Made by a program: the position numbers and the translations under genes. Below the pieces are notes generated by a model. The model did not search any database, was not told the origin of the DNA, and was given only the letters and a program-made list of their open reading frames with translations. Positions 1-64,000 of a stretch of DNA of 64,000 nt are shown here, piece by piece. Numbering within the stretch: position 1 is the first letter of the stretch; each line of letters opens with the position of its first letter. The stretch comes from an uncultured Gammaproteobacteria bacterium (GTDB taxonomy: Bacteria > Patescibacteriota > Microgenomatia > Levybacterales > GWA1-39-11): assembly GCA_964651815.1 (NCBI GenBank), contig CAZYWG010000010.1, positions 1,377 through 65,376 of the forward strand, given 5' to 3'.

Positions 1-976
1 TGCCCGGCATTTGAAAACGAACTGCTTCCTCTGCAACATGACGGATAAGGCGAGGATTTTCTTCAATTTGAATTGCAGTCATATCGCGATACCAAGTTGT
101 GTGTAATCCCTCCCTTTGCTTAACCAAATCAACTCCATCTGCAACTTCTGGATTTGATGGCCTCAAAATGTCATATATTTGTTTATACCAATGAACAGTT
201 AAATATTCTTGTATCATCCCAAAACCTGTCAAATGTGCATTAGTATAACCCTTACCATGTTGATGTATTCTGGACAGAACTTCTCTTTTCCTCGCATCTA
301 TTGAAGCTTGAGAATGACCGAGTTGTAAAAGGATAATTTCAAAAGGAAGTGCATGTCCTGTCTCATCCGGGTCCCAAATATCATCATTAAAATCACGAAG
401 CCAACTGCTACCGGAAGCATCTGAACCCTCGCGAAATTCTCCGGAGTAAATTGGAGTGGCACATTCCGTATATGCTGAAAGTTCAACCATTCCTTCAAAA
501 TCATTGAGCGTCATTCCTTCCGGAAGAGTCGTTACCAATTTTTTAACATCCAAGCTTTGAGAAGCTACTTCAAGTTGTTCAGGATCAATAAAATTCATTC
601 CTATCCGACTATTCTTAATATCGGCAACATATTTATTAAGTCTTTTGACACCGCGTGGGGTCATACTATAATCTTGGCTTGGCTTAATTTTCTCGGCCAT
701 CCCCTCAAATTTAAATGTCCTAGAACTTCCTGCTTTTGGAGAATCTATTTGGGCTTCTGGTCCTAATCCTCCCAATAACTGCGGTGCTCCTAATTCCAAT
801 GCTTGATTTTGTCTACTCCTTGCATACATGAGACCTGCTGCTCCAAGACCCACAGCAGATCCCACGACTAGAGCTTTTTTTAAATTTCCGTTTTGCGGCG
901 CGCGGGAAAATTCAGTTTCTGCCGGAGGAATATTTGATGGGGTGGCTTCTCTACTCACAATCCTATAAATATACAC
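1..976 (-). CDS. Hypothetical protein, N-terminal part only (C-terminus lies beyond window start). The open frame has no stop from 979 down to position 1. Possible starts are GTG at 976 (then a hydrophobic anchor KKALVVGSAVGLGAAGL) or ATG at 830 preceded by a GGAG-like RBS.
   Basis: Manual translation of the minus strand gives a continuous ORF of more than 320 aa ending ...EEAVRFQMPG at position 1. The ORF track omits it because no in-window stop exists. Confidence 0.45.
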   Translation of the reverse strand, partial: MYIYRIVSREATPSNIPPAETEFSRAPQNGNLKKALVVGSAVGLGAAGLMYARSRQNQALELGAPQLLGGLGPEAQIDSPKAGSSRTFKFEGMAEKIKPSQDYSMTPRGVKRLNKYVADIKNSRIGMNFIDPEQLEVASQSLDVKKLVTTLPEGMTLNDFEGMVELSAYTECATPIYSGEFREGSDASGSSWLRDFNDDIWDPDETGHALPFEIILLQLGHSQASIDARKREVLSRIHQHGKGYTNAHLTGFGMIQEYLTVHWYKQIYDILRPSNPEVADGVDLVKQREGLHTTWYRDMTAIQIEENPRLIRHVAEEAVRFQMPG

Positions 977-1053
977 GATTCACATCTTAAAGTAAATGTT
1001 TTAGATTACTGAAACTTCTTGATTTTGCTGCGCTAAAAAGAGATACTATTTAT

Positions 1054-1671
1054 GTGAAAGTGCTACGTGAACATTTTAAAAAAGTAGAAAAATATAAATT
1101 TCTGCATATTCTTCTGGCTTTCGTAGCCGGATTCTTAGTTGTCTTTTTACTTCTTTCTGGAATACAAGCAATTGACCGTGCACAACAAGACAAACAATGC
1201 ACCACTCACCACAAAACATCAACCGAACCTCCACATGCCTTAATGAGTGCAAACGACTATTTCACCGCAGGAAATTACTTTTATGACTTGGGTAATTGTA
1301 AACAAGCAATAACTGATTACACTGTAGCAATAAGACAGAATCCCAACTTCGCAGAAGCTTATAACAACCGCGCATACACTTATATGCGAATGAGGGATTA
1401 TGCAAATGCACTTCCAGATTTGGACCGCGCAATTTCACTCCGCCCTACATATGTTAATGCTCTTATGAATAGGGGTGATATTTACAATTTTTATTACCAC
1501 ATAGACCGCGCACAGGCGATTTCTGATTATGACCGCGCTATAGCAACAGGGCAAACTCAGCACACAAACGTCTGTGGACACAGAATTCTTGCCGCAAGCG
1601 GCGGCTGGAGTCCTATTGCTGTTGGTGTTATTATCAGGGCAATGGGATTACATAACGTCCCCGGGTGTTGA
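1054..1671 (+). CDS. TPR-repeat protein with N-terminal membrane anchor (GTG start)
   Basis: Repeated AxxYxNRAxxY motifs (AEAYNNRAYTYMRMRDYANALPDLDRAISLRP...), typical of TPR. Confidence 0.55.
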   Translation: MKVLREHFKKVEKYKFLHILLAFVAGFLVVFLLLSGIQAIDRAQQDKQCTTHHKTSTEPPHALMSANDYFTAGNYFYDLGNCKQAITDYTVAIRQNPNFAEAYNNRAYTYMRMRDYANALPDLDRAISLRPTYVNALMNRGDIYNFYYHIDRAQAISDYDRAIATGQTQHTNVCGHRILAASGGWSPIAVGVIIRAMGLHNVPGC

Positions 1672-1715
1672 AGCTCCTGTTACCCAGCAATTTTCAGTTA
1701 AATTGAAATATACAA

Positions 1716-2285
1716 ATGGACCAAAAACTTATTAAGTCAGCACTAAAACTTGAATATATAACAATTGGCTGGAACATTATTGAGGGTTTACTTTGTGTTG
1801 TGGTCGGAATCCTGACCGGGTCTGTTTCTCTAGTTGCATACGGGCTTGAATCAAGTGTTGAGGTTGCAGCATCTGGCCTTGTTGTTTGGGATTTAAAAGG
1901 GGCTGATAAAGCACGCGAAGAAAAAGCTTTAAAGTTGATAGGCGGCGCGTATCTAGTAGTTTCGTTATATATATTTATAGACGCCGCGCAGGATTTATTT
2001 CTTGGCCATCACGCGGAACGTTCTTTTTTGGGGGTAGCCTTACTCGCCGCAACATTTGTTGGCATGATGATTCTCGGACTTTCAAAACGCTCCGTTGGAC
2101 AAAAAATGAAAAGCGCAACTGTTTTAGCAGACGCAAAATTCACGCTAATTGATGGAGCACTTGCCGTAACAGTTTTGATAGGTCTTGCGCTTAATGCTCT
2201 TTTTGGGTGGTGGTGGGCAGATCAAGCTATGGCTTTATTTTTGTCAGGTGTTGCTTTTAGGGAAGGTGTCAGAGAAGTTTTTTAA
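1716..2285 (+). CDS. Short cation-diffusion-facilitator-like membrane protein (TM domain only, no C-terminal cytoplasmic domain)
   Basis: N-terminus ALKLEYITIGWNIIEGLLCVVVGILTGSVSLVAYGLESSVEVAASGLVVW resembles CDF TM1–2; only 189 aa. Confidence 0.4.
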   Translation: MDQKLIKSALKLEYITIGWNIIEGLLCVVVGILTGSVSLVAYGLESSVEVAASGLVVWDLKGADKAREEKALKLIGGAYLVVSLYIFIDAAQDLFLGHHAERSFLGVALLAATFVGMMILGLSKRSVGQKMKSATVLADAKFTLIDGALAVTVLIGLALNALFGWWWADQAMALFLSGVAFREGVREVF

Positions 2286-2297
2286 CGTCTTTCGAAT

Positions 2298-3026
2298 TTA
2301 TTTGGATGCTTTCTTCATCCAGTCGTGAGCAAAAATTTCTGCTCTTCCTTTTTCTATTCCTTCTATTAATTTTGTTGCAACAAATTCCGGCGAATCCACT
2401 GGAGGCAAACCCTCAGTACGTGTATCGACTCCCCAATTCTCATTTTCACCAATACCGTTTTTGTAAAAATCAGTTTTAGTGATGTATGGATAGATTACAC
2501 TGACGCCTATTTTATATTTTGAAAACTCTTCGCGTGCTGTCAAGCTCAGTGCAACAAGCGCTCGCTTTAACGAGGCATATGCAGCAAGACCCGGGATATT
2601 CATTAAAGCCGTCCCGGAACTCACATTTACAATATACCCTTTTCCTTGTTTTTTCATGATTGGAAAAACGCATTGCATTGCAATAAGTGGACCTGACAAA
2701 TTTAATTCAAAAAGAGCTCTATATTTTTTAGGGTCTATGGCTTCTACTTCACTTCTATAACCGCGACCGGCGTTATTTACAAGAATGTCAATTCTGCCAT
2801 AATGTTTTAAAACTTTTTTAACCATATCTTGTATCTCACTTTTCTTAGACATATCGCATGTAACAACGAACGAGCTTGGCAACTCTCCTGAAATCTTTTC
2901 AAGCTTTTTTTTTGACCGCGCAACAAGTGCCACTTTTGCAGCGCGTTTTGAAAACAAACGCGCTACGGCCTCCCCTATCCCTTCCGAAGCACCAGTCACA
3001 ATGACAACTCTATCTTTAAATTGCAT
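2298..3026 (-). CDS. Short-chain dehydrogenase/reductase (SDR) family oxidoreductase
   Basis: TGASxGIG cofactor motif (VIVTGASEGIGEAVA), NNAG, and catalytic YxxxK (YASLKRAL). Confidence 0.75.
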   Translation of the reverse strand: MQFKDRVVIVTGASEGIGEAVARLFSKRAAKVALVARSKKKLEKISGELPSSFVVTCDMSKKSEIQDMVKKVLKHYGRIDILVNNAGRGYRSEVEAIDPKKYRALFELNLSGPLIAMQCVFPIMKKQGKGYIVNVSSGTALMNIPGLAAYASLKRALVALSLTAREEFSKYKIGVSVIYPYITKTDFYKNGIGENENWGVDTRTEGLPPVDSPEFVATKLIEGIEKGRAEIFAHDWMKKASK

Positions 3027-3047
3027 GTACGCTATTATACCAGAGCC

Positions 3048-4208
3048 TTAAATTCTTTTTTTAGTTTTGATGTTCATAAATATAAAAATAGAAATGATTG
3101 CGCAAACAACGGCAAAATAAAAAGTTGCAGCAGGCGCAACAAATGACCAAAGAAGCCCTCCAATCACAGACGCGGCGAGCGTAAAAATACTAGTCACCGT
3201 ATTTAAAACGCCATACGCTATCCCTGCACGCTCCTTATCAATGAGCGAACCAACCATAGCTTTTGAAACGCCGTCAGTTAGCGCAATATAAAATCCATAA
3301 ATTCCAAATAAAGGCCACATAAGAAGCCCGTTTGTATCAAGTGCAAACCCCAGGTAAACTAGCGCAAAGATCACGATTCCCGCAATGAAAACTTTTTTAG
3401 TCCCAATTTTGTCTGATATTATTCCCGCAGGAGTAGAAGCCGCAGCGTAGACAATGTTGTAAACAATATAAGCAGAAATTACTAAAATCAAACTAAGACC
3501 TAAGGACTTTGCCCTGAGAATCAAAAAACTGTCAGAGCTATTGCCAAGTGAAAAAATAACAAGCCCCAGAAGAAAAAGACGCAATTCTCCAGGAAAACTT
3601 TTGAATGATAACGCAAATTTGGTTTTAGTTGTAATAATTTTCTTCCGGGTCTCCTTTACCCAGATGAAAAAAATAAGGCTTAAAAAAGCAGGGATTGTGG
3701 CAATGTATAAAATCAAACGAATATTGTTATGGAATATATACAAAAGCAAAAGTGCAATTGTTGGCCCAACCACAGCTCCCGCTGTATCCATTGACCTATG
3801 AAATCCAAAAATCAAACCTTTATTATTCTCTTCTGTCGCATCAAGTAGCAACGCGTCGCGCGCGCCAGTCCTGGCACCCTTCCCCATCCTGTCAACAATT
3901 CTGCCAATTAAAACAATGGGCCAACTGTAAGACGCGGCTATAATCAATTTAGATACAGCACTCCCTCCGTATCCTGCAATCACAAACGGCTTTCTTTTCT
4001 GCAATCTGTCAGACCAATAACCAAAAGCTGTTTTAAATAATGACGCGCCTCCTTCTGCAACTCCTTCAATAATTCCCACAACAAAAACCGGCGCCCCAAG
4101 GACTTGAGTCAGAAATATTGGCATAACCGGATAAAGCATTTCAGACGCAGTGTCATTGAGGAAGGAAACGAGGCTCAAAAGCCAAACTACCTTAGGAATT
4201 TTCTTCAT
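3048..4208 (-). CDS. MFS transporter
   Basis: About 12 hydrophobic helices. MFS-like loop motif GRIVDRMGKGARTGARDAL between TM2–3. Confidence 0.65.
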   Translation of the reverse strand: MKKIPKVVWLLSLVSFLNDTASEMLYPVMPIFLTQVLGAPVFVVGIIEGVAEGGASLFKTAFGYWSDRLQKRKPFVIAGYGGSAVSKLIIAASYSWPIVLIGRIVDRMGKGARTGARDALLLDATEENNKGLIFGFHRSMDTAGAVVGPTIALLLLYIFHNNIRLILYIATIPAFLSLIFFIWVKETRKKIITTKTKFALSFKSFPGELRLFLLGLVIFSLGNSSDSFLILRAKSLGLSLILVISAYIVYNIVYAAASTPAGIISDKIGTKKVFIAGIVIFALVYLGFALDTNGLLMWPLFGIYGFYIALTDGVSKAMVGSLIDKERAGIAYGVLNTVTSIFTLAASVIGGLLWSFVAPAATFYFAVVCAIISIFIFMNIKTKKRI

Positions 4209-4254
4209 AGCAGAATTATTGTATCAAAAGGTGTGTAATTTATGGGGAGAAAAC

Positions 4255-4608
4255 CTATTTTGCTTTTTTGAGTTGGAGATATTGATAAATTACGAGTACT
4301 AACGCAATTACCATTGCAACAAAAATACCTATATCATCCCCTAGCGCCTCTTTATCTGCGTGTTCTACAACTATTGCACCAAACTTAATTACTACGCCCA
4401 AAACTGTTAATACAACCGGCGCTATTGTTTTTTTGGTAGCGTTTTTCTTGTACCAAAATATTGCAACAATTCCTAAAATCAAAAACAAAACGTCATCAAT
4501 CTTATCCATTGGGTCATCCTCCATGAAAATTTCGGATATTAGCGAGAGGGAGACAATTCCCAAAAATGAGGCCACGAAGAAGTTAAGTTTTTGTGCCATT
4601 TCTTTCAT
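4255..4608 (-). CDS. Small integral membrane protein, unknown function
   Basis: 117 aa with three or four hydrophobic segments. Confidence 0.4.
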   Translation of the reverse strand: MKEMAQKLNFFVASFLGIVSLSLISEIFMEDDPMDKIDDVLFLILGIVAIFWYKKNATKKTIAPVVLTVLGVVIKFGAIVVEHADKEALGDDIGIFVAMVIALVLVIYQYLQLKKAK

Positions 4609-4780
4609 TTATTGTCTGGGTTGTAATGACTTTTTTATAGTCGGCGTTTCTAATCTTTAGTACTATTAATATACATTTTTCGGCCTGTGTCAAGCCCTTT
4701 ACAATTTTAAAAACTTTTTGTATTATATATAAAATAACTTAAGAGTCACTCCTCTTGCAAGTTTCCGGCAGAGACACCTA

Positions 4781-6535
4781 GTGTCTTTTTTTATGGCACA
4801 AAGCATTCATAAAAAATTAGGTCAGTGGGCAGCTACCGCTATTTGCGGCAATGATATCCTGAGTTCGTGTCTGTATGTCTCTGGTATTGCTGTAATTTAC
4901 GCCGGAATTTTTGCGCCAGTTGTTCTTGTAATAATTGTTGCCATACTATTCTTCTACAAGGCCGTTTACACAGAGGTTGTTGAAGCGCTTCCAATAAACG
5001 GAGGCGCGTACAATTGTCTTCTCAACGCAACTTCAAAATCTCTTGCTGCAGTAGCCGGTGTTCTAACTATTCTTTCATACATTGCAACAGCAGTTCTTTC
5101 TGGGAAAGTAAGTATTGAATATCTTCATACCATTTTTACCACAATCCCGGTCATCCCGGCAACAATAGGACTTCTTTTGTTTTTTACTGTCCTAGTAATT
5201 CTTGGGATTAAAGATTCTGCAAAAGTTGCGCTTGGAATTTTTATTCTACACATTGTAAGTCTTGTTGCTTTTGTTTCACTTGGTATTTATACGCTTCTCA
5301 CCCACCACGCTTTATTTATAGAAAATGCCATTCACACTTTCACTTTATTGCACAAAGAAGGTGGAATAGTAATTGCTTTATTCTTGGGATTTTCGGCTTC
5401 ACTTCTTGGAATCTCCGGATTTGAAAGCTCTGCTAATTTTGTGGAAGAACAAGAGGAAGGCGTATTCCGCAAAACACTTAGAAATATGTTGATAGGAGTT
5501 GCAATATTCAACCCTCTAATTGCTTTTATTATTTTGGGTCTCTCCCCTCTATCTGCAATTGTTGCGTCAAAAGATTATCTGCTTTCTCAAGAAGCGCTTA
5601 TTATTGGTGGAAAAATTTTCCAATATTTTATAGTAATCGACGCCTTTGCGGTTTTGGCAGGAGCTGTTTTGACATCATTCGTTGGAGTCTCTGGTCTTAT
5701 TTACAGGATGGCATCCGACGCTTGTTTACCGGGATGGCTTACTCATAAAAACAAGAACGGAAGCCACCCCAGAATCATCATTTTATTTTTCCTACTTTGT
5801 ACATCAATTTTGATCATGACTGGTGGAAATATTCTTTCGCTCGCCGGTGTTTATACAATTGCATTCCTGGGTGTCATGAGCATGTTTGCTCTTGGGAATT
5901 TAATTTTACGCGAAACTAGAACTGATCTTAAACGCACATATTCGGCCCCCATTCTTTTTGTTTTAGTCGCGTTCACTGCTACGCTTTCCGGAATTGCCGG
6001 AAATATTCAAATTGACAAAAACAATCTCATATATTTTGCAATTTATTTTTTCCCTGTAATAATGCTTGTTGAAGGAATTGTTTTTCAAGATGTGAATATC
6101 AGAATTCTAAGACGTCTAACACGTGGTGTTAAATTTGTTAACAAATATCTTGAGGACCATTTTGAAGACATAACTGAGGATAGAATTGTAGCTTTTGTTA
6201 ACCATGTTGAAAGACTCCACCCGCTTCTTACGTATATAAATTCTAATGAAACGGCTTGGAATATAACGCTTGTTCACTGTGCAAATCATGATAACAAAGA
6301 CGACAGGAAACGTTTTGGAGAAATTAAGCAAGCACTCCCGTATTTACAGAAAGCCGGGGCATTCCCTTATTTTAAAATAGAATGTGATTACCTTGATATG
6401 CCATTTGGCCCGGATGCAATAATTGAGGTGGCAAAAAAATATAAAGTCAGACCAAATAGAATTATGATTGGTTCAATTCACCACTTCCACCCTTTTGATT
6501 ACGACGAGCTCGGCGGCGTCCGCATAGTATTCTAG
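4781..6535 (+). CDS. APC-superfamily amino-acid/polyamine permease with about 150-aa C-terminal cytoplasmic extension
   Basis: 12-TM core with N-terminal GQWAATAICGNDILSSCLYVSG signature of amino acid permeases. C-terminal soluble domain has no recognisable family. Confidence 0.65.
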   Translation: MSFFMAQSIHKKLGQWAATAICGNDILSSCLYVSGIAVIYAGIFAPVVLVIIVAILFFYKAVYTEVVEALPINGGAYNCLLNATSKSLAAVAGVLTILSYIATAVLSGKVSIEYLHTIFTTIPVIPATIGLLLFFTVLVILGIKDSAKVALGIFILHIVSLVAFVSLGIYTLLTHHALFIENAIHTFTLLHKEGGIVIALFLGFSASLLGISGFESSANFVEEQEEGVFRKTLRNMLIGVAIFNPLIAFIILGLSPLSAIVASKDYLLSQEALIIGGKIFQYFIVIDAFAVLAGAVLTSFVGVSGLIYRMASDACLPGWLTHKNKNGSHPRIIILFFLLCTSILIMTGGNILSLAGVYTIAFLGVMSMFALGNLILRETRTDLKRTYSAPILFVLVAFTATLSGIAGNIQIDKNNLIYFAIYFFPVIMLVEGIVFQDVNIRILRRLTRGVKFVNKYLEDHFEDITEDRIVAFVNHVERLHPLLTYINSNETAWNITLVHCANHDNKDDRKRFGEIKQALPYLQKAGAFPYFKIECDYLDMPFGPDAIIEVAKKYKVRPNRIMIGSIHHFHPFDYDELGGVRIVF

Positions 6536-6583
6536 TTTTGACTTTAGCCAGGAATAAGTTTTCTGATTGGATAAGCTTTCCAG

Positions 6584-8095
6584 TTAGAACCCAGGGAAGT
6601 AGTCTGTTATTATTTGGCGGTCAGGAATTTTCATAGATTTTAATAACTCTTTTGTTGAATCTACTACTGCTTGGGAACCTGAGATATAAAACGTGCGGCT
6701 CGAATAATCAGAAACTTCGTCTTTTATCATTTGCTGCGTGAGTCGACCAACTCTCCCCCTCCAGTCACTTGTAATCGTTTTCTCATCAGTTAATGTATGA
6801 ACGACTTTTATTCCGAGTTTATCATGTGCGTCATTTAAAACATCCATGTAAACCGCGTCTTTTGCAACTTTATTTATATGAATAACAACTATGTCCCGTC
6901 TTTCATTTTTATCAACCAAATATTTAACCATACTTCTATAAGGCGTAATTCCAATCCCACCCGCAATAAAAACCAACTTTCTATTTTGGTCTTGTGGCAA
7001 AGTAAAATCCCCTGCAAGTTGTCCGGCAAGAAGCGGTGTTTTGGGTTCTAACAATATTAAGGACTTCTTGAAACTACTTCCATTTGGATAAAAACGGACG
7101 CCAAGACGTACTGTGTCTTCTGTTGGCGACGATGCAATAGTAAAGTAGCGCCTATTTCCACGGCTGTCGATTTTAGCATGAGGCAGCGTCCATTCCATGT
7201 ATTGTCCCGGAGTAAATACAAAGCCCGTTGGACGCGGAAAAATAAAATCAACAATATTTTCTCCTATTGCTACTTTTTCTTTTAACTTTAAAATGTATTT
7301 TATTTTTGGGCTAACCGCGTATGAGAAAATATTCCCAACAAGAAGCGCAATTTCAGGAGTTGTATAGTTTCCTGCAATTTTTAATTGAGGTGAAAAAAGA
7401 ATTCCAATTAAAACGCCGTAAATTATTTGTAACTTTTTTGTAGGCGGCGCGGTCAATGGTTCTGTCAACATAACAAATGCAAAGAAAAGAATTGGGGATT
7501 CTGAAAAAGTCGCCCGTATTATTGTGAATGGGTCCGACCCTTTCAGCATCGAAAGTCCGACAATTGTCGCGAGAGCCGCTATAAAATAATAAAATACCAG
7601 ATCAAATCTTCTGATTTTACGGACAACTAAAACTCCAAGGAGTGCAAAAGGAAGCATGGGCAAGGTCCCTATCCACCAAGAAGCAGACCCAATTCCTGTC
7701 AACGCAGTTACTACAATAGCAAAAGCCGCAGGGTTAAAAATATGTTTTCTTTTATACGCAATTATAAATTTTGACGACATAGACAATACTCCTGCCCAAA
7801 AAAGAAACGGCAGATCGTGATAACTATGAAGAGGCGTTATGATAAGTGCAAGAATTAATGCAGTAATATAAACTGATTCGGCGTTTGCGGGTACATCAAA
7901 TACATAAGCAAAAATTTTATTTGTTATATAACAAACTGCAGTTAAAAATAGCGTTGAGAAAATAAGTGTAAATGGATTAAATGCTAGCCAACCTAAAAAA
8001 CAGTAAACAAATGCAACACCAACAAGCAAAATAAGATAGTACAAAAGAAGCTTGTACATTGTTATAGAATTTAGAAAATTATCAATTTGTTTCAT
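6584..8095 (-). CDS. Polytopic membrane protein fused to ferredoxin-NADP+ reductase-like FAD- and NAD(P)-binding domain (membrane flavin oxidoreductase)
   Basis: N-terminal about 230 aa with about 6 TM helices. C-terminal RRYFTIASSP (RxYS FAD motif) and FIAGGIGITP (NAD(P) motif). Confidence 0.65.
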   Translation of the reverse strand: MKQIDNFLNSITMYKLLLYYLILLVGVAFVYCFLGWLAFNPFTLIFSTLFLTAVCYITNKIFAYVFDVPANAESVYITALILALIITPLHSYHDLPFLFWAGVLSMSSKFIIAYKRKHIFNPAAFAIVVTALTGIGSASWWIGTLPMLPFALLGVLVVRKIRRFDLVFYYFIAALATIVGLSMLKGSDPFTIIRATFSESPILFFAFVMLTEPLTAPPTKKLQIIYGVLIGILFSPQLKIAGNYTTPEIALLVGNIFSYAVSPKIKYILKLKEKVAIGENIVDFIFPRPTGFVFTPGQYMEWTLPHAKIDSRGNRRYFTIASSPTEDTVRLGVRFYPNGSSFKKSLILLEPKTPLLAGQLAGDFTLPQDQNRKLVFIAGGIGITPYRSMVKYLVDKNERRDIVVIHINKVAKDAVYMDVLNDAHDKLGIKVVHTLTDEKTITSDWRGRVGRLTQQMIKDEVSDYSSRTFYISGSQAVVDSTKELLKSMKIPDRQIITDYFPGF

Positions 8096-8826
8096 ACTAC
8101 AAACTTTTCAAAACCTGACGTATATGTTGCAATCCCCTTCTTATCTATCATATAACCTTCGAGATCTTTTTGTCTCTCAATAAATTCAATTCCGGTTGCT
8201 CCCATTGCAAATGCTGCAGTAGCAAAGCGGTCAGCCTCATATATATTGGGACCTATAACCGTAATACTGGCTACAGAATCAGCCTCTTTACCCGTTTTGG
8301 GGTTATATATATGAAAGCCACGCTCATATGTGCCTGACGTAGCCACACCAACGTTCGAAACAGCTATAACCTTCACATTCTCGCTAGTTTTGAATGGATT
8401 TTTTATTCCCACCCTCCATTTTTCACTTTTCGAATTTACGCCCTGCACTTCTATATCTCCACCTGCCTCTACATAAAAATTTTTAAAACCTGCCTTGTTC
8501 AAAATACATGCGGCATTATATATTGCCCAACCCTTTACAATCCCTGACGGATCAATTTTCCCGTTCCGGTAGATATCAAAAAATCCATCCGTTTCTTGCT
8601 TAGTTTTTTCAGCGAGCTTAAAAATTTCATTCATCTCATCACTGAATTTTCTTTGCTCGATTTCTTTACGGTTTATCTTTGAAATTTCGGAAGTTTTTTT
8701 ATAAGTGCTAAACTTTTCATCTACGTATTTGAAATAATCAAAAATTCGCTCAAATATTTTCTTGGAAGAACTGCCCACAATCTCAATTGTCACGGGCATC
8801 CCCATTATTATTCTTGTCTTCTTCAT
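8092..8826 (-). CDS. apbE: FAD:protein FMN transferase (ApbE family)
   Basis: IMGMPVTIEI, DPSGIVKGWA, GGD, VATSGTYERGF ApbE signatures. Start overlaps upstream stop by 1 nt, so translationally coupled. Confidence 0.75.
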   Translation of the reverse strand: MKKTRIIMGMPVTIEIVGSSSKKIFERIFDYFKYVDEKFSTYKKTSEISKINRKEIEQRKFSDEMNEIFKLAEKTKQETDGFFDIYRNGKIDPSGIVKGWAIYNAACILNKAGFKNFYVEAGGDIEVQGVNSKSEKWRVGIKNPFKTSENVKVIAVSNVGVATSGTYERGFHIYNPKTGKEADSVASITVIGPNIYEADRFATAAFAMGATGIEFIERQKDLEGYMIDKKGIATYTSGFEKFVV

Positions 8827-9329
8827 TAGCTTGCTTTTGAGAGAGCACTCTGGAGAGATAGTCTAAACGCCTCCGATGTTTGAGTGGCGCCAGTTATAAT
8901 ATCAACGTTTGCGTTCTGAGCGACAATTGCCTCTTGTTTCAGATACGGCATTGCTTGAGTATTTATCATGACAGATGTCCCGCGGTCATTTGGATATTGC
9001 AAAAAAGTAACGTCACTAATTTTCCCGCCAGTGATTGCGACTTCAACTTGAATGTTACCGTAAAACGCGTCTGTTACGTCCCCCGTATACTGCCCATCTT
9101 TATACTTTCCTGCTTGCGGCGCTGGCGTTGATGTAGGATTTAGCACAGAACCTGCTGTAGGGGGCGGTGCTGATGAAGACGCAGTTGTTGGAATTGGAAA
9201 GGAAGTCGGCTGCACTTTTTGCGGCGGAACAACGTGTGCCGCCTCTTGTTCAGAACTTTGGTGCAACAAATATATAGCAAATATGAAAATAACAAATGCA
9301 GATAAAGCAACTTTTTTCATGAGAAACAA
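8826..9329 (-). CDS. Extracytoplasmic FMN-binding domain protein (NqrC/RnfG-like), membrane-anchored with Pro/Thr-rich linker
   Basis: N-terminal TM anchor, then a PTS-rich linker, then DIITGATQTSEAF, which matches the D-x-x-SGAT-x-TS covalent-FMN threonine motif. Confidence 0.65.
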   Translation of the reverse strand: MFLMKKVALSAFVIFIFAIYLLHQSSEQEAAHVVPPQKVQPTSFPIPTTASSSAPPPTAGSVLNPTSTPAPQAGKYKDGQYTGDVTDAFYGNIQVEVAITGGKISDVTFLQYPNDRGTSVMINTQAMPYLKQEAIVAQNANVDIITGATQTSEAFRLSLQSALSKAS

Positions 9330-9388
9330 TAGTATTTCAGCTTACTGAAAAAGAGCTGAAACTTAATATACCCTTTTTATACCCTATT

Positions 9389-10132
9389 TTACTTTTCGCC
9401 TTTTTTCCAACTGGCAGAACTCAGTACTGGCGCGTAAACATCATCATCTATACTAATTTTTAGGTCGTCGATTTCCTGTTGTGTAGGATTTCGGTCTTGG
9501 AATTTTACAAACGGAACATCAGTTATTACAACAATTGGCGTCTGCTCGTTTCCTTCCCCTCCTGATAACGCTGCCGCTGCGCCCAAAGCGTCTGATATTG
9601 CAACTTTTGTCATTTTGAGTTGACGGCCAAAAATGTCAGGCGTCCCAATTAAATCGTTTAGCGCTGCAAATCCTGAATGCGCAATAGAGATTCCTGTCAC
9701 ACCCCACCTTAAAGGAGTAGTTTTGCTGTCCGTTATTATTACTCCGAATTCCTTGAGGCCGAATTTTTTAACAAAATGCTCGCGGATCGCGTTTGCACTT
9801 TTCTGCGAATCCTCTGGCCATAAAACATAAAATCCACCAGTATTTGACTCATCTATCCCGCCGGAGACTGCAAGAATATTATTTTTTATGGTAAGGAATA
9901 AATTGTATTTATTTTCTTCTTTTGGTAAATAAAAATCTGCCTCCTGTTTTATGAGTTCATCTTTATCAGAATTTTCGACTGGTGTTACTCTCCCCTCACA
10001 AATTGCAACAACTTTACTACTCACGGCCAGAATTGAACCTTCCTCAAGTTTTTCTACATATTTATCAAGCAGCTCAAATAATCCAATAGATCCCGCTTTT
10101 ACCTTTTCCGTTTTTATTGCTACAACATTCAT
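9389..10132 (-). CDS. CofE-like protein (coenzyme F420-0:L-glutamate ligase family)
   Basis: LAVSSKVVAICEGR, ITDSKTTPLRWG, GAAAALSGGEG motifs typical of the CofE/FbiB N-terminal domain. Confidence 0.55.
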   Translation of the reverse strand: MNVVAIKTEKVKAGSIGLFELLDKYVEKLEEGSILAVSSKVVAICEGRVTPVENSDKDELIKQEADFYLPKEENKYNLFLTIKNNILAVSGGIDESNTGGFYVLWPEDSQKSANAIREHFVKKFGLKEFGVIITDSKTTPLRWGVTGISIAHSGFAALNDLIGTPDIFGRQLKMTKVAISDALGAAAALSGGEGNEQTPIVVITDVPFVKFQDRNPTQQEIDDLKISIDDDVYAPVLSSASWKKGEK

Positions 10133-10165
10133 AATCTTGTCAAGCCAGGGATGACAACTGCATTG

Positions 10166-10693
10166 TCATTTAATCACCTTATATTTTAACAAAAGCGTTC
10201 CTTTTTTATTCAATTTTTCGCTTGATATAATCTCTAGGTTTGATTCAAATTCGCCTTCACTAAATAAATTTTTTCCTTGTCCAAAAATAACCGGCTCAAC
10301 TGTCAAATAGATTTCATCCACCAAATTCTGTTCTAAAAAAGACGAATAAACTTTTGCTCCACCAACAAGAAGCATTTGTTTATATGTTTTAGATAGTCGA
10401 TTTACTAATTCAACAGGAGTTTCCGAGCTAAATTCAAGCGCCCCCTCAACTTGTTCGCCTTTATATTTTTCCTGAGAACTTGTGAGTATAATTCTTAATT
10501 GTCCTTTCTTAGTTTTAAATTTACCCCGAATCACTTCGAAAGTCGAGCTCCCCATCACTATTAATTTGTTCTTTGAAAGAAGATCGAAAAATAATTTTTG
10601 GTCTTCTGGTGACGTCCATTCATAAATATCCTGACTCAAACCGCGGGTTAATTTTCCATTTAAAGATGTTACAGCAACCATTACTATTTTCAT
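10166..10693 (-). CDS. RibD C-terminal domain / dihydrofolate-reductase-like family protein (YwjB-like)
   Basis: MKIVMVAVTSLNGKLTRG...MGSSTFE...QMLLVGGAKVYSSFL, the pattern of the DHFR-like reductase fold. Confidence 0.55.
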   Translation of the reverse strand: MKIVMVAVTSLNGKLTRGLSQDIYEWTSPEDQKLFFDLLSKNKLIVMGSSTFEVIRGKFKTKKGQLRIILTSSQEKYKGEQVEGALEFSSETPVELVNRLSKTYKQMLLVGGAKVYSSFLEQNLVDEIYLTVEPVIFGQGKNLFSEGEFESNLEIISSEKLNKKGTLLLKYKVIK

Positions 10694-10715
10694 GTGGGTT
10701 ATAAATTACAAGTTA

Positions 10716-11378
10716 TTAGTTTTTCACTTTCAGCCACTTAACTCCGGCGTAGACAAAAGGGGTTTCAATAACAGACATAACGCATTTAAGAAACCAATAA
10801 GGTAAAATGAGGCTTGTTAAAAAAGAAACATTTATTCCAAAGCCTTTATCAAATGCGTAAAATGCTAAAAACATGAATATTGCAGTATCAAGGAATTCAG
10901 AAATGAAATTGGAGGCATTATTTCTGAACCACAGAGCTTTTTTGCCAAACTTCTCGCGAATCTTAACAAAAATAAAAACATCAGTAAATTCAGCAATAAC
11001 AAATGCTGTTAGAGATGCTGCGGCAATTCTTGCAGAAAGTCCAAATATAGCGTCATAATGAACTTCTGATAATCTAAATCTTGTGGATGGCGGCAACGCG
11101 GTTGAAATAAGAGAAAAAATCAGGACCAAAAAAACTACCAAAAGTCCGGATCGGACTACGCTTCTTGCTCGTGCAACACCATGAACTTCTGTAATCATAT
11201 CATTAATTGTATAAACAAGAGGAAGAATAAGTATTGCTACACTTGAGTTAAATTGATATCCAAAAACTTTCACGAGGGGGAAAGTCTTTGCACCCATGAG
11301 TTCCGATGCAGCAATACAGAAAATATAGATTGCCACAAGCAAATCAAACTTTTCAACTTTGAATAATTTCATTAACAC
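10716..11378 (-). CDS. YhhQ/Vut-family membrane transporter (queuosine/7-deazaguanine precursor transporter family)
   Basis: YTINDMITEVHGVARARSV conserved motif; 6 TM, about 220 aa. Confidence 0.55.
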   Translation of the reverse strand: MLMKLFKVEKFDLLVAIYIFCIAASELMGAKTFPLVKVFGYQFNSSVAILILPLVYTINDMITEVHGVARARSVVRSGLLVVFLVLIFSLISTALPPSTRFRLSEVHYDAIFGLSARIAAASLTAFVIAEFTDVFIFVKIREKFGKKALWFRNNASNFISEFLDTAIFMFLAFYAFDKGFGINVSFLTSLILPYWFLKCVMSVIETPFVYAGVKWLKVKN

Positions 11379-11439
11379 AAAAAGAATTTTACCACAAAGA
11401 GAATCTAAAGTCAGTTGCTAATTGCTAATTGTTTTTGAA

Positions 11440-12072
11440 CTATTGCTGGGGCGCTACAGGGACAGTAACTTGAGGATTATTGTATTTTTTCATTATTTCT
11501 TGAATTCTTGCTTGATCTGCAGCAGACGGACCTGTTTTGCTACCGGATTGCGTTGTTGTCAAATCCTGAAACTTTACGCCGGTTGGTAAATTAAACACGG
11601 AATCATCAACTGAGGCCACGTGACAATACTGTTTGTATTGCTCAAGCGAATTCATCATGTTTTGGCCTTGGCTGGCTCCAGCCTGCGCTCCGGGAGTAAC
11701 TGTAACACTTGGCATGGCCATTACAATTGCAGAAGATGAATTCCAAAAATAAACTTTACCATCTTTAATTATTACGCTGCCGGAAGTTTGAGCAGTTTTA
11801 CCTGTAAAATCGGACCTGACCATTCCGTTTTTAATGTATGCAACGGTTTTAACTCCCTTTGCTGAGTCTGTAAAATCACATTGCAAACTCAATGATTTCA
11901 TTAAAGCGTCTTTTATTGAGGTGAATGCGTTGGCGGCGGAACCTTGCGTAGGGACGGCTTTTGTTGTGGATGTCTCAATTGGAGCTTTTGAGCTTTTTGC
12001 AAGAAAATATGCAGCCAAACCCAAAATTATTACGGCAACTGCTGCCACGGCCATCATCATATTTTTACTCAT
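11440..12072 (-). CDS. Membrane-anchored secreted protein, unknown function
   Basis: N-terminal TM anchor. Ser/Thr/Gln-rich. Confidence 0.4.
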   Translation of the reverse strand: MSKNMMMAVAAVAVIILGLAAYFLAKSSKAPIETSTTKAVPTQGSAANAFTSIKDALMKSLSLQCDFTDSAKGVKTVAYIKNGMVRSDFTGKTAQTSGSVIIKDGKVYFWNSSSAIVMAMPSVTVTPGAQAGASQGQNMMNSLEQYKQYCHVASVDDSVFNLPTGVKFQDLTTTQSGSKTGPSAADQARIQEIMKKYNNPQVTVPVAPQQ

Positions 12073-12133
12073 AAACCTATGATATCAATTAATTACTGGA
12101 AGTCAAGACCCCGAGGCCAAAAAACAACTCCCC

Positions 12134-12162
12134 TTGAAATTATTATTGGTTAATAGTATATA
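12134..12162 (+). promoter_or_regulatory. Near-consensus sigma70-like promoter: TTGAAA (12134–12139), 17 nt spacer, TATATA (12157–12162). It drives a short plus-strand transcript (12166–12425) in a 358-nt gene-free region.
   Basis: Hexamers and spacing read directly. The only downstream ORF is a 60-aa basic peptide starting at 12169 (MENRANPRSLQELLAMKQQ...). A hairpin plus T-tract lies at 12392–12425. Confidence 0.4.
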
Positions 12163-12381
12163 TAAATTTATGGAAAATAGAGCAAACCCTCGGAGCCTAC
12201 AAGAACTTCTTGCAATGAAACAACAGGATGCGCGTGCAAAAAGCTCTCCGGTTGGGGGTAAATCACGTACTCCGGAAACTCAGGGGCTTCACGGTATGAG
12301 AATCAGTGGTAATAGAAGCAGAAAAAACCATATAAGGCTAAAATATACATAAAAGTAGTATTATCTAGCTTCCGAAATTCC

Positions 12382-12425
12382 AAAAAAAACAGCCCCGGTT
12401 TCCCGAGGCTATGAAACTTTTTTAA
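12382..12425 (-). terminator. Intrinsic terminator for gene 12431..12721. On the minus-sense strand it reads as hairpin AGCCTCGGG-aaa-CCGGGGCT followed by T8. It is partly bidirectional.
   Basis: GC stem with one G·U pair, followed by a U8 tract in minus sense. Confidence 0.6.
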
Positions 12426-12430
12426 AAAGT

Positions 12431-12721
12431 TTATAGATTTCCCTGTCTATTACCACAAACAGCGCTATTGTTTAGTCCTGTCTGCTCTCCGTTAGCACCT
12501 CCTGCTAGATTGTTATCTTTTCCAAAATAACCAAATGCCCCTGAACCTGCTCCTGAGTCACATTGAGCTCCAACTTCTGTGGCTTGTTGTCTTCCGGGAT
12601 TATCATTATATCTATCTATTCCCGGTGTTGAATTTCCTGCAGCGAATGCCGGCACTACCAAACTCCCACACATTACTACAGTAGCTGCTGTCGTAAATGC
12701 AATTTTTTTAATATTTAACAT
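12431..12721 (-). CDS. Small secreted Gly-rich 2-Cys protein (paralog family with 12931..13185)
   Basis: Signal peptide MLNIKKIAFTTAATVVMCGSLVVPAFAA, Gly/Asn-rich mature part with 2 Cys. Strong RBS AAAGGAGGTGAATAT. Confidence 0.5.
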   Translation of the reverse strand: MLNIKKIAFTTAATVVMCGSLVVPAFAAGNSTPGIDRYNDNPGRQQATEVGAQCDSGAGSGAFGYFGKDNNLAGGANGEQTGLNNSAVCGNRQGNL

Positions 12722-12735
12722 ATATTCACCTCCTT

Positions 12736-12784
12736 TAGAAATTCTTAACGAACTTCGTGAGTTTTAGAATTTCTTAAGTCCGCC
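12736..12784 (-). promoter_or_regulatory. Conserved cis-element, copy C: TTAAGAAATTCTAA ... ACGAAGTTCGT ... AGAATTTCTAAAGGAGG, directly upstream of 12721 start
   Basis: Shares the TTAAGAAATTCTAA and ACTTCGTG/CACGAAGT motifs with copies at 13992–14070, 16066–16140 and 16761–16817. Confidence 0.5.
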
Positions 12785-12870
12785 AATAAGAGTATCTTAC
12801 ACATTCCTTAATGCTAGCTTGTCTATGTAAGACACATATAATAAATAAGCAAGATGAATGTAAGCTAGCC

Positions 12871-12912
12871 CAAAAAAAACAACCCTCCGGGAGCGCTCCC
12901 ATTGGGCTGTTT
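12871..12912 (-). terminator. Putative intrinsic terminator for gene 12931..13185 (GGGAGCGCTCCC palindrome followed by T8 in minus sense)
   Basis: GC palindrome plus U8. The stem is short, so moderate. Confidence 0.4.
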
Positions 12913-12930
12913 TAAAACTTCACGTCAAAA

Positions 12931-13185
12931 CTATGGAGTCGGATCTCCACCACATCCAGTCTTGTATGCTTGGTTGATTGGACCGTTATCTCCGGCCCGT
13001 TGTGAAGCGTAATAACCTACTCCACCTGCATCATGACCAAGTGATCCGTTTACTACTGCATATGCTGCGCGGTCTGAACCGAAACATCCCGGGGTTGCTG
13101 GTGCTGCTGCGAATGCAGGAGCAATTAAGCTTCCCACCATCATAGTAGTTGCTGCTGCTGTAAACGCTATTTTCTTAATACTCAT
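12931..13185 (-). CDS. Small secreted Gly-rich 2-Cys protein (paralog of 12431..12721)
   Basis: Signal peptide MSIKKIAFTAAATTMMVGSLIAPAFAA is nearly identical to its neighbour's. RBS AGGAGGTGAATAAAAAATG. Confidence 0.5.
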   Translation of the reverse strand: MSIKKIAFTAAATTMMVGSLIAPAFAAAPATPGCFGSDRAAYAVVNGSLGHDAGGVGYYASQRAGDNGPINQAYKTGCGGDPTP

Positions 13186-13243
13186 TTTTTATTCACCTCC
13201 TGCCTTACCGGCCATACGGCCGGGGTTTTATTCAAATCATATC

Positions 13244-13975
13244 CTACGGAGTTACTGTAGGACCTGCTCCTAAGTTTTTGCCTTGTGTGGCAAAGAAACT
13301 TACGCAATCTCCCTGATTCTTAAATTTGTGACCTTGACCATCGTTAAGATTTTTCCAGCCATCTTTCTTACAGTCATTAACAGTTGGCAAAATCTCTGTT
13401 ATTACTACATTATCCAAAGCAGGACCAAAAGCGCCAGGGATAGTACTTGTAAAACTGAGCGTTGAACTCGTTCCGGTTGCTACAAAAGAATATGAGTGAT
13501 TTTCCCACATCATATTGGTAAGACTATTCCCTTTTGCACTTGTGTCATAGCTATAAGTTGCCGGTGAACCTCCACCGGTTGCATTAATAGTTACTTGTTT
13601 ATTGCTTGGACTATAATAAGGATCGTTCACATCCGAACGGCTATCCGGATTTCCAGACAAATCAAAAGTGACATTGTATTTTCCTCCAGCAACAGTTGTA
13701 AGGGTTTGACTAATAGATCCTGTTGTTAAACCATTAAGATCTATACTCCGTTGTAAATCAGATGCAACCCAATAATTACCGATCCAATCTACGCTACCAG
13801 TATCCACATTCCAACCAGCAATACTGCTGTTGGGGGCGACAAGTGTATCGAATGTCTGCCCTGTGTAACTGCCTTCAAAACTTCCATTAGAACCAACAGC
13901 AAAAGCTGCTCCCGCAACGCTTCCAAATAAAAGTGCTGATGCGGCTGCACTTATTAAAATTTTCTTTATATTCAT
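13244..13975 (-). CDS. Secreted DUF642 / choice-of-anchor-C-like domain protein
   Basis: Signal peptide MNIKKILISAAASALLFGSVAGAAFA. NGSFE...GW.VDTGSVDWIG...DLNG pattern typical of DUF642. Confidence 0.5.
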   Translation of the reverse strand: MNIKKILISAAASALLFGSVAGAAFAVGSNGSFEGSYTGQTFDTLVAPNSSIAGWNVDTGSVDWIGNYWVASDLQRSIDLNGLTTGSISQTLTTVAGGKYNVTFDLSGNPDSRSDVNDPYYSPSNKQVTINATGGGSPATYSYDTSAKGNSLTNMMWENHSYSFVATGTSSTLSFTSTIPGAFGPALDNVVITEILPTVNDCKKDGWKNLNDGQGHKFKNQGDCVSFFATQGKNLGAGPTVTP

Positions 13976-13991
13976 TTTTTATTCACCTCCT

Positions 13992-14070
13992 TTAGAAATT
14001 CTTCCGATTTTAAACTTTGTTTGAAGAGGATTAGAATTTCTTAAGTTCTGCAACTCGTAATGTTGCAGAA
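13992..14070 (-). promoter_or_regulatory. Conserved cis-element, copy A: hairpin CTGCAAC-tcgtaat-GTTGCAG, then TTAAGAAATTCTAATCCTCTTCAAACAAAGTTTAAAATCGGAAGAATTTCTAAAGGAGG, then ATG of 13975
   Basis: Near-identical 45-nt core with copy B (16066–16140). Possible -35 TTCTAA / -10 TAAAAT. Confidence 0.55.
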
Positions 14071-14171
14071 CCATGCGCTAAGAATTCTTTCCGAACAGTT
14101 AACTTTATTCTTTATAGAGACAGATTGTCAAGACGGGCAAAACATGACTTTTTATATCAATCTGACAAAGA

Positions 14172-15122
14172 TTAAAGAGAGATGAGGTCCAGGAATCTGT
14201 TGAAAATATTTTCACTTGTTCCCGTAATATCTCCTGTATCAGCAGATACCGTAACGGTTTTACCTACAGATACGGGAATAAAGCCAAACAACTTTTTATC
14301 AAGAGAGCCTTTAACTTTATAAACAGGCGCTCCGTTTTCTTCAGTCAATTCTATATTGTCATTTGTTACGCTTGATATTGACTGCCCGTCAGATGAGGAG
14401 GTAGTAAACAAGACTCCGCTGCCGCTTGAACTTCCGCCAGACTCTTCTGCAGAACTTGAGGCAATGTGTCCCCCGATTTTGCTTATTATCCCTTTTGTCA
14501 AAATATTTTCCACTGCACGGTCCGGCAGAATAGTAACAACTTTTGTACCGGCAGGCGTTGTAATAATAAGCGCGTTTGTTGTGGGGTCAATTGAAATTGG
14601 AAAGTGGGATATTGCCCCCAAATGTTTACCGTGTACATCAAAGCTTCCTCCGTTAGTTGCAATATCAACATTCTCCAACTCATTCCCAACTTCAACTTCA
14701 TGCTCAACTGGTGTAGGTTTAATTAAATTTCCAATTACGGATCTTCCGTGAGTCCCAACATTCTCCGCAGAGACTTGAGTATTTCCACGGACCGAATCAC
14801 TACCAGAGCCGTGACTATCCGAATTTGATGCCGGTGGATTATGTGAACCCGATTCTATAGAATTCAATCCACCATGCTCTCCACCACTTCCACCACCGCC
14901 GATATCATCTCCGCCACGAGCCAAAAAAGAACTTGCTCCCAATACGTTTGGCTGCAAAAGCATTGTCGAAATTTTGAAAGTTACTCCTCCGAACAAAACC
15001 ATAAGAACAGATACAATTACAATTCTAAAAAGTACGCTTTGAGATTTCTTTTGTGGAGATTTTTTTCCTTTTCTTTGAGTTGACATATATATAATTTGAC
15101 ACAAAAAGCAATAGTTTGTCAA
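14172..15122 (-). CDS. Membrane-anchored Gly/Ser-rich protein of unknown function. The likely true start is the internal Met at 15086 (MSTQRKGKK...).
   Basis: Basic N-tail plus one TM, then a GGGGSGGEHGG low-complexity region and a Ser/Thr-rich C-terminal. Confidence 0.4.
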   Translation of the reverse strand: MTNYCFLCQIIYMSTQRKGKKSPQKKSQSVLFRIVIVSVLMVLFGGVTFKISTMLLQPNVLGASSFLARGGDDIGGGGSGGEHGGLNSIESGSHNPPASNSDSHGSGSDSVRGNTQVSAENVGTHGRSVIGNLIKPTPVEHEVEVGNELENVDIATNGGSFDVHGKHLGAISHFPISIDPTTNALIITTPAGTKVVTILPDRAVENILTKGIISKIGGHIASSSAEESGGSSSGSGVLFTTSSSDGQSISSVTNDNIELTEENGAPVYKVKGSLDKKLFGFIPVSVGKTVTVSADTGDITGTSENIFNRFLDLISL

Positions 15123-15192
15123 TACATACGAGGTAAACGTTTACCAATCGAATTAAAATATTAGATTATTCGAAATTGAAAGTAGTTTAAAT

Positions 15193-15741
15193 TTAGAAGG
15201 GGTAACCTTTGAGGCCTTGGACTCCTTTGATAGCAGAAATTTCTCCCGTCAAATGGGCTGCGTGCGCTATAACAAAATTGCTAATTAGCATAGCCCTAGA
15301 ACTTTTTCCCATCGGCCCCATATCTATTTCTTCATCTAAATCTTCTTCTTTAAGGGTTGCCAGATAGTCATCTGACTGTTTGTAAACTTTTTGCGCAAAC
15401 GATTTAAGTTTTGCCAAGTCAATTTTTACAGTTTTAACCCAAGCGGGATATGTTGAAAAATCGCCGGTTGGCATAGGGATAGAAAGCCCGGTGTCGGCTC
15501 CTTCCGTCATCATTTTTTTCTTCATTAGCATTTGCGAAACAATCATGTCTTCAGAAATTACAGCGTGGGCATAGGAAGCTCCGACAGATTGTGCTTTTCC
15601 GGTGTCGGAAAAATCAGCGACTTCAGGGGTAACATCATTCATAGTCCCTTCAAGGACTTCATGGTTTGATTTTAATTGGTCACGCAATAACTGAACGGTA
15701 TTCATACCACTCATTATATTAGTAGAATAAAAGCAATACAA
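15193..15741 (-). CDS. DinB/YfiT-like (DinB_2 superfamily) protein
   Basis: C-terminal SNFVIAHAAHLTGEISAIKG, reminiscent of the DinB-family His motif. Uncertain. Confidence 0.4.
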   Translation of the reverse strand: MYCFYSTNIMSGMNTVQLLRDQLKSNHEVLEGTMNDVTPEVADFSDTGKAQSVGASYAHAVISEDMIVSQMLMKKKMMTEGADTGLSIPMPTGDFSTYPAWVKTVKIDLAKLKSFAQKVYKQSDDYLATLKEEDLDEEIDMGPMGKSSRAMLISNFVIAHAAHLTGEISAIKGVQGLKGYPF

Positions 15742-15778
15742 TAAGAAAAATGTAATCTTTCCGTATCAATTTTATATC

Positions 15779-15949
15779 TTAGTTCTTGCGCATGAAATCA
15801 AGTGCTCCTGCAATAACAACTATTACTACTCCAACCAAGACGCTAGCAAGTGATGGCACAAGTGCTGCCAAAATAAGACCGAGACCAAGACCAACTGCAG
15901 AATGCATAATTGCGTGCGGCGTAAAACATTCTTTCATTTTTTTATCCAT
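15779..15949 (-). CDS. Small membrane protein (56 aa) missed by the ORF track: MDKKMKECFTPHAIMHSAVGLGLGLILAALVPSLASVLVGVVIVVIAGALDFMRKN
   Basis: Manual minus-strand translation. RBS GGAGGTGATAATAAATG. Lies downstream of conserved element copy B. Confidence 0.45.
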   Translation of the reverse strand: MDKKMKECFTPHAIMHSAVGLGLGLILAALVPSLASVLVGVVIVVIAGALDFMRKN

Positions 15950-16065
15950 TTATTATCACCTCCAATCTTTTTTCGTCCCTAGAAATAATATGAAGAAAAA
16001 GATTGGACACTGAGCACCGAGGTGCGAAGTGTAACCTATTTCTTTTGGGACTAACTATTTAATTA

Positions 16066-16140
16066 TATTCTTTCCGATTTCAAACTTTGTTTGAAGAGGA
16101 TTAGAATTTTTTAAGTCCTGCAGCACTTCGTGTGCAGGAC
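16066..16140 (-). promoter_or_regulatory. Conserved cis-element, copy B: hairpin GTCCTGCA-cacgaagtg-cTGCAGGAC, then TTAAAAAATTCTAATCCTCTTCAAACAAAGTTTGAAATCGGAAAGAAT
   Basis: 45-nt core matches copy A with 2–3 differences. Possible -10 TGAAAT. Confidence 0.55.
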
Positions 16141-16191
16141 TACAGTTAATTTTTACATATCTCTTCGATCTCTTGTCAATACTCAAAACTG

Positions 16192-16566
16192 CTATGAATT
16201 TCTCTCTAGGAATTTCTCGAGTGCATCTAGTTGCCTAGTCCAAAATTCTTTGTAAAACTCAACATAGCGATATGCGTCTTTTAATGGCTGCGGATGGAGA
16301 TGAATTATATGCTCTCTTCCCATTTTTTGACGTCTGATAAGTTTTGCTTTTTCCAAAACTTTTAAATGTTTACTGACTGCAACCAGTGACATTTTATAAG
16401 GCTCTTTAATTTCTGTGACAGTAAGAGGTTTTTTAGTAAGTCTCTCAAGAATTTTTCTTCGCGTCGGGTCTGAAAGAGATTGAAATATCAAGTCTAATTG
16501 CGGGTTGCTGTAAAGATGCTTAACCATTTGGTTAAACATAATACCAGAGGGGATTTTGGATGTCAA
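16192..16566 (-). CDS. ArsR/SmtB-family winged-helix transcriptional regulator
   Basis: LSDPTRRKILERLTKKPLTVTEI...VSKHLKVLEKAKLI HTH signature. Confidence 0.7.
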   Translation of the reverse strand: MTSKIPSGIMFNQMVKHLYSNPQLDLIFQSLSDPTRRKILERLTKKPLTVTEIKEPYKMSLVAVSKHLKVLEKAKLIRRQKMGREHIIHLHPQPLKDAYRYVEFYKEFWTRQLDALEKFLERNS

Positions 16567-16578
16567 GTGTAAGAATGC

Positions 16579-16752
16579 TTAATTTGGCTGGGGGACTTTT
16601 GCGCCTTCTCTTCTCGCCTCGGATAAACCTATGGCAATTGCCTGTTTTCTGGATTTTACTTTCTTGCCACTCGTACCCATTTTGAGCTTCCCCGCTTTCA
16701 TTTCCTTAATTGCGCGCTCTACTTTTTTTCCTGCTTTTGGTCCATATTTCAT
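16579..16752 (-). CDS. Small basic protein (57 aa): MKYGPKAGKKVERAIKEMKAGKLKMGTSGKKVKSRKQAIAIGLSEARREGAKVPQPN. It resembles a widespread small 'KGG/general-stress-like' family.
   Basis: Manual translation. Below the ORF-track size cutoff. Directly preceded by element copy D. Confidence 0.45.
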   Translation of the reverse strand: MKYGPKAGKKVERAIKEMKAGKLKMGTSGKKVKSRKQAIAIGLSEARREGAKVPQPN

Positions 16753-16760
16753 AAAAAATA

Positions 16761-16817
16761 TTTCCGAACTTCAGTGAGGATTAGATTTTTTTGCTTCAGA
16801 CACGAAGTGACTGAAGT
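16761..16817 (-). promoter_or_regulatory. Conserved cis-element, copy D (shortened): TTTCCGAACTTCAGTGAGGATTAGATTTTTTT plus hairpin GCTTCAG-acacgaagtga-CTGAAG
   Basis: Shares TTCCGA, GAGGATTAGA, an A/T tract and a hairpin with a CACGAAGTG loop with copies A and B. Confidence 0.45.
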
Positions 16818-16829
16818 TACCTTCTCCTC

Positions 16830-17078
16830 TTAAAAATCATGTATCCATATTTTTTGGGGGGATGAGAAAACTTCCCTGTTTAAAACAGCAAACAACGCAA
16901 ATTCAGAATCCGGAAATGGTTCATCTCTTAGTTCATCTGCGGCGATGAGTAAATCTTTCCTTTCGCCTTCATCTATGTTTTCGGCATGGCTCTCGAGCAA
17001 GACTTCCAACTCTTCCCAACACCTAAGTTGCATATCATTCCATAGTAAACCTATATCTTCACGCGAAACCTTTGACAT
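16830..17078 (-). CDS. Acidic hypothetical protein (82 aa)
   Basis: ORF only. Confidence 0.35.
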   Translation of the reverse strand: MSKVSREDIGLLWNDMQLRCWEELEVLLESHAENIDEGERKDLLIAADELRDEPFPDSEFALFAVLNREVFSSPQKIWIHDF

Positions 17079-17139
17079 ATGGCATACTTTAGACCCCGGG
17101 ATTCAAGAACACAAAAGAATGTTGTAAGGAAATAGAAAG

Positions 17140-17475
17140 TTATGACTTTTTGTGAGCTTGTATCGCTTTTTCAATCCATTCTTCTAGAGACTCACTGTCC
17201 TCCACAATATCCTCTGGGACTTCCCAATATGATAATGTCTGCTCTCGCCCGTTGTGGGCCTTAAAAACATATGGTTTTAAGCCACGAGATTCATAGTCAG
17301 ATTTGTTCGACTCTCCAACTTTGAAAAACAATTTTCCTTCCGCAACAATTCCAAAAATTTTCCCGTTTTTATAGTACCCATACCCTCCAAACATAGATTT
17401 AGAACTTATCCCGTCCATTCCAGCAAAAACGTCATTCATTAAATATTCATGGAAAGATTTATTGCTGTTTGTCAT
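17140..17475 (-). CDS. TfoX/Sxy N-terminal-domain protein
   Basis: SKSMFGGYGYYKNGKIFGIV matches the TfoX_N core (MFGG.G.Y). Confidence 0.5.
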   Translation of the reverse strand: MTNSNKSFHEYLMNDVFAGMDGISSKSMFGGYGYYKNGKIFGIVAEGKLFFKVGESNKSDYESRGLKPYVFKAHNGREQTLSYWEVPEDIVEDSESLEEWIEKAIQAHKKS

Positions 17476-17834
17476 ATTCCGCTTGGTTCGTTGGGACGCA
17501 TATTAAGTACCACTTGTCTTTCGTGAGTCCTGCCAATTTGTTTTAGTATAACCGCGCGTTGGCCCACCTTCAATTCTATATCAGAAGTTTTGTTCCATAC
17601 TTTACCCTTTGTATCTTCCGGCTTACTAAAAACTATAATTTCCGTATCTTTACCAAGACCGGTCGGCTTGATGCTTGCAGAATTATCAGTTACGGTAATA
17701 TTAACTTTTGAATTAGAAGAGAGTTTCATACTCAGGGATTCTTCCGTATCAATCCATTTTTCACGCTCTCTTATAATTCGGATTCCGTGACGTGGGGCAT
17801 GGCGCACTAAATAATCTAATGTCTCAAGACTCAT
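17472..17834 (-). CDS. Hypothetical protein (120 aa), 4-nt overlap with the TfoX_N gene
   Basis: ORF only. ATGA-type coupling. Confidence 0.35.
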   Translation of the reverse strand: MSLETLDYLVRHAPRHGIRIIREREKWIDTEESLSMKLSSNSKVNITVTDNSASIKPTGLGKDTEIIVFSKPEDTKGKVWNKTSDIELKVGQRAVILKQIGRTHERQVVLNMRPNEPSGI

Positions 17835-17926
17835 AAGGAGAATATTTTACAAGATAATTGCGGCAAGTTCAAACAATTCGCTTTACGGTAAGATAGAAGG
17901 ATCTAATACCTGCCGAACCAGACATA

Positions 17927-18106
17927 TTAAATCAGAGTGTAAATGAATGGGGCGACACCCGTGGCCGTTGCAAGGAATAAAATTGCTGCAAAAATTAAAA
18001 GTATTACTATAAACGGAATTATAAACCACATTTTTGCCTTCCACAAAAATGCTATTAAGTCACTTGTTTCGCCGCTTCTTGTTTTTACATTTTTTACAAC
18101 ATTCAT
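17927..18106 (-). CDS. Small membrane protein (59 aa) downstream of carbamoyltransferase (DUF5989-like)
   Basis: Manual translation MNVVKNVKTRSGETSDLIAFLWKAKMWFIIPFIVILLIFAAILFLATATGVAPFIYTLI. Confidence 0.4.
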   Translation of the reverse strand: MNVVKNVKTRSGETSDLIAFLWKAKMWFIIPFIVILLIFAAILFLATATGVAPFIYTLI

Positions 18107-18177
18107 GTGCCGACCTTAAAATATTATGGCATCCTTAGGAGTCCCGATTTGATCGGGACGACGTACAGGATTTACCA

Positions 18178-19962
18178 CTATATATCTTCTTTCAAAACGA
18201 CGTAATTTTCAAGTGCTAAAATATCAAGGCCTGATGTTTTAAAAGTGTTAAACGCATTTTCAGGACTATTTACAACCGGCTCTCCCTTCAAATTAAATGA
18301 CGTATTCATAAGGACGTAGACTCCTGTTTTTTTCCCAAACGAGGAAATTATATCGTAATAGCGTGAATTTTGCTTCCTGTTGATAATTTGGACGCGCCCA
18401 CTTCCGTCAACGTGAGTCACAGCAGGAATGATTTTTCTTTTTGATATTTTAACCGGAAAAACACCAAGCATAAATTGAGTCAAATATTTATGTTCTAATT
18501 TTCCTACTTCAAAGTAATCGCCGATTTTTCCTTCGAGAGTTACCGGTGCAAAAGGCCTATATGGTTCCCTGAATTTTATTTTTGTATTAACAATTTCCTT
18601 CATTTCTTCAGTTCTTGGAGAAGCCATAATAGACCGCGCTCCAAGCGCTCTTGGACCCCACTCGGCTCTACCATGAAAAAATCCAATCACTTTTTCTTTT
18701 GCTAAAGCGTCCGCCAGAAAATTCACGAGCTTTTTTTCATCAGGGATTTTTGTGAATTTTATTTTATTTTTGCGGAGAAACTTTTCTATCTCGGAATTAT
18801 CATATCCAATCCCAAAATAACAATTGTCTTGGACGAATTTCCGGGGATTATTTAGAATAGTGTGATACACAAATAATGCAGCACCCATTGAAGCTCCGTC
18901 ATCCCCTGCTGCCGGTTGGACAAATACTCTTTTGAAAGGTCCTTCCTGCAATAATACCCCGTTTGCAACGCTGTTAAGCCCCACTCCACCCGCGATAACC
19001 AGATTTTCCATTTTTGTTTTATTATGTAATTCATTCGCAAGGTTCAAAAGTTGTTCTTCAGTAAATTTCTGGATTGATGCGGCAATGTCTGCGTATTTTT
19101 GGTTTAAACGGCAAAGTTCTTCATAATTTTTAGGCTTGTCACCAAAGTATGAAGGATACCCTGAAGATTTTGTGAAGAAATATAAATCATGCGGACGGGG
19201 CTTCCCAAAAAGCTTTGCAAATTTTGCGTTGTAAGATTTATCAGCTGATTTGTGAAAACTAAAATATTCCATCTTTAAAGAATAAGAGCCGTCAGGATGC
19301 GAGTTTATGAGTTTGCGAACTTTTTCTAAATATTTTGGTTTTCCGTATGGCGCCATTCCCATAACTTTGTATTCCCCATCATTTACTTCAAACCCAAGAA
19401 AAGCTGTAAAAACAGAATACAAAAGTCCTATGCTATGTGGAAATTTTATTTCTTTTAAAACCGTAATTTTTTTACCTTTTCCTACACCCAAAGTTGTTGT
19501 AGTCCATTCTCCCACACCGTCAACTGTCAAAATTGCTGCTTCTTCAAAACCTGACGGATAAAACGCGGACGCCGCATGTGAAATATGGTGTGGGACAAAT
19601 AATATTTTTGAGGGGTCTATTTTTAGCTTGTCGGAAATGATAGATCTGACCCAAAGTTTGTCAGTTAAAAAATTTACCATTCCCTTTGCAAAAAGGCGGC
19701 TTGATACTGGATATGTTGAGAGCGCTGACATTAAAACCCTCTGGAATTTCCAAAAAGGTTTTTCATAAAAAACAATATGCTCTACGTCTTTTATTTTTAT
19801 TCCGGCAAACCTAAGACAAAAATCAATGGCAAGTTCCGGAAATTCACTGTCATGTTTTTTACGGCTGAATCTTTCTTCTGCACTGGCCGCAACAACGCGG
19901 CCGTCCTTTATAAGACAGACCGCCGCTTCATGATAAAAACAAGAGATTCCAAGAATATACAT
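18178..19962 (-). CDS. Carbamoyltransferase (NodU/CmcH/TobZ family). Start taken at the internal Met (MYILGISCFYHEAA...), not the first ATG at 20016.
   Basis: N-terminal ILGISCFYHEAAVCL...AASAEERFSRKKHD, and C-terminal YRPFAPV, VTHVDGSGRVQ, VLMNTSFN motifs. Confidence 0.75.
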   Translation of the reverse strand: MYILGISCFYHEAAVCLIKDGRVVAASAEERFSRKKHDSEFPELAIDFCLRFAGIKIKDVEHIVFYEKPFWKFQRVLMSALSTYPVSSRLFAKGMVNFLTDKLWVRSIISDKLKIDPSKILFVPHHISHAASAFYPSGFEEAAILTVDGVGEWTTTTLGVGKGKKITVLKEIKFPHSIGLLYSVFTAFLGFEVNDGEYKVMGMAPYGKPKYLEKVRKLINSHPDGSYSLKMEYFSFHKSADKSYNAKFAKLFGKPRPHDLYFFTKSSGYPSYFGDKPKNYEELCRLNQKYADIAASIQKFTEEQLLNLANELHNKTKMENLVIAGGVGLNSVANGVLLQEGPFKRVFVQPAAGDDGASMGAALFVYHTILNNPRKFVQDNCYFGIGYDNSEIEKFLRKNKIKFTKIPDEKKLVNFLADALAKEKVIGFFHGRAEWGPRALGARSIMASPRTEEMKEIVNTKIKFREPYRPFAPVTLEGKIGDYFEVGKLEHKYLTQFMLGVFPVKISKRKIIPAVTHVDGSGRVQIINRKQNSRYYDIISSFGKKTGVYVLMNTSFNLKGEPVVNSPENAFNTFKTSGLDILALENYVVLKEDI

Positions 19963-19963
19963 T

Positions 19964-20197
19964 TTAATATGGCTTTCGCGCCATCTCCAGACTTTCTTCA
20001 GGGTGTTCCCATTCATTAAAATTAGATTTTCTGTTTTTGGGTTTTATGTTAAGTGGATCAGAAAAATAACGGAGTATTAAACCTACAACGGACAGGACAA
20101 TAAAATAAAAAACTGTAAACAAAACTTGGGCTTGAAAATTTCCAATGATGTGGGCAAAACTAAGCCATTTCTTCCATGCACTTTTTAATAACTTCAT
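19964..20197 (-). CDS. Small membrane protein (77 aa) of the type commonly encoded next to carbamoyltransferases
   Basis: Single TM with a basic tail. Tightly coupled to neighbours on both sides. Confidence 0.45.
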   Translation of the reverse strand: MKLLKSAWKKWLSFAHIIGNFQAQVLFTVFYFIVLSVVGLILRYFSDPLNIKPKNRKSNFNEWEHPEESLEMARKPY

Positions 20198-21327
20198 TTC
20201 TTCATATCTCTTAGACTTTTTACGATTGGGACAATTTTATCATAAAGTTTGTCTGCCGCAAGAGCATGGACGTACTCATTTGGATGGGAATCAAAATTAT
20301 TTACCATAAGGCTGGTATTTTTTGTTTTAACAAGATATGGCTCGAGGTCTATAACCTCGTCATTCTGCTTTTTAAAATATGCATCCATTGTGTGATGAAT
20401 CCCAGCCGCCGGGTAATTTTTGTTGAGCAAAAAAAGGAATGGGAAAACAACAACAACTACCTTGTGTGTTGTGGTATTTTGTTGTAATACCGCTGAGAAA
20501 GTTGCTACATCATCAAGGTGCATACGCAGAACAGGCGAGTTTGTGAATTGTGAAAGATCTGCAATTCTCAAATCGCGGAATGTATTGCCGTATGTTGGGG
20601 AAAGTTTCCAATAAGCGTAGTCAAAGAAAAAAGACTGATCCAAGAAAAAATGCATGACCGGATTTATGCTATTAAACCTTTTTAAGATTATGCTTCCACC
20701 AGTACTCCCTTTACACGGCTGAATATCATTTGGGTAATACTCCCAAACTATCAGGTCAAAATTTAGTTGTTTGACGCGGTTAAATTCTATGATTTCAGAG
20801 CATGTATCAAGACCTGAAACACCCATGTTAAAAACTTCTGTTTTAAACCCGTGATCATTTAATTTTTTCTCAAGCAAATTTGAAAAACGGTTGTTTACAT
20901 TTTTGATCCCGTACCCCATTGCTAAAGAATCTCCAACAACACCAATCCTTATGACCCCAGCCTTTTTGGCGAGTTGAAAATCGCGGTCGCGATAACCGTA
21001 GGTATTAAAAACTACGTGTCTTGCCATCCATCTAACATTTGTGTCAAGAAATCCAAGACCGTCGGACTGGTCGTATCTGTAACGGAAATAAGCCTCAAAT
21101 CCACTGAAGATTAAAATTAAGAGAAAAAGTGCAAAAAACGCCGCAATTAGTTTTTTTTTACTCTCTTCTGAGAGCCTAGACTTGAAGATTTTATTGGCAA
21201 AATAAATTAGGAAAACAAATGACGCAAAAATAAGGACCAGGAAAACTTTAAAATCATTCAAAAAATAAGATAAATGCGCCCAAATCTTAAACATCATAGA
21301 ATCCCTAAATGATAGATAAATACCCAA
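20194..21327 (-). CDS. Membrane-anchored SGNH/GDSL-family hydrolase or acyl-esterase
   Basis: IGVVGDSLAMGYG (GDS(L) nucleophile motif) after an N-terminal TM. Confidence 0.55.
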   Translation of the reverse strand: MGIYLSFRDSMMFKIWAHLSYFLNDFKVFLVLIFASFVFLIYFANKIFKSRLSEESKKKLIAAFFALFLLILIFSGFEAYFRYRYDQSDGLGFLDTNVRWMARHVVFNTYGYRDRDFQLAKKAGVIRIGVVGDSLAMGYGIKNVNNRFSNLLEKKLNDHGFKTEVFNMGVSGLDTCSEIIEFNRVKQLNFDLIVWEYYPNDIQPCKGSTGGSIILKRFNSINPVMHFFLDQSFFFDYAYWKLSPTYGNTFRDLRIADLSQFTNSPVLRMHLDDVATFSAVLQQNTTTHKVVVVVFPFLFLLNKNYPAAGIHHTMDAYFKKQNDEVIDLEPYLVKTKNTSLMVNNFDSHPNEYVHALAADKLYDKIVPIVKSLRDMKK

Positions 21328-21391
21328 AGCAAATCAAGAGCCTCTTTGACAACAAATTCTAGTAAAAATTTGCTACAATTGATATTCCCGA

Positions 21392-22633
21392 ATGGATAAT
21401 TCAACCGAAGGTCGATACCCCGCCTTAAAATATTCAGACTTTAGATATTTCTGGTTTGGGCAATTTGTCTCCAATATTGGGACGCAGATGCAGATTGTCG
21501 CGCTCAATTGGCATATTTATGTCCTGACCGGATCAGCCGTTGCGCTTGGAATAATTGGCCTCTCCAGATTTATTCCAATTGTAATTTTTTCCCTAATTGG
21601 TGGAAGTTTTGCAGACGTACACAATAGAAAAGTAGTTCAATTCATTACACAAAGCACTCTCGCTTTTCTCTCTCTGGTTCTGGCTTTCACAACTTTTACT
21701 CATACCGTAAATCCTTTGATAATTTATGCTGTGACAATTTTATCTGCAGTAGTTTTATCTTTTGATATGCCGGCGCGTCAGTCTTTAGTCCCAAATTTAG
21801 TTGATAAAAAACATCTTCCCTCTGCTATGAGCCTTAATTTTATTATGTTTCAGACAGCGCTTGTCATTGGACCTGCGATTGGCGGATTCCTCATTGGTTA
21901 TGCGGGTCTTGCACCAATATACGGAATTAACGCGATTTCTTTTGGCGCAGTAATAATATCTCTACTGCTACTTAAAAATAACGGCGAACCAATCCACCGC
22001 GGCGAAGCACCTACAATTTCTTTTGCTTCAATGTTTGAAGGTCTCAAATTTGTCAGAAGTAAAACTCTCATTTGGTCAACAATGATCCTTGATTTCTTCT
22101 CAACTTTTTTTGCGTCAGCAACTGTTATTCTTCCAATTTTTGCAAAAGATATTTTAAAAGTTGGACCTGAAGGCCTTGGAATTTTATATTCAGCCCCATC
22201 AGTTGGCGCTGTTTTAATGGGTCTTGTACTTGCCAACACTCACAAAATGAAAAACCAGGGAAAAATTCTTTTAGTCTCAGTTGCCGTTTTTGGCGTCGCA
22301 ACTATTGTCTTTGGACTTTCCCATAATTTTCTGCTTTCTGTTGCGGCACTTTCTGTAGTAGGTGCTGGAGATTCTGTCTCGACTATTATTAGGAATGTTA
22401 TCCGCAATATAGAAACTCCCGATTCAATCCGTGGACGCATGACTTCAATCAACATGATTTTCTTTATGGGAGGGCCCCAACTTGGAGAATTCGAGGCAGG
22501 AATTTTGGCTGCTGCCGTTGGGGGACCATTGTCTGTTGTTGTAGGAGGAATTGGGACTTTAATAGTAGTGAGCGCCGTAACCTTTTTTATTCCGCAAGTC
22601 AGGGCCTACCAAAACCATGAAGATAAAAGCTAG
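21392..22633 (+). CDS. MFS transporter
   Basis: 12 TM with N-terminal FRYFWFGQFVSNIGTQMQ signature. Confidence 0.65.
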   Translation: MDNSTEGRYPALKYSDFRYFWFGQFVSNIGTQMQIVALNWHIYVLTGSAVALGIIGLSRFIPIVIFSLIGGSFADVHNRKVVQFITQSTLAFLSLVLAFTTFTHTVNPLIIYAVTILSAVVLSFDMPARQSLVPNLVDKKHLPSAMSLNFIMFQTALVIGPAIGGFLIGYAGLAPIYGINAISFGAVIISLLLLKNNGEPIHRGEAPTISFASMFEGLKFVRSKTLIWSTMILDFFSTFFASATVILPIFAKDILKVGPEGLGILYSAPSVGAVLMGLVLANTHKMKNQGKILLVSVAVFGVATIVFGLSHNFLLSVAALSVVGAGDSVSTIIRNVIRNIETPDSIRGRMTSINMIFFMGGPQLGEFEAGILAAAVGGPLSVVVGGIGTLIVVSAVTFFIPQVRAYQNHEDKS

Positions 22634-23592
22634 GCTGCTTCTTGGGCTTGCGAAGATGAAGCTCTTTTTGCCAATCTGCCTTCAATCCACCATCTTGGAT
22701 AAGTCAGCTCGGTCTTTGGATTTCTAACTTTGTGTTCATCCCCTAATTTTCTAATTGATGAAATCAGTCCTTGGCTTTCTCTTGCAATTAAACGTTCGTG
22801 ATAATTATCTCCTGCAGGGACTTCTTCCTCCGGTACAATAAAATCTCCACACATTCCTTCAACAAAAGTCTCATAGCCGGAAATGCTTTCCATAAGTGGC
22901 ACGCCTACATGAACCAACTCGTCGTGTCTTGAAATCATTCTAAAACCTGCATTATTAAACTGTTTTGCATAATGGATCAAAGGAAGCGGATTAAAAGATT
23001 TTTCCCGGTCGCGTCCCGCTTTAAGTTCTTTTCTGGTTTCTACTTTCCACCTACCCCAATAAGACATAACATCCTGTGGCATAGATTCTTCCATAAATGT
23101 GCTATTCCAAATTAATACTCCGTCATCTGCCAAATATTCAGCAAGCTCTTTTAAATCTTCCTCTCTTTCTTCATCGGGAATTTCATGAATGGCGTTACCT
23201 ATAACAATTACATCCAGGCTCCCTTTCTTTATATGTCCTGAAAGATCTTTTGCAGTACCTTGAAAAAAACTTACCTCCCTTTCTCCATCACTTTTGACGG
23301 TTTGCCGCGCCACTTCTACTGATCTAGCATTGGGATCACACCCCATGATTGTTGCTTTTCCCCAAGATAAGTCACGAGCGAGACTTGCCATAAGTCCTGT
23401 CCCACAACCGTAGTCAAGAACTCGGACACCGGGTTTTTGGAAAAGATCGGCATTGCGCCTCATAAAACTCTGATTTATGGAAACATATTGGGGATCTTCT
23501 GCGGTTGTTTCATACTTAGGCTCAACACGGTTAATTCCACCTGTACCTTCTACTGGTCTTCCTGGTTGTGCTGCACTTTTTTCTGTTGTCAT
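22630..23592 (-). CDS. Class I SAM-dependent methyltransferase
   Basis: VLDYGCGTGLMASLA motif I; DVIVIGNAIHE motif. Confidence 0.65.
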   Translation of the reverse strand: MTTEKSAAQPGRPVEGTGGINRVEPKYETTAEDPQYVSINQSFMRRNADLFQKPGVRVLDYGCGTGLMASLARDLSWGKATIMGCDPNARSVEVARQTVKSDGEREVSFFQGTAKDLSGHIKKGSLDVIVIGNAIHEIPDEEREEDLKELAEYLADDGVLIWNSTFMEESMPQDVMSYWGRWKVETRKELKAGRDREKSFNPLPLIHYAKQFNNAGFRMISRHDELVHVGVPLMESISGYETFVEGMCGDFIVPEEEVPAGDNYHERLIARESQGLISSIRKLGDEHKVRNPKTELTYPRWWIEGRLAKRASSSQAQEAA

Positions 23593-23626
23593 AATGTTTT
23601 GTTTATATCAATCTTAGGATTTGAAA

Positions 23627-24664
23627 TTAAGCATATATCAATAGCCCTGAATCATCAACTCGAGGTTCTTCACCTTTTCCTACCATTGGTAAAACAAATC
23701 CGGTTTCCGTCATATTCGGACTAAGTAAATGGGCGATCACTTCCCCAACTTCACCACGTTTAAGACCTCTTTCTGCATCTGTTGCTATTCGTATATCTTC
23801 TGCTTGCTCGGGTGTAACATCAGCAACCAGTTCTGTGCCAGGAACAAGTCCAGGCGCAAGAATATTAATCCCTATTTTCTCTGTTGGAGGAAAATTCTTA
23901 AGCTCAAGTGCTACGTCTTTCAGAAGACTCTCAAAAAACGCCTTTGGCGGACCATAAGAAGGTTGAACAACAGTGTGTGCAGCTGCAACGCTCGAAATAT
24001 AAACAAATCTTCCACTTCTCTGCTTGACCATTTGTTTTATAACTGCATGTGTTAGCTCTAATGGGGCATTCAAGTTAATCACCAATTCAGCTTTAAATTC
24101 ATCAAGTGGAAAACGGAAAAACGCTTTATCCTTTCTGCGGGCGGCAACCTGAACAAATCCATCAACCCTTTCAAATTTGTTCAAAGTAACTTCCATTATT
24201 CTTTCAGTCTCGCCGGGTTCTGTAATATCTGATGGAATCCATAATGAGTCTCGCCCGCTAAGTTTAGAAGCTTTACCCATAAGCTCTTTTACATCATCAG
24301 ATTCACTTGACTGTCTTGAAACTCCAACTACTCTTGCGCCGCGGCGTGCAGCTGATAGCAATCCGGCTTCACCTATCCCTCCTCTTGCTCCAATAAAAAG
24401 AACAACTTGATCAGCAAGATCCTGAGTAACAATTGCCTCTTTATTTCTGGCGTGTGAATATCCCGTGTCTTCTAATTGTCGATCGTAATATGGAGTATTT
24501 ATACCATATAATGTATTAGGTACTGCCTCAAACAATGGTTTTTCACCAAATGGAGAGGGCCTTCTTCCGCCTCTTTCGCGTCTTGCTTCACCCCGGGTTT
24601 TTGCTTGAGATTGTTCCGCTCCGTCTGGTGCACCTGGTTGCGGCATGTCTTTTGGCATTGTCAT
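23627..24664 (-). CDS. SDR-family oxidoreductase with charged N-terminal extension
   Basis: VLFIGARGGIGEAG Rossmann motif; YGPPKAF (YxxxK). Confidence 0.55.
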   Translation of the reverse strand: MTMPKDMPQPGAPDGAEQSQAKTRGEARRERGGRRPSPFGEKPLFEAVPNTLYGINTPYYDRQLEDTGYSHARNKEAIVTQDLADQVVLFIGARGGIGEAGLLSAARRGARVVGVSRQSSESDDVKELMGKASKLSGRDSLWIPSDITEPGETERIMEVTLNKFERVDGFVQVAARRKDKAFFRFPLDEFKAELVINLNAPLELTHAVIKQMVKQRSGRFVYISSVAAAHTVVQPSYGPPKAFFESLLKDVALELKNFPPTEKIGINILAPGLVPGTELVADVTPEQAEDIRIATDAERGLKRGEVGEVIAHLLSPNMTETGFVLPMVGKGEEPRVDDSGLLIYA

Positions 24665-25551
24665 TATTGACTCCCTCCTCTTAAGCTTTCTGCTCGTGCT
24701 ATCTCCCTTTCGATAACTTTATTTAATGTACTCGCAGGAAACATTAACATATCCATTCTTTTAACTTCCGCAATTTTTCCTCTGGATGAAAATGTAGATG
24801 TACCACCTGATACTACCCTGTCTACTTTACTTACGACAGGTCTCATGACAAGATAATCCCCTAACTGTGCTCTTGAGGAAAATGTTGCATCATAAAAATC
24901 CGTGAACATAGGAAGATTAGCAAGAGCACTATCAAAATCACCGTTTGCTGTCCCCGCTGCTTGTGCTGCGCGTTCAATTTCCTGAGTTGGGAGGGTTCCC
25001 GTAAGCCCTTCATATTCTGCAAGATCAACTACCTTAAACTTCATGCCCTCAATAGTTGAAAGCTTTGAATTAGTATTTGTTTTAACAGTTGCATTATACA
25101 CCGGACGCTCCAGATCATTTACAGTTCTTTCCAGGTCTATCCCCATCATTGCACCTTCAACAATTATATTTTCAAAGTGTCCGTGTTCAATACTTTCCGG
25201 CATTAAAGTTTTTCCCGGATGTACATTCTGATATCTATTTTGAGCGAGCTCAATAGCAGCTTGTGTCCTTTTCCATGCCGGCACAACTCTAAAATGACCT
25301 ACAATAAGATCCGGGGTGATTAAAATTTGTGTTGAGGAACCCGCAGTATTTCCTTCCGCATTTTTTACAAACCTTATACCTGACTCTGCAATTTGATCTG
25401 CGGTTACTGCTGCTTGTACAAAATCTCTTCCCCAACCTCTGTCAACGTATATTGCGCTCTCTGCTTGATATATTCCACCCAGAACAGTTCTTAGATTTAC
25501 TCCGCTTGGGATTTCTGGGTGTGCTCCGGGTATTTCTCCTGTCATTGTCAT
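24664..25551 (-). CDS. Hypothetical protein (295 aa)
   Basis: No recognisable motif. Co-oriented and abutting its neighbours. Confidence 0.4.
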   Translation of the reverse strand: MTMTGEIPGAHPEIPSGVNLRTVLGGIYQAESAIYVDRGWGRDFVQAAVTADQIAESGIRFVKNAEGNTAGSSTQILITPDLIVGHFRVVPAWKRTQAAIELAQNRYQNVHPGKTLMPESIEHGHFENIIVEGAMMGIDLERTVNDLERPVYNATVKTNTNSKLSTIEGMKFKVVDLAEYEGLTGTLPTQEIERAAQAAGTANGDFDSALANLPMFTDFYDATFSSRAQLGDYLVMRPVVSKVDRVVSGGTSTFSSRGKIAEVKRMDMLMFPASTLNKVIEREIARAESLRGGSQ

Positions 25552-25593
25552 ATTAATTTTGTGTTTATATCAATTTATCCTATCTTTGTCAAT

Positions 25594-26664
25594 TTACAGA
25601 GGTATTTTTACTTTATAAATCGAGCTATCCTTTGGTAATTCATGCGCTATTTGTCCTCCAGGTCCAAATACATACAATTCTTCTGGGTATGAACCCCATT
25701 TTGTGGGGTCACTTTCAAGAACCATTCTCGTTGCCTTTGCCATATCTTGTTTTAGGATAAAACCTTCCTCCGCCTGCACCCTCTCCTCAGGAGATAACAA
25801 TTTAAAGAAAACCCCTAGATTACCTCCCACACCTGTGTCTACAATTAAGTGTCCTGGAATAACTGCTAAATATTTCTTCTTTTCTGCATAACTTGGTGCA
25901 ACCTCTCGAATCCATGAATGGAGCTTGAATTTTGGACCCTCTATTACGTGATAAAAGTTTGGAACTACCATACCATCCGGCCTTGCTCCCCAAATACTGT
26001 TATAGTCTATCCCCATTCCACCCTCAGGTAGCATTTCAAGTACTCCCTCAAATAATGCTTTAGGACCGTTGAAATTTACATCAAGTGAACCAGGCATACT
26101 CTCTTCGACTCCTGCTTGAATTATTTCATGAACAGGAGCGAGTCTTCTATCTCTTTCTTCCCCTTGATACCTTGAAGCAACTTCTATTTGAAGAGGAATT
26201 CTCCTTAAGAAACCACCCATTCCACCTGCTGCTGAATGCACAAAATCTGTTATGCCGCTTCTGCTCAAAATATCAAGAGTGCTATTAACCTGATCCATAT
26301 CGCCCAAATTAGCAGCCAAAACTGGAACATCTCGTCGTCCCAGAGTCACTAACGCAGGGACTATATTTTCACTTCCTACAGAACTTGCACCAAGAATCAA
26401 TTCTCCACCTAACGCATCTATCATTTGGGCTGTGAATAAACCGCTCCCTGATGTTCCTCCAGAAACAAATATTTTTCTCCCGGCAAGTGGTCTTCTTTCA
26501 CGGTCCTCCTGAGATACAATTCTGTCTATAAATGATAATTGCACGTTTCTTCTTTCTTTAGCACTTCCAGCTTTGGGTACAATTTTCCTAGCTTCTATTT
26601 CAGCTGAAAATTTTGAAGCGGCATCACCTAATCCTGCATATTCTGGGCCAATTAACATTGTCAT
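25594..26664 (-). CDS. Rossmann-fold protein with weak resemblance to trans-2-enoyl-CoA reductase (FabV/Ter)-type N-terminus
   Basis: KIFVSGGTSGSGLFTAQMI resembles the FabV GASxGYGLA motif. Weak. Confidence 0.35.
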   Translation of the reverse strand: MTMLIGPEYAGLGDAASKFSAEIEARKIVPKAGSAKERRNVQLSFIDRIVSQEDRERRPLAGRKIFVSGGTSGSGLFTAQMIDALGGELILGASSVGSENIVPALVTLGRRDVPVLAANLGDMDQVNSTLDILSRSGITDFVHSAAGGMGGFLRRIPLQIEVASRYQGEERDRRLAPVHEIIQAGVEESMPGSLDVNFNGPKALFEGVLEMLPEGGMGIDYNSIWGARPDGMVVPNFYHVIEGPKFKLHSWIREVAPSYAEKKKYLAVIPGHLIVDTGVGGNLGVFFKLLSPEERVQAEEGFILKQDMAKATRMVLESDPTKWGSYPEELYVFGPGGQIAHELPKDSSIYKVKIPL

Positions 26665-26951
26665 AGAATACGTTTATATCAGTAGGACAGGCTAAAATCA
26701 AGAGGTAGACATTACCAATTTTATGGAAGCAATATTACAGAAACCCGCTCTTAAAATTCTTGCATTTGCAACAAAGGGCGTTTACCCTGAGAGGATTCGA
26801 AGGGTTAAGATTTTGGAGTGACTGATTCAGGGGGACGCCCAACGAACTGTTGGAGGGGGAGGCTTTCCCCCGATGAGGGAACGAGAAAATTAGCCCGACT
26901 TGCAAGCAAGAGAGCTTTTGGTTCTTTTGTCGGCACAAAAGAACAAGAAAA
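26665..26951 (-). ncRNA. GC-rich, highly structured 287-nt leader or independent RNA upstream of 25594..26664 (candidate riboswitch or ncRNA)
   Basis: Nested GGGGGA/TCCCCC, AGGGT/ACCCT and GCCGAC/GTCGGC stems in an otherwise AT-rich genome. Only junk ORFs overlap it. Confidence 0.35.
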
Positions 26952-28661
26952 CTACCTCGTTACAAACGTTTCGCAGAATTTTTGTGATGATAGATTTTCA
27001 ATTGAAAAATCTGAGATTTTAAGATTTTGAGGATAGTTATTTAATCCATAGCTTGAGCAAAGTGTGTCATTATAAATTCTATAAATTTGTCCTCCATCAG
27101 TAAGCCTTGCAATTTTTAGATATGGATTTTTTGTGTCAAAGGCTCCACACAGCTCACTTTGGTAAATAGTTGTAATATTCGAATTATAACTTTTTGCAAT
27201 ATCCCCACAATTAAAGAAATTAACTTTCCCCAAAACATATTTATTTGAGTTAACCGAATTCTTAATCTCTTCAAAATTGGTGCCACTAAAACTATTTGTG
27301 TAATAAATATATTTCCTGTAAAAATCTTCCGGATTCTTAACAAAAACGTTGACTTTTTCAGAGTCATTCGATGCGAGCATTACGTAATGAGAAAGCGTTC
27401 TTGACGGAAAATCAAAGCTACCCTGCAACGGAAATTGAAAGAAATATATAAAAGCGAAATTCGCGGCAGATACTATATAGACCAAAATTATCGAGTACAT
27501 GATTAATTTATTTTTGAATGAACCGATCAATTCAGAAATCCCATATGCAATTGGAATAATCAAAAACGCCATAAAAAGCGCCAGGTGAGGCGTAAAAATT
27601 TCAGTTGTTACATAGTGCAAAACATGTGGCAAGGTTGAAATTAAAATGAGCGAGAAGAGAAAAATTGCTGCTTTAATTTTCTTTGCGAACAAAAAGCCTA
27701 TTCCGATGACTAAAAATAACGCGTCGATAACATAAAACATTCCGTGTCCATATAAAGATGTAAAAGTATCCCCCTCAACAAATAAATAACTAGGGGAAAA
27801 TGATTCTACCGTTTTTGTTGCAAGTAATTTAAAGTAGATGGTGAATTTATTTTCAAAAATATTGGTCAGAGAATTGGGCGAGATTGAATTTTTCCGCGCA
27901 ACGTCAACTTGTCTTGAAATCTCGGGATTTGAAGGTGATGCAATTTCGCCTACCCTATTTGTTCCGCCGGAAATCCTAAAAACAAAAAATAAAACGAGTA
28001 GAACACAAATTGCATTTAAAATTAAATATTGCCCGCCAAACTTTTTCTTATTTTCAAAATATGCAAATATTGAAGCTGATATTACTATTGGAAGGAAAAT
28101 TATTTTAGTCCCTATGTATGAATAAAATGCAAAAATAAAAAGAGGAAGAGCTAAAAAAATTCTATTTCCTTTTTCTTTGATTAAAAAATAAATAGCGGTG
28201 ACAAAAAAGAATGTCGCTGGGACAGTTTCATAAGTCGTACGTCCCATAAAGACCTGCCAAGGATTAATTGCAGCTAAAAATCCGGCAACAATTCCTGCGC
28301 GTCGCCCTAATAATTTTTCCGTGAGGAAATAGATAGCAAAAACAGTGGCAATTGAAATAATTACATACGTAATTCTGGTTGTAAAAAGTCCGAGCGGCAA
28401 AAATGCAATCGCAGGATATAGTAAAAAATACGGGAGTTCTGCTTGGGGAAACGTTGTGGGATAAGAAAATATAAGTGACTGGAAAATGCTCCAATTCCCA
28501 GAAAAATTATGCCCTGAAAGCGCAATTGCTTTTATTGGAATAATATATGTAAGCTCGTCTCCAGTTATTGCGCCGGGAACACTACCAAGCCAAATTAAAC
28601 GAAAAGCCGCGGCTACTAAAAATAAAATTACTAATAAGATAATATCCTTTTTGAATTTCAT
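26952..28661 (-). CDS. GT39/ArnT-like membrane glycosyltransferase (dolichyl-phosphate-mannose protein mannosyltransferase-like)
   Basis: Polytopic. N-terminal ...GSVPGAITGDELTYI... (DE motif in loop 1) typical of the PMT/ArnT family. Confidence 0.55.
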   Translation of the reverse strand: MKFKKDIILLVILFLVAAAFRLIWLGSVPGAITGDELTYIIPIKAIALSGHNFSGNWSIFQSLIFSYPTTFPQAELPYFLLYPAIAFLPLGLFTTRITYVIISIATVFAIYFLTEKLLGRRAGIVAGFLAAINPWQVFMGRTTYETVPATFFFVTAIYFLIKEKGNRIFLALPLFIFAFYSYIGTKIIFLPIVISASIFAYFENKKKFGGQYLILNAICVLLVLFFVFRISGGTNRVGEIASPSNPEISRQVDVARKNSISPNSLTNIFENKFTIYFKLLATKTVESFSPSYLFVEGDTFTSLYGHGMFYVIDALFLVIGIGFLFAKKIKAAIFLFSLILISTLPHVLHYVTTEIFTPHLALFMAFLIIPIAYGISELIGSFKNKLIMYSIILVYIVSAANFAFIYFFQFPLQGSFDFPSRTLSHYVMLASNDSEKVNVFVKNPEDFYRKYIYYTNSFSGTNFEEIKNSVNSNKYVLGKVNFFNCGDIAKSYNSNITTIYQSELCGAFDTKNPYLKIARLTDGGQIYRIYNDTLCSSYGLNNYPQNLKISDFSIENLSSQKFCETFVTR

Positions 28662-28695
28662 ACTAACAGCTATAAGCTAAAAGCTATTAGCTAAA

Positions 28696-29328
28696 CTAAT
28701 ACTCTCGTCTTCCCTCAAGCGCTCGTTCAATTGTCACTTCATCAGCATATTCTAAGTCGGCTCCAATTGGAAGACCGCGGCCAATCCTTGTGATTTTTAA
28801 ACCATTCGAGCCATTTTGCCCATTCATTTTATTTCCAAGTTCCCGAGTTATGTAAAGTGCGGTTGCCTCCCCCTCCATTGTTGGGTTGGTTGCCAAAATT
28901 ATCTCCTTAATTTCTGATTCATTCTTCCTTATTCTGTCCATAAGCTGTGGAATATAAATATCATCAGGTCCAATACTGTTAAGTGGATCAATTATTCCGT
29001 GCAAAACGTGGTAAACACCTTTGTATTTTCCGCTGCGTTCTATTGCAAGTAAATCAAGAGCATCCTCAACTATGCAAATTATTGAATTGTCACGCCCCGG
29101 ATCCGCGCAAATAAAACAAGGGTCTGATTCACCAATATTAAAACAAATAGAACACAACGTTGTCTGTCTTTTCAATTCTGATAAATTAGTGGCAAACGCG
29201 TCCAGATCACTCTGCGGCACGTGAAGTAAGTAAAACGCCAGCCGCTGCGCGGTCTTTGGCCCAATTCCGGGAAGTCTCTCAAAGTTTTCAACAATTTTTT
29301 CAATAGCTCTAGGGAGTTTCATATTCAA
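28696..29328 (-). CDS. recR: Recombination protein RecR
   Basis: LPGIGPKTAQRLAFYLL HhH, C4 zinc finger CSICFNIGESDPCFIC, Toprim. Confidence 0.85.
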   Translation of the reverse strand: MNMKLPRAIEKIVENFERLPGIGPKTAQRLAFYLLHVPQSDLDAFATNLSELKRQTTLCSICFNIGESDPCFICADPGRDNSIICIVEDALDLLAIERSGKYKGVYHVLHGIIDPLNSIGPDDIYIPQLMDRIRKNESEIKEIILATNPTMEGEATALYITRELGNKMNGQNGSNGLKITRIGRGLPIGADLEYADEVTIERALEGRREY

Positions 29329-29517
29329 ACCATTATACTAAAAGTTGACGTGAAGTGTACTTTTTTGAAGACAACTGAAAGTCGCGAAGATCAAGTTAAT
29401 TTTTAGATGACCAAGAATATGCGACTTTCAATTAGCGAAGGAGACTAAGTTTAAAAATCGTACTAATTATCTGAGCGGGTCTGAAAAGAATGTGCACAAG
29501 CGGCAACGAAAAACTAA

Positions 29518-30078
29518 TTACAGCGTCATCAATTCACGCTCTTTTTCCGCGAGTACCGTGTCAATTTTTCCCGTAAAATCATCAGTTAATTTTTGAATTT
29601 CGTGCTCTATTCTTTTGACTTCATCCTCAGAAATGCTTTCATTTTTAGCAAATTTTTTTGCATCTTCAATTCCTTCATGCCGCACTTGCCGCAGGACAAC
29701 CTTTCCGCTTTCCGATTTTTGTTTAATAAGCTTTACAAACTCCGCCCTTCTTTCTTCAGTTAAAGGTGGTAAATTGATTCTCAAAATATCCCCGTCAACA
29801 ATAGGGTTAAGCCCCACATTGGCAGATGAAATTCCCTTTTCAATTTCCGCTGTAATCGACTTGTCAAAAGGTGCAATCACTAGCGTATTGTTATCTTGAA
29901 TATGAATTGTGGCAAGCTCCAAAACTTTTAAAGGCTGCGTCCCGCCATATGCCTGGATCACGATATTTTCCACTAGCGTTGGAGAAGCCTTGCCGGTCCT
30001 AACAGTTGCAAAATCTTCCCGCAAAACGTCAATCGCTCTCTGCATTCTATTTTTAACTTGTAAAATTATATCTTCCAT
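29518..30078 (-). CDS. frr: Ribosome recycling factor
   Basis: 185 aa, RINLPPLTEERR motif. Confidence 0.85.
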   Translation of the reverse strand: MEDIILQVKNRMQRAIDVLREDFATVRTGKASPTLVENIVIQAYGGTQPLKVLELATIHIQDNNTLVIAPFDKSITAEIEKGISSANVGLNPIVDGDILRINLPPLTEERRAEFVKLIKQKSESGKVVLRQVRHEGIEDAKKFAKNESISEDEVKRIEHEIQKLTDDFTGKIDTVLAEKERELMTL

Positions 30079-30109
30079 TCTATTAACTATTATCTAATAA
30101 CTACTTCCG

Positions 30110-31297
30110 TTACATTTTAGGCAACAGCGTCTGGCCCGGAATAAGTTTTACAACGTCAAAGAAAGTAATTAACAAAATCAGACAAAGCAAAACGGCAAGC
30201 CCAATTGCGTGCGCGGCCGTCTCATATTTTGCCGGAACCTTACGGCGTGTTACAAGTTCTATCAATATAAAAAATAATCTTCCACCGTCAAGCGCCGGGA
30301 TTGGTAAGACGTTGAAAAATGCCAATGAAATTGAAAGTAAACCTGCAAGATTTAAAACCTGCGTAAATCTTTCTTTGATATCCGGAATGCTCAAGAGATC
30401 TGTAATTATTCTGTAAATTCCAACAGGCCCGGAAAAACCCTCTGTCACAAGCCCCGCATTATGACTTGCGAATGAAAATTCAATAACCTTTTTAATTGCA
30501 TAAAGATTGTAAGCCATGAGATTTATTGGATGGATAAAACCTGAAAACAATTTCTGAATTGGAGTTGCATATGTAAGCTCAGCATTTTCATCAAGAGCAA
30601 TACCTATTGGCCCCTGCCCTTTTGGGGGATTTTTCCTTGGCGTCACAGTGAAGTGGACCATTTTGTAAGTGATTAGATTTTCCGCATCAACGCTAGTTGG
30701 CCGCCCGCGATTCTCACTGATAATTTTAATAACATTCTCAGTTGCGGTTGGCGTAATACCCGCAACTTTTATGATTTTTAAAGGAGGCCGCATACCGGCT
30801 TGGTCAGCGGGTGATCCTTTTTCTACAAAGCCAACAACATTTGCGAGATTTGCCTGGTTAACACCAAAAAATTTATAATCACCAATTAATGGAATTTCTG
30901 CCTTAAAACCTGTGATTAAAAAATAAGTGTAGAAAATAAGTGCCGCCAGGAATAGATTCATGACAACTCCGGCCAAAATAACTACAGCTCGTTGCCACGC
31001 GGGACGCGCAAAAAACGCACGTTTTAAATCATATTCCTTATCTTCTGAGGTTTTTACCTGAACGCTGCCACCGCCTGCTTCATCTTCCCCATAAAGTTTG
31101 ACGAACCCCCCAATAGGCAACCAATTAATTGAATAAAGTGTCTCGCCTATTTTTTTGCCAAGCGCGCGTGGTGGAAAACCAAACCCAAATTCTTCAACTT
31201 TTATTCCAAACTTTTTGGCTGTCAAAAAATGCCCGAGTTCGTGGATTATTACAAGGATAGAAAGTATAACCAAAAAAACAATTAGAGAAAATATCAT
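30110..31297 (-). CDS. rseP: RIP site-2 zinc metalloprotease RseP-family
   Basis: HELGHF zinc motif in TM1, PDZ region, C-terminal LDGG. Confidence 0.8.
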   Translation of the reverse strand: MIFSLIVFLVILSILVIIHELGHFLTAKKFGIKVEEFGFGFPPRALGKKIGETLYSINWLPIGGFVKLYGEDEAGGGSVQVKTSEDKEYDLKRAFFARPAWQRAVVILAGVVMNLFLAALIFYTYFLITGFKAEIPLIGDYKFFGVNQANLANVVGFVEKGSPADQAGMRPPLKIIKVAGITPTATENVIKIISENRGRPTSVDAENLITYKMVHFTVTPRKNPPKGQGPIGIALDENAELTYATPIQKLFSGFIHPINLMAYNLYAIKKVIEFSFASHNAGLVTEGFSGPVGIYRIITDLLSIPDIKERFTQVLNLAGLLSISLAFFNVLPIPALDGGRLFFILIELVTRRKVPAKYETAAHAIGLAVLLCLILLITFFDVVKLIPGQTLLPKM

Positions 31298-31336
31298 CTT
31301 GCTAGATTATACAGAATAAATCTGGAGAGTAAAAGC

Positions 31337-31645
31337 TTATCCCTCTTTTCTTCTGAAGCTTACTACACTAATATTTGGCTCTTTGGGATCAATGGGAGAT
31401 TCAAATTTTCCTATATTTCTTGCAACATAATCTCTAATTTCAGAATCGGGCGCAGATGTTGAAAACATAATTCCTAATGCTTCTTGAAATCTATTTTGCC
31501 GACCATCTATTTGAGAGTCTGTATTCTCTGATGACTTGCGCAATGCCCTTTCCTGAGCACTTATTGCCTTTTTTCCACCTTCAACCACGTGTGATAATTT
31601 TGCCTGTCGTTGTTTTTGTTGTCGCGAACCTGCAGCTGATGTCAT
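31337..31645 (-). CDS. Basic hypothetical protein (102 aa) between rseP and tsf
   Basis: ORF only; 1-nt overlap with tsf. Confidence 0.35.
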   Translation of the reverse strand: MTSAAGSRQQKQRQAKLSHVVEGGKKAISAQERALRKSSENTDSQIDGRQNRFQEALGIMFSTSAPDSEIRDYVARNIGKFESPIDPKEPNISVVSFRRKEG

Positions 31646-32100
31646 TATTTTCCTAGTTCAATGCGGTTGATACGGCCTATTGTTATGTTCTCGCCTAACT
31701 TTGCTATAGTTTCTTTTACCAAGTCGCTTATTGTTTTTGCTGGGTCGCGGACATATTCTTGCTTTTCAAGCGCTTTTACATCTTTTGGATTCATAGATGA
31801 AACCTGCAAACAAATTTCATGTGCCAAAGTATTAAATTCATCAGTTCTTGCCACAAAATCCGTTTCGCAAAGAAGTTCAACTATTACCCCCACTCTTCCC
31901 ATATGAATATAAGAATCAATTAATCCTGAGTTTGTCTCGCGGTCGCTTTTCTTGGCAGCCTTTTCAAACCCTTTTTTCTTGAGGTAATCTTCTGCTTTCT
32001 TAAAGTCATTTTTTGAGACTTCAAGCGCTTCACGACAATCCGCAATTCCCGCGCCTGTCTTTTCTCTAAGTTGTTTTATTAATGAAACGTCAACGCTCAT
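31645..32100 (-). CDS. tsf: Elongation factor Ts (short form)
   Basis: MSVDVSLIKQLREKTGAGIADCREAL UBA-like N-terminus. Confidence 0.75.
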   Translation of the reverse strand: MSVDVSLIKQLREKTGAGIADCREALEVSKNDFKKAEDYLKKKGFEKAAKKSDRETNSGLIDSYIHMGRVGVIVELLCETDFVARTDEFNTLAHEICLQVSSMNPKDVKALEKQEYVRDPAKTISDLVKETIAKLGENITIGRINRIELGK

Positions 32101-32121
32101 GTTTGAATGATAAAATTGTGA

Positions 32122-32934
32122 TTACGAATTGTGCCTTCTGTTTATTAACTCTGCTTCTTCTTTTTTTGCTTTCGCTGCGGCTGCGGCTTTCACTTTTTCT
32201 TCTTCCTTCATTCTCGTTTCTTCATTCTTGTTTCTAATCTTGGCTCCTTCTATCCACGCATCAACCAAATAGCTTGTAATTAATTTAATTGAACCAACAG
32301 CGTCATCATTTGCGGGAATTGGATAATCAATTACCGTTGGGTCTGCATTTGTGTCGGTTATTCCAACCGTTGTAACGCGGTTTGAAATAGCCTCGTGTAC
32401 TGCTGTTGTTTCAAGTTGTGTCCCAATTATTACTAGAGCATCAGGAAGCCTATCTAAATCCATGATTCCCTCATAATAGTCTTTCAACTTGTCGCGGTCT
32501 CGAGTAAACAACAAAACTTCTCGCTTGGTGTATTCTTCTTTTTTATTGCCGGTAAGAAATTCGTTTAGATCTCTGAGCTTTTTAAAATTCTTTGAAACTT
32601 CAGGAAAATTTGTAAGAGTTCCACCAATCCATCGGAAAGTAACGTGGAAAATTCCTTTTGCGTCTACAGCGCGTGCGCGGTCAACTTCGTCCGTTACAAT
32701 CTGCTTTGCTTGTCTTTTAGTCCCTACAAAAATTACATATCCACCTTTTTGGGAAAGGTCTTTTAGGTATTGCCCAGCAGCAATTAAACCTTCACGAGTT
32801 TTTTCAAGATTGATAATGTGGATGTTTGACCTGGCCTCAAAAATGTATTCGTCGGCGCGTGGATTGCGACGGTTTACCTGATGTCCAAAATGACACCCTG
32901 CAACCAATAATTCTTCAAGAGTAATATCTCGCAT
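32122..32934 (-). CDS. rpsB: 30S ribosomal protein S2
   Basis: GCHFGHQVNRRNP, FVGTKRQA, with a Lys/Glu/Ala-rich C-tail. Confidence 0.9.
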   Translation of the reverse strand: MRDITLEELLVAGCHFGHQVNRRNPRADEYIFEARSNIHIINLEKTREGLIAAGQYLKDLSQKGGYVIFVGTKRQAKQIVTDEVDRARAVDAKGIFHVTFRWIGGTLTNFPEVSKNFKKLRDLNEFLTGNKKEEYTKREVLLFTRDRDKLKDYYEGIMDLDRLPDALVIIGTQLETTAVHEAISNRVTTVGITDTNADPTVIDYPIPANDDAVGSIKLITSYLVDAWIEGAKIRNKNEETRMKEEEKVKAAAAAKAKKEEAELINRRHNS

Positions 32935-33084
32935 AATTTGTTCTTTTTACCTCCGTTTGGGGTTCGAATAATTCGAACAGAACATTATCCAAACGTGTTA
33001 AGATTTCATTATTATACTCGAACACGAGTGAAAAAACAACATTTCTTTGACAATATCAAAATTTATATACTAAAATGAATATTA

Positions 33085-34173
33085 GTGAGAAAAAAACCTG
33101 CCAGACATCTCAAAAAACATTTTAGGAAATACAAAAAGCACTTAGGTTTTGTTACTATTCTACTGCTTTTTATAATAATCGCACTCGCACTTCTACTGAC
33201 AGGATCATATTTAACTGGCAAAGATTTATCAACTCCAGTTCCAGGTGCGCCCGGGATTCCCGTAACTCCAGCAATAAGCGGACAGCAACAAAATCTCCAA
33301 TTAAAAACTTTTGGTTTTACAACTCCGGAACCAACAAAAACGTGCGCATATGATAGCGAAATGTCCGGTTGTTCTTGTCCTGACACATCCAAATGGGGGA
33401 ATTTCTATACGGACAAGCCTGAAGAAGTTTGTAGCTCTACCAACAATTGTCCTTTTGTGCAATTGTGTAAGGATACATGTGGCTGGAATTCTATCCAATG
33501 CGTAATACCAGATACTCTTGCCGGAAATCCTATTGGTCCACGACCTGATCACGGATACGCTATAAATTGTCAAGTTATAGGCACTTTACTTCAAAGCGGT
33601 AAAACATTGTGTGTTGGAAAACCCGTAATTTATCTCTATCCTGAAAAATCTACTCTTGTGGACGTGACACTTGAAATACCCGGCGAGATTTATATTAGTA
33701 TTCCAAAGTATCCGACTGAAGGATGGAAGAATGTTTTAGCCCAACCTAGCGGAACATTAACTTATCAAGGTCAAAATTATCACGAACTTTATTACGAATC
33801 AAAAGTTAAATCGAATATCAAACCCACCACTGGAATTATTATCCCTTCTTCACTACTCGCGGAAAAATTATTCGAACTGACCGGAAAACTTGGACTAAAA
33901 CCCACCGAACAAAAAGAATTTTTGGAATATTGGCTACCAAAACTAAAGGCACTTAATAAGCCGTACATTCTATTTTCCGTTTTGACTCGAGCTGAAAAAG
34001 AAAGTATTGACCATGTTGACATTAATCCAAAACCGGATGTTTTCATTAATTTCTTGGCTTACTTTAAAGGCCTTGACCTTCCGGTCGCTATTGAACCCCT
34101 TATAATCCCTCCCCAGCCTACTCGAACCGGTTTTACTGCAGTTGAATGGGGAGGAACAATTGACTCCGATTAA
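33085..34173 (+). CDS. Membrane-anchored secreted protein, paralog 1 of a tandem three-member family with a conserved about 200-aa C-terminal domain
   Basis: GTG start. Signal anchor. The C-terminal GKPVIYLYPEK...WK.VLA.P.G.L.YQ...Y.ELYYESKV...VEWGGTID is shared with 34219 and 35317. Confidence 0.55.
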   Translation: MRKKPARHLKKHFRKYKKHLGFVTILLLFIIIALALLLTGSYLTGKDLSTPVPGAPGIPVTPAISGQQQNLQLKTFGFTTPEPTKTCAYDSEMSGCSCPDTSKWGNFYTDKPEEVCSSTNNCPFVQLCKDTCGWNSIQCVIPDTLAGNPIGPRPDHGYAINCQVIGTLLQSGKTLCVGKPVIYLYPEKSTLVDVTLEIPGEIYISIPKYPTEGWKNVLAQPSGTLTYQGQNYHELYYESKVKSNIKPTTGIIIPSSLLAEKLFELTGKLGLKPTEQKEFLEYWLPKLKALNKPYILFSVLTRAEKESIDHVDINPKPDVFINFLAYFKGLDLPVAIEPLIIPPQPTRTGFTAVEWGGTIDSD

Positions 34174-34218
34174 ATCGGGGTTGACCCCAATTAATCAAGA
34201 TTCGGCAACTAAAAGACT

Positions 34219-35286
34219 TTGAGCAAAGATAAATCACTCAAAAATAACAGGAATTCCAGGGGGCAAATGATAATTGCCGCCGTCATTGTCGTCTTAATTA
34301 TTGGTTCGGTATTAATGGCCGGAGGTCTTAAATACAAAAAGGTGACTCCGTTTCCGGGCGCAATTCCCTACAGTCAAGACGATATCCTTACGCCTCCAGC
34401 CTCCCAATCAAAGAAAAATTTACAGCTCGATACTTTCAAATTCTGCACAAGAGCTCAAGGTGATGACGGAGTATGTTACGCTCAAAATTCTGGAATCTGC
34501 TGCCCCAACCAAGCTTGGGCAAAAGTTTTGTGTGAGAATAAAAAGTGCGTAGGAGTTGTGGATGATGCGCCTGGTAAGTACGTAAAGGGTCTGGCTGAAA
34601 AAGCCGGGATGAATGTTTGTGACTGGCTTGAACATCCCTCTGGAGACCCGGGAAATCATCCATCTATGCCGATAAGCGAATGGTGCTCGGCTTGCAATGC
34701 TACACCTGGATTTATGTGTTGGGGCAAACCGGTTATTCTCCTCTACCCTGAAAAACCAACACTTGTGAATGTTGAGGTTAAAACATTGGGTGAAATATAT
34801 GTATCTGACCCACTGTATCCGGCTGGTGGGTGGAAAGAAGTTTTAGCAAACCCTAACGGTTCTCTAGTTTATCAAAATAAAAAGTATAACGAACTATTTT
34901 ATGAATCTAAAGTAAAAAATTACGGAATGCCCGAAAATGGATACGTTTACAAAACGAGCGAACTTGACAATAAGATTCCCGAACTTCTTTATAATCTTGG
35001 TCTAAACAATACTAAGTCTGAAATTCCTGAGTTTATGGATTTCTGGCTTCCAAAACTTAATTCGCTTAACTCACCATATATTTTTGTTTCTCTAATTGAA
35101 AAAGAGATCAAAGAGAAAAATGACAAAGTTGTCATAAAGCCTGAACCTGATACACGAATCGAATTGATAGTTTATTTCAAACCTCTTGAATATCCTTTAC
35201 AGGTCAAACCCCTGACCATACCCACACGTCCGGAAAGGCGTGGTTTCACTGAGGTTGAATGGGGAGGGACAATTGATCTCGATTGA
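34219..35286 (+). CDS. Membrane-anchored secreted protein, paralog 2 (Cys-rich middle region)
   Basis: As paralog 1. Variable region has about 10 Cys. Confidence 0.55.
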   Translation: MSKDKSLKNNRNSRGQMIIAAVIVVLIIGSVLMAGGLKYKKVTPFPGAIPYSQDDILTPPASQSKKNLQLDTFKFCTRAQGDDGVCYAQNSGICCPNQAWAKVLCENKKCVGVVDDAPGKYVKGLAEKAGMNVCDWLEHPSGDPGNHPSMPISEWCSACNATPGFMCWGKPVILLYPEKPTLVNVEVKTLGEIYVSDPLYPAGGWKEVLANPNGSLVYQNKKYNELFYESKVKNYGMPENGYVYKTSELDNKIPELLYNLGLNNTKSEIPEFMDFWLPKLNSLNSPYIFVSLIEKEIKEKNDKVVIKPEPDTRIELIVYFKPLEYPLQVKPLTIPTRPERRGFTEVEWGGTIDLD

Positions 35287-35316
35287 ATCGAATTAGATTG
35301 TTTAAACTTTTGAAAA

Positions 35317-36576
35317 ATGACTACTATAAAAAATTCGAATCAGGGTCAAATGATGATAGCCGCGATAATAATTCTTTTGGCGGTGGGCTCATTAATGATG
35401 GCCGGAGGATTAAGGTACAAGAAACCAAATGCAAAATCCATTCCCGTCAACCCTTCCAACTACACCTGCTGTGACTCAGGTGACGGAGATACATGCAAAC
35501 CAAGTTCAACTGATAAATTTATGTGGAAAGGTACCAATGCACAACCTGAGGAGTATGCATTAATCAAATCCAACGTTATGCTCACTGAAGGGAATGGCCA
35601 CATGGCGCATGCAGTGGCGCCGGACGATAAAACACCAGACGACAAACCAATATTCATAGATACTTCTGAAAATGCCGGAGAATGCGGAGGCGGAAGTCAG
35701 GATCAGGTTTTTGGAAGCGGTTTAATGTGTGTTGCTATTCCGAATGATGAATTAATTTACGTCTGTGAAAAAAATTGCGACCAAAGTCTTAGTCAACCGG
35801 GCGTTTACGACGCGTATTACCGGACAAAAGATACTCCAATCCCTGATGTAATTAAGAACTGCACCAAGTCCCCTATAGCTCCAAATAGTAGCGGACAAAA
35901 AATAGTTTTTAATGGATCTAATTCCAAAAATAATTTACAACTCAATACTTTTAAAATAATAAATGACCAAACTCCTGCCCCTTGGCTTTCCCCATACTGT
36001 AAGCCTGCTATCTATCTTTATCCTGAGGAGAAATCTTTTGTTACGGTAAAACTTATTTCAAGCGAGGCGTTGACATATTCTGAGCCTCCCTACCCTATAA
36101 ATGGCTGGGGAGTTTTGGCAGATTCGTCTGGCCTTATTGATTACAACAATAAATTTTACGACTATTTGTATTATGAAACAAAGGTTGCAGATGATAATCT
36201 AGAAATTCCAACAAAAGGTTTTGTTGTAGAAAAGTCCGGTCTCAAACAATTGTTCGAGAATATTCTTCCAAGGCTTGGGTTAAATATTAAAGAAACGCAG
36301 CAATTTGAAGATTACTGGAACGGAAAACTTCCGCAGTCCCCTTATTATTTTGTAGGAATTATCCCACAACAAAACCTTGATAACTTAACGTCACTTAATA
36401 TAGCACCAAATCCGCAAACTGAAATCCGTGTCACACTTTACTTTAAACCGCTACAACAAAAAGTTTCAATGGAACCCCCAACAATAGTTACGCCCAAGCG
36501 GTCAGGATTTACGGTTGTTGAATGGGGCGGGATTTTCAAGAAAGACGTAAGCCATAACCTTTCCTGCTATCAATAG
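35317..36576 (+). CDS. Membrane-anchored secreted protein, paralog 3 (longer Cys-rich middle region)
   Basis: As paralogs 1 and 2. C-terminal PAIYLYPEEKSFVTV...VEWGGIFKKD. Confidence 0.55.
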   Translation: MTTIKNSNQGQMMIAAIIILLAVGSLMMAGGLRYKKPNAKSIPVNPSNYTCCDSGDGDTCKPSSTDKFMWKGTNAQPEEYALIKSNVMLTEGNGHMAHAVAPDDKTPDDKPIFIDTSENAGECGGGSQDQVFGSGLMCVAIPNDELIYVCEKNCDQSLSQPGVYDAYYRTKDTPIPDVIKNCTKSPIAPNSSGQKIVFNGSNSKNNLQLNTFKIINDQTPAPWLSPYCKPAIYLYPEEKSFVTVKLISSEALTYSEPPYPINGWGVLADSSGLIDYNNKFYDYLYYETKVADDNLEIPTKGFVVEKSGLKQLFENILPRLGLNIKETQQFEDYWNGKLPQSPYYFVGIIPQQNLDNLTSLNIAPNPQTEIRVTLYFKPLQQKVSMEPPTIVTPKRSGFTVVEWGGIFKKDVSHNLSCYQ

Positions 36577-36606
36577 TCTTATAAGTACTTGACATCTTAA
36601 TATAAA

Positions 36607-37953
36607 TTGATACTATTGGTAATGAAAATGGTGAAGAGTTTAAAACAATCAGATCCCCGAATATTTGAATTAATAAAGGAAGAAGAAAAACGCCAAAGAG
36701 ACGTCCTTGAAATGATCCCCTCAGAAAACTACGCTTCATCTGCAGTCCTGGAAGCACTTGGAACGGTACTCAACAACAAATATTCAGAGGGATATCCCAA
36801 AAAAAGATATTACCAGGGAAATGCGGTTGCTGATGAGGTTGAACAACTCGCTATAGACCGCGCAAAAAAACTATTTGGTGTACCTTATGTAAACGTACAG
36901 GCTCTTTCAGGTAGTGTTATGAATCTTGCAGTATATTTTGCAACGCTTGAGCCTATGAAAGGAAAAATTATGGGTTTATCTCTCTCCTTTGGAGGACACC
37001 TAACCCATGGCGCAAAACTTACCGCTTCAAGCACATTTTATAAGTCGGTCCAGTACACTTTAGGCCGCGACGGGCAGCTTGATTTTGATCAAATCGAAAA
37101 ACAGGCAATTACAGAAAAGCCCAATATAATTGTCTGTGGATTTACAGCATATCCCCGAGTTATAGATTTTGAAAAGTTTTCAAAAATTGCAAAAAAAGTG
37201 AACGCACTTTTACTTGCTGACATTTCTCATATTGCCGGGCTCGTTGTAGGAGGAGCACACCCCTCTCCGGTGCCGTATGTTGACATAGTAACCACAACTA
37301 CTCACAAGACTCTTCGCGGCCCTCGTGGCGCTCTTATCATGGTCACAGAAAAAGGTTTGAAGCGTGATCCGGATTTAGGTGCAAAAATTGACAGAGCAAT
37401 TATTCCAGGGCTTCAAGGTGGCCCGCATGACAATCAAACAGCTGCAATTGCCGTTGCACTTCTTGAAGCATCCCGTCCAGAATTTAAAAAATATGCTTCA
37501 CAGATAGTAAAAAACTCCCGAGCCTTGGCTGAGGCGCTTACAAGCTATGGATTTGACTTAGTAAGTGGTGGGTCTGATAATCATTTGATATTAATTGATC
37601 TGCGGAACAAAAAAGTAAGTGGAAATGTTGCAGCCCTCGCTTTAGAACGGGCAGGAATTGTGCTTAATAAAAATGGGGTGCCGTATGATACAAATCCACC
37701 ATTCTACCCCTCAGGAATAAGACTTGGAACCCCGGCAATAACTACACGCGGACTCAAGGAGGGCGATATGAAAAAGGTAGCCACGTGGATTAATAAAGCC
37801 GTAGATTTAGTATCTCCAAACGAGGCACCGTCTGAAAAAGAAGCACGGACCGCTTGGTGGAAGGAAGAAAAAAAGAAAATTATGGCGAATAAAGAGTTAC
37901 TAAAAATTGGAAAAGAAGTAAAATCTTTCGCTTCAAAACTTCTTTTACCCTAA
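36607..37953 (+). CDS. glyA: Serine hydroxymethyltransferase
   Basis: PSENYAS, TTTTHKTLRGPRG (PLP lysine), GGPH. Confidence 0.9.
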   Translation: MILLVMKMVKSLKQSDPRIFELIKEEEKRQRDVLEMIPSENYASSAVLEALGTVLNNKYSEGYPKKRYYQGNAVADEVEQLAIDRAKKLFGVPYVNVQALSGSVMNLAVYFATLEPMKGKIMGLSLSFGGHLTHGAKLTASSTFYKSVQYTLGRDGQLDFDQIEKQAITEKPNIIVCGFTAYPRVIDFEKFSKIAKKVNALLLADISHIAGLVVGGAHPSPVPYVDIVTTTTHKTLRGPRGALIMVTEKGLKRDPDLGAKIDRAIIPGLQGGPHDNQTAAIAVALLEASRPEFKKYASQIVKNSRALAEALTSYGFDLVSGGSDNHLILIDLRNKKVSGNVAALALERAGIVLNKNGVPYDTNPPFYPSGIRLGTPAITTRGLKEGDMKKVATWINKAVDLVSPNEAPSEKEARTAWWKEEKKKIMANKELLKIGKEVKSFASKLLLP

Positions 37954-38846
37954 GAGGCAATTGCTAGAGGGTCTGATCTGTAAGCAACAATCGCAGGAAC
38001 TGTAACATGAGGACCTTTAAGATACACACTGTGAGGAGGAGGAGTTAAAACTACTCTTATAATATCGTATTTGGCAAACAGAGGATCTATTATTGCTGCC
38101 TGCCTGCTATCTAGGTTTGGGGTTTGGTTCTCTCTATGAAAAGCACAAAAAGTAAACCTGCCATCAGGCTTTAATTTTGTAACTAATAGATTTGGCTGGA
38201 GTAAATCGTTAATTCCAAGTTCTTCCGGGCGTAGCTGATGTGTATCGGAAAAGAGTAAACTTATTGATCCATCTGGCATTTTAGCCAGCTCTTCATCTGC
38301 ATCCCCATTTATAACGTTTATTTCTACATTAGGTGCCCCGGGAAATCTACTTCTCAACTCTGCGCGCTTTTGGTCTGCCCATTTCTGTGCGTATTTGAAA
38401 TTACCTTCATTTAATTCTACTATTGTGTGTGTACCACCCTCTGCCCTCAATCTATCATATATTCTATCTGCAATTTTCCCAAGTCCAAATCCTCTTTCAA
38501 CTACATTTTGAGGGCCATTTTTACCTTGGAACATATGGCGAACCGTCGCGTCAACCCATGGGGTCTCAAAATCATCCATTACTTGCTCATTGTCAATTAA
38601 AAGGATTCTGCCACCACCGTAAGGGGTTCCGTCAGGATATTCTCCTTCTCCATATACAGTAATTTTAGATTGTGATTTTCTCCATTTATCTTGCAATATC
38701 TTTCTGTCTACTAATTGTGCGTCTTTCCCATTTATTGAAAAGCCGGAGGCATACGTCTGGTCACCTACCACAGTAATATCTCCCGGCTGAGGACCCGAGT
38801 TTGCATTAAAAAACCTTCCTAATATAGGAAGTCCTTCGTGAGTCAT
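37950..38846 (-). CDS. Hypothetical protein with a class-I methyltransferase-like or spermidine-synthase-like fold signature
   Basis: VERGFGLGKIADRI (GxGxG-like). Weak. Confidence 0.35.
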   Translation of the reverse strand: MTHEGLPILGRFFNANSGPQPGDITVVGDQTYASGFSINGKDAQLVDRKILQDKWRKSQSKITVYGEGEYPDGTPYGGGRILLIDNEQVMDDFETPWVDATVRHMFQGKNGPQNVVERGFGLGKIADRIYDRLRAEGGTHTIVELNEGNFKYAQKWADQKRAELRSRFPGAPNVEINVINGDADEELAKMPDGSISLLFSDTHQLRPEELGINDLLQPNLLVTKLKPDGRFTFCAFHRENQTPNLDSRQAAIIDPLFAKYDIIRVVLTPPPHSVYLKGPHVTVPAIVAYRSDPLAIAS

Positions 38847-38909
38847 ATTTTCTCACGAGATTATATCATAGCTTGAGTTCGAAATAAAGCTTATAGTTGA
38901 AAAAAAAGA

Positions 38910-40127
38910 TTGATATGCTACAATACCCTCAGAATGAAAGTTAGGGATATAATGGAGCAAAACGTTATCAGCGCCTCACCTAGTACCTCCGTTAACCAGA
39001 TAGCAAACATAATTTTTGGCCACGAAATAACAGCAGTACCCGTTATTGATACCAGAGGTAAACTTGTGGGGATAGTAAGCGAAACTGATATTTTAGACAA
39101 TTTTTTCCCAATTGAAAAACTCAAATCCGACGGTACTAATAAAGTTCTTTCCTCATCGGCAGAGGAAATAATGAGCCCAAAAGTAATCACAGTAGAAAGT
39201 GAAGCAAATGTAAGCGAAGCATATTCAATAATGGAAAAAAATAAGATAGTAAGTTTGCCTGTTTTGGACAAAAACGCTAAAGTCATTGGCATTATCTCAA
39301 AGACTGATATATTCAAATCTATTGTAGACAATCAATTCTTTTCTTCGTGGGGACAGGAAGAATTTCACGAATGGCTCGCAACCTATTTTGATAAGTATGT
39401 ATCCTGGCAAAAAAGGCTTATTAAGGAAATTGCATTTATAAAATATCAACTCAAAGGACGTTCTAAAAAGATTATTGACGTTGGTTGCGGAACAGGTGAG
39501 CATTCAATTGCGCTTGCAAGACAAGGGTTTGAAGTCTTGGGAATAGATAAAAGCTCAAGTATGATTGCAATTGCAAACAATAAACTTGAATCTTTACCGG
39601 AAAAGTTACGGAAAAAAGTCTCATTTAGAAAAGTAGGCACAGACGAACTCGCAGATAAATTAAATGAGAAATTTGATGCGGCAATTATACTTGGAGGAGT
39701 AATATCACACTACTTTGATTTGGCAAAATATCTTAAAGGCATACAATCTGTTCTCAACAGCACGAATACAATTATAATTCAGGTTCCAAATTATGAACAC
39801 ATTCTTGAAGAGAAAAATAGGTTTAGCAGTCTTAGTTTTATAAAACCTTCACCTAAAAGCCAAGAAGAATCTGCTCTCTTATCTTTTTTTGACTTTCGGG
39901 ATGACGGACTTATCAATTTAAATACTGCCGAATTTGAATTTATTGGTAAAACGTGGGAAACAAGAGGGGTTGCAACAACAGTTCTTAAACCTTATACAAA
40001 ACGTCAATTAATTCTTGTGTTAAAAAAATTAAACTACACCAAAATTGAAAGTGCGAGAGACAGGTCCCATGCTATGTTTAATCCCGATGAAGAAAAATCG
40101 GGACTTTTTATTGTTGCTAAGATTTAA
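38910..40127 (+). CDS. CBS-pair domain fused to class I SAM-dependent methyltransferase
   Basis: Two CBS motifs (ITAVPVIDTRGKLVGIVSETDIL; IVSLPVLDKNAKVIGIISKTDIF), then IIDVGCGTGEHSIALARQGFEVLGIDKS. Confidence 0.6.
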   Translation: MICYNTLRMKVRDIMEQNVISASPSTSVNQIANIIFGHEITAVPVIDTRGKLVGIVSETDILDNFFPIEKLKSDGTNKVLSSSAEEIMSPKVITVESEANVSEAYSIMEKNKIVSLPVLDKNAKVIGIISKTDIFKSIVDNQFFSSWGQEEFHEWLATYFDKYVSWQKRLIKEIAFIKYQLKGRSKKIIDVGCGTGEHSIALARQGFEVLGIDKSSSMIAIANNKLESLPEKLRKKVSFRKVGTDELADKLNEKFDAAIILGGVISHYFDLAKYLKGIQSVLNSTNTIIIQVPNYEHILEEKNRFSSLSFIKPSPKSQEESALLSFFDFRDDGLINLNTAEFEFIGKTWETRGVATTVLKPYTKRQLILVLKKLNYTKIESARDRSHAMFNPDEEKSGLFIVAKI

Positions 40128-40150
40128 ATAATACTTGACAAGCAACATTC

Positions 40151-40807
40151 TTGTCAGGCAATATTAATTTAATGGCATCCACCAAAAAATCCCACTCCTT
40201 TTCAATATCTGCTGCAATTACTTATGGATGGAATGTGGCTCTAAAAAATCTTTGGTTTTTTGTGGTTTTACTTTTAATGATTCTCGCAACTAATATAGTA
40301 CCAAGTATTCTTGCCTCAATTATTGATAATGGGCGGGCTACACTTTTTGGCTTTTTAGTAAAACTAATTGGATGGATTATACAAATTGCAATCTCAATGG
40401 GTGCAATTGGTATTGCGCTTCGTCTTTACGACAAAAAGAAAGCCGAATATAAAAATCTGCTTGATTATACTCATCTTATCATCCCCTATTTTCTTGCTTC
40501 TATCCTTTATACTTTGATTGTGCTTGTTGGATTAATCCTCTTTATTATCCCGGGCGTTATCTGGTCACTTAAATTCAGGTTTTATTCATACTTTATTGTT
40601 GACCGCGGAATGGGACCAATTGAGGCGCTACGTGCAAGTTCAAAAATTACTCGTGGAAATAAGTGGAATTTGTTTTTCCTAGGGATAATACTTGGACTTA
40701 TAGATATAGTTGGCGCACTTGCATTACTGATAGGTCTTTTTGTAACAATGCCGCTTTCAATGATGGCCGAAGCGTACGTATTCCGCAAACTTTCCGCAAA
40801 GAAATAA
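40151..40807 (+). CDS. Integral membrane protein (DUF975-like)
   Basis: Six hydrophobic helices, 218 aa. Confidence 0.4.
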   Translation: MSGNINLMASTKKSHSFSISAAITYGWNVALKNLWFFVVLLLMILATNIVPSILASIIDNGRATLFGFLVKLIGWIIQIAISMGAIGIALRLYDKKKAEYKNLLDYTHLIIPYFLASILYTLIVLVGLILFIIPGVIWSLKFRFYSYFIVDRGMGPIEALRASSKITRGNKWNLFFLGIILGLIDIVGALALLIGLFVTMPLSMMAEAYVFRKLSAKK

Positions 40808-41290
40808 TTAGCGCGTAAGGTCTACAAACTCATATTCCAATCCGTCGTCATTGTGCTTTTCTGAAAAAACTACATTTTTAAAATTGGAATAATCCGGAAA
40901 AAATGCGTCCGCCATAGGTGCTTCTGCATTAATTTTTGTTAAATAAAGCTTGTTTGCCTCGCCTATCATCTGTTCAAAAATTTGCGCGCCGCCGAGAATA
41001 AAGATTTCTTCTGATCCTTCCGAGTTTTTTGCAATTTCAACGGCTTCTTCAAGGGAGGTTGCAACTTGTGCTGCTTCGATTTTTTTATAACTGTCTCGAC
41101 TCACAATTATGTTAGTCCTATTTGGTAATATTCTGCCTATTGATTCAAAAGTTTTTCTACCCATAACAACTGGGTGTCCCAAGGTTAATTCCTTGAATCT
41201 TTTTAAATCATCGGATATTCTCCAAATTAGTTCATTCCTCTGGCCTAATTCGCGATTTATACCAATTGCCGCGATCATTGAAATTTTCAT
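40808..41290 (-). CDS. folA: Dihydrofolate reductase
   Basis: ISMIAAIGINRELGQRNELIWRISDDLKRFKELTLGHPVVMGRKTFESIG. Confidence 0.8.
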   Translation of the reverse strand: MKISMIAAIGINRELGQRNELIWRISDDLKRFKELTLGHPVVMGRKTFESIGRILPNRTNIIVSRDSYKKIEAAQVATSLEEAVEIAKNSEGSEEIFILGGAQIFEQMIGEANKLYLTKINAEAPMADAFFPDYSNFKNVVFSEKHNDDGLEYEFVDLTR

Positions 41291-41718
41291 GTGGTGTTTG
41301 CTGCGCGGACCGCTTCAAGAGTATTTGGTAGAAGTTGGTCTTCATCCGCAAGCGCATAAAGCATGTCTATTTCTATCCATTCAGGAATTGTTTCACTACT
41401 CTCTTTTAACTCCCCGGAAAAGTTTTTAACCTTAAAAACGCGCCATGCAAAATTAATTTCTGTTCCATCTTTTCTGGGGATTGAAGCTTCAAAAAAATTA
41501 TTTGGGAATTCGGAAAAATCCTTTACGTCCGATTTTAAACCAGTTTCTTCCTCAAACTCGCGATGTGCCGCGTCTATTTCCGCTTCATCAGATCCCACGC
41601 GCCCGCCCGGTAACCCAAAAATTCCCGTTATGTGTTCTGCCTGGTCTGTATGCTGTACCAAAAGCACTTTTCCGTCATTTATTGCAACTATTCCAACCGA
41701 TTTAGTCTTATCTTGCAT
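41287..41718 (-). CDS. NUDIX hydrolase
   Basis: Nudix box GLPGGRVGSDEAEIDAAHREFEEETG. Confidence 0.75.
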   Translation of the reverse strand: MQDKTKSVGIVAINDGKVLLVQHTDQAEHITGIFGLPGGRVGSDEAEIDAAHREFEEETGLKSDVKDFSEFPNNFFEASIPRKDGTEINFAWRVFKVKNFSGELKESSETIPEWIEIDMLYALADEDQLLPNTLEAVRAANTT

Positions 41719-42687
41719 TTATTTTTCCTCGTAAAAACCGCCTGCTATAGTTAATTCTCCTTTTATCATTGGGTGTGGATCATAATTTTCAAGAATTATT
41801 TTGTCGGGAGTAAAGTCTGAAAGCTTTTCCATTTTTCCTTCTATTCTGACCGTTGGAAAAGGTTTTGGCTTGCGTTTTAACTGTTCTTTAAACTGTTCAA
41901 TATGATTTTCATAAATATGGACATCTCCAAACGTGTGGATAAATTCCCCCGGTTCAAGCTTTAATATCTTAGCAAGTATCAAAGTTAATAAAGCGTAACT
42001 AGCAATGTTAAACGGTACACCTAAAAATAAATCTGCGGATCTCTGATAAAGCTGGAGCGACAATTTGTTTCCTCGTCTTGAGATTTGATACATATTGTGA
42101 CAAATTGGGAAACGGCTTGCGTCTTCTTTTGTGGCCATTGTATATAAATACTCGGGATTCCAGGAGTTAACAATTACATTGTGTGCGCTTGGATCATCTT
42201 TTAATTCTTTGATTGCCCATGCAAGTTGATCAATAGTCCTGCCGGAGCGCGTAGGCCAAGCTCTCCACATTTCGCCATAAATTCTTGGGAGATTCCCCCA
42301 CTCTTTTGCGAATTTAGAATCGGTTTTTATTTTCTCGATGAACTCATCTTTATTTTTAATTTCGGATTTTGAATTTCGAATTTTAGATTTTTTTTCCAAA
42401 AAAATCTTGTACGGATAATCATCCCAAATGTGGACATTATTATCCACAAGATATTTAATATTCGTTTGGCCGGAAAAAAACCAGTAAAGTTCGTGAATTA
42501 CGCCTTTCCAATATACTTTTTTTGTGGTCAAAAGAGGAAAGCCCTCTGACAAATCATATCTATGCTGCCTCCCAAAAAGACTGAAGTCCGCAACTTTAGT
42601 CCCACGGTCAACTTGCTTTATTCCATCGCGCAAAATTTCTTTTGCAAGATCTAAGTATTGATATTCCTGATGCTTTTGCTTTGCCAT
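41719..42687 (-). CDS. thyA: Thymidylate synthase ThyA. Start taken at the internal Met (MAKQKHQEYQYLDLAKEIL) to avoid a 113-nt overlap with dcd.
   Basis: RFPICHNMYQ (active-site Cys), GVPFNIASYALLT. Confidence 0.85.
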   Translation of the reverse strand: MAKQKHQEYQYLDLAKEILRDGIKQVDRGTKVADFSLFGRQHRYDLSEGFPLLTTKKVYWKGVIHELYWFFSGQTNIKYLVDNNVHIWDDYPYKIFLEKKSKIRNSKSEIKNKDEFIEKIKTDSKFAKEWGNLPRIYGEMWRAWPTRSGRTIDQLAWAIKELKDDPSAHNVIVNSWNPEYLYTMATKEDASRFPICHNMYQISRRGNKLSLQLYQRSADLFLGVPFNIASYALLTLILAKILKLEPGEFIHTFGDVHIYENHIEQFKEQLKRKPKPFPTVRIEGKMEKLSDFTPDKIILENYDPHPMIKGELTIAGGFYEEK

Positions 42688-42688
42688 A

Positions 42689-43228
42689 TTAAACTTGAAC
42701 TTCTTTTTTTGTTGCCGAAACTCTTCCCCCTTGCCATTGACCTCTGTACTTATTTCCCCCGCCCGCAACTTCTGAAAATTGTATATGAACAAACCTTGCA
42801 CCCATTTCTATTTCAACTATGATCGGCCCCGCATTATACAGACCGAACGTCAAACCCCCGCAATATCCCGGCGGCACATTGCCCACTCGCAAGACCAAAC
42901 CACTTCTATAAGTCGTGGATCGAGGCGTAATTGACGCAGTTAAATTTTCCGGCATATTGACTGATTCAATAGTTTTGACAAGAAAAAAGTCTCCGGGCTT
43001 TATTTTTACGGAAGTAGTTTTGGATTTGTCGTATTTTTTAACTAGTTTTATGTCTGGTGTGTGACGCTCTGTCACTCCCAAAAATGCTTTTCCTGAAATT
43101 TTGTAGACTTCATCCAACCTGAGGTCAAATCCCGCGCCTTCCGGGTTTGTTAATTCACGCTCTGACAATCCTTCAACCAGCTTTTTCTTTTTGACGAGTT
43201 CGAGTATTTTTGTGGGGCCCAATATCAT
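42689..43228 (-). CDS. dcd: dCTP deaminase / dUTPase-family protein
   Basis: GAGFDLRL, GxxxxGYxGxL (PPGYCGGLTFGLYN) trimeric dUTPase-fold motifs. Confidence 0.7.
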   Translation of the reverse strand: MILGPTKILELVKKKKLVEGLSERELTNPEGAGFDLRLDEVYKISGKAFLGVTERHTPDIKLVKKYDKSKTTSVKIKPGDFFLVKTIESVNMPENLTASITPRSTTYRSGLVLRVGNVPPGYCGGLTFGLYNAGPIIVEIEMGARFVHIQFSEVAGGGNKYRGQWQGGRVSATKKEVQV

Positions 43229-43367
43229 AATTTGAAATTTTTAATTTTAAATTTTCAATGAAATACAAATGTTTGAAAATTAAATTTTAAAAATTCACTT
43301 CAAATTTCAAATTTCGAATTGAAAATTGTTAGATAATACTAAACAAAACCGTGCGGCTTTTCAAGTG

Positions 43368-44030
43368 TTACTTTAACTTTTCATTGACTTTATTTAGAAG
43401 ATCTCGAGAGACTTCTTCAATATATTTATTTGCGTCTAAGATTTCCAATTCACTGGGAAACTTTTCAATAAGTTTTTTGTATGCCGTATCTATATTAACG
43501 AGCTTTTTTTTATCATCATAAATTTCTTTGTGTTTGTGGCTGCCTTCAATACGCTTAGCTGCTTCATCCACATTAACATCTAAAAAGAATGTGTAATCTG
43601 GACGTATAAATTGGTTATAAAAAGATAAAACCGAAAACGCTACCAGATAGAAATCAGCATTCCCATCTAAATCTGAAATTCCATATGCAACAGCTGACCA
43701 AAAATAGCGGTCCGTGACAACAATTTGCCCTTCCGATAGATACTTTTCGAGCGTAATTTGATGTTCAGCACGGTCTGCACAAAATAAATATTGCAAAGCA
43801 ATTGGAGTAATCTTTATTTCGCCGCTCAAAACGCGCCTGATCAATTTTCCCACTTCTCCGTCTGTTGGTTCTTTTGTGTAAATTGCTTTTTTACCTTCCT
43901 TTTTGAGATTCTCGACTAAAAGCTCGGCCTGAGTAGTTTTACCGGACGCATCAATCCCTTCAATTGCAATCAATTTCCCTGGGTATTTATGTTCTCTCAA
44001 TTCTAGTTCGAAGTTAATAGGATATTTCAT
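43368..44030 (-). CDS. tmk: Thymidylate kinase
   Basis: IAIEGIDASGKTTQ P-loop, DRY motif (VVTDRYFWSAVAYG). Confidence 0.85.
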   Translation of the reverse strand: MKYPINFELELREHKYPGKLIAIEGIDASGKTTQAELLVENLKKEGKKAIYTKEPTDGEVGKLIRRVLSGEIKITPIALQYLFCADRAEHQITLEKYLSEGQIVVTDRYFWSAVAYGISDLDGNADFYLVAFSVLSFYNQFIRPDYTFFLDVNVDEAAKRIEGSHKHKEIYDDKKKLVNIDTAYKKLIEKFPSELEILDANKYIEEVSRDLLNKVNEKLK

Positions 44031-44875
44031 TATCTCCTTATATATTCAGGTTCTTCACCTGCAATTAAGTCTACATCTCCTACTTGTTGTTGCTCGTTCT
44101 GTAAAGCCAATTTATCTGCATAATATCCTCTATATTGCTCTGGGAGAAGATTTGCTACATCTAGCATGACACTGTCTATCATGGCTGTTCTGCCTACTCT
44201 GTTCTGCATTCCAAAACCTGGTAGTTCTGATGCTTTACGCAATTTTCCAAAAGCCAAATAAACAGGGCCTCTTTTTGGCAAACCTCTTTTTACGGGTAGC
44301 CTTTTTTCTGTCTCCCAAATTGCCATAGGCATTACCTCCAAGTCATCAGCAATGTTTAGATATTCGCCGGTTCCCGGCAGTCCTTTGTTAAGTTGGCCAT
44401 CCCGACTTCTCCCTCCTTCAGGAAAAATTACTAATAAACGCCCTCCATTTAAAACCGCTCTGCTTGCGTTGAACGCTTTTTCGTTCATAGCTTTTTTCTG
44501 TTCTTCCTCCTTTGCGTTTCTTGCTCTTAATGACGGGGGCCAAACCGGAATTATGTTGGCTCCGCGATGAAGAGCGTTTGTAACAGGATTTCTAGTAAGT
44601 TTTATCCCAAATATAAAAACAGGGTCTATAATACCTGCCCTGCCCAAGACTGTATTAAATAACGGTCCATCAGCATTACTTAAATGGTCACCAACGCCAA
44701 GTATAGGGACTCCGGCGTCAAGCTTTGCTTTTGCTTCCGCCAGATTTTCAAGTCCATAAATATTTATCTCTGACGCCCCAAATTTAATAAGTCCTTCGAT
44801 TATTGTCCTTCTAACTTCACTCTCCGGCAATACACCGTTTGCTTTAAAATCTTTCTTTGCTAGTCTTTCTCCCAT
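44030..44875 (-). CDS. Lysophospholipid/glycerol-3-phosphate acyltransferase-family protein
   Basis: GDHLSNADGP matches the HxxxxD acyltransferase motif; FPEGGRS motif. Confidence 0.5.
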   Translation of the reverse strand: MGERLAKKDFKANGVLPESEVRRTIIEGLIKFGASEINIYGLENLAEAKAKLDAGVPILGVGDHLSNADGPLFNTVLGRAGIIDPVFIFGIKLTRNPVTNALHRGANIIPVWPPSLRARNAKEEEQKKAMNEKAFNASRAVLNGGRLLVIFPEGGRSRDGQLNKGLPGTGEYLNIADDLEVMPMAIWETEKRLPVKRGLPKRGPVYLAFGKLRKASELPGFGMQNRVGRTAMIDSVMLDVANLLPEQYRGYYADKLALQNEQQQVGDVDLIAGEEPEYIRR

Positions 44876-44878
44876 AAT

Positions 44879-45481
44879 TTATTTCTCCCTGTCGAGTTTT
44901 GATTCTATCGGGTTGCTTTGCCCAACGTATTTTGCGCCCACCTTTTTATAATAAGGTACGTCAGCTTTAGAACTCATTTGCATAAACGCTATAGCGCAGA
45001 TTCTCATCCCGGGATATAAAGCAACGGGCATTTTACCCATATTTGCGAGCTCTAAAGTGATTTTGCCGCGAAAGCCGCACTCAATTGACGCTGCGGTAGA
45101 ATGTACTATTATACCAAGTCTTCCAATGCTAGATCTACCCTCTAATGCCCCTACTAAATCATCGGGCAATTCCACGTATTCTACCGTAGTCCCCAATACA
45201 AAATCCCCGGGCTGAATTATAAATGGCTCTGTCTTACTTTTCCTAATTTCGCGCGTAACTTCTTCACCGATATTTTTTTTGAAAGGGTCAATAAATGCGT
45301 ACTTTGAGTGGTCAAAAATTCTAAAAGTGTTTCCAAGACGCAAGTCTATAGAGTTTGAACCAAGCTGTTCTTCTAAATTCAATGCGGGGCGTATTTTTAT
45401 TCTTTTTGTGGCAAGTGCCTCTTTTATATCGCGGTCTGACAAAACCATAATTGTCTGGACATTATACCAGATACTTTTCAT
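44879..45481 (-). CDS. dcd: dCTP deaminase-family protein (second paralog)
   Basis: IDLRLGNTFRIF...GFRGKITLELAN motifs of the Dcd/Dut fold. Confidence 0.65.
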   Translation of the reverse strand: MKSIWYNVQTIMVLSDRDIKEALATKRIKIRPALNLEEQLGSNSIDLRLGNTFRIFDHSKYAFIDPFKKNIGEEVTREIRKSKTEPFIIQPGDFVLGTTVEYVELPDDLVGALEGRSSIGRLGIIVHSTAASIECGFRGKITLELANMGKMPVALYPGMRICAIAFMQMSSKADVPYYKKVGAKYVGQSNPIESKLDREK

Positions 45482-45557
45482 ACCTACTATTTTTCAAACC
45501 AACCAATTGACTTACGCGCTTTTACGAGGTAATCTATAAATAGTTACTTAAAATATT

Positions 45558-46163
45558 ATGGATTCTAATAACCAAGATTCAAAAAATGACATTGCCGGAA
45601 AAGGGCAAAGCGGCGCGCCTGAAGGGACAATTGAAAATATCTCTCCAAAAGAACCAAGCACTGTTGTTATTCCCCATGTAGACAAATTTGGTTCTGGTTT
45701 GTTTTCTATTTTCCAAAAATCAGCAGGAACCATATTTCTCTTGCTAATTGTTTTAACTGTTCCGGTAACTGTTGCCCTTCTTTCAAAAGAACAAGACGTC
45801 CGACAACGCGCGAGTTTTGAACCTACTGCAGCCCCCACTCCTGCAAAATTTAATATATCGGGAAATGTTTATGAAGACACTAACAATAACGGCGTGCATG
45901 ACAATTGGGAGCTTGGACCGGGAGGCGTAAAACTTGACTTAATTAGCCAAAATATCAAAATAGAAATCTCAACTGATAAATATGGCAATTATTCTTTTGA
46001 AAAATTTGGTGGACTAGTAAGCGGAACATATACTATCACGCTTGTTGCTCCCGCCGGTTTTACGCCAATATCTACAACTAGTGTGAATGTAAATCTTGGA
46101 CCTGACGCCGTAGTAGACTTTGGTCTCAAGAAATCCACAGCTCTTCCAAAACCTACTATTTAA
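45558..46163 (+). CDS. Membrane-anchored protein with SdrD-B/Cna-B-type beta-sandwich domain
   Basis: ISGNVYEDTNNNGVHDNWELGPGGVKLDL...TDKYGNYSFE, the classic SdrD B-like repeat. Confidence 0.5.
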   Translation: MDSNNQDSKNDIAGKGQSGAPEGTIENISPKEPSTVVIPHVDKFGSGLFSIFQKSAGTIFLLLIVLTVPVTVALLSKEQDVRQRASFEPTAAPTPAKFNISGNVYEDTNNNGVHDNWELGPGGVKLDLISQNIKIEISTDKYGNYSFEKFGGLVSGTYTITLVAPAGFTPISTTSVNVNLGPDAVVDFGLKKSTALPKPTI

Positions 46164-46237
46164 AAAGTGAGTAAATCTTTTATTTTAGTTATGCAATTTT
46201 TCTTAAGATTTGCCGCCTGTTGACATATTGAAAGAAA

Positions 46238-47572
46238 TTGCTTATTCTAAGTTCAAGGCATTTTATGCAAAAGTTGCGAGGCGGTATTGAATTTATTTTA
46301 TCTTCATCTAAATGGGCTTCGCTGCTTCTTATTATCATCGCGCTTTTACTTATTTCCTCAATATTTCTTAAAAATGGGAATAAAGCATCCGCACAAGAAG
46401 CCATTGCAAAACCCAATCTTACTGTCACTCAAGTTCAGCTCAGAAGAAACGCGTACCCTAATGCAAATTGTAGCAACGGAACATTAGTCACAGAGGGAAT
46501 GATGCTTAACCCCGGCGAGACTATAGAGGTCTGTATGGTTTATTCAAACAATGGAACTGCTGTTTCATCGTCGAATTTTAAAATTGACAATTACATAAAC
46601 CAAACAACACAACCCGCTGCCGGAACGCGGGGTTATCAATCATATCCTTATCCGCTTGGCTCACTTGGGCCAGGCGGAAGTTATACGTTGGAAATTGGAA
46701 GTATAGTCCCAAGCACTTCCATATGTTCATCTAATTGTCATGCCGGAGTATTTATTGATAGCGACAACACCGTAAGCGAGTCGAATGAAAGTGACAACTT
46801 TGCATATTCAGTTTCCTACAGTCTCCCAGCTGTTACTACTAGCTTCTGCGTTTCATGTGCTGCTCCACCCGATGGATGTAGTTATACAGGTGGCAGTTGC
46901 CAAAGCTGTGGCACTGTGGTCTGTACCACTTCAACTCCTGCGCCAACCTGTACCCCACGTCCTGCTTGTTCTCTACCCGGTGCTAATCCTATATGCGGAC
47001 TTGTAGAACTTACCGGCGGTGGAACATATTGTCCTCTTACCACACTTGCCCCTACAACAGTCGGCGGAAATGGTGCTCAATGTAGTGTTTCTCTAGCGCA
47101 GGGCGCAAGCCAGCATGGCTCATGTCAAAGTGCATATATTTGTCAGATTAACGCGGCATCTGCTTGTACAGATTCTATGCCAGGTTCCTGCACCGGTACT
47201 TGTGTTGTAACAACTACTCCTCCAATTTGCCCTCTTCATAATTCAGGTGACGCAAACTGCGACGGAAAAATTGATATAGAGGACTTTAACGTATGGAAAG
47301 CCGATTTTCTTTCTACTTTCGGAAGTGGTAATAATCCCGGTGATTCACTTGGACTAGCAGATTTCAACAATGACAATAAAGTGGATACTGATGATTTTAA
47401 TATTTGGCGGGATGGATTTATAATAAAAAGCGCTAAAACTGGCTCATGTAGTGCTGTACCTGACGCAAATGGCGTATGTCCGGCAGGATGTGTAAACTAC
47501 GGGAATCCACTTGGATGTGTAACACAACAATATTATGATGAATGCCAAACGCAAGGAGGCTGTCCCAAATGA
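46238..47572 (+). CDS. Secreted Cys-rich protein with two dockerin-like calcium-binding repeats
   Basis: DANCDGKIDIEDFNVWKADF and DFNNDNKVDTDDFNIWRDGF match the dockerin D-x-N-x-D-G-x-x-x-x-x-D pattern. About 40 Cys in a Thr/Pro/Gly-rich region. Confidence 0.5.
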   Translation: MLILSSRHFMQKLRGGIEFILSSSKWASLLLIIIALLLISSIFLKNGNKASAQEAIAKPNLTVTQVQLRRNAYPNANCSNGTLVTEGMMLNPGETIEVCMVYSNNGTAVSSSNFKIDNYINQTTQPAAGTRGYQSYPYPLGSLGPGGSYTLEIGSIVPSTSICSSNCHAGVFIDSDNTVSESNESDNFAYSVSYSLPAVTTSFCVSCAAPPDGCSYTGGSCQSCGTVVCTTSTPAPTCTPRPACSLPGANPICGLVELTGGGTYCPLTTLAPTTVGGNGAQCSVSLAQGASQHGSCQSAYICQINAASACTDSMPGSCTGTCVVTTTPPICPLHNSGDANCDGKIDIEDFNVWKADFLSTFGSGNNPGDSLGLADFNNDNKVDTDDFNIWRDGFIIKSAKTGSCSAVPDANGVCPAGCVNYGNPLGCVTQQYYDECQTQGGCPK

Positions 47573-47598
47573 TAAAACATATTTTTTAAGAGAGAACT

Positions 47599-50118
47599 AT
47601 GGAAAATAATATAAAAGTACATTTACCAAATATAGATACACCAAATGTTTTAAAACAACTTGGGAGATTTAAATTTTTAATAGGTGTTGTGGTTTTGGCA
47701 ATTTTGGCAATCTCAATTCCTTTGACTCTAAATCAAGTTAAAAAATTCCAGGAAAGCCGCTCCCATGCCGCCGCAGGTGAGGTCTCCATAAAGTTAACCC
47801 CATATGGAGAACCATTCCATGTCGGTGACCGTGTTTCATTGGTGGCTACTGTAGAAGATCAAAATCCAAATTATGACATTTCAGCAATTGATATAACAAT
47901 TGATTACGATAAAAATCTATTGGAACCCATGCCTATATGTGCAACTCCTGAATCCGGACCGCCACCTACTACCCCAGTGGAAGGTTGTCCCGCCGGACAA
48001 ATTGTTACACAAGAGGTCTTTGATACTAACGGCTTGGGTTTTACTACTATAGTTAAAAATATAAATAAAGATACCGGCACAGTTCATTATGTAGGTGTTA
48101 ACCCCACTTCACAGATACGAAATGGCGGAGTTGGTAAAGCTGTTACATTTGGAGGTCTCAACTTTAAAGCAAAAGCGCCCGGGAGTGCCACTGTCGGCTT
48201 TTCAAATATTCACATAAACGCAGCGGGAGTTACGGGTGCCCTTCCAATTGATACAACCAACACAAAAATCGGCACATACACAATTAGCACCGGGGCACAA
48301 ACTATCAGAGAATACATGAAAGGTAATAGTGGTAAACATATTGTAACTTTTAAATGCGACTCAAACTGCAATGGGCTCACCGGGCAATCAATTCCGCTCG
48401 CCATAATTCAGGATACAGCTGACATGCTAAAGGGATATTATGACAATGACACCACAAAAACCGTGCGCCTTTTCAACGCACCAGGACTTGACGGTAATGA
48501 ATCCACATTCTCTCTTGCCACAGGGTCTGACGTTGCATCCACTATCATTCTTACCGGTTCTGCCAAATTGTCAGACGGTACATTACATGGAGACGCAAGA
48601 ACTAGCTCCGGCCAAATTCTTGAATGGGAAATGGACTCCTCCACTGGAACTACGTCTCCGGACTTACGAGGAAATTACAGACTTGCCGGAACCTGTGTCA
48701 CTGGCTGTACCGGAGATTTTATACATATTATGAAAATTACAGCCATGGACGGTGAAGTATTTTCAGGAACCGGATATTATATTGCTGATCCGTCAATAAC
48801 TTGGACAGTAACAGGAACCGTAAATCCCGCCACCAAAGTAGTCCTATTTCATATAGTCTATACCGGAACAACTGCAGGTTACTCATCAGAATTCACGGGT
48901 ACTTTAAAGAGCGATGGAAGCATGTCTGGGACTAACACTTCAAGCCAAAACCAAACCGGCACATGGATTTTAACACCTTTAAAAAGCCTAAAAGGTCTTT
49001 ACAATTTAGATGCCACCTGCACAATAAATTGTACAGGTGATTATATTCATACTGTGAATATTACGGATGAAAATATAGACACAGGAACCTTTTCCGGAAA
49101 AGGAATCTATAATGGCGATACTTCAGTTACGTGGGATATTACAGGTACTGAAAATTGGGTCAATAAAACTATGACTTTCCACTTAAATTACACTGGCACA
49201 GGCGCCGGCTATAAAGCAGATGGAACAGGGAAAATCCGTGATGACGGAACTATGGATGGAACTGACACCACTAGCCAAAACCAAACCGCCAATTGGAAAA
49301 TGACACCTATTAAACCTACTCACTGTGGAGGAAATACTGCAAATCCGCTCACTTGCCAGGCCGGCCAAGTTTGTATTCCAGTTCCAGGGCAAAATGCACC
49401 TGCGGGGGATGTTGGCGGAATTTGTGTCGTCTCCGAACAACCACAGTCATGCACAGATGATTCTTCATGTCCAGCAGGATACACCTGCAATGTAGTTGCA
49501 GTTGCGGGAGCTGTACCTGGCACAAATGGCACAGGTGGAGTTAACAGTTCTGAATTAAAACAGTGCGTACTCACAGGTGGAACGTCATTAAGCCTTTCTT
49601 TGAAGCTTCCTGGTGTAGGCAATGGCGCTGCCAGCCTGCAACTTAATGCAAACCCTAAAAGACTAGAAAGGGGTGTAACTATAGTTTTGTCTAATTCACA
49701 AAATCAGCAATTGGAATCTGTCACTGGAAAATTACTCTACGATAGGACAAGTGGCTTATATAAAGGAATTATAAATCTCGGCAAAACTATACAAACGGGC
49801 GCATATCTTATAAAAGTCAGTGTTGACAATAGCTTGCGCAAATCCCTACCTGGAATCCAAAATATTACGGTAGACACAATCAATCAGAGTTCAACCATAG
49901 AATTTCTTCAGGGGGATATAGTTGCAAGTGACGGAACGGCACAGCAAGATAACGTTATAGATGTAGCCGACTATACAACATTCCTTGCGTGCTACCGCAA
50001 AGCAACATCGTGTACAGCGGAAATTAAATCAAGGGCGGATTTCACAGATGATGGTGTAGTTGACGATAAGGACCTGAACATCCTTTATACTGCCTTTAAG
50101 GCAAGACAAGGAGATTAA
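47599..50118 (+). CDS. Large surface protein with an N-terminal cohesin-like segment, two internal about 105-aa tandem repeats, and a C-terminal dockerin-like repeat
   Basis: IDITIDYDKNLLEP is cohesin-like. The repeat units start RGNYRLAGTCVTGCTGDFIH... and KGLYNLDATCTINCTGDYIH.... C-terminal DFTDDGVVDDKDLNILYTAF is dockerin-like. Confidence 0.5.
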   Translation: MENNIKVHLPNIDTPNVLKQLGRFKFLIGVVVLAILAISIPLTLNQVKKFQESRSHAAAGEVSIKLTPYGEPFHVGDRVSLVATVEDQNPNYDISAIDITIDYDKNLLEPMPICATPESGPPPTTPVEGCPAGQIVTQEVFDTNGLGFTTIVKNINKDTGTVHYVGVNPTSQIRNGGVGKAVTFGGLNFKAKAPGSATVGFSNIHINAAGVTGALPIDTTNTKIGTYTISTGAQTIREYMKGNSGKHIVTFKCDSNCNGLTGQSIPLAIIQDTADMLKGYYDNDTTKTVRLFNAPGLDGNESTFSLATGSDVASTIILTGSAKLSDGTLHGDARTSSGQILEWEMDSSTGTTSPDLRGNYRLAGTCVTGCTGDFIHIMKITAMDGEVFSGTGYYIADPSITWTVTGTVNPATKVVLFHIVYTGTTAGYSSEFTGTLKSDGSMSGTNTSSQNQTGTWILTPLKSLKGLYNLDATCTINCTGDYIHTVNITDENIDTGTFSGKGIYNGDTSVTWDITGTENWVNKTMTFHLNYTGTGAGYKADGTGKIRDDGTMDGTDTTSQNQTANWKMTPIKPTHCGGNTANPLTCQAGQVCIPVPGQNAPAGDVGGICVVSEQPQSCTDDSSCPAGYTCNVVAVAGAVPGTNGTGGVNSSELKQCVLTGGTSLSLSLKLPGVGNGAASLQLNANPKRLERGVTIVLSNSQNQQLESVTGKLLYDRTSGLYKGIINLGKTIQTGAYLIKVSVDNSLRKSLPGIQNITVDTINQSSTIEFLQGDIVASDGTAQQDNVIDVADYTTFLACYRKATSCTAEIKSRADFTDDGVVDDKDLNILYTAFKARQGD

Positions 50119-50239
50119 GAGAATTTCGAAATTAGAATTTAGAATTTGGGGTTGAAAATTAAGACTTTACAAAAATTAAAATAAGTACTAACCTATTATT
50201 AGCGTTCTATTCTAGATTCTAAACTATAAATTATTAAAT

Positions 50240-50890
50240 ATGCCTAAAAAAACTACAGTTCTTATAGCAATTCTTGCAGTTGTCACAGTGGTTCTTTTGG
50301 GTCTTGCGCTTATCCAGAGCCAAAAACAAAATACACTTATGACAAGTATCTCGCCTACTCCAAAACCGGTTGAAAAAACAGCCAAAATTTTCTTTAACCC
50401 TGGGACGTGGGATTCAACTTCTGCTACAACTCCAACTGCGTCAGTTGACATCATTATAGACTCTGGAAATAGTGCTCTAGCAGGTGCGCAAGTAGAACTT
50501 CAATATGATCCAAAAGCACTTAGTAATGTAAAAGTTGCGCCAGACGTGAGTACAAACAGTTTTTTTGGTGGCACGGCCAACGTTTTATTTAATGAAAATA
50601 CACAAAGCTCAGGAAAAGTTGAATTTGCTATCGGAATTCCTCCTACTGGGACCGCAAAAAAGGGCTCGGGAAAAATTGCAACATTATCATTTCAAAAATT
50701 ACCGGGCACAACAGAGGCTTCTACTACTATAGTTTTCCTTAACAAAACCTTGGTCTTAATGCTTGATTCTTCACAATCCGTCTTGAAAGATACAACTCCT
50801 CTCATGATAACGCTTGGACAAGCACAACCCAACAAATATCTCCCTCCAACAACCCAGGCACCTTCCAAATCTACCGCCCCTTCTTATTAA
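50240..50890 (+). CDS. Membrane-anchored cohesin-like domain protein (minimal scaffoldin-like)
   Basis: Signal anchor, then SVDIIIDSGNSALAGAQVELQYDPKALSNVKV...GKIATLSFQKL, the type-I cohesin beta-sandwich pattern. Confidence 0.45.
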   Translation: MPKKTTVLIAILAVVTVVLLGLALIQSQKQNTLMTSISPTPKPVEKTAKIFFNPGTWDSTSATTPTASVDIIIDSGNSALAGAQVELQYDPKALSNVKVAPDVSTNSFFGGTANVLFNENTQSSGKVEFAIGIPPTGTAKKGSGKIATLSFQKLPGTTEASTTIVFLNKTLVLMLDSSQSVLKDTTPLMITLGQAQPNKYLPPTTQAPSKSTAPSY

Positions 50891-50980
50891 TAACCCACAA
50901 CCCTGAAAATCATCAAGTGTTGAGTTTGGGCACGCTTCTCTGTTAAAATATGTAATTCCGGCAAAAAGCGAATATTGCTG

Positions 50981-51052
50981 GGGTCGCTAGTTCATCGGTA
51001 GAACGCTTTCCTGATAAGAAAGAGGTGCTAAGTTCGACTCTTAGGCGACCCA
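50981..51052 (+). tRNA. tRNA-Ile (anticodon GAT)
   Basis: Hand-folded: acceptor GGGTCGC/GCGACCC, D-arm GTTC/GAAC with GG, anticodon stem CTTTC/GAAAG with loop CTGATAA, T-arm CTAAG-TTCGACT-CTTAG, discriminator A. No CCA encoded. Confidence 0.85.
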
Positions 51053-51077
51053 CACTGAAAAATGTTTCATTTTTAAG

Positions 51078-51110
51078 TAGCCCAAGCATTTTAATGCTTG
51101 GGCTACTTCT
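51078..51110 (+). terminator. Perfect 13-bp hairpin (GTAGCCCAAGCAT-ttta-ATGCTTGGGCTAC) downstream of tRNA-Ile; a weak U tract (TTCT) follows
   Basis: Read directly. Putative terminator or processing hairpin. Confidence 0.45.
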
Positions 51111-51239
51111 AAACCAGACGAAGCATCATTCTGGAACGTACGCTTAAACAACGTTATTTTCGATTATTATAGAACTCAAACTCTTGACAACAACTTCATT
51201 CGTCGCTTAAGCTAGATAAACATTAGGGAATATTTTCTT

Positions 51240-52859
51240 ATGAAAAAAAAACCGCTATATATTTCTGTTGTCTTTTTAATTGCTTCACTGGTCGCGATTT
51301 TCCTTGATAAATTTTCTGATTTAACAACTATTTTTGAGATCCTTTCCGTACTCATATTAGTTTCAATTATTCTTCTTAGGGTAAATATTAAAAGGCTAAA
51401 GTTTAACGTGTTAAACAACCCTATTTCAAGCTCCATTCTTTTATTCTCTCTTTCTCTTTTTATTATCCTTCTAATTACTTCAACCGGCGCATTTTTTAGT
51501 CCTCTCCTTATTACGCTTCACATTACAACTCTTTGTATAGCTTTTCTGCTTTCATTTCCGCTTGCTATGGTATTTTTGTTTTCCGGAGTTCTTGCACTAT
51601 CTATACATTCTTATACAATTTATGCTTCACACGCGGCTACTTTTGACCCTGCACTACTTATAATTCAGCTGGCATCAATAGTTGGAATCATACCTTTTTC
51701 CTCAATTGCGGCAACACGTTACCATGTTCGTGAGAAAATTGCAGATTATTTTTTTGCAGAACTATCCCTCAGTAAATCGGAAGAAAGTTTGATTCTTGAT
51801 AATATTGCCGAGGGAGTTATAACTATGAATAGAAAATTTTCTATAGTCAAAATTAATAAAATTGCGGAAAACTTGTCCGGATTTAAACCTGAAGAATTAG
51901 CGGAAAAAGATTTTTTTGAAGTTTTTAAATTATATGACATTAAAAAAGATTTAATTACAAAAGATCAATTTCCGATACATGACCTTCTCAACCATCAAAC
52001 AGGATTTTCAGAATCGGGTCTTTTTATGCAAAAAAAAGACAGCGAGCTTTTTAATATAGATTTTAAATTTTCATCAGTTGTTGGGGCTGAAGGAAAAATT
52101 GAGGCTTTTTTGTTTGTTTTTAATGAAAGGCAAAGAAACTTGGCGAGCTCCTTACCCGTTTCTGTTTTGCAAGGAAGTTTTGATAAATTTCAACGCTTAA
52201 TTAGCAGCTTAAATGAAAACATTACAACTCTAGAACAAAATTCCGACCTGTCAAGCAAGGATATAGTTACAAATCTCAATAAAAACTCAAAAAGGATGCT
52301 CCATGCATATAAAAATCTTCATACGCTTTACGAACTTTCAATGGGTGAAATTCCAGGACTTCTCTCAGACCTTGATGTAGGTAAAACAGTTGTTAAAATG
52401 ATTGATGAAGCGGGAGATCTTGCAAAACAATATAATGTATCCTTAATCAACTCCGCACCAATTGCACCCTCTCTTCCAATTAAAACTAACAAAATTATTT
52501 TTGAAGAAGCTATTGGGAAAATAATTGAGCTTGGAATTTTTATTGCCTCTTCTTCTCAAGATCAATTTATAATTGTTTCCATTGGATCCTCCCAAGATAA
52601 TATTTTTGTTTTTGTGAAAGCGGCGGCTTACGAAAATTTTCCTTGGTCCGCCGCGGACGAACTGTTAAAACCGTTTTTTGGGACGCTTTCTGATACACAC
52701 GAGTTATCAGAGGCAAGTGGACTTGAAGGATATCTTGCAGACCGCCTTCTTAAGGAAAAAGGAATATCAGGAGGAATAACAGCGGCAAAATTCGAAGACG
52801 GACTAAACCATCCCCAGCTTATTCTCACTGTTATTTTACCAAATTCCGAAAGTACATAA
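51240..52859 (+). CDS. Membrane sensor protein with a PAS domain and a degenerate histidine-kinase-like C-terminus
   Basis: 6 TM. LILDNIAEGVITMNRKFSIVKINKIAENLSGFKPEELAEKDF is PAS-like. G1/G2 ATPase boxes are degenerate. Confidence 0.45.
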   Translation: MKKKPLYISVVFLIASLVAIFLDKFSDLTTIFEILSVLILVSIILLRVNIKRLKFNVLNNPISSSILLFSLSLFIILLITSTGAFFSPLLITLHITTLCIAFLLSFPLAMVFLFSGVLALSIHSYTIYASHAATFDPALLIIQLASIVGIIPFSSIAATRYHVREKIADYFFAELSLSKSEESLILDNIAEGVITMNRKFSIVKINKIAENLSGFKPEELAEKDFFEVFKLYDIKKDLITKDQFPIHDLLNHQTGFSESGLFMQKKDSELFNIDFKFSSVVGAEGKIEAFLFVFNERQRNLASSLPVSVLQGSFDKFQRLISSLNENITTLEQNSDLSSKDIVTNLNKNSKRMLHAYKNLHTLYELSMGEIPGLLSDLDVGKTVVKMIDEAGDLAKQYNVSLINSAPIAPSLPIKTNKIIFEEAIGKIIELGIFIASSSQDQFIIVSIGSSQDNIFVFVKAAAYENFPWSAADELLKPFFGTLSDTHELSEASGLEGYLADRLLKEKGISGGITAAKFEDGLNHPQLILTVILPNSEST

Positions 52860-52881
52860 AGTTTTTAAAAGCAAAGGCTTC

Positions 52882-52911
52882 TTGACAATTGCATAATTTT
52901 CGTTTCATAAT
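52882..52911 (+). promoter_or_regulatory. Sigma70-like promoter TTGACA–17–TCATAAT upstream of the GH5 gene (TTG start at 52938, short leader)
   Basis: Hexamers and spacing read directly. Confidence 0.4.
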
Positions 52912-52937
52912 GAATTCAAGGCATACTTTTCACAACC

Positions 52938-54452
52938 TTGAAGAATTTATTAACGCACTACAGAAAATCCATCAATCCCCCATATGGCGGAAAAGATTAT
53001 CCCGCTATCGCAGCAACCTTATTGTTTCTTCTAGTTTCATTAGTTGTAATAATAAGTCTTCCCAATAAGCTAAACCAAAACGCTTATCCAAAAAGCGGCT
53101 CTGCACAAACTGTTACAAACAGAATAACATGGCAAGGAAACAACTGGTATATTCACGGCGCAAACGTTCCATGGTACAACTGGGGGTGTGATTTTGGGTG
53201 TAACTCAACAAATGGGAAAAGCGGCGGCGTTTCGAACAACCTAAGCAATCTCACTGTAGCATTCCAACAGGCAAAAAATTCAGGAGTTCATGTTTTAAGG
53301 TGGTGGGTTTTTCCGGGTGATCCGTGGCAAATCACGCGTGACAGCGCGGGCCCAACCGGAATTGATCCTGCCGTATATCCTGATTTTGATGCGGCTTTAA
53401 ATCTTGCAAACCAATATGATATGTACTTTAATTTTATGTTGTTTTCTGCACCCACTGCTATGCCAAGTGCATGGGAGACTGATACAACCCAGAGAGGCAA
53501 ATTAGTTCAAGCGCTCAGCACTCTTTTTGCGCATTATGCCGGCAATCCAAGAATACTGTCTTGGGAAATTTACAACGAACCGGAAAATGACATTTGGAAT
53601 AATAGGATAGCTCAACAACCCGTTGTTGATACCGGTACTGCTATTGCAACTGCAGTCCACTCAAGTTCTCCAGGGACGCTTGTCACGGTAGGAAGTTTAT
53701 TTGCTGATGGAATGAAAATGTGGCTAAATGCTGGACTTGACTACTATTCTCCTCACTGGTATGACTACATGAGCGGTGGCGATTATTGCATGATTTGTCA
53801 CAATTATAGTTATTATTCTGCTTGGGGAGTAACAAAACCAATTGTAGTTGGTGAATTTTATTCGGGAACAAGCGCAACGACACCGACATCTTCAAACAGG
53901 TATGATTATTGGTATAACAACGGCTATGCTGGCGCGTGGGCTTGGTCATTATTCCCAAGTCATACTAGCGACGGTTTGCAAATTGATTTTACTGCTGCAA
54001 CAAATTTTGCTTCTCAACATGCAGATATTGGGCCAATTGCCGGATTTTCCTCAACCCCAACGCCTACTCAGGCCGTATCCTTGACACCTACCCCCGCAAT
54101 CTCACAGGCACCATCTTCTACTCCCACACCATCGCCAAGCCTTACTCCTGTACCGACAGTAGGATCAAATGACGCAACCGCTCCAACTGTGACTATCACC
54201 TCGCCTTTAGCCGGCTCAACTGTAGCTGTTAGGAAGAATGTAACAATTCAAGCAACTGCCTCTGACAACGTTGGAGTTTCGAGGGTAGAATTCTATATCA
54301 ATGGAACGCTGACCTGTACCGACATTTCGAGCCCCTACTCTTGTTCTTGGAAAGTTCCTGGCTCAAAGAACAGAACTTACAAATTGTCTGCCAAGGCGTC
54401 GGATGCTGCCGGTAATAATTCAACAAGCTCAATTAGTGTTACTGCAAGATAA
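52938..54452 (+). CDS. Glycoside hydrolase family 5-like (cellulase/mannanase clan GH-A) with a C-terminal Ig-like domain. Signal-anchored with an N-terminal YRKSINPPY motif.
   Basis: WEIYNEPEN (GH5 acid/base NEP motif), then a Thr/Pro linker and a 95-aa Ig-like domain shared with four neighbours. Confidence 0.65.
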   Translation: MKNLLTHYRKSINPPYGGKDYPAIAATLLFLLVSLVVIISLPNKLNQNAYPKSGSAQTVTNRITWQGNNWYIHGANVPWYNWGCDFGCNSTNGKSGGVSNNLSNLTVAFQQAKNSGVHVLRWWVFPGDPWQITRDSAGPTGIDPAVYPDFDAALNLANQYDMYFNFMLFSAPTAMPSAWETDTTQRGKLVQALSTLFAHYAGNPRILSWEIYNEPENDIWNNRIAQQPVVDTGTAIATAVHSSSPGTLVTVGSLFADGMKMWLNAGLDYYSPHWYDYMSGGDYCMICHNYSYYSAWGVTKPIVVGEFYSGTSATTPTSSNRYDYWYNNGYAGAWAWSLFPSHTSDGLQIDFTAATNFASQHADIGPIAGFSSTPTPTQAVSLTPTPAISQAPSSTPTPSPSLTPVPTVGSNDATAPTVTITSPLAGSTVAVRKNVTIQATASDNVGVSRVEFYINGTLTCTDISSPYSCSWKVPGSKNRTYKLSAKASDAAGNNSTSSISVTAR

Positions 54453-54500
54453 CATATTCAATAGTCTAGAAACTAGCTACTGGCAAAATACGGCAGGGAA

Positions 54501-56747
54501 ATGAAATTGAAACAACTTATACAAACATATAGAAAAGGGATTAATCCACCATATTCTAAAAAAGATTTCCCAATTGTTGCAGGTACTCTACTCGTTTTGC
54601 TTATTGTTACTCTTGTTGTAGTTATTCTTCCTAATCAATATAAGAGTAAACAAACAGAAAACACTCATGCACAGGAAGTAAAAAAGATTGAGGTACAAGC
54701 TGCACCAGACGAAATTTTAGTAAAATTTAAACCAGGGGCAACAGAACGGATTAAAAATTCTGTCAGGCGGGCATTTGGACTAACCAAAAAAGATGAACTT
54801 ACGCAAATTGGTGTTGAAGTATTGAAAACAACTCCGGTGAACCGGGATCACATCGCCGAAGCGTTAAATAAACGACCTGAAGTTCAGTTTGCGCAACTCA
54901 ATTTTATTACTAAACCTGCAATTGTACCAAATGACACTAATTATTCTACACAATGGCACTTACCTGATATTTCTGCAGATAGAGCTTGGGATGTTGCAAA
55001 AGCTACTGGAATCCTAATAGGAATGTGTGATACAGGAGTAAATCAAGTTCCGGATCTAGCCCCGGTCTTGCGGACAGATCTTGGTTGGAACGCGGTTGAT
55101 GGATCTAGCAACTTCAGTGACCCCATAGGGCACGGAACCGGTACGGCGGGTGCGGCTGCGGCAGCAACAAACAATGCTCTTGGGGTAGCTGGCGTTGCTT
55201 GGGGAGCACAAATTATACCTGTTAGAGTCAGCAATCTTTCGGATGGTTCCGCGTATACAAGTGATATTGCAAAATGTATTAATTATTCGGCAGATCATGG
55301 AGCAAAAGCTATCAATGCTTCCTACGGTGTAGCCGGCGACTCAACTATCAATTCAGCCGGACTTTATGCACAGAGCAAAGGAGCATTGCTTACTATTTCT
55401 GCCGGAAATAGTGGTTTGGATCCAGGATGGTCTAACTTGCCAGGTATTATTGCAGTTTCCGCTATGGACACTCTTAACAATCCTGCTACCTTTACAAATT
55501 TCGGAAATTTTATTGATGTGGCAGCCCCAGGTGCAAGTATTTATACTACAAAAAATGACGGAAACTATTGGTATACTGCAGGTACGTCTTTTAGCGCGCC
55601 GATTGCAGCCGGAGTGATTGGCCTTATTTTCGGCGCAAAACCCTCATTAACTGCAGCTCAGGCTCAGGATATTTTGTTTAAAAATTCGGATGATCTTGGG
55701 ATCTCTGGATGGGATAAATATTTTGGATGGGGACGAGTTAATGCGCTCCGCACTGTAGATGCAGCCCTGGGTCTTGCACCGGACACTACGGCACCCATTG
55801 TTTCCATTACCAATCCTATAACAAATTCTACTGTTTCCGGCCAATCTGTATCAATTAGTACACAAGCTTCAGATAATTTTGGAGTAACTAAAGAAGAACT
55901 TTATATAGACAACGCTCTAATTGGAACAACGACCTGGTTCTTCTCCGGTGGAACTGCATCGTTCACTTGGGACTCAAGAACCGTTCCAAATGGATCACAT
56001 ACTATCATCGCCAAAGCTTATGATGGGGCAGATAATGCTGGAACTTCAACATCTGTAATAATCAATGTTGTGAATTCTTCCGATATCACTGATCCCACAA
56101 TTTCAATCACAAGTCCGGCAAACAACACCACTGTTTCCGGAACTATAAATGTTGCAGCAATAGCATCAGATAACATTGGTGTAGTAAAAGTAACTTTTGA
56201 TAAGTTTGGTGCACCGTTACAAACATTTACTAACCCTCCTTATTCTTTTTCCTGGGACACAAATGCCGCATTGGCGAGCCAATGTCCAACCACATGTATA
56301 ACAAATATTCAGGCGACAGCATATGATGCCGCTGGAAATTATGCATCTGCAAACGTAGGTATAACTTATAACAATAGTGGTGTAACTACCTCTCCTACAG
56401 CAACACCAACAATTGGTTTATCTCCCACAAATACTCCCATTCCATCCCCTACACCTTCCTTAACAGATCATACTTCGCCAACTGTAACTATCTCCTCTCC
56501 TCTCGCGGGGTCAACAGTAGCGGTTCGTTCAAATGTAAATATCCAAGCAACAGCTTCTGACAATATTGGAGTTGCCCGAACAGAGTTCTATGTCAATGGA
56601 ACTCTCACTTGTAGCGATACGAGCTCACCCTACTCTTGTTCTTGGAAAGTGCCGGGAGCTAAGAATAAAAGCTATTCGATTAGTGCAAAAACGTATGATG
56701 CTGCTGGAAATAATTCAACAAGCTCAATTAGTGTAACGGCAAAATGA
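54501..56747 (+). CDS. Subtilisin-like serine protease (peptidase S8) with I9 propeptide and three C-terminal Ig-like domains. N-terminal YRKGINPPY motif.
   Basis: Catalytic triad contexts GMCDTGVN (Asp), HGTGTAG (His), GTSFSAPIAAG (Ser). Confidence 0.8.
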   Translation: MKLKQLIQTYRKGINPPYSKKDFPIVAGTLLVLLIVTLVVVILPNQYKSKQTENTHAQEVKKIEVQAAPDEILVKFKPGATERIKNSVRRAFGLTKKDELTQIGVEVLKTTPVNRDHIAEALNKRPEVQFAQLNFITKPAIVPNDTNYSTQWHLPDISADRAWDVAKATGILIGMCDTGVNQVPDLAPVLRTDLGWNAVDGSSNFSDPIGHGTGTAGAAAAATNNALGVAGVAWGAQIIPVRVSNLSDGSAYTSDIAKCINYSADHGAKAINASYGVAGDSTINSAGLYAQSKGALLTISAGNSGLDPGWSNLPGIIAVSAMDTLNNPATFTNFGNFIDVAAPGASIYTTKNDGNYWYTAGTSFSAPIAAGVIGLIFGAKPSLTAAQAQDILFKNSDDLGISGWDKYFGWGRVNALRTVDAALGLAPDTTAPIVSITNPITNSTVSGQSVSISTQASDNFGVTKEELYIDNALIGTTTWFFSGGTASFTWDSRTVPNGSHTIIAKAYDGADNAGTSTSVIINVVNSSDITDPTISITSPANNTTVSGTINVAAIASDNIGVVKVTFDKFGAPLQTFTNPPYSFSWDTNAALASQCPTTCITNIQATAYDAAGNYASANVGITYNNSGVTTSPTATPTIGLSPTNTPIPSPTPSLTDHTSPTVTISSPLAGSTVAVRSNVNIQATASDNIGVARTEFYVNGTLTCSDTSSPYSCSWKVPGAKNKSYSISAKTYDAAGNNSTSSISVTAK

Positions 56748-58207
56748 TTAGAGAGATGAAAAAGTTATTAAAAGATTATAGAAAGGCAATTAATCCTCCG
56801 TACTTAAAAACGGATGTTCCGATTATAAGTGCTACCCTGCTCATTCTCCTGCTCGCAGTCATCCTGATCCTAAATTTACCGGATGTATTCAATTCAAAAA
56901 AAATTACTGAATCTCATGCGGCAGTTGATTGCGGAACATCACTTCAGACAAAAATTGATGGGGCTCTATCGGGTTCCACAGTGGACCTGACCGGTTGCAC
57001 ATATAGCGGGACTAATATTCAGATTTCAAAACCCTTAACAATAATCGGGGGAAGTTTTAACTCAACTTCAACTGATCGCTGGAGCAATGCTTTTGTAATT
57101 AATTCAGATAACGTAACTGTTCAGAAATGGACATTTGCTGGAGGTGGTCAAATTATTGCGGATCTTGGACACTCAAATGTAAATATTCTCAACAACAGTT
57201 TTTCCAATCAATTAGGCTCCTCTGTAGCGCTCTGGGGAGCATCAAACAACGTAATAATTGACGGAAATAAAATTGTTCAATCTGTAACAAATCAAGTTTC
57301 ACCTATAATAGCAAGAGCATCGGAAGATTGCTCTGTCTATCTTAAAAACTTAATAATAAGAAACAACTATATGGATCAGGGACCGGCCGGGGTAGGTTGG
57401 TTTGGTATAGAACTAAAATGTAATGATGGTGTCCTAATTGAAAATAATACGCTCCATGGTGGAGAAACCTTAGTCTCTCTCCCGGATACTAATAATGTTC
57501 AGGTTAAAAATAATACATTTGACATGACCGGAGATGCTTATTGGGGGGTGGAAATAGCCCATGCAAACAACGTGACAGTCGCTGGAAATACATTTTTCGG
57601 AGATGGGCCTTCTGGCACAGATCATGCGGTATCAGAAAACAGCGGCAGTCAAAACTCCTATATATCCGGTAATAATGTGCATGATATTAGAACTCTTGTT
57701 GATGTAGGTGGGGATTATATCTCAATAACTGATAATTGCCTGGTAAATGTGTTGAGGGTAACGGAATATGATAGTTCGGGAACTCATGTAATATTGTCAA
57801 ACAACGGTCCGTGTCCTTCTCCTTCTGTTACACCAACGGGTGTAATTACTACTCCATCAACGACTCCGACACCCGCACCAACTGTGACTGCATTCCCAAC
57901 TCCCGCACCAACCGTGACCTCAAACGACACAACATCCCCTAGCGTTAGGATAGATTCCCCGCTTAACGGATCAATAATAAAAGCAAAATCTACAACGTCA
58001 ATTACCGCGTCGGCTTCAGATAATTTGGGAGTGACAAGAGTTGAATTTCTAGTCAACGGTACGCTCATCTGTTCGGATACCACTTCGCCTTACACGTGCT
58101 CATGGAGAGTACCAGGTTCAAGAAATAGAACATATACTATTTCTGCCAAAGCATATGACGCCGCCGGAAATAATTCAACTAGTTCTATTAGTGTCACGGC
58201 AAAGTGA
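56744..58207 (+). CDS. Right-handed parallel beta-helix (pectate-lyase-like) protein with a C-terminal Ig-like domain. N-terminal YRKAINPPY motif. ATGA overlap with the S8 gene.
   Basis: Repeated NN(x)F/I...G..N beta-helix rungs (NVNILNNSF, NNVIIDGNKIV, IIRNNYM, IENNTLHGG, VKNNTFDMTGD, VAGNTFFGDG). Confidence 0.5.
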   Translation: MIREMKKLLKDYRKAINPPYLKTDVPIISATLLILLLAVILILNLPDVFNSKKITESHAAVDCGTSLQTKIDGALSGSTVDLTGCTYSGTNIQISKPLTIIGGSFNSTSTDRWSNAFVINSDNVTVQKWTFAGGGQIIADLGHSNVNILNNSFSNQLGSSVALWGASNNVIIDGNKIVQSVTNQVSPIIARASEDCSVYLKNLIIRNNYMDQGPAGVGWFGIELKCNDGVLIENNTLHGGETLVSLPDTNNVQVKNNTFDMTGDAYWGVEIAHANNVTVAGNTFFGDGPSGTDHAVSENSGSQNSYISGNNVHDIRTLVDVGGDYISITDNCLVNVLRVTEYDSSGTHVILSNNGPCPSPSVTPTGVITTPSTTPTPAPTVTAFPTPAPTVTSNDTTSPSVRIDSPLNGSIIKAKSTTSITASASDNLGVTRVEFLVNGTLICSDTTSPYTCSWRVPGSRNRTYTISAKAYDAAGNNSTSSISVTAK

Positions 58208-58300
58208 GGTTAACTCTTGACAAAATTACAGTATTAATACAACAATTAACTTGTTAAGCATTTGAGAAAAACTTATTTTCGACTAATTAAATAAAAAACC

Positions 58301-59620
58301 GTGGAAGAACAAAAACTTAAATTACCAAAAAAAGATTCCTCAGTTCAATTTCACGCTTTTGCTTATGTTATAGTTGGAGTTTTTATTGGTCTCATAGTAG
58401 GTTTCTTTAGTGCGTTTTTGTATCTTAAAAACATCGCGATCTCTCCAAACGTTGCAATAACTAAGACTGAAGAAAGTGCTCCTGCAGAACTTCCACCACA
58501 AGCTGCACTTCACGTACCGGTGTGCATTCCAAGAGGACCACAAGCTGTGAAATGTCATGCCCAAGTGGTAATCAATAAAAGTGGACAACCTGATTTGACA
58601 AGCGTACCTCAAGGATATGGCCCCGTACAATTCCAGACAGCATATAGCCTTTTGGGGAAAAGTTCTTCCGGAAGAATTGTTGCAATAATTGATGCATATG
58701 ATAACCCAAATATTAAGCCTGATCTAGACACATATAGCGGTGCGTTTGGGCTTCCTGTTCTCCCAACATGCCAAACAACAATTAAAGATTCCGCAACTCC
58801 TTGTTTTCAAAAAATTGATCAAAGAGGGGGAACATCCTACCCAGCTGCCGATTCTTCATGGGCTCTTGAAATTGCACTGGATACTGAAGTAGTACACGCT
58901 GCCTGCCCCGACTGTAAAATTCTTCTTGTGGAGGCAGACAGTAATACTTATGACAGTTTGTTGGCGGCAGAGGATAAGGCTGTTGCTCTTGGAGCTTCTG
59001 TTGTCTCAAACTCCTACGGTTCAGGCGAATTCAGCTCAGAAACATCATTTGACAGCCATTTCAACGTTGCGGGGGTAGCTTTCACCTTCTCCTCAGGAGA
59101 CGCGGGTTACGGGAGTACATATCCCGCAGCCTCACGTTATGTCACAGCGGTTGGCGGGACTACCCTTCTTTTAAACTCTAATAATACGTATAAAAATGAA
59201 ACTGCCTGGAGCGGCGCAGGAAGCGGTTGTTCAAATTTTGAAATTAAGCCAACATGGCAAAGTGATAAAGGATGCCCTATGAGGACAATTGTTGATGTCT
59301 CAGCTGATGCTGACCCTTCAAGTGCTGCTGCAGTTTATGATACGGTTCCTTACGGCGGGACGGGTCAAACAGGTTGGTTCCAGGTTGGCGGGACAAGCCT
59401 TGCTTCACCGCTCGTCGCTGCTGTATTCGCACTCAAAGGAGTGCCACCAGGCACACAAGCAAACTCTCTCCCATATCTTTCCGCTACCACCGGATTAAAT
59501 GACGTGACTAGAGGTTCAAACGGTGGGTGTCCTCAAAAAAACAAATATTTATGTAGTGCAGTCGTGGGCTATGATGGACCAACGGGTCTCGGGACTCCAA
59601 AGGGAATAGGTGCATTTTAA
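58301..59620 (+). CDS. Peptidase S8/S53 (sedolisin-like) family serine peptidase, membrane-anchored
   Basis: SGDAGYGSTYPAASRYVTAVGGTTL and GGTSLASPLVAAVFALKG (Ser nucleophile), typical of S53/S8. Confidence 0.55.
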   Translation: MEEQKLKLPKKDSSVQFHAFAYVIVGVFIGLIVGFFSAFLYLKNIAISPNVAITKTEESAPAELPPQAALHVPVCIPRGPQAVKCHAQVVINKSGQPDLTSVPQGYGPVQFQTAYSLLGKSSSGRIVAIIDAYDNPNIKPDLDTYSGAFGLPVLPTCQTTIKDSATPCFQKIDQRGGTSYPAADSSWALEIALDTEVVHAACPDCKILLVEADSNTYDSLLAAEDKAVALGASVVSNSYGSGEFSSETSFDSHFNVAGVAFTFSSGDAGYGSTYPAASRYVTAVGGTTLLLNSNNTYKNETAWSGAGSGCSNFEIKPTWQSDKGCPMRTIVDVSADADPSSAAAVYDTVPYGGTGQTGWFQVGGTSLASPLVAAVFALKGVPPGTQANSLPYLSATTGLNDVTRGSNGGCPQKNKYLCSAVVGYDGPTGLGTPKGIGAF

Positions 59621-59643
59621 TCTCTTCTCATAGAAGAAAATAT

Positions 59644-60012
59644 TTAGATAAGTTCTTCTAGCTCCTCAGGTGCATCATGGTCTTCAAAAACTCCTTGCTC
59701 ATCCCAAATAAGCGCTTGAAGTAGATATTCTTTCAGAAGACGAAGACGTTTTATTTCTTTTAGCAATTTTGTTGCTTTTTGAGGGTGGTTGCGGACTAAT
59801 TGATAGAAAAGCGATTCGAGTTGCTGTAATCTATTTGAAATTGCCTGATGAGTTGCAATAATTTTTCCCTGGCGGCTCCTCTTTCTGTATGTTTTAAATT
59901 CACGTAACCGCTGCCACTCGCCGGCCTGAATTTCGCGATTCAAATCTGAATCTACAACATCATCGCGCTTTTCTTGAGTACTGGACTTTTCTTCTTTATT
60001 TTTTTTCTCCAT
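59644..60012 (-). CDS. Hypothetical charged protein (122 aa)
   Basis: ORF only. Confidence 0.3.
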   Translation of the reverse strand: MEKKNKEEKSSTQEKRDDVVDSDLNREIQAGEWQRLREFKTYRKRSRQGKIIATHQAISNRLQQLESLFYQLVRNHPQKATKLLKEIKRLRLLKEYLLQALIWDEQGVFEDHDAPEELEELI

Positions 60013-60015
60013 GAA

Positions 60016-60222
60016 TTATCTTACTACTTCTGCAAGTTTTTCCGGAAGGTCTATTCCTGTACGCACAAGCCCAGAACCCACAGCGCCCCCCATTTTACGT
60101 GCGATGTTGTAATAAATCCACTTATCTTTCCTGCGAATTGCCGCAAGATAATCAAAAATATCCCAGTTTTGTGTATTGTATTCTCTTTCCATATTATTGT
60201 TTAATTTTTTGGCTCCCGCCAT
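60016..60222 (-). CDS. Hypothetical small protein. Start is ambiguous (Met at 60222 or 60192), and it overlaps a second small minus-strand ORF at 60201..60356 encoding a 51-aa membrane peptide.
   Basis: Two overlapping small frames; neither verified. Confidence 0.25.
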   Translation of the reverse strand: MAGAKKLNNNMEREYNTQNWDIFDYLAAIRRKDKWIYYNIARKMGGAVGSGLVRTGIDLPEKLAEVVR

Positions 60223-60427
60223 CGTCCAATAAAAAATATCGCAAGCCCAACTGCTACCATCGGATAGTCAACGCTTATAACACCCAAAAGCGTGAGTGCG
60301 CCTCCTAGTCCTTTTTCAAAAATTGATTCAGCTTTTCTGTAGGTTTCTTTTGCCATTTGATGTAATTATATAACTTGAACAAAAATAATCTTCACGAATA
60401 AATAACAATATTGTGATAAAGTAGATT

Positions 60428-60682
60428 TTAGGCGTGCGCTGGCATTACTTGGGCTCGTGTATTTCTTCCACCAGCTTCCTCTGGATTAAGCTTGCGATGT
60501 AAAAGGTACCTCATAACTCCAAGCCCTGCGCCAACAATTGGCAAAAACTGGGCTGCCAACCATCCATACAACACAAAACCAATAGCAATCGATACATCGA
60601 GAGGACCCTTTCCCTCAATTTCGCGAACCGTGTTTTTTACTCGACCCCAAAAGCTATCAGTATGCGAACCTCTCTCTTGCAT
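60428..60682 (-). CDS. Small membrane protein (84 aa)
   Basis: One or two hydrophobic helices; ORF only. Confidence 0.3.
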   Translation of the reverse strand: MQERGSHTDSFWGRVKNTVREIEGKGPLDVSIAIGFVLYGWLAAQFLPIVGAGLGVMRYLLHRKLNPEEAGGRNTRAQVMPAHA

Positions 60683-60779
60683 TAAAGAATATTATACTAC
60701 CTATAGGATACTTTTAGCAAATCGCGGGCATCCTAAATGTATTGCTTGTTAATATTTCTTTGACTATACTATATACATT

Positions 60780-62753
60780 ATGGATTATAGAATTCCTCCG
60801 CCTGGACAAAGCTATAATTCATTCCACGAAAAAGAAACTAAAAAAATAGACCGCGAAATTAATAAAAGCTTTATTTTCCTGACTATCTTCTCTATTTCCA
60901 TCTTTGTGATATCCACAATCTTAATCAAACAGAGCCAGGATTTAAGACAAAGAGCTGAAACCCCTTCTATTAACCAAGACGCGGCCCCTGACGAGATTCT
61001 TCTTAAATTTAAGCCGGGGGCAAAACAAAATATTAAGAATAAAATACTCTCGCTACATGCGCTCTCTGTCAAAGAAGAAATTAAACAAATTGATGTAAAA
61101 GTAGTAAAAGTTGCGCCGACTTCAAGAGATTACGTTGTTGAAGCGCTGTCTCATAACCCGGCAATAGACTTTGCAGAAACAAACAAAATTCTTAAAACTC
61201 AACTTGTTCCAAATGACCCTTATTTCAGCCAGGAATGGCACCTTGCTGATATACAAACACCCGCTGCATGGGATAGCACAAAAGCCACGGGTGTTCTAAT
61301 TGCGATGTGTGATACTGGAGTTAATCAAGTTGCTGACCTGACGCCGGCTTTACGGACAGATCTTGGCTGGAATGCAGTTGACGGAACGAGTGACTGGTCT
61401 GATCCAATTGGACATGGGACAAGCACGGCGGGAGTAATAGCTGCCGCAACAGATAATGGAATAGGTGTTGCAGGAGTCGCCTGGGGAGCACAAATTATTC
61501 CAGTTAGAGTAAGTAATTTATCCGGGGGAAATGCATACATAAGCGATATTATAAAATGCATAAATTATGGCGCAGATAATGGAGCACGCGTCATTAATGT
61601 GTCCTATGATGTTGCAGGAGATAGCGGCGTTGATGCGGCCGGACAATACGCCCAAAGCCGCGGCGGACTACTTTTTGCTGCCGCAGGCAATAGTGCATCA
61701 GACCCTGGTTATCAAAATTACCCTGGTATTATTGCCGTATCGGCAACTGCCGGAACAAATCTTACAGGGTTCTCTAGCTTTGGAAATTTTATTGATCTTT
61801 CAGCGCCTGGAACAAATATATATTCAACAAAATTTGACGGTACATTTTGGCCTGTCAGTGGAACTTCTGTTGCGTCGCCTGTTGCAGGTGGTGTTGCGGC
61901 ATTAGTATTTGGAATAAAACCGCAATTTACCGCTCTGCAAGTGCAAAATATTCTCTTCCAAAACTCTGACGACCTTGGAGCGCCGGGATACGATGTGCAA
62001 TTTGGCTGGGGAAAAATTAATGCGGCAAAAGCAGTTGCAGCGGCTTTAGGAACTACACCAACTGACACCACCGCACCTGCTACAAGTATAAGCTCACCTA
62101 CCAGCGGAAGTACAATAAGTGGACTAGTCCCTATCAACGCTGACGCAACAGATAATGTTGGGGTTGCAAGAGTTGAGCTCTATTTTGAAAACCCCGGCGG
62201 AACTCCATACGCAGTTGACACCACGTCCCCGTATTCATTTATTTGGGATACAACTCAGGTATCGAATGGCCAGCATCTCATATATACAAAGGCATATGAC
62301 ACTGCCGGTAACACTACTACGTCAAACGGCATTTCATTGACCGTAAATAACACTCTGCCCACACCAACGCCTACTATAACACCAACTTTTGCTCCAACCT
62401 CAACTTTAGCCCCAACTCAAACTCCATTTCCAACGGCAACAATTAAACCAACACCCACTACCACTTCACAAGATAAAACTGCGCCGGTTGTTACTATAAT
62501 TTTTCCACTGGCAGGTTCAACTGTTGGGGTTAGAACAAATATTAATATTACGGCAACAGCAATAGATAACGTGGGAGTAACAAAAGTAGAATTTTATGTA
62601 AACGGAACATTAAATTGTTCTGATTCCGCATCTCCTTACACATGTGGCTGGAAAGTACCCGCATCAAAGAATAAAACCTATACTCTTGCGGCAAAAGCAT
62701 ATGACGCAGCAGGAAATTTCTCAGGGGGAAGCATTAGCGTGACCGCAAAATAA
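60780..62753 (+). CDS. Subtilisin-like serine protease (peptidase S8), paralog of 54501..56747, with two C-terminal Ig-like domains
   Basis: AMCDTGVN / HGTSTAG / GTSVASPVAGG triad. Same I9 propeptide pattern (ILLKFKPGAKQNIKN). Confidence 0.8.
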   Translation: MDYRIPPPGQSYNSFHEKETKKIDREINKSFIFLTIFSISIFVISTILIKQSQDLRQRAETPSINQDAAPDEILLKFKPGAKQNIKNKILSLHALSVKEEIKQIDVKVVKVAPTSRDYVVEALSHNPAIDFAETNKILKTQLVPNDPYFSQEWHLADIQTPAAWDSTKATGVLIAMCDTGVNQVADLTPALRTDLGWNAVDGTSDWSDPIGHGTSTAGVIAAATDNGIGVAGVAWGAQIIPVRVSNLSGGNAYISDIIKCINYGADNGARVINVSYDVAGDSGVDAAGQYAQSRGGLLFAAAGNSASDPGYQNYPGIIAVSATAGTNLTGFSSFGNFIDLSAPGTNIYSTKFDGTFWPVSGTSVASPVAGGVAALVFGIKPQFTALQVQNILFQNSDDLGAPGYDVQFGWGKINAAKAVAAALGTTPTDTTAPATSISSPTSGSTISGLVPINADATDNVGVARVELYFENPGGTPYAVDTTSPYSFIWDTTQVSNGQHLIYTKAYDTAGNTTTSNGISLTVNNTLPTPTPTITPTFAPTSTLAPTQTPFPTATIKPTPTTTSQDKTAPVVTIIFPLAGSTVGVRTNINITATAIDNVGVTKVEFYVNGTLNCSDSASPYTCGWKVPASKNKTYTLAAKAYDAAGNFSGGSISVTAK

Positions 62754-62769
62754 ATTAAAATCCATCAAA

Positions 62770-63065
62770 TATTTGAGGCGCGGAAGGGAATCCCTTCACT
62801 TCGCTTCGCGCAGGGTAAACGAACCCTCGCATAAAAGTTTTGTCCTAGAAATTGCAGATGTTTTAATTGAGACACGGAAGGGAATCGGACCCTCGCATAG
62901 AGGTTTTGCAGACCCCCGCGTTACCACTTCGCCACCGTGTCAAAAACATCTTGCAATTTCAGGATCCCGTACATCTAAGTTAATTTTATCAAAATTAACA
63001 AGATGGTACTGGGACAGACTCCCGCGTTACCACACTTTCAGTGCCACCGCGCCATACAGGAATTC
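62770..63065 (-). repeat. Cluster of degenerate tRNA-derived fragments around the tRNA-Cys-like gene. A 5'-half-like copy (63020–63060) and a 3'-half-like copy (62776–62835) have complementary outer acceptor arms GGCGCGG/CCGCGCC.
   Basis: CCCGCGTTACCAC occurs twice on the plus strand; so does ACCCTCGCATA(R)AG(G)TTTTG; so does CGGAAGGGAATC. Confidence 0.45.
62869..62940 (-). tRNA. tRNA-Cys(GCA)-like gene (possibly pseudo). Cloverleaf has U73 discriminator, anticodon loop CUGCAAA, and GG in the D-loop, but C instead of U at position 55 of the T-loop.
   Basis: Hand-folded on the minus strand: GACACGG|TG|GCG-AAGTGGTAA-CGC|G|GGGGT-CTGCAAA-ACCTC|TATGC|GAGGG-TCCGATT-CCCTT|CCGTGTC|T. Confidence 0.45.
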
Positions 63066-63174
63066 AGAAATTGAAGATTCAGAATTACCACCGAACCCGC
63101 AATAGAACTCAGTTTAACACAAATCGAGCCTAAAAGCGATTGAAAATAGGAACATATTTTGAATGTGATGAGAC

Positions 63175-63693
63175 TTATTTACCTTGTGCAGTAAAGCTTA
63201 TCTCAGCAAGAGGATGAAATACTTGTGATGGAGTAAATTGCCAATAATAAAGGGTTGCTACGCAATTCGCTGCGCCATTGTGCCAAAGCCAAACAGATGT
63301 TGTGCCGCCAAGAAAGGTTTGATCTGCAGGGCCCGCCTCGCCGTATACTACAGGATCTGTTTGTGTTTGTGTCACTCCATTACCATCAACATAAGTAAAA
63401 GGTACGGGTTGAGTACAAATTACCTGTATTCTAGGAGCCTTCACTGTTTTTGGGTATGTAGTTGTGAATGTTAAATAATCTCCGAGTTTGGGGTTGGCGT
63501 TATTTAATACTATTGTGCCTGTTCCCATGGTATTTACGGTCTTATTTCCTGCAGCGTCACTTGGTGTTTGTTTTGATGTATCTTTAAGCTTATTTGGAAG
63601 AGAAACAATAGCATAAAATGCAATCAATAGAGCAATAAGGGTAATTCCTACCAAAACAAAGTCTTTCTGTGAGGATGCTGATTTTGAAGCCAT
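63175..63693 (-). CDS. Membrane-anchored secreted protein, unknown function
   Basis: N-terminal anchor VLVGITLIALLIAFYAIV, then a Thr/Gly-rich beta-type domain. Confidence 0.4.
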   Translation of the reverse strand: MASKSASSQKDFVLVGITLIALLIAFYAIVSLPNKLKDTSKQTPSDAAGNKTVNTMGTGTIVLNNANPKLGDYLTFTTTYPKTVKAPRIQVICTQPVPFTYVDGNGVTQTQTDPVVYGEAGPADQTFLGGTTSVWLWHNGAANCVATLYYWQFTPSQVFHPLAEISFTAQGK

Positions 63694-63765
63694 AATTTAT
63701 TCTTGCACAGCAATTCACTTCTTGTCAATAGTTATTAAAATACAAATATTGAGGTAAATTGCCAC

Positions 63766-63794
63766 AAAAAATCCCGCGCTCGGCGGGATTTTTC
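63766..63794 (-). terminator. Bidirectional intrinsic terminator AAAAATCCCGC-gctcg-GCGGGATTTTT, about 160 nt downstream of the 16S 3' end
   Basis: Perfect 7-bp GC-rich stem flanked by A5 and T5. Confidence 0.65.
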
Positions 63795-63950
63795 ATAAAG
63801 CTGTTAATTTTTTAGCAACTCTGATAGTGGTAGGAATGGTTTAGCCTCTCCTGCTCTTTCGAACAATCGAGAGGGCTCCATTCCTTTTGTACTAAAAGGT
63901 CCGAGAGCAACGGAAATTTACGCCTAAACTAATGTCTAGGTTTAAATTAG

Positions 63951-64000
63951 AAAGGAGGTGATCCATCCTCAGCTTCGGCTAAGGATACCTTGTTACGACT
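63951..64000 (-). rRNA. rrs: 16S rRNA, 3'-terminal part only (gene continues beyond window end)
   Basis: Reverse complement reads ...AGTCGTAACAAGGTATCC...GGATCACCTCCTTT, i.e. the 1492R/1541R region with the anti-SD CCUCC. No 23S follows. Confidence 0.85.

Follow-up and report, generated by a model that had tools for sequence, protein, structure and literature searches.

The locus considered here, from an uncultured, ultra-small bacterium of Patescibacteria-like kind, raises the question of why unrelated secreted hydrolases, encoded by neighbouring genes, should end in the same Ig-like domain. An earlier note had described near-identical domain copies on five enzymes and had taken them as pointing to recent recombination in a cluster consistent with a mobile or recombinogenic island. 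We consider it likely that the genes instead form a native cluster of exported hydrolases built on a modular plan standard for the lineage, in which the terminal domains are old paralogues that serve as a binding or tethering tail.

Within the window, the whole 64-kb stretch of DNA analyzed, the repeated domain of ~92 amino acids was identified as Pfam Big_7 (PF17957), which ends four neighbouring secreted-protein genes encoding a GH5-like protein, a right-handed beta-helix protein and two subtilases, S8a and S8b (Table 1). Scores of 77-163 bits were obtained against a gathering cut-off of 24.1 bits: 163.5 for S8a in three stretches, 117.6 for S8b in two, and 83 and 77.2 for the proteins with one stretch each. 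The total is seven copies in four proteins (four terminal and three internal), and a six-frame motif scan found the domain nowhere else in the window. The shared C-terminal domain of the earlier note is real, as are its three copies in S8a and two in S8b, but both its degree of likeness and the number of genes carrying it were overstated. The supposed fifth carrier, the protein encoded at 58301-59620, has no Big_7 and no remnant of one lies downstream of its gene; a 45% identical homologue in L008 does have a Pro/Thr linker and a terminal Big_7. An AF2 model of the terminal domain of S8a is a seven-strand sandwich (pLDDT 96.5), for which Foldseek returned as best structural matches 9kvu, the Big_7 "B1" module of CelAly (E=4e-7, TM 0.85, 34% identity), and the X1/Fn3-like modules of Clostridium thermocellum CbhA, 3pdd, 3pdg and 3pe9 (TM 0.82 for 3pdd/3pdg). 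In this model Cys51 and Cys60 occupy both strands of one hairpin, a topology from which the pair is probably a disulfide.

Table 1. Features of the secreted-protein cluster and its surroundings (positions in the window).
Feature	Coordinates	Strand	Remarks
tRNA-Ile (GAT)	50981..51053	+	neighbour, not boundary of the secreted-protein cluster
GH5-like (beta-mannanase-like) enzyme	52938..54452	+	ORF; leader, catalytic domain, Pro/Thr linker, terminal Big_7
Leader of GH5-like	52938..53111	+	YRKxINPPY motif and hydrophobic helix
Pro/Thr/Ser-rich linker of GH5-like	54048..54173	+	67% P+T+S
Terminal Big_7 of GH5-like	54174..54449	+	basic, Cys pair
Subtilase S8a	54501..56747	+	leader, fervidolysin-like prodomain, S8, two internal Big_7, Pro/Thr linker, terminal Big_7
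Leader of S8a	54501..54677	+	YRKxINPPY motif and hydrophobic helix
Internal Big_7 copy 1 of S8a	about 55773..56066	+	acidic, no Cys pair
Internal Big_7 copy 2 of S8a	about 56070..56360	+	acidic
Pro/Thr/Ser-rich linker of S8a	56379..56468	+	
Terminal Big_7 of S8a	56469..56744	+	basic, Cys pair; copy used for the AF2 model
Right-handed beta-helix protein	56744..58207	+	leader, beta-helix, Pro/Thr linker, terminal Big_7; PF13229 and PF17957
Leader of beta-helix protein	56744..56926	+	YRKxINPPY motif and hydrophobic helix
Pro/Thr/Ser-rich linker of beta-helix protein	57812..57928	+	
Terminal Big_7 of beta-helix protein	57929..58204	+	PF17957
S8/S53-like peptidase ("fifth enzyme")	58301..59620	+	N-terminal membrane helix, no Big_7; weak PF00082 match only
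Subtilase S8b	60780..62753	+	different N-terminus, prodomain, S8, one internal Big_7, Pro/Thr linker, terminal Big_7
Internal Big_7 of S8b	about 62052..62345	+	acidic, no Cys pair
Pro/Thr/Ser-rich linker of S8b	62352..62474	+	
Terminal Big_7 of S8b	62475..62750	+	PF17957
Degenerate fragment like 3' half of tRNA-Cys	62812..62842	-	local alignment score 40 vs 15.6 +/- 3.0 shuffled; not called as tRNA
Intact tRNA-Cys (GCA)	62869..62941	-	tRNA call
Degenerate fragment like 5' half of tRNA-Cys	63001..63049	-	alignment score 44 vs 17.1 +/- 3.0 shuffled

The catalytic portions of these proteins differ. The GH5-like protein, whose Big_7 match spans residues 416-485, aligns with GH5 beta-mannanases in the PDB (2C0H, E=2e-14; 3VUP, 5.5e-12; 5Y6T, 5e-7), and PF00150 is present on many of its homologues; the protein itself has no PF00150 match at E<=0.01, and NEP (WEIYNEPEND) and GEF (VVGEFYS) motifs were recognized by eye in its translation. 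By their PF00082 scores (142.7 bits for S8a and 130.3 for S8b, threshold 21.8) and the DTGV, HGTG/HGTS and GTSFSAP/GTSVASP motifs of the Asp/His/Ser triad in their translations, S8a and S8b are classed as S8 peptidases. The two are 61% identical in amino acids across the prodomain and catalytic part, and S8a additionally matches PF22148. Its stop codon overlaps the start of the beta-helix gene by 4 nt. A Pfam scan detected dockerin PF00404 on none of the four Big_7-tailed proteins, and among their neighbours the gene at 46238-47572 carries a dockerin and that at 50240-50890 a cohesin.

At the opposite end, the GH5-like, S8a and beta-helix proteins have in common a leader of the pattern K.LL..YRK.INPPY..KD.P, followed by a hydrophobic helix and LPN. 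The leader pattern at the DNA level gave 54 matches on 49 metagenome contigs, ~38 of them at ORF residues 8-22 with a hydrophobic helix after the motif, and a profile built from the three sequences hit 81 of 1.84 billion cluster representatives, almost always at the protein N-terminus. Among 33 sister proteins with this leader, which bear many different enzyme domains, Big_7 was found in 19 and dockerin in 13. The N-terminal 60 residues matched no model in Pfam or NCBIfam, including the YSIRK and KxYKxGKxW signal models, and a literature text search for the string "INPPY" returned unrelated papers only. Judged from its sequence, the YRKxINPPY leader is most likely a previously undescribed signal that directs Sec export. 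It would work like the long, motif-bearing signal peptides of Gram-positive bacteria (YSIRK-G/S and KxYKxGKxW), which likewise place a short aromatic/basic motif in the N-region before the helix and are likewise common to many different exported proteins; it differs from them in the motif itself and in having no Pfam or NCBIfam model.

These observations are consistent with proteins assembled, from N- to C-terminus, from the YRKxINPPY leader and helix, a catalytic domain that differs between proteins (GH5-like, S8 or beta-helix), a Pro/Thr linker and a Big_7 beta-sandwich, a plan that appears to be standard in this Patescibacteria/Microgenomates-like lineage. Six related metagenomic proteins (P0128, P0130, P0131, P0133, P0147 and P0148) have the window leader, other enzyme domains and the same Big_7 end, and four GH5 homologues (P0005, P0006, P0008 and P0026; 45-62% identity) end in the same terminal Cys-pair Big_7. 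Three different proteins on a single contig from the same study (L085) also end in this domain. Taken together, the partners of the basic, C-terminal Cys-pair Big_7 here and in related metagenomic proteins include GH5, S8 and beta-helix domains, metallopeptidases and proteins of unknown function. In domain trees of ~92 columns, where orthology of the comparison proteins was assumed from their catalytic domains, the terminal Cys-pair copies form a clade with 89% bootstrap. The domain shuffling suggested by the earlier note is borne out in this evolutionary sense, with one Big_7 subtype that forms its own clade on unrelated catalytic domains; the module would have become attached to its various enzymes through duplication and shuffling, ahead of the divergence of the related genomes sampled.

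In order to compare terminal with internal copies, 75 Big_7 domains were surveyed in 47 fetched proteins, a sample gathered by similarity to the window proteins and biased accordingly. The 23 terminal domains have a mean charge of +3.4 and mostly carry the Cys pair (18/23), as opposed to a mean of -3.9 and a Cys pair in 2/52 for the non-terminal domains, of which 30 are followed by a dockerin-like motif. The loop W[KR]VP..[KR]N[KR] is also conserved among terminal copies, and 18 of the 23 end in K or R. Exceptions exist, as the non-terminal, dockerin-preceding Big_7 domains of L121 and L123 are strongly basic (+10 and +9). These systematic differences argue that the terminal subtype has been selected for a property of its own. 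From its charge, its position and the analogy with 9kvu, that property is most likely the binding or tethering of anionic surfaces: a non-catalytic, basic and probably disulfide-stabilised domain would keep its enzyme at an anionic polymer surface such as the cell's own envelope, the surface of a host or a substrate gel, in the place taken by an acidic Big_7 plus dockerin in sister proteins.

The competing view that the terminal Big_7 has no binding role, being a passive spacer or folding stabiliser or a remnant left after dockerin loss, draws on the CbhA X1 modules among the closest solved relatives and on the sister proteins in which Big_7 lies between enzyme and dockerin. CbhA X1 modules are described as stabilisers or spacers, as far as the title of Brunecky et al. 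2012 conveys (in the references of PMC13235733). At the extreme C-terminus, however, nothing is left to space, and the differences in charge, Cys pair, loop and final residue set the terminal copies apart from the internal ones, so that we regard this view as quite unlikely.

Among the Big_7 accessory modules known from carbohydrate-active enzymes is B1 of the flavobacterial CelAly (PDB 9KVU), which binds an anionic polysaccharide gel through a basic surface (PMC13235733). It belongs to the same family as the terminal Big_7 by HMM, has the same fold, and is likewise non-catalytic, basic at its surface and attached to a GH5 enzyme. Unlike B1, the domain described here is the very last module, has a conserved Cys pair and also occurs on proteases and a beta-helix protein, whereas CelAly ends in a T9SS sorting domain. 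The X1 or "fibronectin(III)-like" modules of CbhA (3PDD, 3PDG, 3PE9) share the fold with a sequence match of E=7e-18, and as in that cellulosomal enzyme, sister proteins have their Big_7 ahead of a type I dockerin, with cohesin proteins encoded in the vicinity; unlike cellulosomal enzymes, the four proteins of the window lack a dockerin, and their terminal copies are basic where dockerin-preceding copies are acidic. The C-terminal domain of T9SS and the SLH and dockerin anchors resemble the present ~90-aa beta-sandwich in the way they would work, at the extreme C-terminus of unrelated hydrolases. The resemblance is one of analogy and not of membership. NCBIfam/TIGRFAM models of Por secretion (T9SS) tails gave no match to the window proteins at E<=0.1. 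Patescibacteria are not known to possess an outer membrane or a T9SS.

A bolder proposal, which we hold to be doubtful, is that the basic, always C-terminal Cys-pair Big_7 would be a dedicated surface-retention tag of the Microgenomates-like lineage, an alternative to the cohesin-dockerin pair by which a whole set of proteases and glycosidases would stay bound to an anionic surface (the own envelope or a host cell), with the undescribed YRKxINPPY export leader jointly marking the secretome. Ig-like accessory modules of the Big_7/X1 kind are well known from modular secreted hydrolases, and the original observation is ordinary in this respect. More useful is the wider pattern, in which a lineage of the candidate phyla, tiny in genome size, appears to assemble a large share of its exported enzymes by combining a single leader with either of two tails, one an acidic Big_7 with dockerin and the other a basic Big_7 at the C-terminus. 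Should the second tail prove to be a surface-binding tag and YRKxINPPY a sorting signal, each would serve as a simple marker in sequence from which to predict the surface proteome of these uncultured, probably host-dependent bacteria, and as a direct target for binding experiments.

The copies themselves are far from near-identical. Compared in pairs, the four terminal domains share 63-79% of their amino acids and 61-73% of their nucleotides, and the internal copies, which have neither Cys pair nor WKVPG motif, are 33-48% identical to the terminal ones. The earlier note had proposed gene conversion or recent recombination among the copies and had named similarity confined to the protein level as evidence to the contrary; five of the six pairs show exactly that, with 61-65% nucleotide identity and synonymous codon matches no commoner than codon usage predicts (identical codons observed/expected 18/20.8, 23/23.6, 22/22.3, 29/24.6 and 28/21.1), and the proposal mostly fails. 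The beta-helix tail, moreover, clusters with that of another beta-helix protein (P0131, 63% bootstrap) and not with its neighbours. What favours conversion comes from the adjacent GH5 and S8a genes, whose tails are the most similar (79% amino acid, 73% nucleotide identity) and the only pair with excess synonymous identity (39 identical codons vs 26.2 expected, P=0.0015). The claim that the last ~45 bp are almost identical holds for this pair alone, with 84% identity over 62 nt, ~90% over the last 40 nt, identical amino acids there and a 26-nt exact run, and not for the remaining pairs. Even so, a codon-column shuffle equals the 26-nt run in 633/20000 trials (P ~0.03 before correction for six pairs), and the last 16 codons (11/15 identical vs 5.0 expected) are not significantly richer in identical codons than the remainder of these two domains (Fisher P=0.15; binomial 0.05 relative to the rate within the pair). 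That ongoing or recent conversion homogenizes the terminal copies across the cluster is improbable. The GH5 and S8a tails do pair with 95% bootstrap, compared with <1% for the GH5 window tail with its orthologue's tail, which suggests one old exchange between neighbours; with 27% nucleotide divergence, it was not recent. Apart from this later exchange, the terminal copies would have evolved independently, and their synonymous sites are saturated.

By our reading the cluster is native DNA and no mobile island. That 51240-62753 was acquired horizontally as a tRNA-targeted genomic island of secreted enzymes is highly improbable: a tRNA-Ile does stand at one end and a tRNA-Cys with two degenerate fragments at the other, and the GH5 homologues on L082/L083 and L085 lie in different gene neighbourhoods with synteny not conserved, but no att-like direct repeat is common to 50.9-51.3 kb and 62.7-63.1 kb, the leader and domain subtype are typical of the lineage, and no integrase, recombinase, transposase or phage family was matched in the cluster and flanking ORFs (Pfam, NCBIfam and PHROGs). 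The tRNA genes and degenerate pieces said to bracket the cluster are real, yet tRNA-Ile is a neighbour and not a boundary; the fragments sit beside the intact tRNA-Cys, no more than ~110 nt away, and do not enclose the cluster, and upstream of tRNA-Ile the stretch 45558 to 50890 encodes further surface or secreted proteins (SdrD_B, CARDB plus dockerin, cohesin). A comparison of base composition and codon usage, of the kind the earlier note had called for, places all five enzyme genes within +/-1.7 SD of the 44 other window genes (z of -1.3 to +1.4 for GC3 and of -1.7 to -0.1 for codon distance); the flanking PAS gene has a GC3 z of -1.9. The slightly higher total GC of the enzyme genes accompanies a Pro/Thr/Ala/Gly-rich protein composition.

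The repeated C-terminal element corresponds to Big_7 (Pfam PF17957, "bacterial Ig domain"), and the copies found here fit the kind of Big_7 accessory module already known on modular secreted hydrolases. Among the open reading frames between 52.9 and 62.8 kb are five exported-enzyme genes, on one strand throughout (see table). Pfam assigns one copy of the domain to the GH5-like protein (GH5), three to the first subtilase (S8a), one to the right-handed beta-helix protein, two to the second subtilase (S8b) and none to the fifth enzyme, an S8/S53-like peptidase; a six-frame motif scan revealed no further copies in the 64-kb window. The repeated C-terminal domain reported in the earlier note is therefore real, but it is carried by four proteins rather than five, and the copies are not near-identical. 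The GH5, S8a, beta-helix and S53-like genes follow one another at short intervals (48, -4 and 93 nt) in which no terminator-like sites occur, making this run of genes compatible with a single operon. A sigma-70-type promoter match (11/12) lies 27 nt before the GH5 start, and promoter-like sites overall are as numerous as expected by chance. Four small minus-strand reading frames interrupt the cluster; two look membrane-spanning, and none had a convincing match in Pfam or PHROGs.

Features of the enzyme cluster and its surroundings, in window coordinates
Feature	Position	Strand	Remark
SdrD_B-like protein	45558-46163		upstream of tRNA-Ile
CARDB + dockerin protein	46238-47572		upstream of tRNA-Ile
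Large surface protein	47599-50118		upstream of tRNA-Ile; 839 aa, dockerin-like C-terminus
Cohesin-domain protein	50240-50890		upstream of tRNA-Ile
PAS protein	51240-52859		flanks enzyme cluster
Sigma-70-type promoter match	52882-52911
GH5-like protein	52938-54452	same as other four enzymes	leader 52938-53111
Subtilase S8a	54501-56747		leader 54501-54677
Right-handed beta-helix protein	56744-58207		start overlaps S8a stop by 4 nt; leader 56744-56926
S8/S53-like peptidase	58301-59620
Four small ORFs	59644-60682	minus	122, 68, 51 and 84 aa
Subtilase S8b	60780-62753		~1.1 kb past S8/S53-like gene
Fragment like tRNA-Cys 3' half	62812-62842	minus	significant versus shuffles, not callable as tRNA
Intact tRNA-Cys	62869-62941	minus	one copy
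Fragment like tRNA-Cys 5' half	63001-63049	minus	significant versus shuffles, not callable as tRNA
16S rRNA gene, 3' end (bacterial)	63951-64000	minus	continues past window edge

Compared over the last 92 codons ahead of the stop, the terminal copies of the four genes share 63-79% identity as protein and 61-73% as DNA, and the three internal copies, located earlier in S8a and S8b, reach just 33-48% identity with the terminal ones. In a synonymous-codon test at conserved residues, with the chance level set by codon frequencies in 42 other window genes, five of the six terminal pairs were at chance (identical codons observed versus expected: GH5-beta-helix, 18 versus 20.8; GH5-S8b, 23 versus 23.6; S8a-beta-helix, 22 versus 22.3; S8a-S8b, 29 versus 24.6; beta-helix-S8b, 28 versus 21.1), so the similarity of those copies exists at the protein level only. 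The GH5-S8a pair had 39 identical codons versus 26.2 expected (P=0.0015), and its 3' end is 84% identical across 62 nt, with one uninterrupted match of 26 nt; the amino acids there are identical. A run of that length was reached in 3% of trials when the codon columns of this pair were shuffled, and the enrichment of identical codons in the last 16 codons compared to the rest of the pair was not significant (Fisher P=0.15). The near-identity of the last ~45 bp, from which recent recombination or gene conversion had been proposed, holds for this one pair and is restricted to it. With five pairs at chance and 27% nucleotide divergence between the GH5 and S8a copies, a recent event is largely unsupported.

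To place the module in relatives, homologues were gathered with full-length protein queries, as the 94-aa domain on its own retrieved 3 short proteins only, the word-indexed search apparently being biased to matches of similar length. The GH5 protein itself is present in NCBI and Logan (P0004), and window positions 50999-59803 and 50999-59568 are 100% identical in two Logan contigs, both from one study. Searching genome contigs with the beta-helix protein gave mostly generic Big_7 matches from many phyla, with L032 as the sole informative relative. The names of relatives (P0018, Candidatus Woykebacteria; L032, Patescibacteria group; L008, Candidatus Microgenomates), rather than a marker-gene phylogeny, suggest a Patescibacteria/Microgenomates-like lineage.

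A Big_7 domain with a conserved cysteine pair is also terminal in four GH5 homologues with 45-62% identity (P0005, P0006, P0008 and P0026), and other homologues of the GH5 catalytic domain end instead in FN3, dockerin, cohesin, TIG or PA14. Cys-pair Big_7 is likewise the last domain of three proteins on L085, a contig of the same study: a GH5, one of 281 aa and an S8. In neighbour-joining trees with bootstrap, the Cys-pair terminal domains form one clade (89%); within the window, the GH5 tail groups with the tail of its neighbour S8a (95%) and with the tails of GH5 orthologues at less than 1%, while the beta-helix tail groups with that of another beta-helix protein, P0131 (63%). The interpretation in the earlier note is thus supported in part: domain shuffling is supported as an old process, recent conversion is largely unsupported, and a mobile island is unsupported. 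The module would have been joined to many enzymes long ago and mostly inherited together with each of them, with a single later exchange between the adjoining GH5 and S8a genes that, because of their divergence, was not recent. No decayed Big_7 remnant lies downstream of the S53-like gene, and in L008 (4882-6498), a Candidatus Microgenomates MAG, a homologue of 45% identity has a Pro/Thr-rich linker and a terminal Big_7; the tailless and tailed forms indicate that enzymes do gain and lose the module. The L008 domain is without the Cys pair, and the window peptidase stops exactly where the L008 linker begins. Two sortase genes lie directly upstream of the GH5 + Big_7 homologue P0008 in L082 (8360-9892) and L083 (4636-6168), and P0008 is without an LPXTG-like C-terminal signal.

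We found no sign of a horizontally mobile island. In GC3 and codon-usage distance the five enzyme genes stay inside the range of 44 other window genes (z, -1.7 to +1.4; GC3 z of the flanking PAS gene, -1.9), and their modestly raised total GC accompanies a Pro/Thr/Ala/Gly-rich composition. Pfam, NCBIfam and PHROGs scans of the cluster and flanking reading frames yielded no integrase, transposase or phage families, and no direct repeat joins the two cluster ends. Similar genes continue on the upstream side of tRNA-Ile (45558-50890), and their predicted domains suggest that this Patescibacteria-like genome has a cohesin-dockerin system, a combination for which a literature search gave nothing specific. 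The tRNA-Cys-like fragments, said to bracket the cluster, lie within ~110 nt of the intact tRNA-Cys and flank just that gene; they may be local decay products of tRNA duplication, a decayed duplicate being one possibility. Extra tRNAs at this site were rejected, as relaxed ARAGORN gave only poor intron-containing calls. The PAS protein was likewise set aside as synteny evidence, its match to the PAS kinase beside the GH5 homologue in L082 being 25% over the PAS region only.

Two features are worth attention: terminal Big_7 copies are basic whereas internal ones are acidic, and three of the enzymes have an N-terminal YRKxINPPY leader. AlphaFold2 confidently predicts the S8a tail as a 7-strand beta-sandwich (pLDDT 96.5) in which the two conserved cysteines sit on both strands of one hairpin, a topology that makes a disulfide likely. 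By sequence and by structure, the domain is matched best by B1, the Big_7 domain of CelAly from a flavobacterium (9kvu), and by X1/Fn3-like modules in CbhA of C. thermocellum. The X1 modules reportedly have been proposed as spacers or stabilisers, and such a role alone would be the chief functional alternative to the binding role favoured below for the terminal copies. In a hand-curated set, terminal copies have a mean net charge of +3.8 and pI of 9.2 (n=20) versus -4.5 and 4.3 for internal or dockerin-preceding copies (n=8; P=5e-5). In a broader collection of 75 domains from 47 proteins, mean charge is +3.4 for terminal and -3.9 for non-terminal copies, the Cys pair is present in 18/23 and 2/52, respectively, and a dockerin-like motif follows 30 of the non-terminal copies; the last residue is K or R in 18 of the 23 proteins with a terminal domain. 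From so sharp a contrast we favour a tethering or binding role: the terminal subtype may attach to an anionic polymer surface, taking the place of docking through dockerins. Two domains break the charge pattern, in L121 6564-9155 (+10) and L123 1397-3988 (+9), where a strongly basic Big_7 precedes a dockerin.

The leader is common to the GH5, S8a and beta-helix proteins, whose likeness here is at the protein level only, and has the consensus K.LL..YRK.INPPY..KD.P ahead of a hydrophobic helix of ~20 residues, LPN and, ~10-14 residues on, an (S/T)xA-type motif. It matches no model in Pfam or NCBIfam, and searches of a paper library for the motif yielded unrelated papers only. A degenerate DNA pattern for YRKxINPPY had 54 matches in 49 metagenome contigs, ~38 of them at ORF residues 8-22 with a hydrophobic helix after, and when 1.84 billion proteins were searched with a profile built on the window's three leaders, 81 cluster representatives matched, nearly all at the N-terminus. 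Dozens of metagenomic multi-domain exported proteins carry the leader (L032, L086-L133, P0128-P0149). Among 33 leader proteins, Big_7 occurs in 19 and dockerin in 13, and their enzyme domains include S8, M11, M12, phytase, GH114, GH99, NHL and beta-helix; Cys-pair Big_7 is terminal in six more with other enzymes (P0128, P0130, P0131, P0133, P0147, P0148). In the Patescibacteria MAG contig L032, five genes of a seven-gene run begin with the leader and continue through differing enzyme domains and Big_7 into dockerin repeats; two cohesin-like proteins are encoded beside them. At 32 loci, no processing enzyme (sortase, signal peptidase or rhomboid) recurred beside leader genes; dockerin, Big_7 and mreB/mreC/PBP2 genes did. 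The latter neighbours (L088-L133: PBP2-type transpeptidases, 7; MreC, 4; MreB, 3) suggest that leader-gene clusters tend to adjoin a cell-shape locus. Different gene sets seem to use different leader families: adjoining genes in L085 (239-6407) have a different leader, ESYNTILERMN.REN.KLLFSLAG, then a helix and NQ.QD.RQ.A, and the window S8b has the post-helix motif of that leader (QSQDLRQRAE).

Follow-up and report, generated by a model that had tools for sequence, protein, structure and literature searches.

How does a complete tRNA-Cys gene come to lie among pieces of tRNA sequence, as it does on the minus strand of the window (the whole 64,000-nucleotide stretch of DNA analyzed here)? The original prediction had taken these pieces as the footprint of insertion at a tRNA gene, and our results agree with it on that point. 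The 72-nt minus-strand cloverleaf that it described, with anticodon GCA and discriminator U73, was called as tRNA-Cys(GCA) by ARAGORN (62869-62941, minus strand) and matched Rfam model RF00005 over its full length (model positions 1-71) with 58.9 bits, compared with a gathering score of 29. Thus, the prospect, raised at the outset, that no tRNA model would score above threshold can be set aside, and the start of the gene, initially placed at 62869, is corrected to 62870. The GCA anticodon and the U73 discriminator, both present in this inner gene, are the identity elements of CysRS. Its T-loop reads TCCGATT, so that position 55 is C, as had been noticed. We considered C55 as a sign of a pseudogene and rejected it, since six canonical tRNA-Cys genes of related species also have C55, which is therefore a lineage variant and not a defect. 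The inner gene is presumed to be the working tRNA-Cys gene of the cell.

On both sides of the inner gene are the halves of a second, outer tRNA-Cys gene (Table 1). The original prediction had described diverged half-copies; the 5' and 3' halves are indeed present, but they are exact apart from indels. Once three insertions were removed, they were identical at 72/72 positions to the tRNA-Cys of six other species-level genomes (L005/6/7/9/12/24), and zero substitutions beside three indels is odd for simple neutral decay. As predicted, the outer acceptor strands can pair; GGCGCGG complements CCGCGCC at every base. The inner gene differs from the outer or canonical gene at 8 of 72 positions, and some of these differences form pairs, both in the acceptor stem and at 29-41. 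The D-arm lesion of the outer copy makes a mini-palindrome, (C)ACTGAAAGT(G), and needs at least two separate indels; therefore, a single splicing event could not restore the D-arm. The T-loop insert includes an inverted copy of the T-stem and pairs with both T-stem strands in the fold, splitting the T-arm into two hairpins. When we removed the anticodon insert and kept the T-loop insert, ARAGORN found no tRNA, and with both removed, the only tRNA that it called was out of register and had mismatches in the acceptor stem; the rejoined exons, whose junction would read GGGAGTCTG/CAAAACTTTT with the outer-specific bases A29/T41/T43, fail to give an intact cloverleaf.

Table 1. Features of the nested tRNA-Cys locus (positions in the window; a slash within a sequence marks a junction)
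Feature	Position	Strand	Basis
Promoter-like motif GGCTCGATTTGTGTTAAACT, extended -10 type (TGnTAAACT), of the resident tRNA-Cys	63111..63130	-	Match to lineage motif
Leader, 57 nt with hairpin, between promoter motif and outer 5' half	63054..63110	-	L052 counterpart
Outer tRNA-Cys 5' half, positions 1-34, last base G34; GGCGCGGTGGCACTGAAAGTGTGGTAACGCGGGAGTCTG (63053-63015)	63015..63053	-	Canonical identity except 6 extra D-loop bases
D-arm lesion, outer copy; ACT and AGT added either side of GAA	63034..63042	-	Pairwise alignment to canonical gene
Insert, 172 bp, between G34 and C35 of outer gene	62843..63014	-	Canonical gene uninterrupted, ...GTCTG/CAAAAC...
Arm 1, plain 50-nt hairpin TCCCAGTACCATCTT[GTTAATTTTGATAAAATTAAC]TTAGATGTACGGGA	62965..63014	-	MFE fold
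Arm 2, 5' strand, TCCTGAAATTGCAAGATGTTTT	62943..62964	-	Pairs with 62843-62864
Inner (cargo) tRNA-Cys(GCA), intact, U73	62870..62941	-	ARAGORN and Rfam RF00005
Arm 2, 3' strand, AAAACATCTGCAATTTCTAGGA	62843..62864	-	After 5-nt spacer CAATT, 62865-62869
Outer tRNA-Cys 3' half, positions 35-73, first base C35, with T-loop insert; CAAAACTTTTATGCGAGGGTTCG[28 nt]ATTCCCTTCCGCGCCT (62842-62776)	62776..62842	-	Canonical identity except 28-nt insert
T-loop insert, outer copy, 28 nt, TTTACCCTGCGCGAAGCGAAGTGAAGGG	62792..62819	-	Alignment to canonical gene

The insert starts with TCCC, ends with AGGA, and has no ORF. Its insertion point is the center of a palindrome, TGCA, to which U33 and the GCA anticodon contribute, and there is no target-site duplication (...GTCTG/TCCC...GGA/CAAAAC... 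versus the uninterrupted GTCTGCAAAAC). It folds into two arms with conserved feet, TCCC...GGGA and TCCY...RGGA. Arm 1 carries a promoter-like motif, TGATAAAAT, at its tip and is homologous to arm 1 of the outer-level insert in a second locus, L020 (...ATCTT[hairpin]TTAGATGTGCGGGA), while the inner tRNA-Cys, oriented like the host gene, sits at the tip of arm 2. The two strands of arm 2 form 20 bp, interrupted by two bulges. The arm 1 palindrome is unique in the 64-kb window, and no other copy of arm 2 was found there; a many-copy MITE was ruled out on these grounds. The folding energy of the 291-nt region is -112 kcal/mol (z = -5.6; 0/200 shuffles were as stable), which, like the 72/72 match of the outer halves, goes far beyond chance, and the folds of the nests give the outer acceptor stem, the arms, and the inner cloverleaf, with z values of -5.6, -8.9, and -5.35. 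In arm 1, compensatory changes maintain the pairing, as 5 of 16 pairs had changed on both sides and 95% of cells were paired. Rfam searches of the window region at E<=10 and of four nests at E<=1 found no RNA family except tRNA. We also rejected strong leader/trailer complementarity as a general tRNA-Cys trait, with canonical loci at -3 to -25 kcal/mol versus -44 for the L020 nest.

Upstream of the outer 5' half, the promoter-like motif matches (G)CTCAAATTTTGNTAAACT, a motif that precedes the canonical tRNA-Cys genes of related genomes by 10 to 36 nt. It also aligns with the promoter region of L052, upstream of an intact tRNA-Cys. A scan of the nest region with a generic sigma-70 consensus flagged no promoter, so we infer the promoter function of GGCTCGATTTGTGTTAAACT from the lineage-specific motif. 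The L052 leader at the same place has 56 nt and contains a hairpin, and L054 has the same last leader bases (CTGTAT/GGCGCGG). The gene order is 16S - promoter - tRNA-Cys - p122, and the relative L052 carries its intact tRNA-Cys in that position. Together, the 72/72 match to the canonical gene, the orthologous promoter, and the intact gene of L052 indicate that the resident gene was split by the insert. The 16S 3' end in the window fits the bacterial model, and the relatives belong to the CPR, a group of ultra-small bacteria. By Pfam, the five ORFs nearest to the nest belong to S8 peptidase, Big_7, or beta-helix families or have no match. An ORF of 110 amino acids with a TTG start (62773-63105, plus strand) was treated as spurious because it is antisense to three tRNA-derived segments.

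The same architecture was found elsewhere. We detected nine further insertions at six other loci, all at G34^C35, in Levybacteria (L020, with two levels, and L054) and Sungbacteria (L030, with two levels, L038/39, L040/41, and L042/43). Each is bounded by TCCC...GGGA(A), forms two arms, and carries a tRNA-Cys on the same strand as its host. Across nests, the inserts measure 163 to 172 bp, lack ORFs, and each contain a whole tRNA gene plus ca. 100 nt of non-tRNA sequence; the left flank of the insertion site is constant (T[C/G]TG), the cargo has the orientation of the host in 10/10 events, and nesting reaches a depth of up to three. Among the loci compared, the junction motifs occurred only at nests. 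Many contigs break inside nests, and the same nests were recovered repeatedly: L030 in five assemblies and L038, L040, and L042 in at least two records each, while for the nest in the window, two independent assemblies (SRR9179562 and SRR9179563, Logan) gave 100% identity. In Sungbacteria, a tRNA-Leu gene lies 20 to 130 nt downstream of the nest with no obvious promoter motif seen in between, so read-through is plausible. Three of the five matches in a metagenome scan (L027-L029) were rejected as chance matches, and viral contigs scanned with the element center and both cargo types gave no match.

In the nests scored, the innermost copy was always intact (56 to 66 bits), while most outer copies were damaged; those of the window, L030-B, L040, L042, and L054 are disabled by lesions or deletions. 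The outer copy of L030-B has its D-stem 3' strand lost or replaced, that of L040 lacks the whole 5' half, that of L042 has stem mismatches, and the T-arm of the outermost L020 copy has decayed; apart from the insertions, L038 retains intact outer exons and L020 an intact middle copy. The cargo types are not hierarchical, the same type being inner in one genome and outer in another, and the first 34 nt of the window cargo are 1 nt different from the cargo of the L054 nest. We also found an empty-site allele, L035, with the flanks of L030 and the level-B tRNA-Cys uninterrupted. Comparison of the filled L030-L034 with this allele, which is represented by a single 538-nt contig, showed a precise junction and no target duplication.

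The pieces had originally been explained as tandem partial duplications, that is, as att-site remnants of repeated integrase-mediated integration and excision. Phages and integrative and conjugative elements at tRNA genes duplicate a 3' segment as att repeats, encode an integrase, and are kilobases long. In favor of this explanation, tRNA genes are classic integration targets, and partial copies do flank an intact gene. Besides, att-like events may happen at these genes as well, since a 120-nt insert in L030 is bordered by a direct repeat (20 nt) of the tRNA 3' end and L026 carries a duplication that begins in the T-loop. However, after integrase action the same tRNA 3' segment is found directly repeated at the att sites, and what we observed are non-overlapping halves, 1-34 and 35-73, in nested (5', 5', 3', 3') and not tandem order. 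A repeat search found only the inner-versus-outer homology, with no direct repeats at the insert borders, the 172-bp insert has no ORF, and none of the five nearest ORFs matches an integrase family. The anatomy of the nest already contradicts an att-site origin, which we find scarcely credible. What these elements share with phages and integrative elements is the tRNA target and incoming DNA that supplies what the insertion breaks, so that function is kept; they differ in bringing a whole tRNA gene, on an ORF-less insert of 163 to 172 bp, into the anticodon.

We consider it probable, with some reservation, that the resident tRNA-Cys gene was split at G34/C35 by a cassette whose cargo replaces it and that such cassettes spread by homology-dependent gene conversion. 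The lineage's presumably single tRNA-Cys, behind its own promoter, would have been split exactly between G34 and C35, and the whole nest would be transcribed from the resident promoter. The strong arms may let the inner cloverleaf fold apart from the homologous outer halves; RNase P and a 3'-end nuclease (RNase Z) could then free the inner tRNA, which would receive CCA and act as the tRNA-Cys of the cell, leaving the outer halves as waste that subsequently decays. With the resident promoter in use and the inner tRNA released, the cassette would break an essential gene and replace it in one step. The cargo has the same target site and can thus be invaded again, giving Russian dolls up to three deep.

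For the route of spread, we favor, with moderate confidence, a homing-like gene conversion from a donor nest, in which the flanking tRNA halves would serve as homology arms and the trigger would probably be a double-strand break in the target gene. Several observations count in favor of gene conversion. Between L030 and L035, the D-loop and the anticodon loop differ together, homologous D-loop hairpin modules occur in outer copies of three different tRNA types, and in L042, the arms around a GGCGCAG-type cargo have a trailer, CAGCCAGAAT, that complements a GGCTG-type 5' end. Counting against it, homology arms of ca. 35 nt are short for recombination. The conservation of the site and of the TCCC/GGGA termini in two phyla could equally mean a dedicated site-specific enzyme. 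In related CPR bacteria, a LAGLIDADG_3 endonuclease family (E = 1.9e-10) lies in the order rbfA - HE - tRNA-Cys in 4/4 contexts examined, and in three of the four, its stop codon is inside tRNA-Cys. This family abutting tRNA-Cys is only a lead toward a candidate nuclease: its gene gave no tblastn match in the window or in any Levybacteria locus compared and was never inside a nest, no nest has an ORF, and no nuclease, recombinase, or reverse transcriptase was linked to nests.

Other explanations have to be weighed against this proposal. If the inserts were true introns, the outer tRNA-Cys would be restored by self-splicing or by protein machinery, and both outer and inner tRNAs would be made. 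This would suit an insert in the anticodon loop at 34/35, the place of the cyanobacterial tRNA-Leu(UAA) group I intron, as well as outer exons preserved at 72/72 positions in the window and fully intact in L038 and the L020 middle copy; the whole nest folds as a decorated cloverleaf, and the extra D- and T-loop inserts resemble archaeal multi-intron tRNAs. However, neither a group I intron nor any other ribozyme was matched in any nest scanned at E<=1 (RF00028, none at E<=10 in the window region), and the positive control of the scan was a group I intron (RF00028, 61.2 bits) in the tRNA-Phe gene of L038. The splice points are opposed in one continuous helix (U33-A36, G34-C35, U-A, C-G...), which leaves no bulge-helix-bulge; by inspection and MFE folds, no such motif (two 3-nt bulges, 4-bp helix) was found at the junctions, which lie in a helix or at the foot of the two arms. 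Restoring the window D-arm would take at least two separate excisions, the replaced D-stem strand of L030-B, the deleted 5' half of L040, and the mismatched stems of L042 also speak against splicing, and an intron has no need of a spare copy of the same tRNA. We therefore regard introns as very unlikely, and little credence is given to the bolder variant, in which the spliced inserts would represent the first protein-dependent tRNA splicing known in Bacteria. It is unlikely, too, that the insert is a non-autonomous DNA transposon or hairpin element moved by a trans-acting site-specific enzyme (IS200/IS605-like or of some unrecognised class) with flanking homology unneeded. The G34^C35 site and TCCC...GGGA termini identical in two CPR phyla, the absence of target-site duplications, and the formation of a terminal hairpin by each arm would all fit. 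So would the small TCCC...GGGA hairpin at the tip of another arm in L020, the variable order of the arms, with the cargo on either the first or the second, which makes them look like independent units, and an exon between the D module and the anticodon insert that is host specific in three nests, a poor fit to simple co-conversion. Nevertheless, there was no transposase, including TnpA, in the ORFs checked near the window, L020, and L025 (window neighbors by Pfam; those of L020 and L025 listed and partly scanned), and neither the uniqueness of the arms in the window nor the restriction of the junction motifs to nests among the loci compared suits a transposon. Palindromic elements derived from IS200/IS605 insert 3' of a short specific target and do not duplicate it, a pattern that the constant left flank and the lack of duplication at the nests would fit, but IS200/IS605 ends have sub-terminal hairpins, while those of the nests begin at the very termini. 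The constant cargo orientation argues in the same direction, though selection for expression could account for it.

An origin in situ, by replication template switching or fold-back at tRNA hairpins followed by divergence and with no mobile element, could draw on the frequency of palindrome-making lesions, such as the ACT-GAA-AGT D-loop change and the T-loop insert with its inverted T-stem copy in the window, and on the duplicated leader and 5' fragment with fold-back (GCGAAGTG...CACTTCGC) upstream of 7 of the 22 canonical loci. We consider it improbable. The inner gene was not copied from the outer one, given their eight differences, several of them paired, and an outer gene without substitutions relative to other species; moreover, the window cargo resembles that of L054, arms are homologous between nests with different outer gene types, termini are common to two phyla, and the filled/empty polymorphism involves an unrelated cargo type. 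The last alternative, in which the entire nest would function as a single long structured RNA (a tRNA-like scaffold) or would be an artifact of assembly, seems most improbable. The folds are very stable, the arms covary, and many contigs break inside nests, but outer parts have decayed or been deleted in several lineages, and one allele (L035) lacks the inner nest. An artifact was ruled out by identical nests from independent assemblies and sources (two Logan runs for the window and five assemblies for L030).

In order to put the nests into perspective, we compared them with known systems. In bacteria, some tRNA genes have a group I intron in the anticodon loop, e.g., that of cyanobacterial tRNA-Leu(UAA), between 34 and 35. 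The nests resemble them in this site, in patchy distribution, and in the lack of target duplication; group I tRNA introns sometimes come with homing endonucleases, and a LAGLIDADG family adjoins tRNA-Cys in relatives of the nest genomes. The nests differ in having no group I core, in their ca. 100 nt of non-tRNA sequence, and in carrying a complete tRNA. Furthermore, the host exons of nests decay, and therefore, the insert is probably not spliced, unlike group I introns. Archaea and eukaryotes have non-canonical bulge-helix-bulge introns, multi-intron, split, and permuted tRNAs, and a C/D-box sRNA in a tRNA-Trp intron. As in those cases, inserts occur in the D-, anticodon, and T-loops, the insert may encode a functional RNA, and long leader/trailer helices bracket tRNA parts; in contrast, the nests have bacterial hosts, no bulge-helix-bulge junctions, an outer gene that is a pseudogene, and an insert encoding the same tRNA species as the host. 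Disrupted tRNA genes of archaea and eukaryotes have been reviewed (PMC4090602, PMC4390854).

The nests resemble homing in several ways. Filled and empty alleles differ precisely and show no target duplication, flanking markers seem to have been co-converted, the insertion point is the center of a palindromic site, and a free-standing LAGLIDADG family is tightly linked to the tRNA-Cys of relatives. Intron-less or collaborative homing by free-standing endonucleases is known from the T4 seg/mob genes and cyanophage psbA. However, no endonuclease gene was found in or beside any nest, and the element carries its own copy of the target, hence the recursive nesting. Intervening sequences of rRNA are removed by RNase III without religation, and rRNA insertions are also known in the CPR. 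Like them, the nests have hairpin-shaped inserts at loop tips of a structured RNA that are probably cut out and not religated, but an unligated cut in the anticodon loop kills the tRNA, whose function the cargo gene would rescue. The LTR retrotransposon nests of plant genomes are nested self-insertions, likewise Russian dolls since each copy offers the same target, with older, more decayed outer copies. The unit here is instead a 72-nt essential gene plus ca. 100 nt of hairpins and not a coding transposon.

We found no description of nested tRNA genes or of non-group I inserts in bacterial tRNA genes in the full-text literature. Tentatively, and with the balance of our judgment on the doubtful side, the nests may represent a new class of selfish element, in which ORF-less hairpin-armed tRNA-Cys cassettes would use a dedicated mechanism at G34^C35 for serial replacement of an essential gene across CPR phyla. 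That mechanism could be a structure-specific DNA enzyme, or else tRNA loops could be cut and ligated at the RNA level before reverse transcription. In practical terms, tRNA finders report only the inner gene, gene callers yield spurious antisense ORFs at nests (as at 62773-63105 in the window), and because contigs end within nests, CPR bins may be broken up or wrongly annotated around tRNA-Cys. If the interpretation is true, an essential single-copy gene can be serially overwritten by a 170-bp element without a gene of its own that bears a spare copy of its target. A precise, palindrome-centered, duplication-free site in two phyla would then suggest either that an unrecognised enzyme acts on tRNA genes or on tRNAs or that homing is unusually efficient, with relevance to mobile DNA, to genome engineering, and to tRNA evolution, where it bears on how anticodon-loop introns and split tRNAs arose. 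Each nest would hold a dated series of earlier tRNA-Cys genes and, like a set of fossils, would document horizontal transfer in unculturable organisms.

Two tRNA genes were found in the window with ARAGORN, one of them a tRNA-Cys(GCA) that matched the Rfam tRNA model over its full length (58.9 bits versus a gathering score of 29). Together with direct reading of the minus strand, this bore out the original prediction of a tRNA-Cys gene amid half-copies, and the outer acceptor strands of the half-copies were, as proposed, complementary (GGCGCGG versus CCGCGCC). The proposed tandem arrangement did not hold, since the order of the pieces was nested (5', 5', 3', 3'). The insert that separates the halves lacks an ORF, shows no target-site duplication and is built of two hairpin arms meeting at CGGGA^TCCTG; it entered at the midpoint of the TGCA palindrome that U33 makes with the anticodon. 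The region had a folding energy of -112 kcal/mol (z = -5.6). A TTG-start ORF antisense across the entire nest is almost certainly spurious, though gene finders are likely to call it. The palindrome at the tip of arm 1 includes TGATAAAAT, resembling the tRNA-Cys promoter motif of the lineage (TTTTGATAAACT); on this likeness, a promoter may travel with the cassette itself. A sigma-70 scan did not pick out this motif.

Features of the tRNA-Cys nests and related loci
Locus	Feature	Position	Strand	Detail
Window	Inner tRNA-Cys, ARAGORN	62869-62941	minus	
Window	Inner tRNA-Cys, Rfam	62870-62941	minus	
Window	Outer 5' half	63053-63015	minus	GGCGCGGTGGCACTGAAAGTGTGGTAACGCGGGAGTCTG
Window	Outer 3' half	62842-62776	minus	CAAAACTTTTATGCGAGGGTTCG[28 nt]ATTCCCTTCCGCGCCT
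Window	Insertion 1	D-arm		Six bases, ACT + AGT flanking GAA
Window	Insertion 2 (insert)	62843-63014, between G34 and C35	minus	172 bp; starts TCCC, ends AGGA
Window	Insertion 3	T-loop		28 bp
Window	Arm 1	62965-63014	minus	Plain hairpin
Window	Arm 1 tip	62979-62999		Palindrome TTAATTTTGATAAAATTAA
Window	Arm 2	62943-62964 paired with 62843-62864	minus	20-bp helix enclosing inner tRNA
Window	Leader stretch	63059-63078		
Window	Upstream motif	63130-63111		GGCTCGATTTGTGTTAAACT
Window	172-aa ORF	63175-63693	minus	
Window	16S terminator-like hairpin	63761-63796		
Window	110-aa ORF	62773-63105	plus	
L020	Nest			Levybacteria MAG; three levels, innermost gene intact
L020	Middle gene	G34^C35		Split by TCCCAGTAAA...CTGGGA
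L020	Outermost copy			Decayed 3' half, after ...GCGGGA^CAAAAC
L054	Nest			Levybacteria relative; cargo 1 nt off window cargo across 34 nt available
L025 = L030	Nest			Sungbacteria; three levels
L038/39, L040/41, L042/43	Nests			Sungbacteria
L030	D-loop module	~1300-1377		
L038	D-loop module	~2061-2150		
L042	D-loop module	~2399-2487		
L030	Level-B outer gene	1326-1495		Hairpin-rich ~120-nt insert
L038	tRNA-Phe(GAA) group I intron	3772-4006	minus	Sungbacteria MAG
L026	tRNA-Cys-like gene	4109-4390		Anticodon ACA; downstream of rbfA
L036	LAGLIDADG_3 gene	2942-3682		246 aa, E = 1.9e-10
L045	LAGLIDADG_3 gene	1501-2268		
L046	LAGLIDADG_3 gene	1501-2226		
L047	LAGLIDADG_3 gene	1501-2241		
L007, L008, L011, L013, L018, L021, L023	5'-fragment duplications	35-50 nt upstream of intact tRNA-Cys		

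A T-arm pattern scan of one genome per species provided 22 loci, mostly from Levybacteria or unnamed Patescibacteria bins, six of which carried the canonical tRNA-Cys GGCGCGGTGGCGAAGTGGTAACGCGGGAGTCTGCAAAACTTTTATGCGAGGGTTCGATTCCCTTCCGCGCCT. Once the three insertions were set aside, the joined window halves matched it at 72 of 72 positions; the inner gene differed at 8 of 72, and some of these differences pair up, in the acceptor stem (GACACGG/CCGTGTC) as well as at 29-41. The motif upstream of the nest matches one conserved upstream of canonical tRNA-Cys genes and aligns with the promoter region of the relative L052, where the 16S 3' end is followed by a terminator, a promoter, a 56-nt leader, an intact tRNA-Cys, and a homolog of the window's 122-aa ORF. 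Given the complete canonical match and the resident-gene position, sequence comparison identifies the half-copies as the lineage's own tRNA-Cys, interrupted by the insert. Part of the leader is similar to arm 2's 3' strand (92% over 13 nt) and complementary to the 5' strand of that arm, which could be chance or the leftover of an older arm. A 172-aa ORF with no family match is located between the terminator-like hairpin of 16S and the promoter of tRNA-Cys; the corresponding place in L052 has no gene.

Ten insertions were found, including that of the window. Each lies at G34^C35, has TCCC...GGGA(A) as its termini and two arms, and carries as cargo a tRNA-Cys on the same strand. A metagenome scan for the right-junction pattern yielded L025, and the remaining Sungbacteria nests were reached by walking RbfA homologs; the coverage of the genome and metagenome collections was one scan each, both with Levybacteria-type exon patterns. 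All Sungbacteria nests were placed rbfA - tRNA-Cys - tRNA-Leu. In arm 1 of five Sungbacteria elements, 5 of 16 pairs had changed on both sides (compensatory), with 95% of cells paired, and the L038 nest folded (-140.8 kcal/mol; z = -8.9) into an outer cloverleaf frame, three D-loop hairpins, arm 1 with the inner cloverleaf, and arm 2. Contigs often began or ended inside nests (start of L020 and L054, end of L025/L030, ends of L031-L035), and nests seem to break short-read assemblies.

An empty site was provided by L035, which is 100% identical to L030 across rbfA and across both the half and the arm of level A, and whose level-B tRNA-Cys is uninterrupted. This contig was assembled at k = 141 and the intact stretch measures 52 nt, so the joining k-mers must span unique upstream sequence and, at the assembly level, a chimera is unlikely.

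The innermost gene was intact in every nest (56 to 66 bits), and most outer genes were damaged, with damage tending to rise with depth. In the window, D-arm and T-loop lesions left ARAGORN unable to rebuild the outer gene. Elsewhere, the 3' strand of the D-stem was replaced by a two-hairpin module (L030, level B), the outer 5' half was deleted entirely so that the promoter adjoins a decayed arm (L040), stems carried mismatches (L042), or the T-arm was unrecognisable (outermost copy of L020). Insertions aside, L038 still has intact outer exons and L020 an intact middle copy. Cargo types were non-hierarchical: L038 has GGCTGGA as the outer and GGCTAGG as the inner type, L030 has GGCTGGA innermost, and L040 has GGCTAGG outside. 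Acceptor stems of tRNA-Cys among close relatives (L003-L024, L030-L054) were unusually variable, with compensatory pairs every time (GGCGCGG, GACACGG, GGCACGG, GATCCGG, GGTCCGG, GGCGCAA, GGCTGGA, GGCTAGG, GGCTGGG, GGCGCAG, and GGCCACG). The D-loops of outer copies of three sequence types held homologous two- or three-hairpin modules, including GGGAAAT...ATTTCCC, missing from the empty-site allele. On either side of the insert in the L030 level-B outer gene stands a 20-nt direct repeat, CGAATCCCTCCTGCGCCTCC, which begins in the T-loop; this is att-like, in contrast to the anticodon-loop inserts.

In seven of the 22 canonical loci, the stretch between the promoter and the intact tRNA-Cys holds a duplicated tRNA 5' fragment, GGCGCGGTGGC(GAAGTG), then a fold-back copy, CACTTCGCC, then a leader repeat; this has the look of template switching during replication at the D hairpin, or of a nest at the D-loop level. 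Behind the tRNA-Cys-like gene of L026 comes a ~136-nt tandem duplication, which begins in the T-loop and contains the tRNA 3' end once more.

The att-type scar of integration and excision in the original prediction was rejected, the halves being non-overlapping, direct repeats absent, and the five nearest ORFs without an integrase family match. A group I intron or ribozyme was likewise rejected, as Rfam had no such match in the nests; it did detect a genuine group I intron (RF00028, 61.2 bits) that interrupts tRNA-Phe in L038, coexisting with a nest in one genome. The junctions lie opposite each other in a continuous helix, which rejects a BHB intron. Both arms are single-copy within the 64-kb window and the junction motifs were confined to nests among all loci compared, which rejects a dispersed MITE, and the window nest was identical in two independent assemblies, with further records for other nests, which rejects an assembly artefact. 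The nest differs in a defining feature from each of the closest known systems: tRNA group I introns, archaeal disrupted tRNAs, tRNA-restoring integrative elements, endonuclease homing, and rRNA intervening sequences. A full-text literature search found no description of nested tRNA genes or of non-group-I inserts in bacterial tRNA genes.

Regarding homing endonucleases, L036 encodes a LAGLIDADG_3 protein between rbfA and tRNA-Cys. Three further members of this family of about 1,300 homologs (L045, L046, and L047/48; 57 to 64% identity) were looked up and had the same placement, giving the order rbfA - HE - tRNA-Cys - tRNA-Leu in 4/4 contexts, which links tRNA-Cys loci of these bacteria to free-standing homing endonucleases. 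In three of the four, the stop codon falls within the tRNA D-loop, and the first 18 nt of tRNA-Cys double as the last codons plus stop (GGC CAC GTG GTG AAG TAG). No such gene was present in or near nests or in the window; the family is at most a candidate driver of the nests.

These data demonstrate that a two-arm cassette without an ORF, carrying a tRNA-Cys of foreign type, has split the resident gene at G34^C35, that such nests recur in two phyla, that one allele has the site empty, and that most outer copies have decayed. With less confidence, spread may proceed when a break in the target gene is followed by homology-dependent conversion that draws on a donor nest, since the differences between L030 and L035 fall in the D-loop and anticodon loop together, homologous D modules occur in outer genes of three types, and cargo was apparently swapped within conserved arms. 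A dedicated site-specific enzyme moving the cassette is a serious alternative, favoured by termini conserved across phyla and by the host-specific exon between D module and anticodon insert. The nest would be transcribed from the resident promoter, in Sungbacteria probably running on into tRNA-Leu; the arms would insulate folding of the inner tRNA, and RNase P and a 3' nuclease would free it, with the outer halves discarded.
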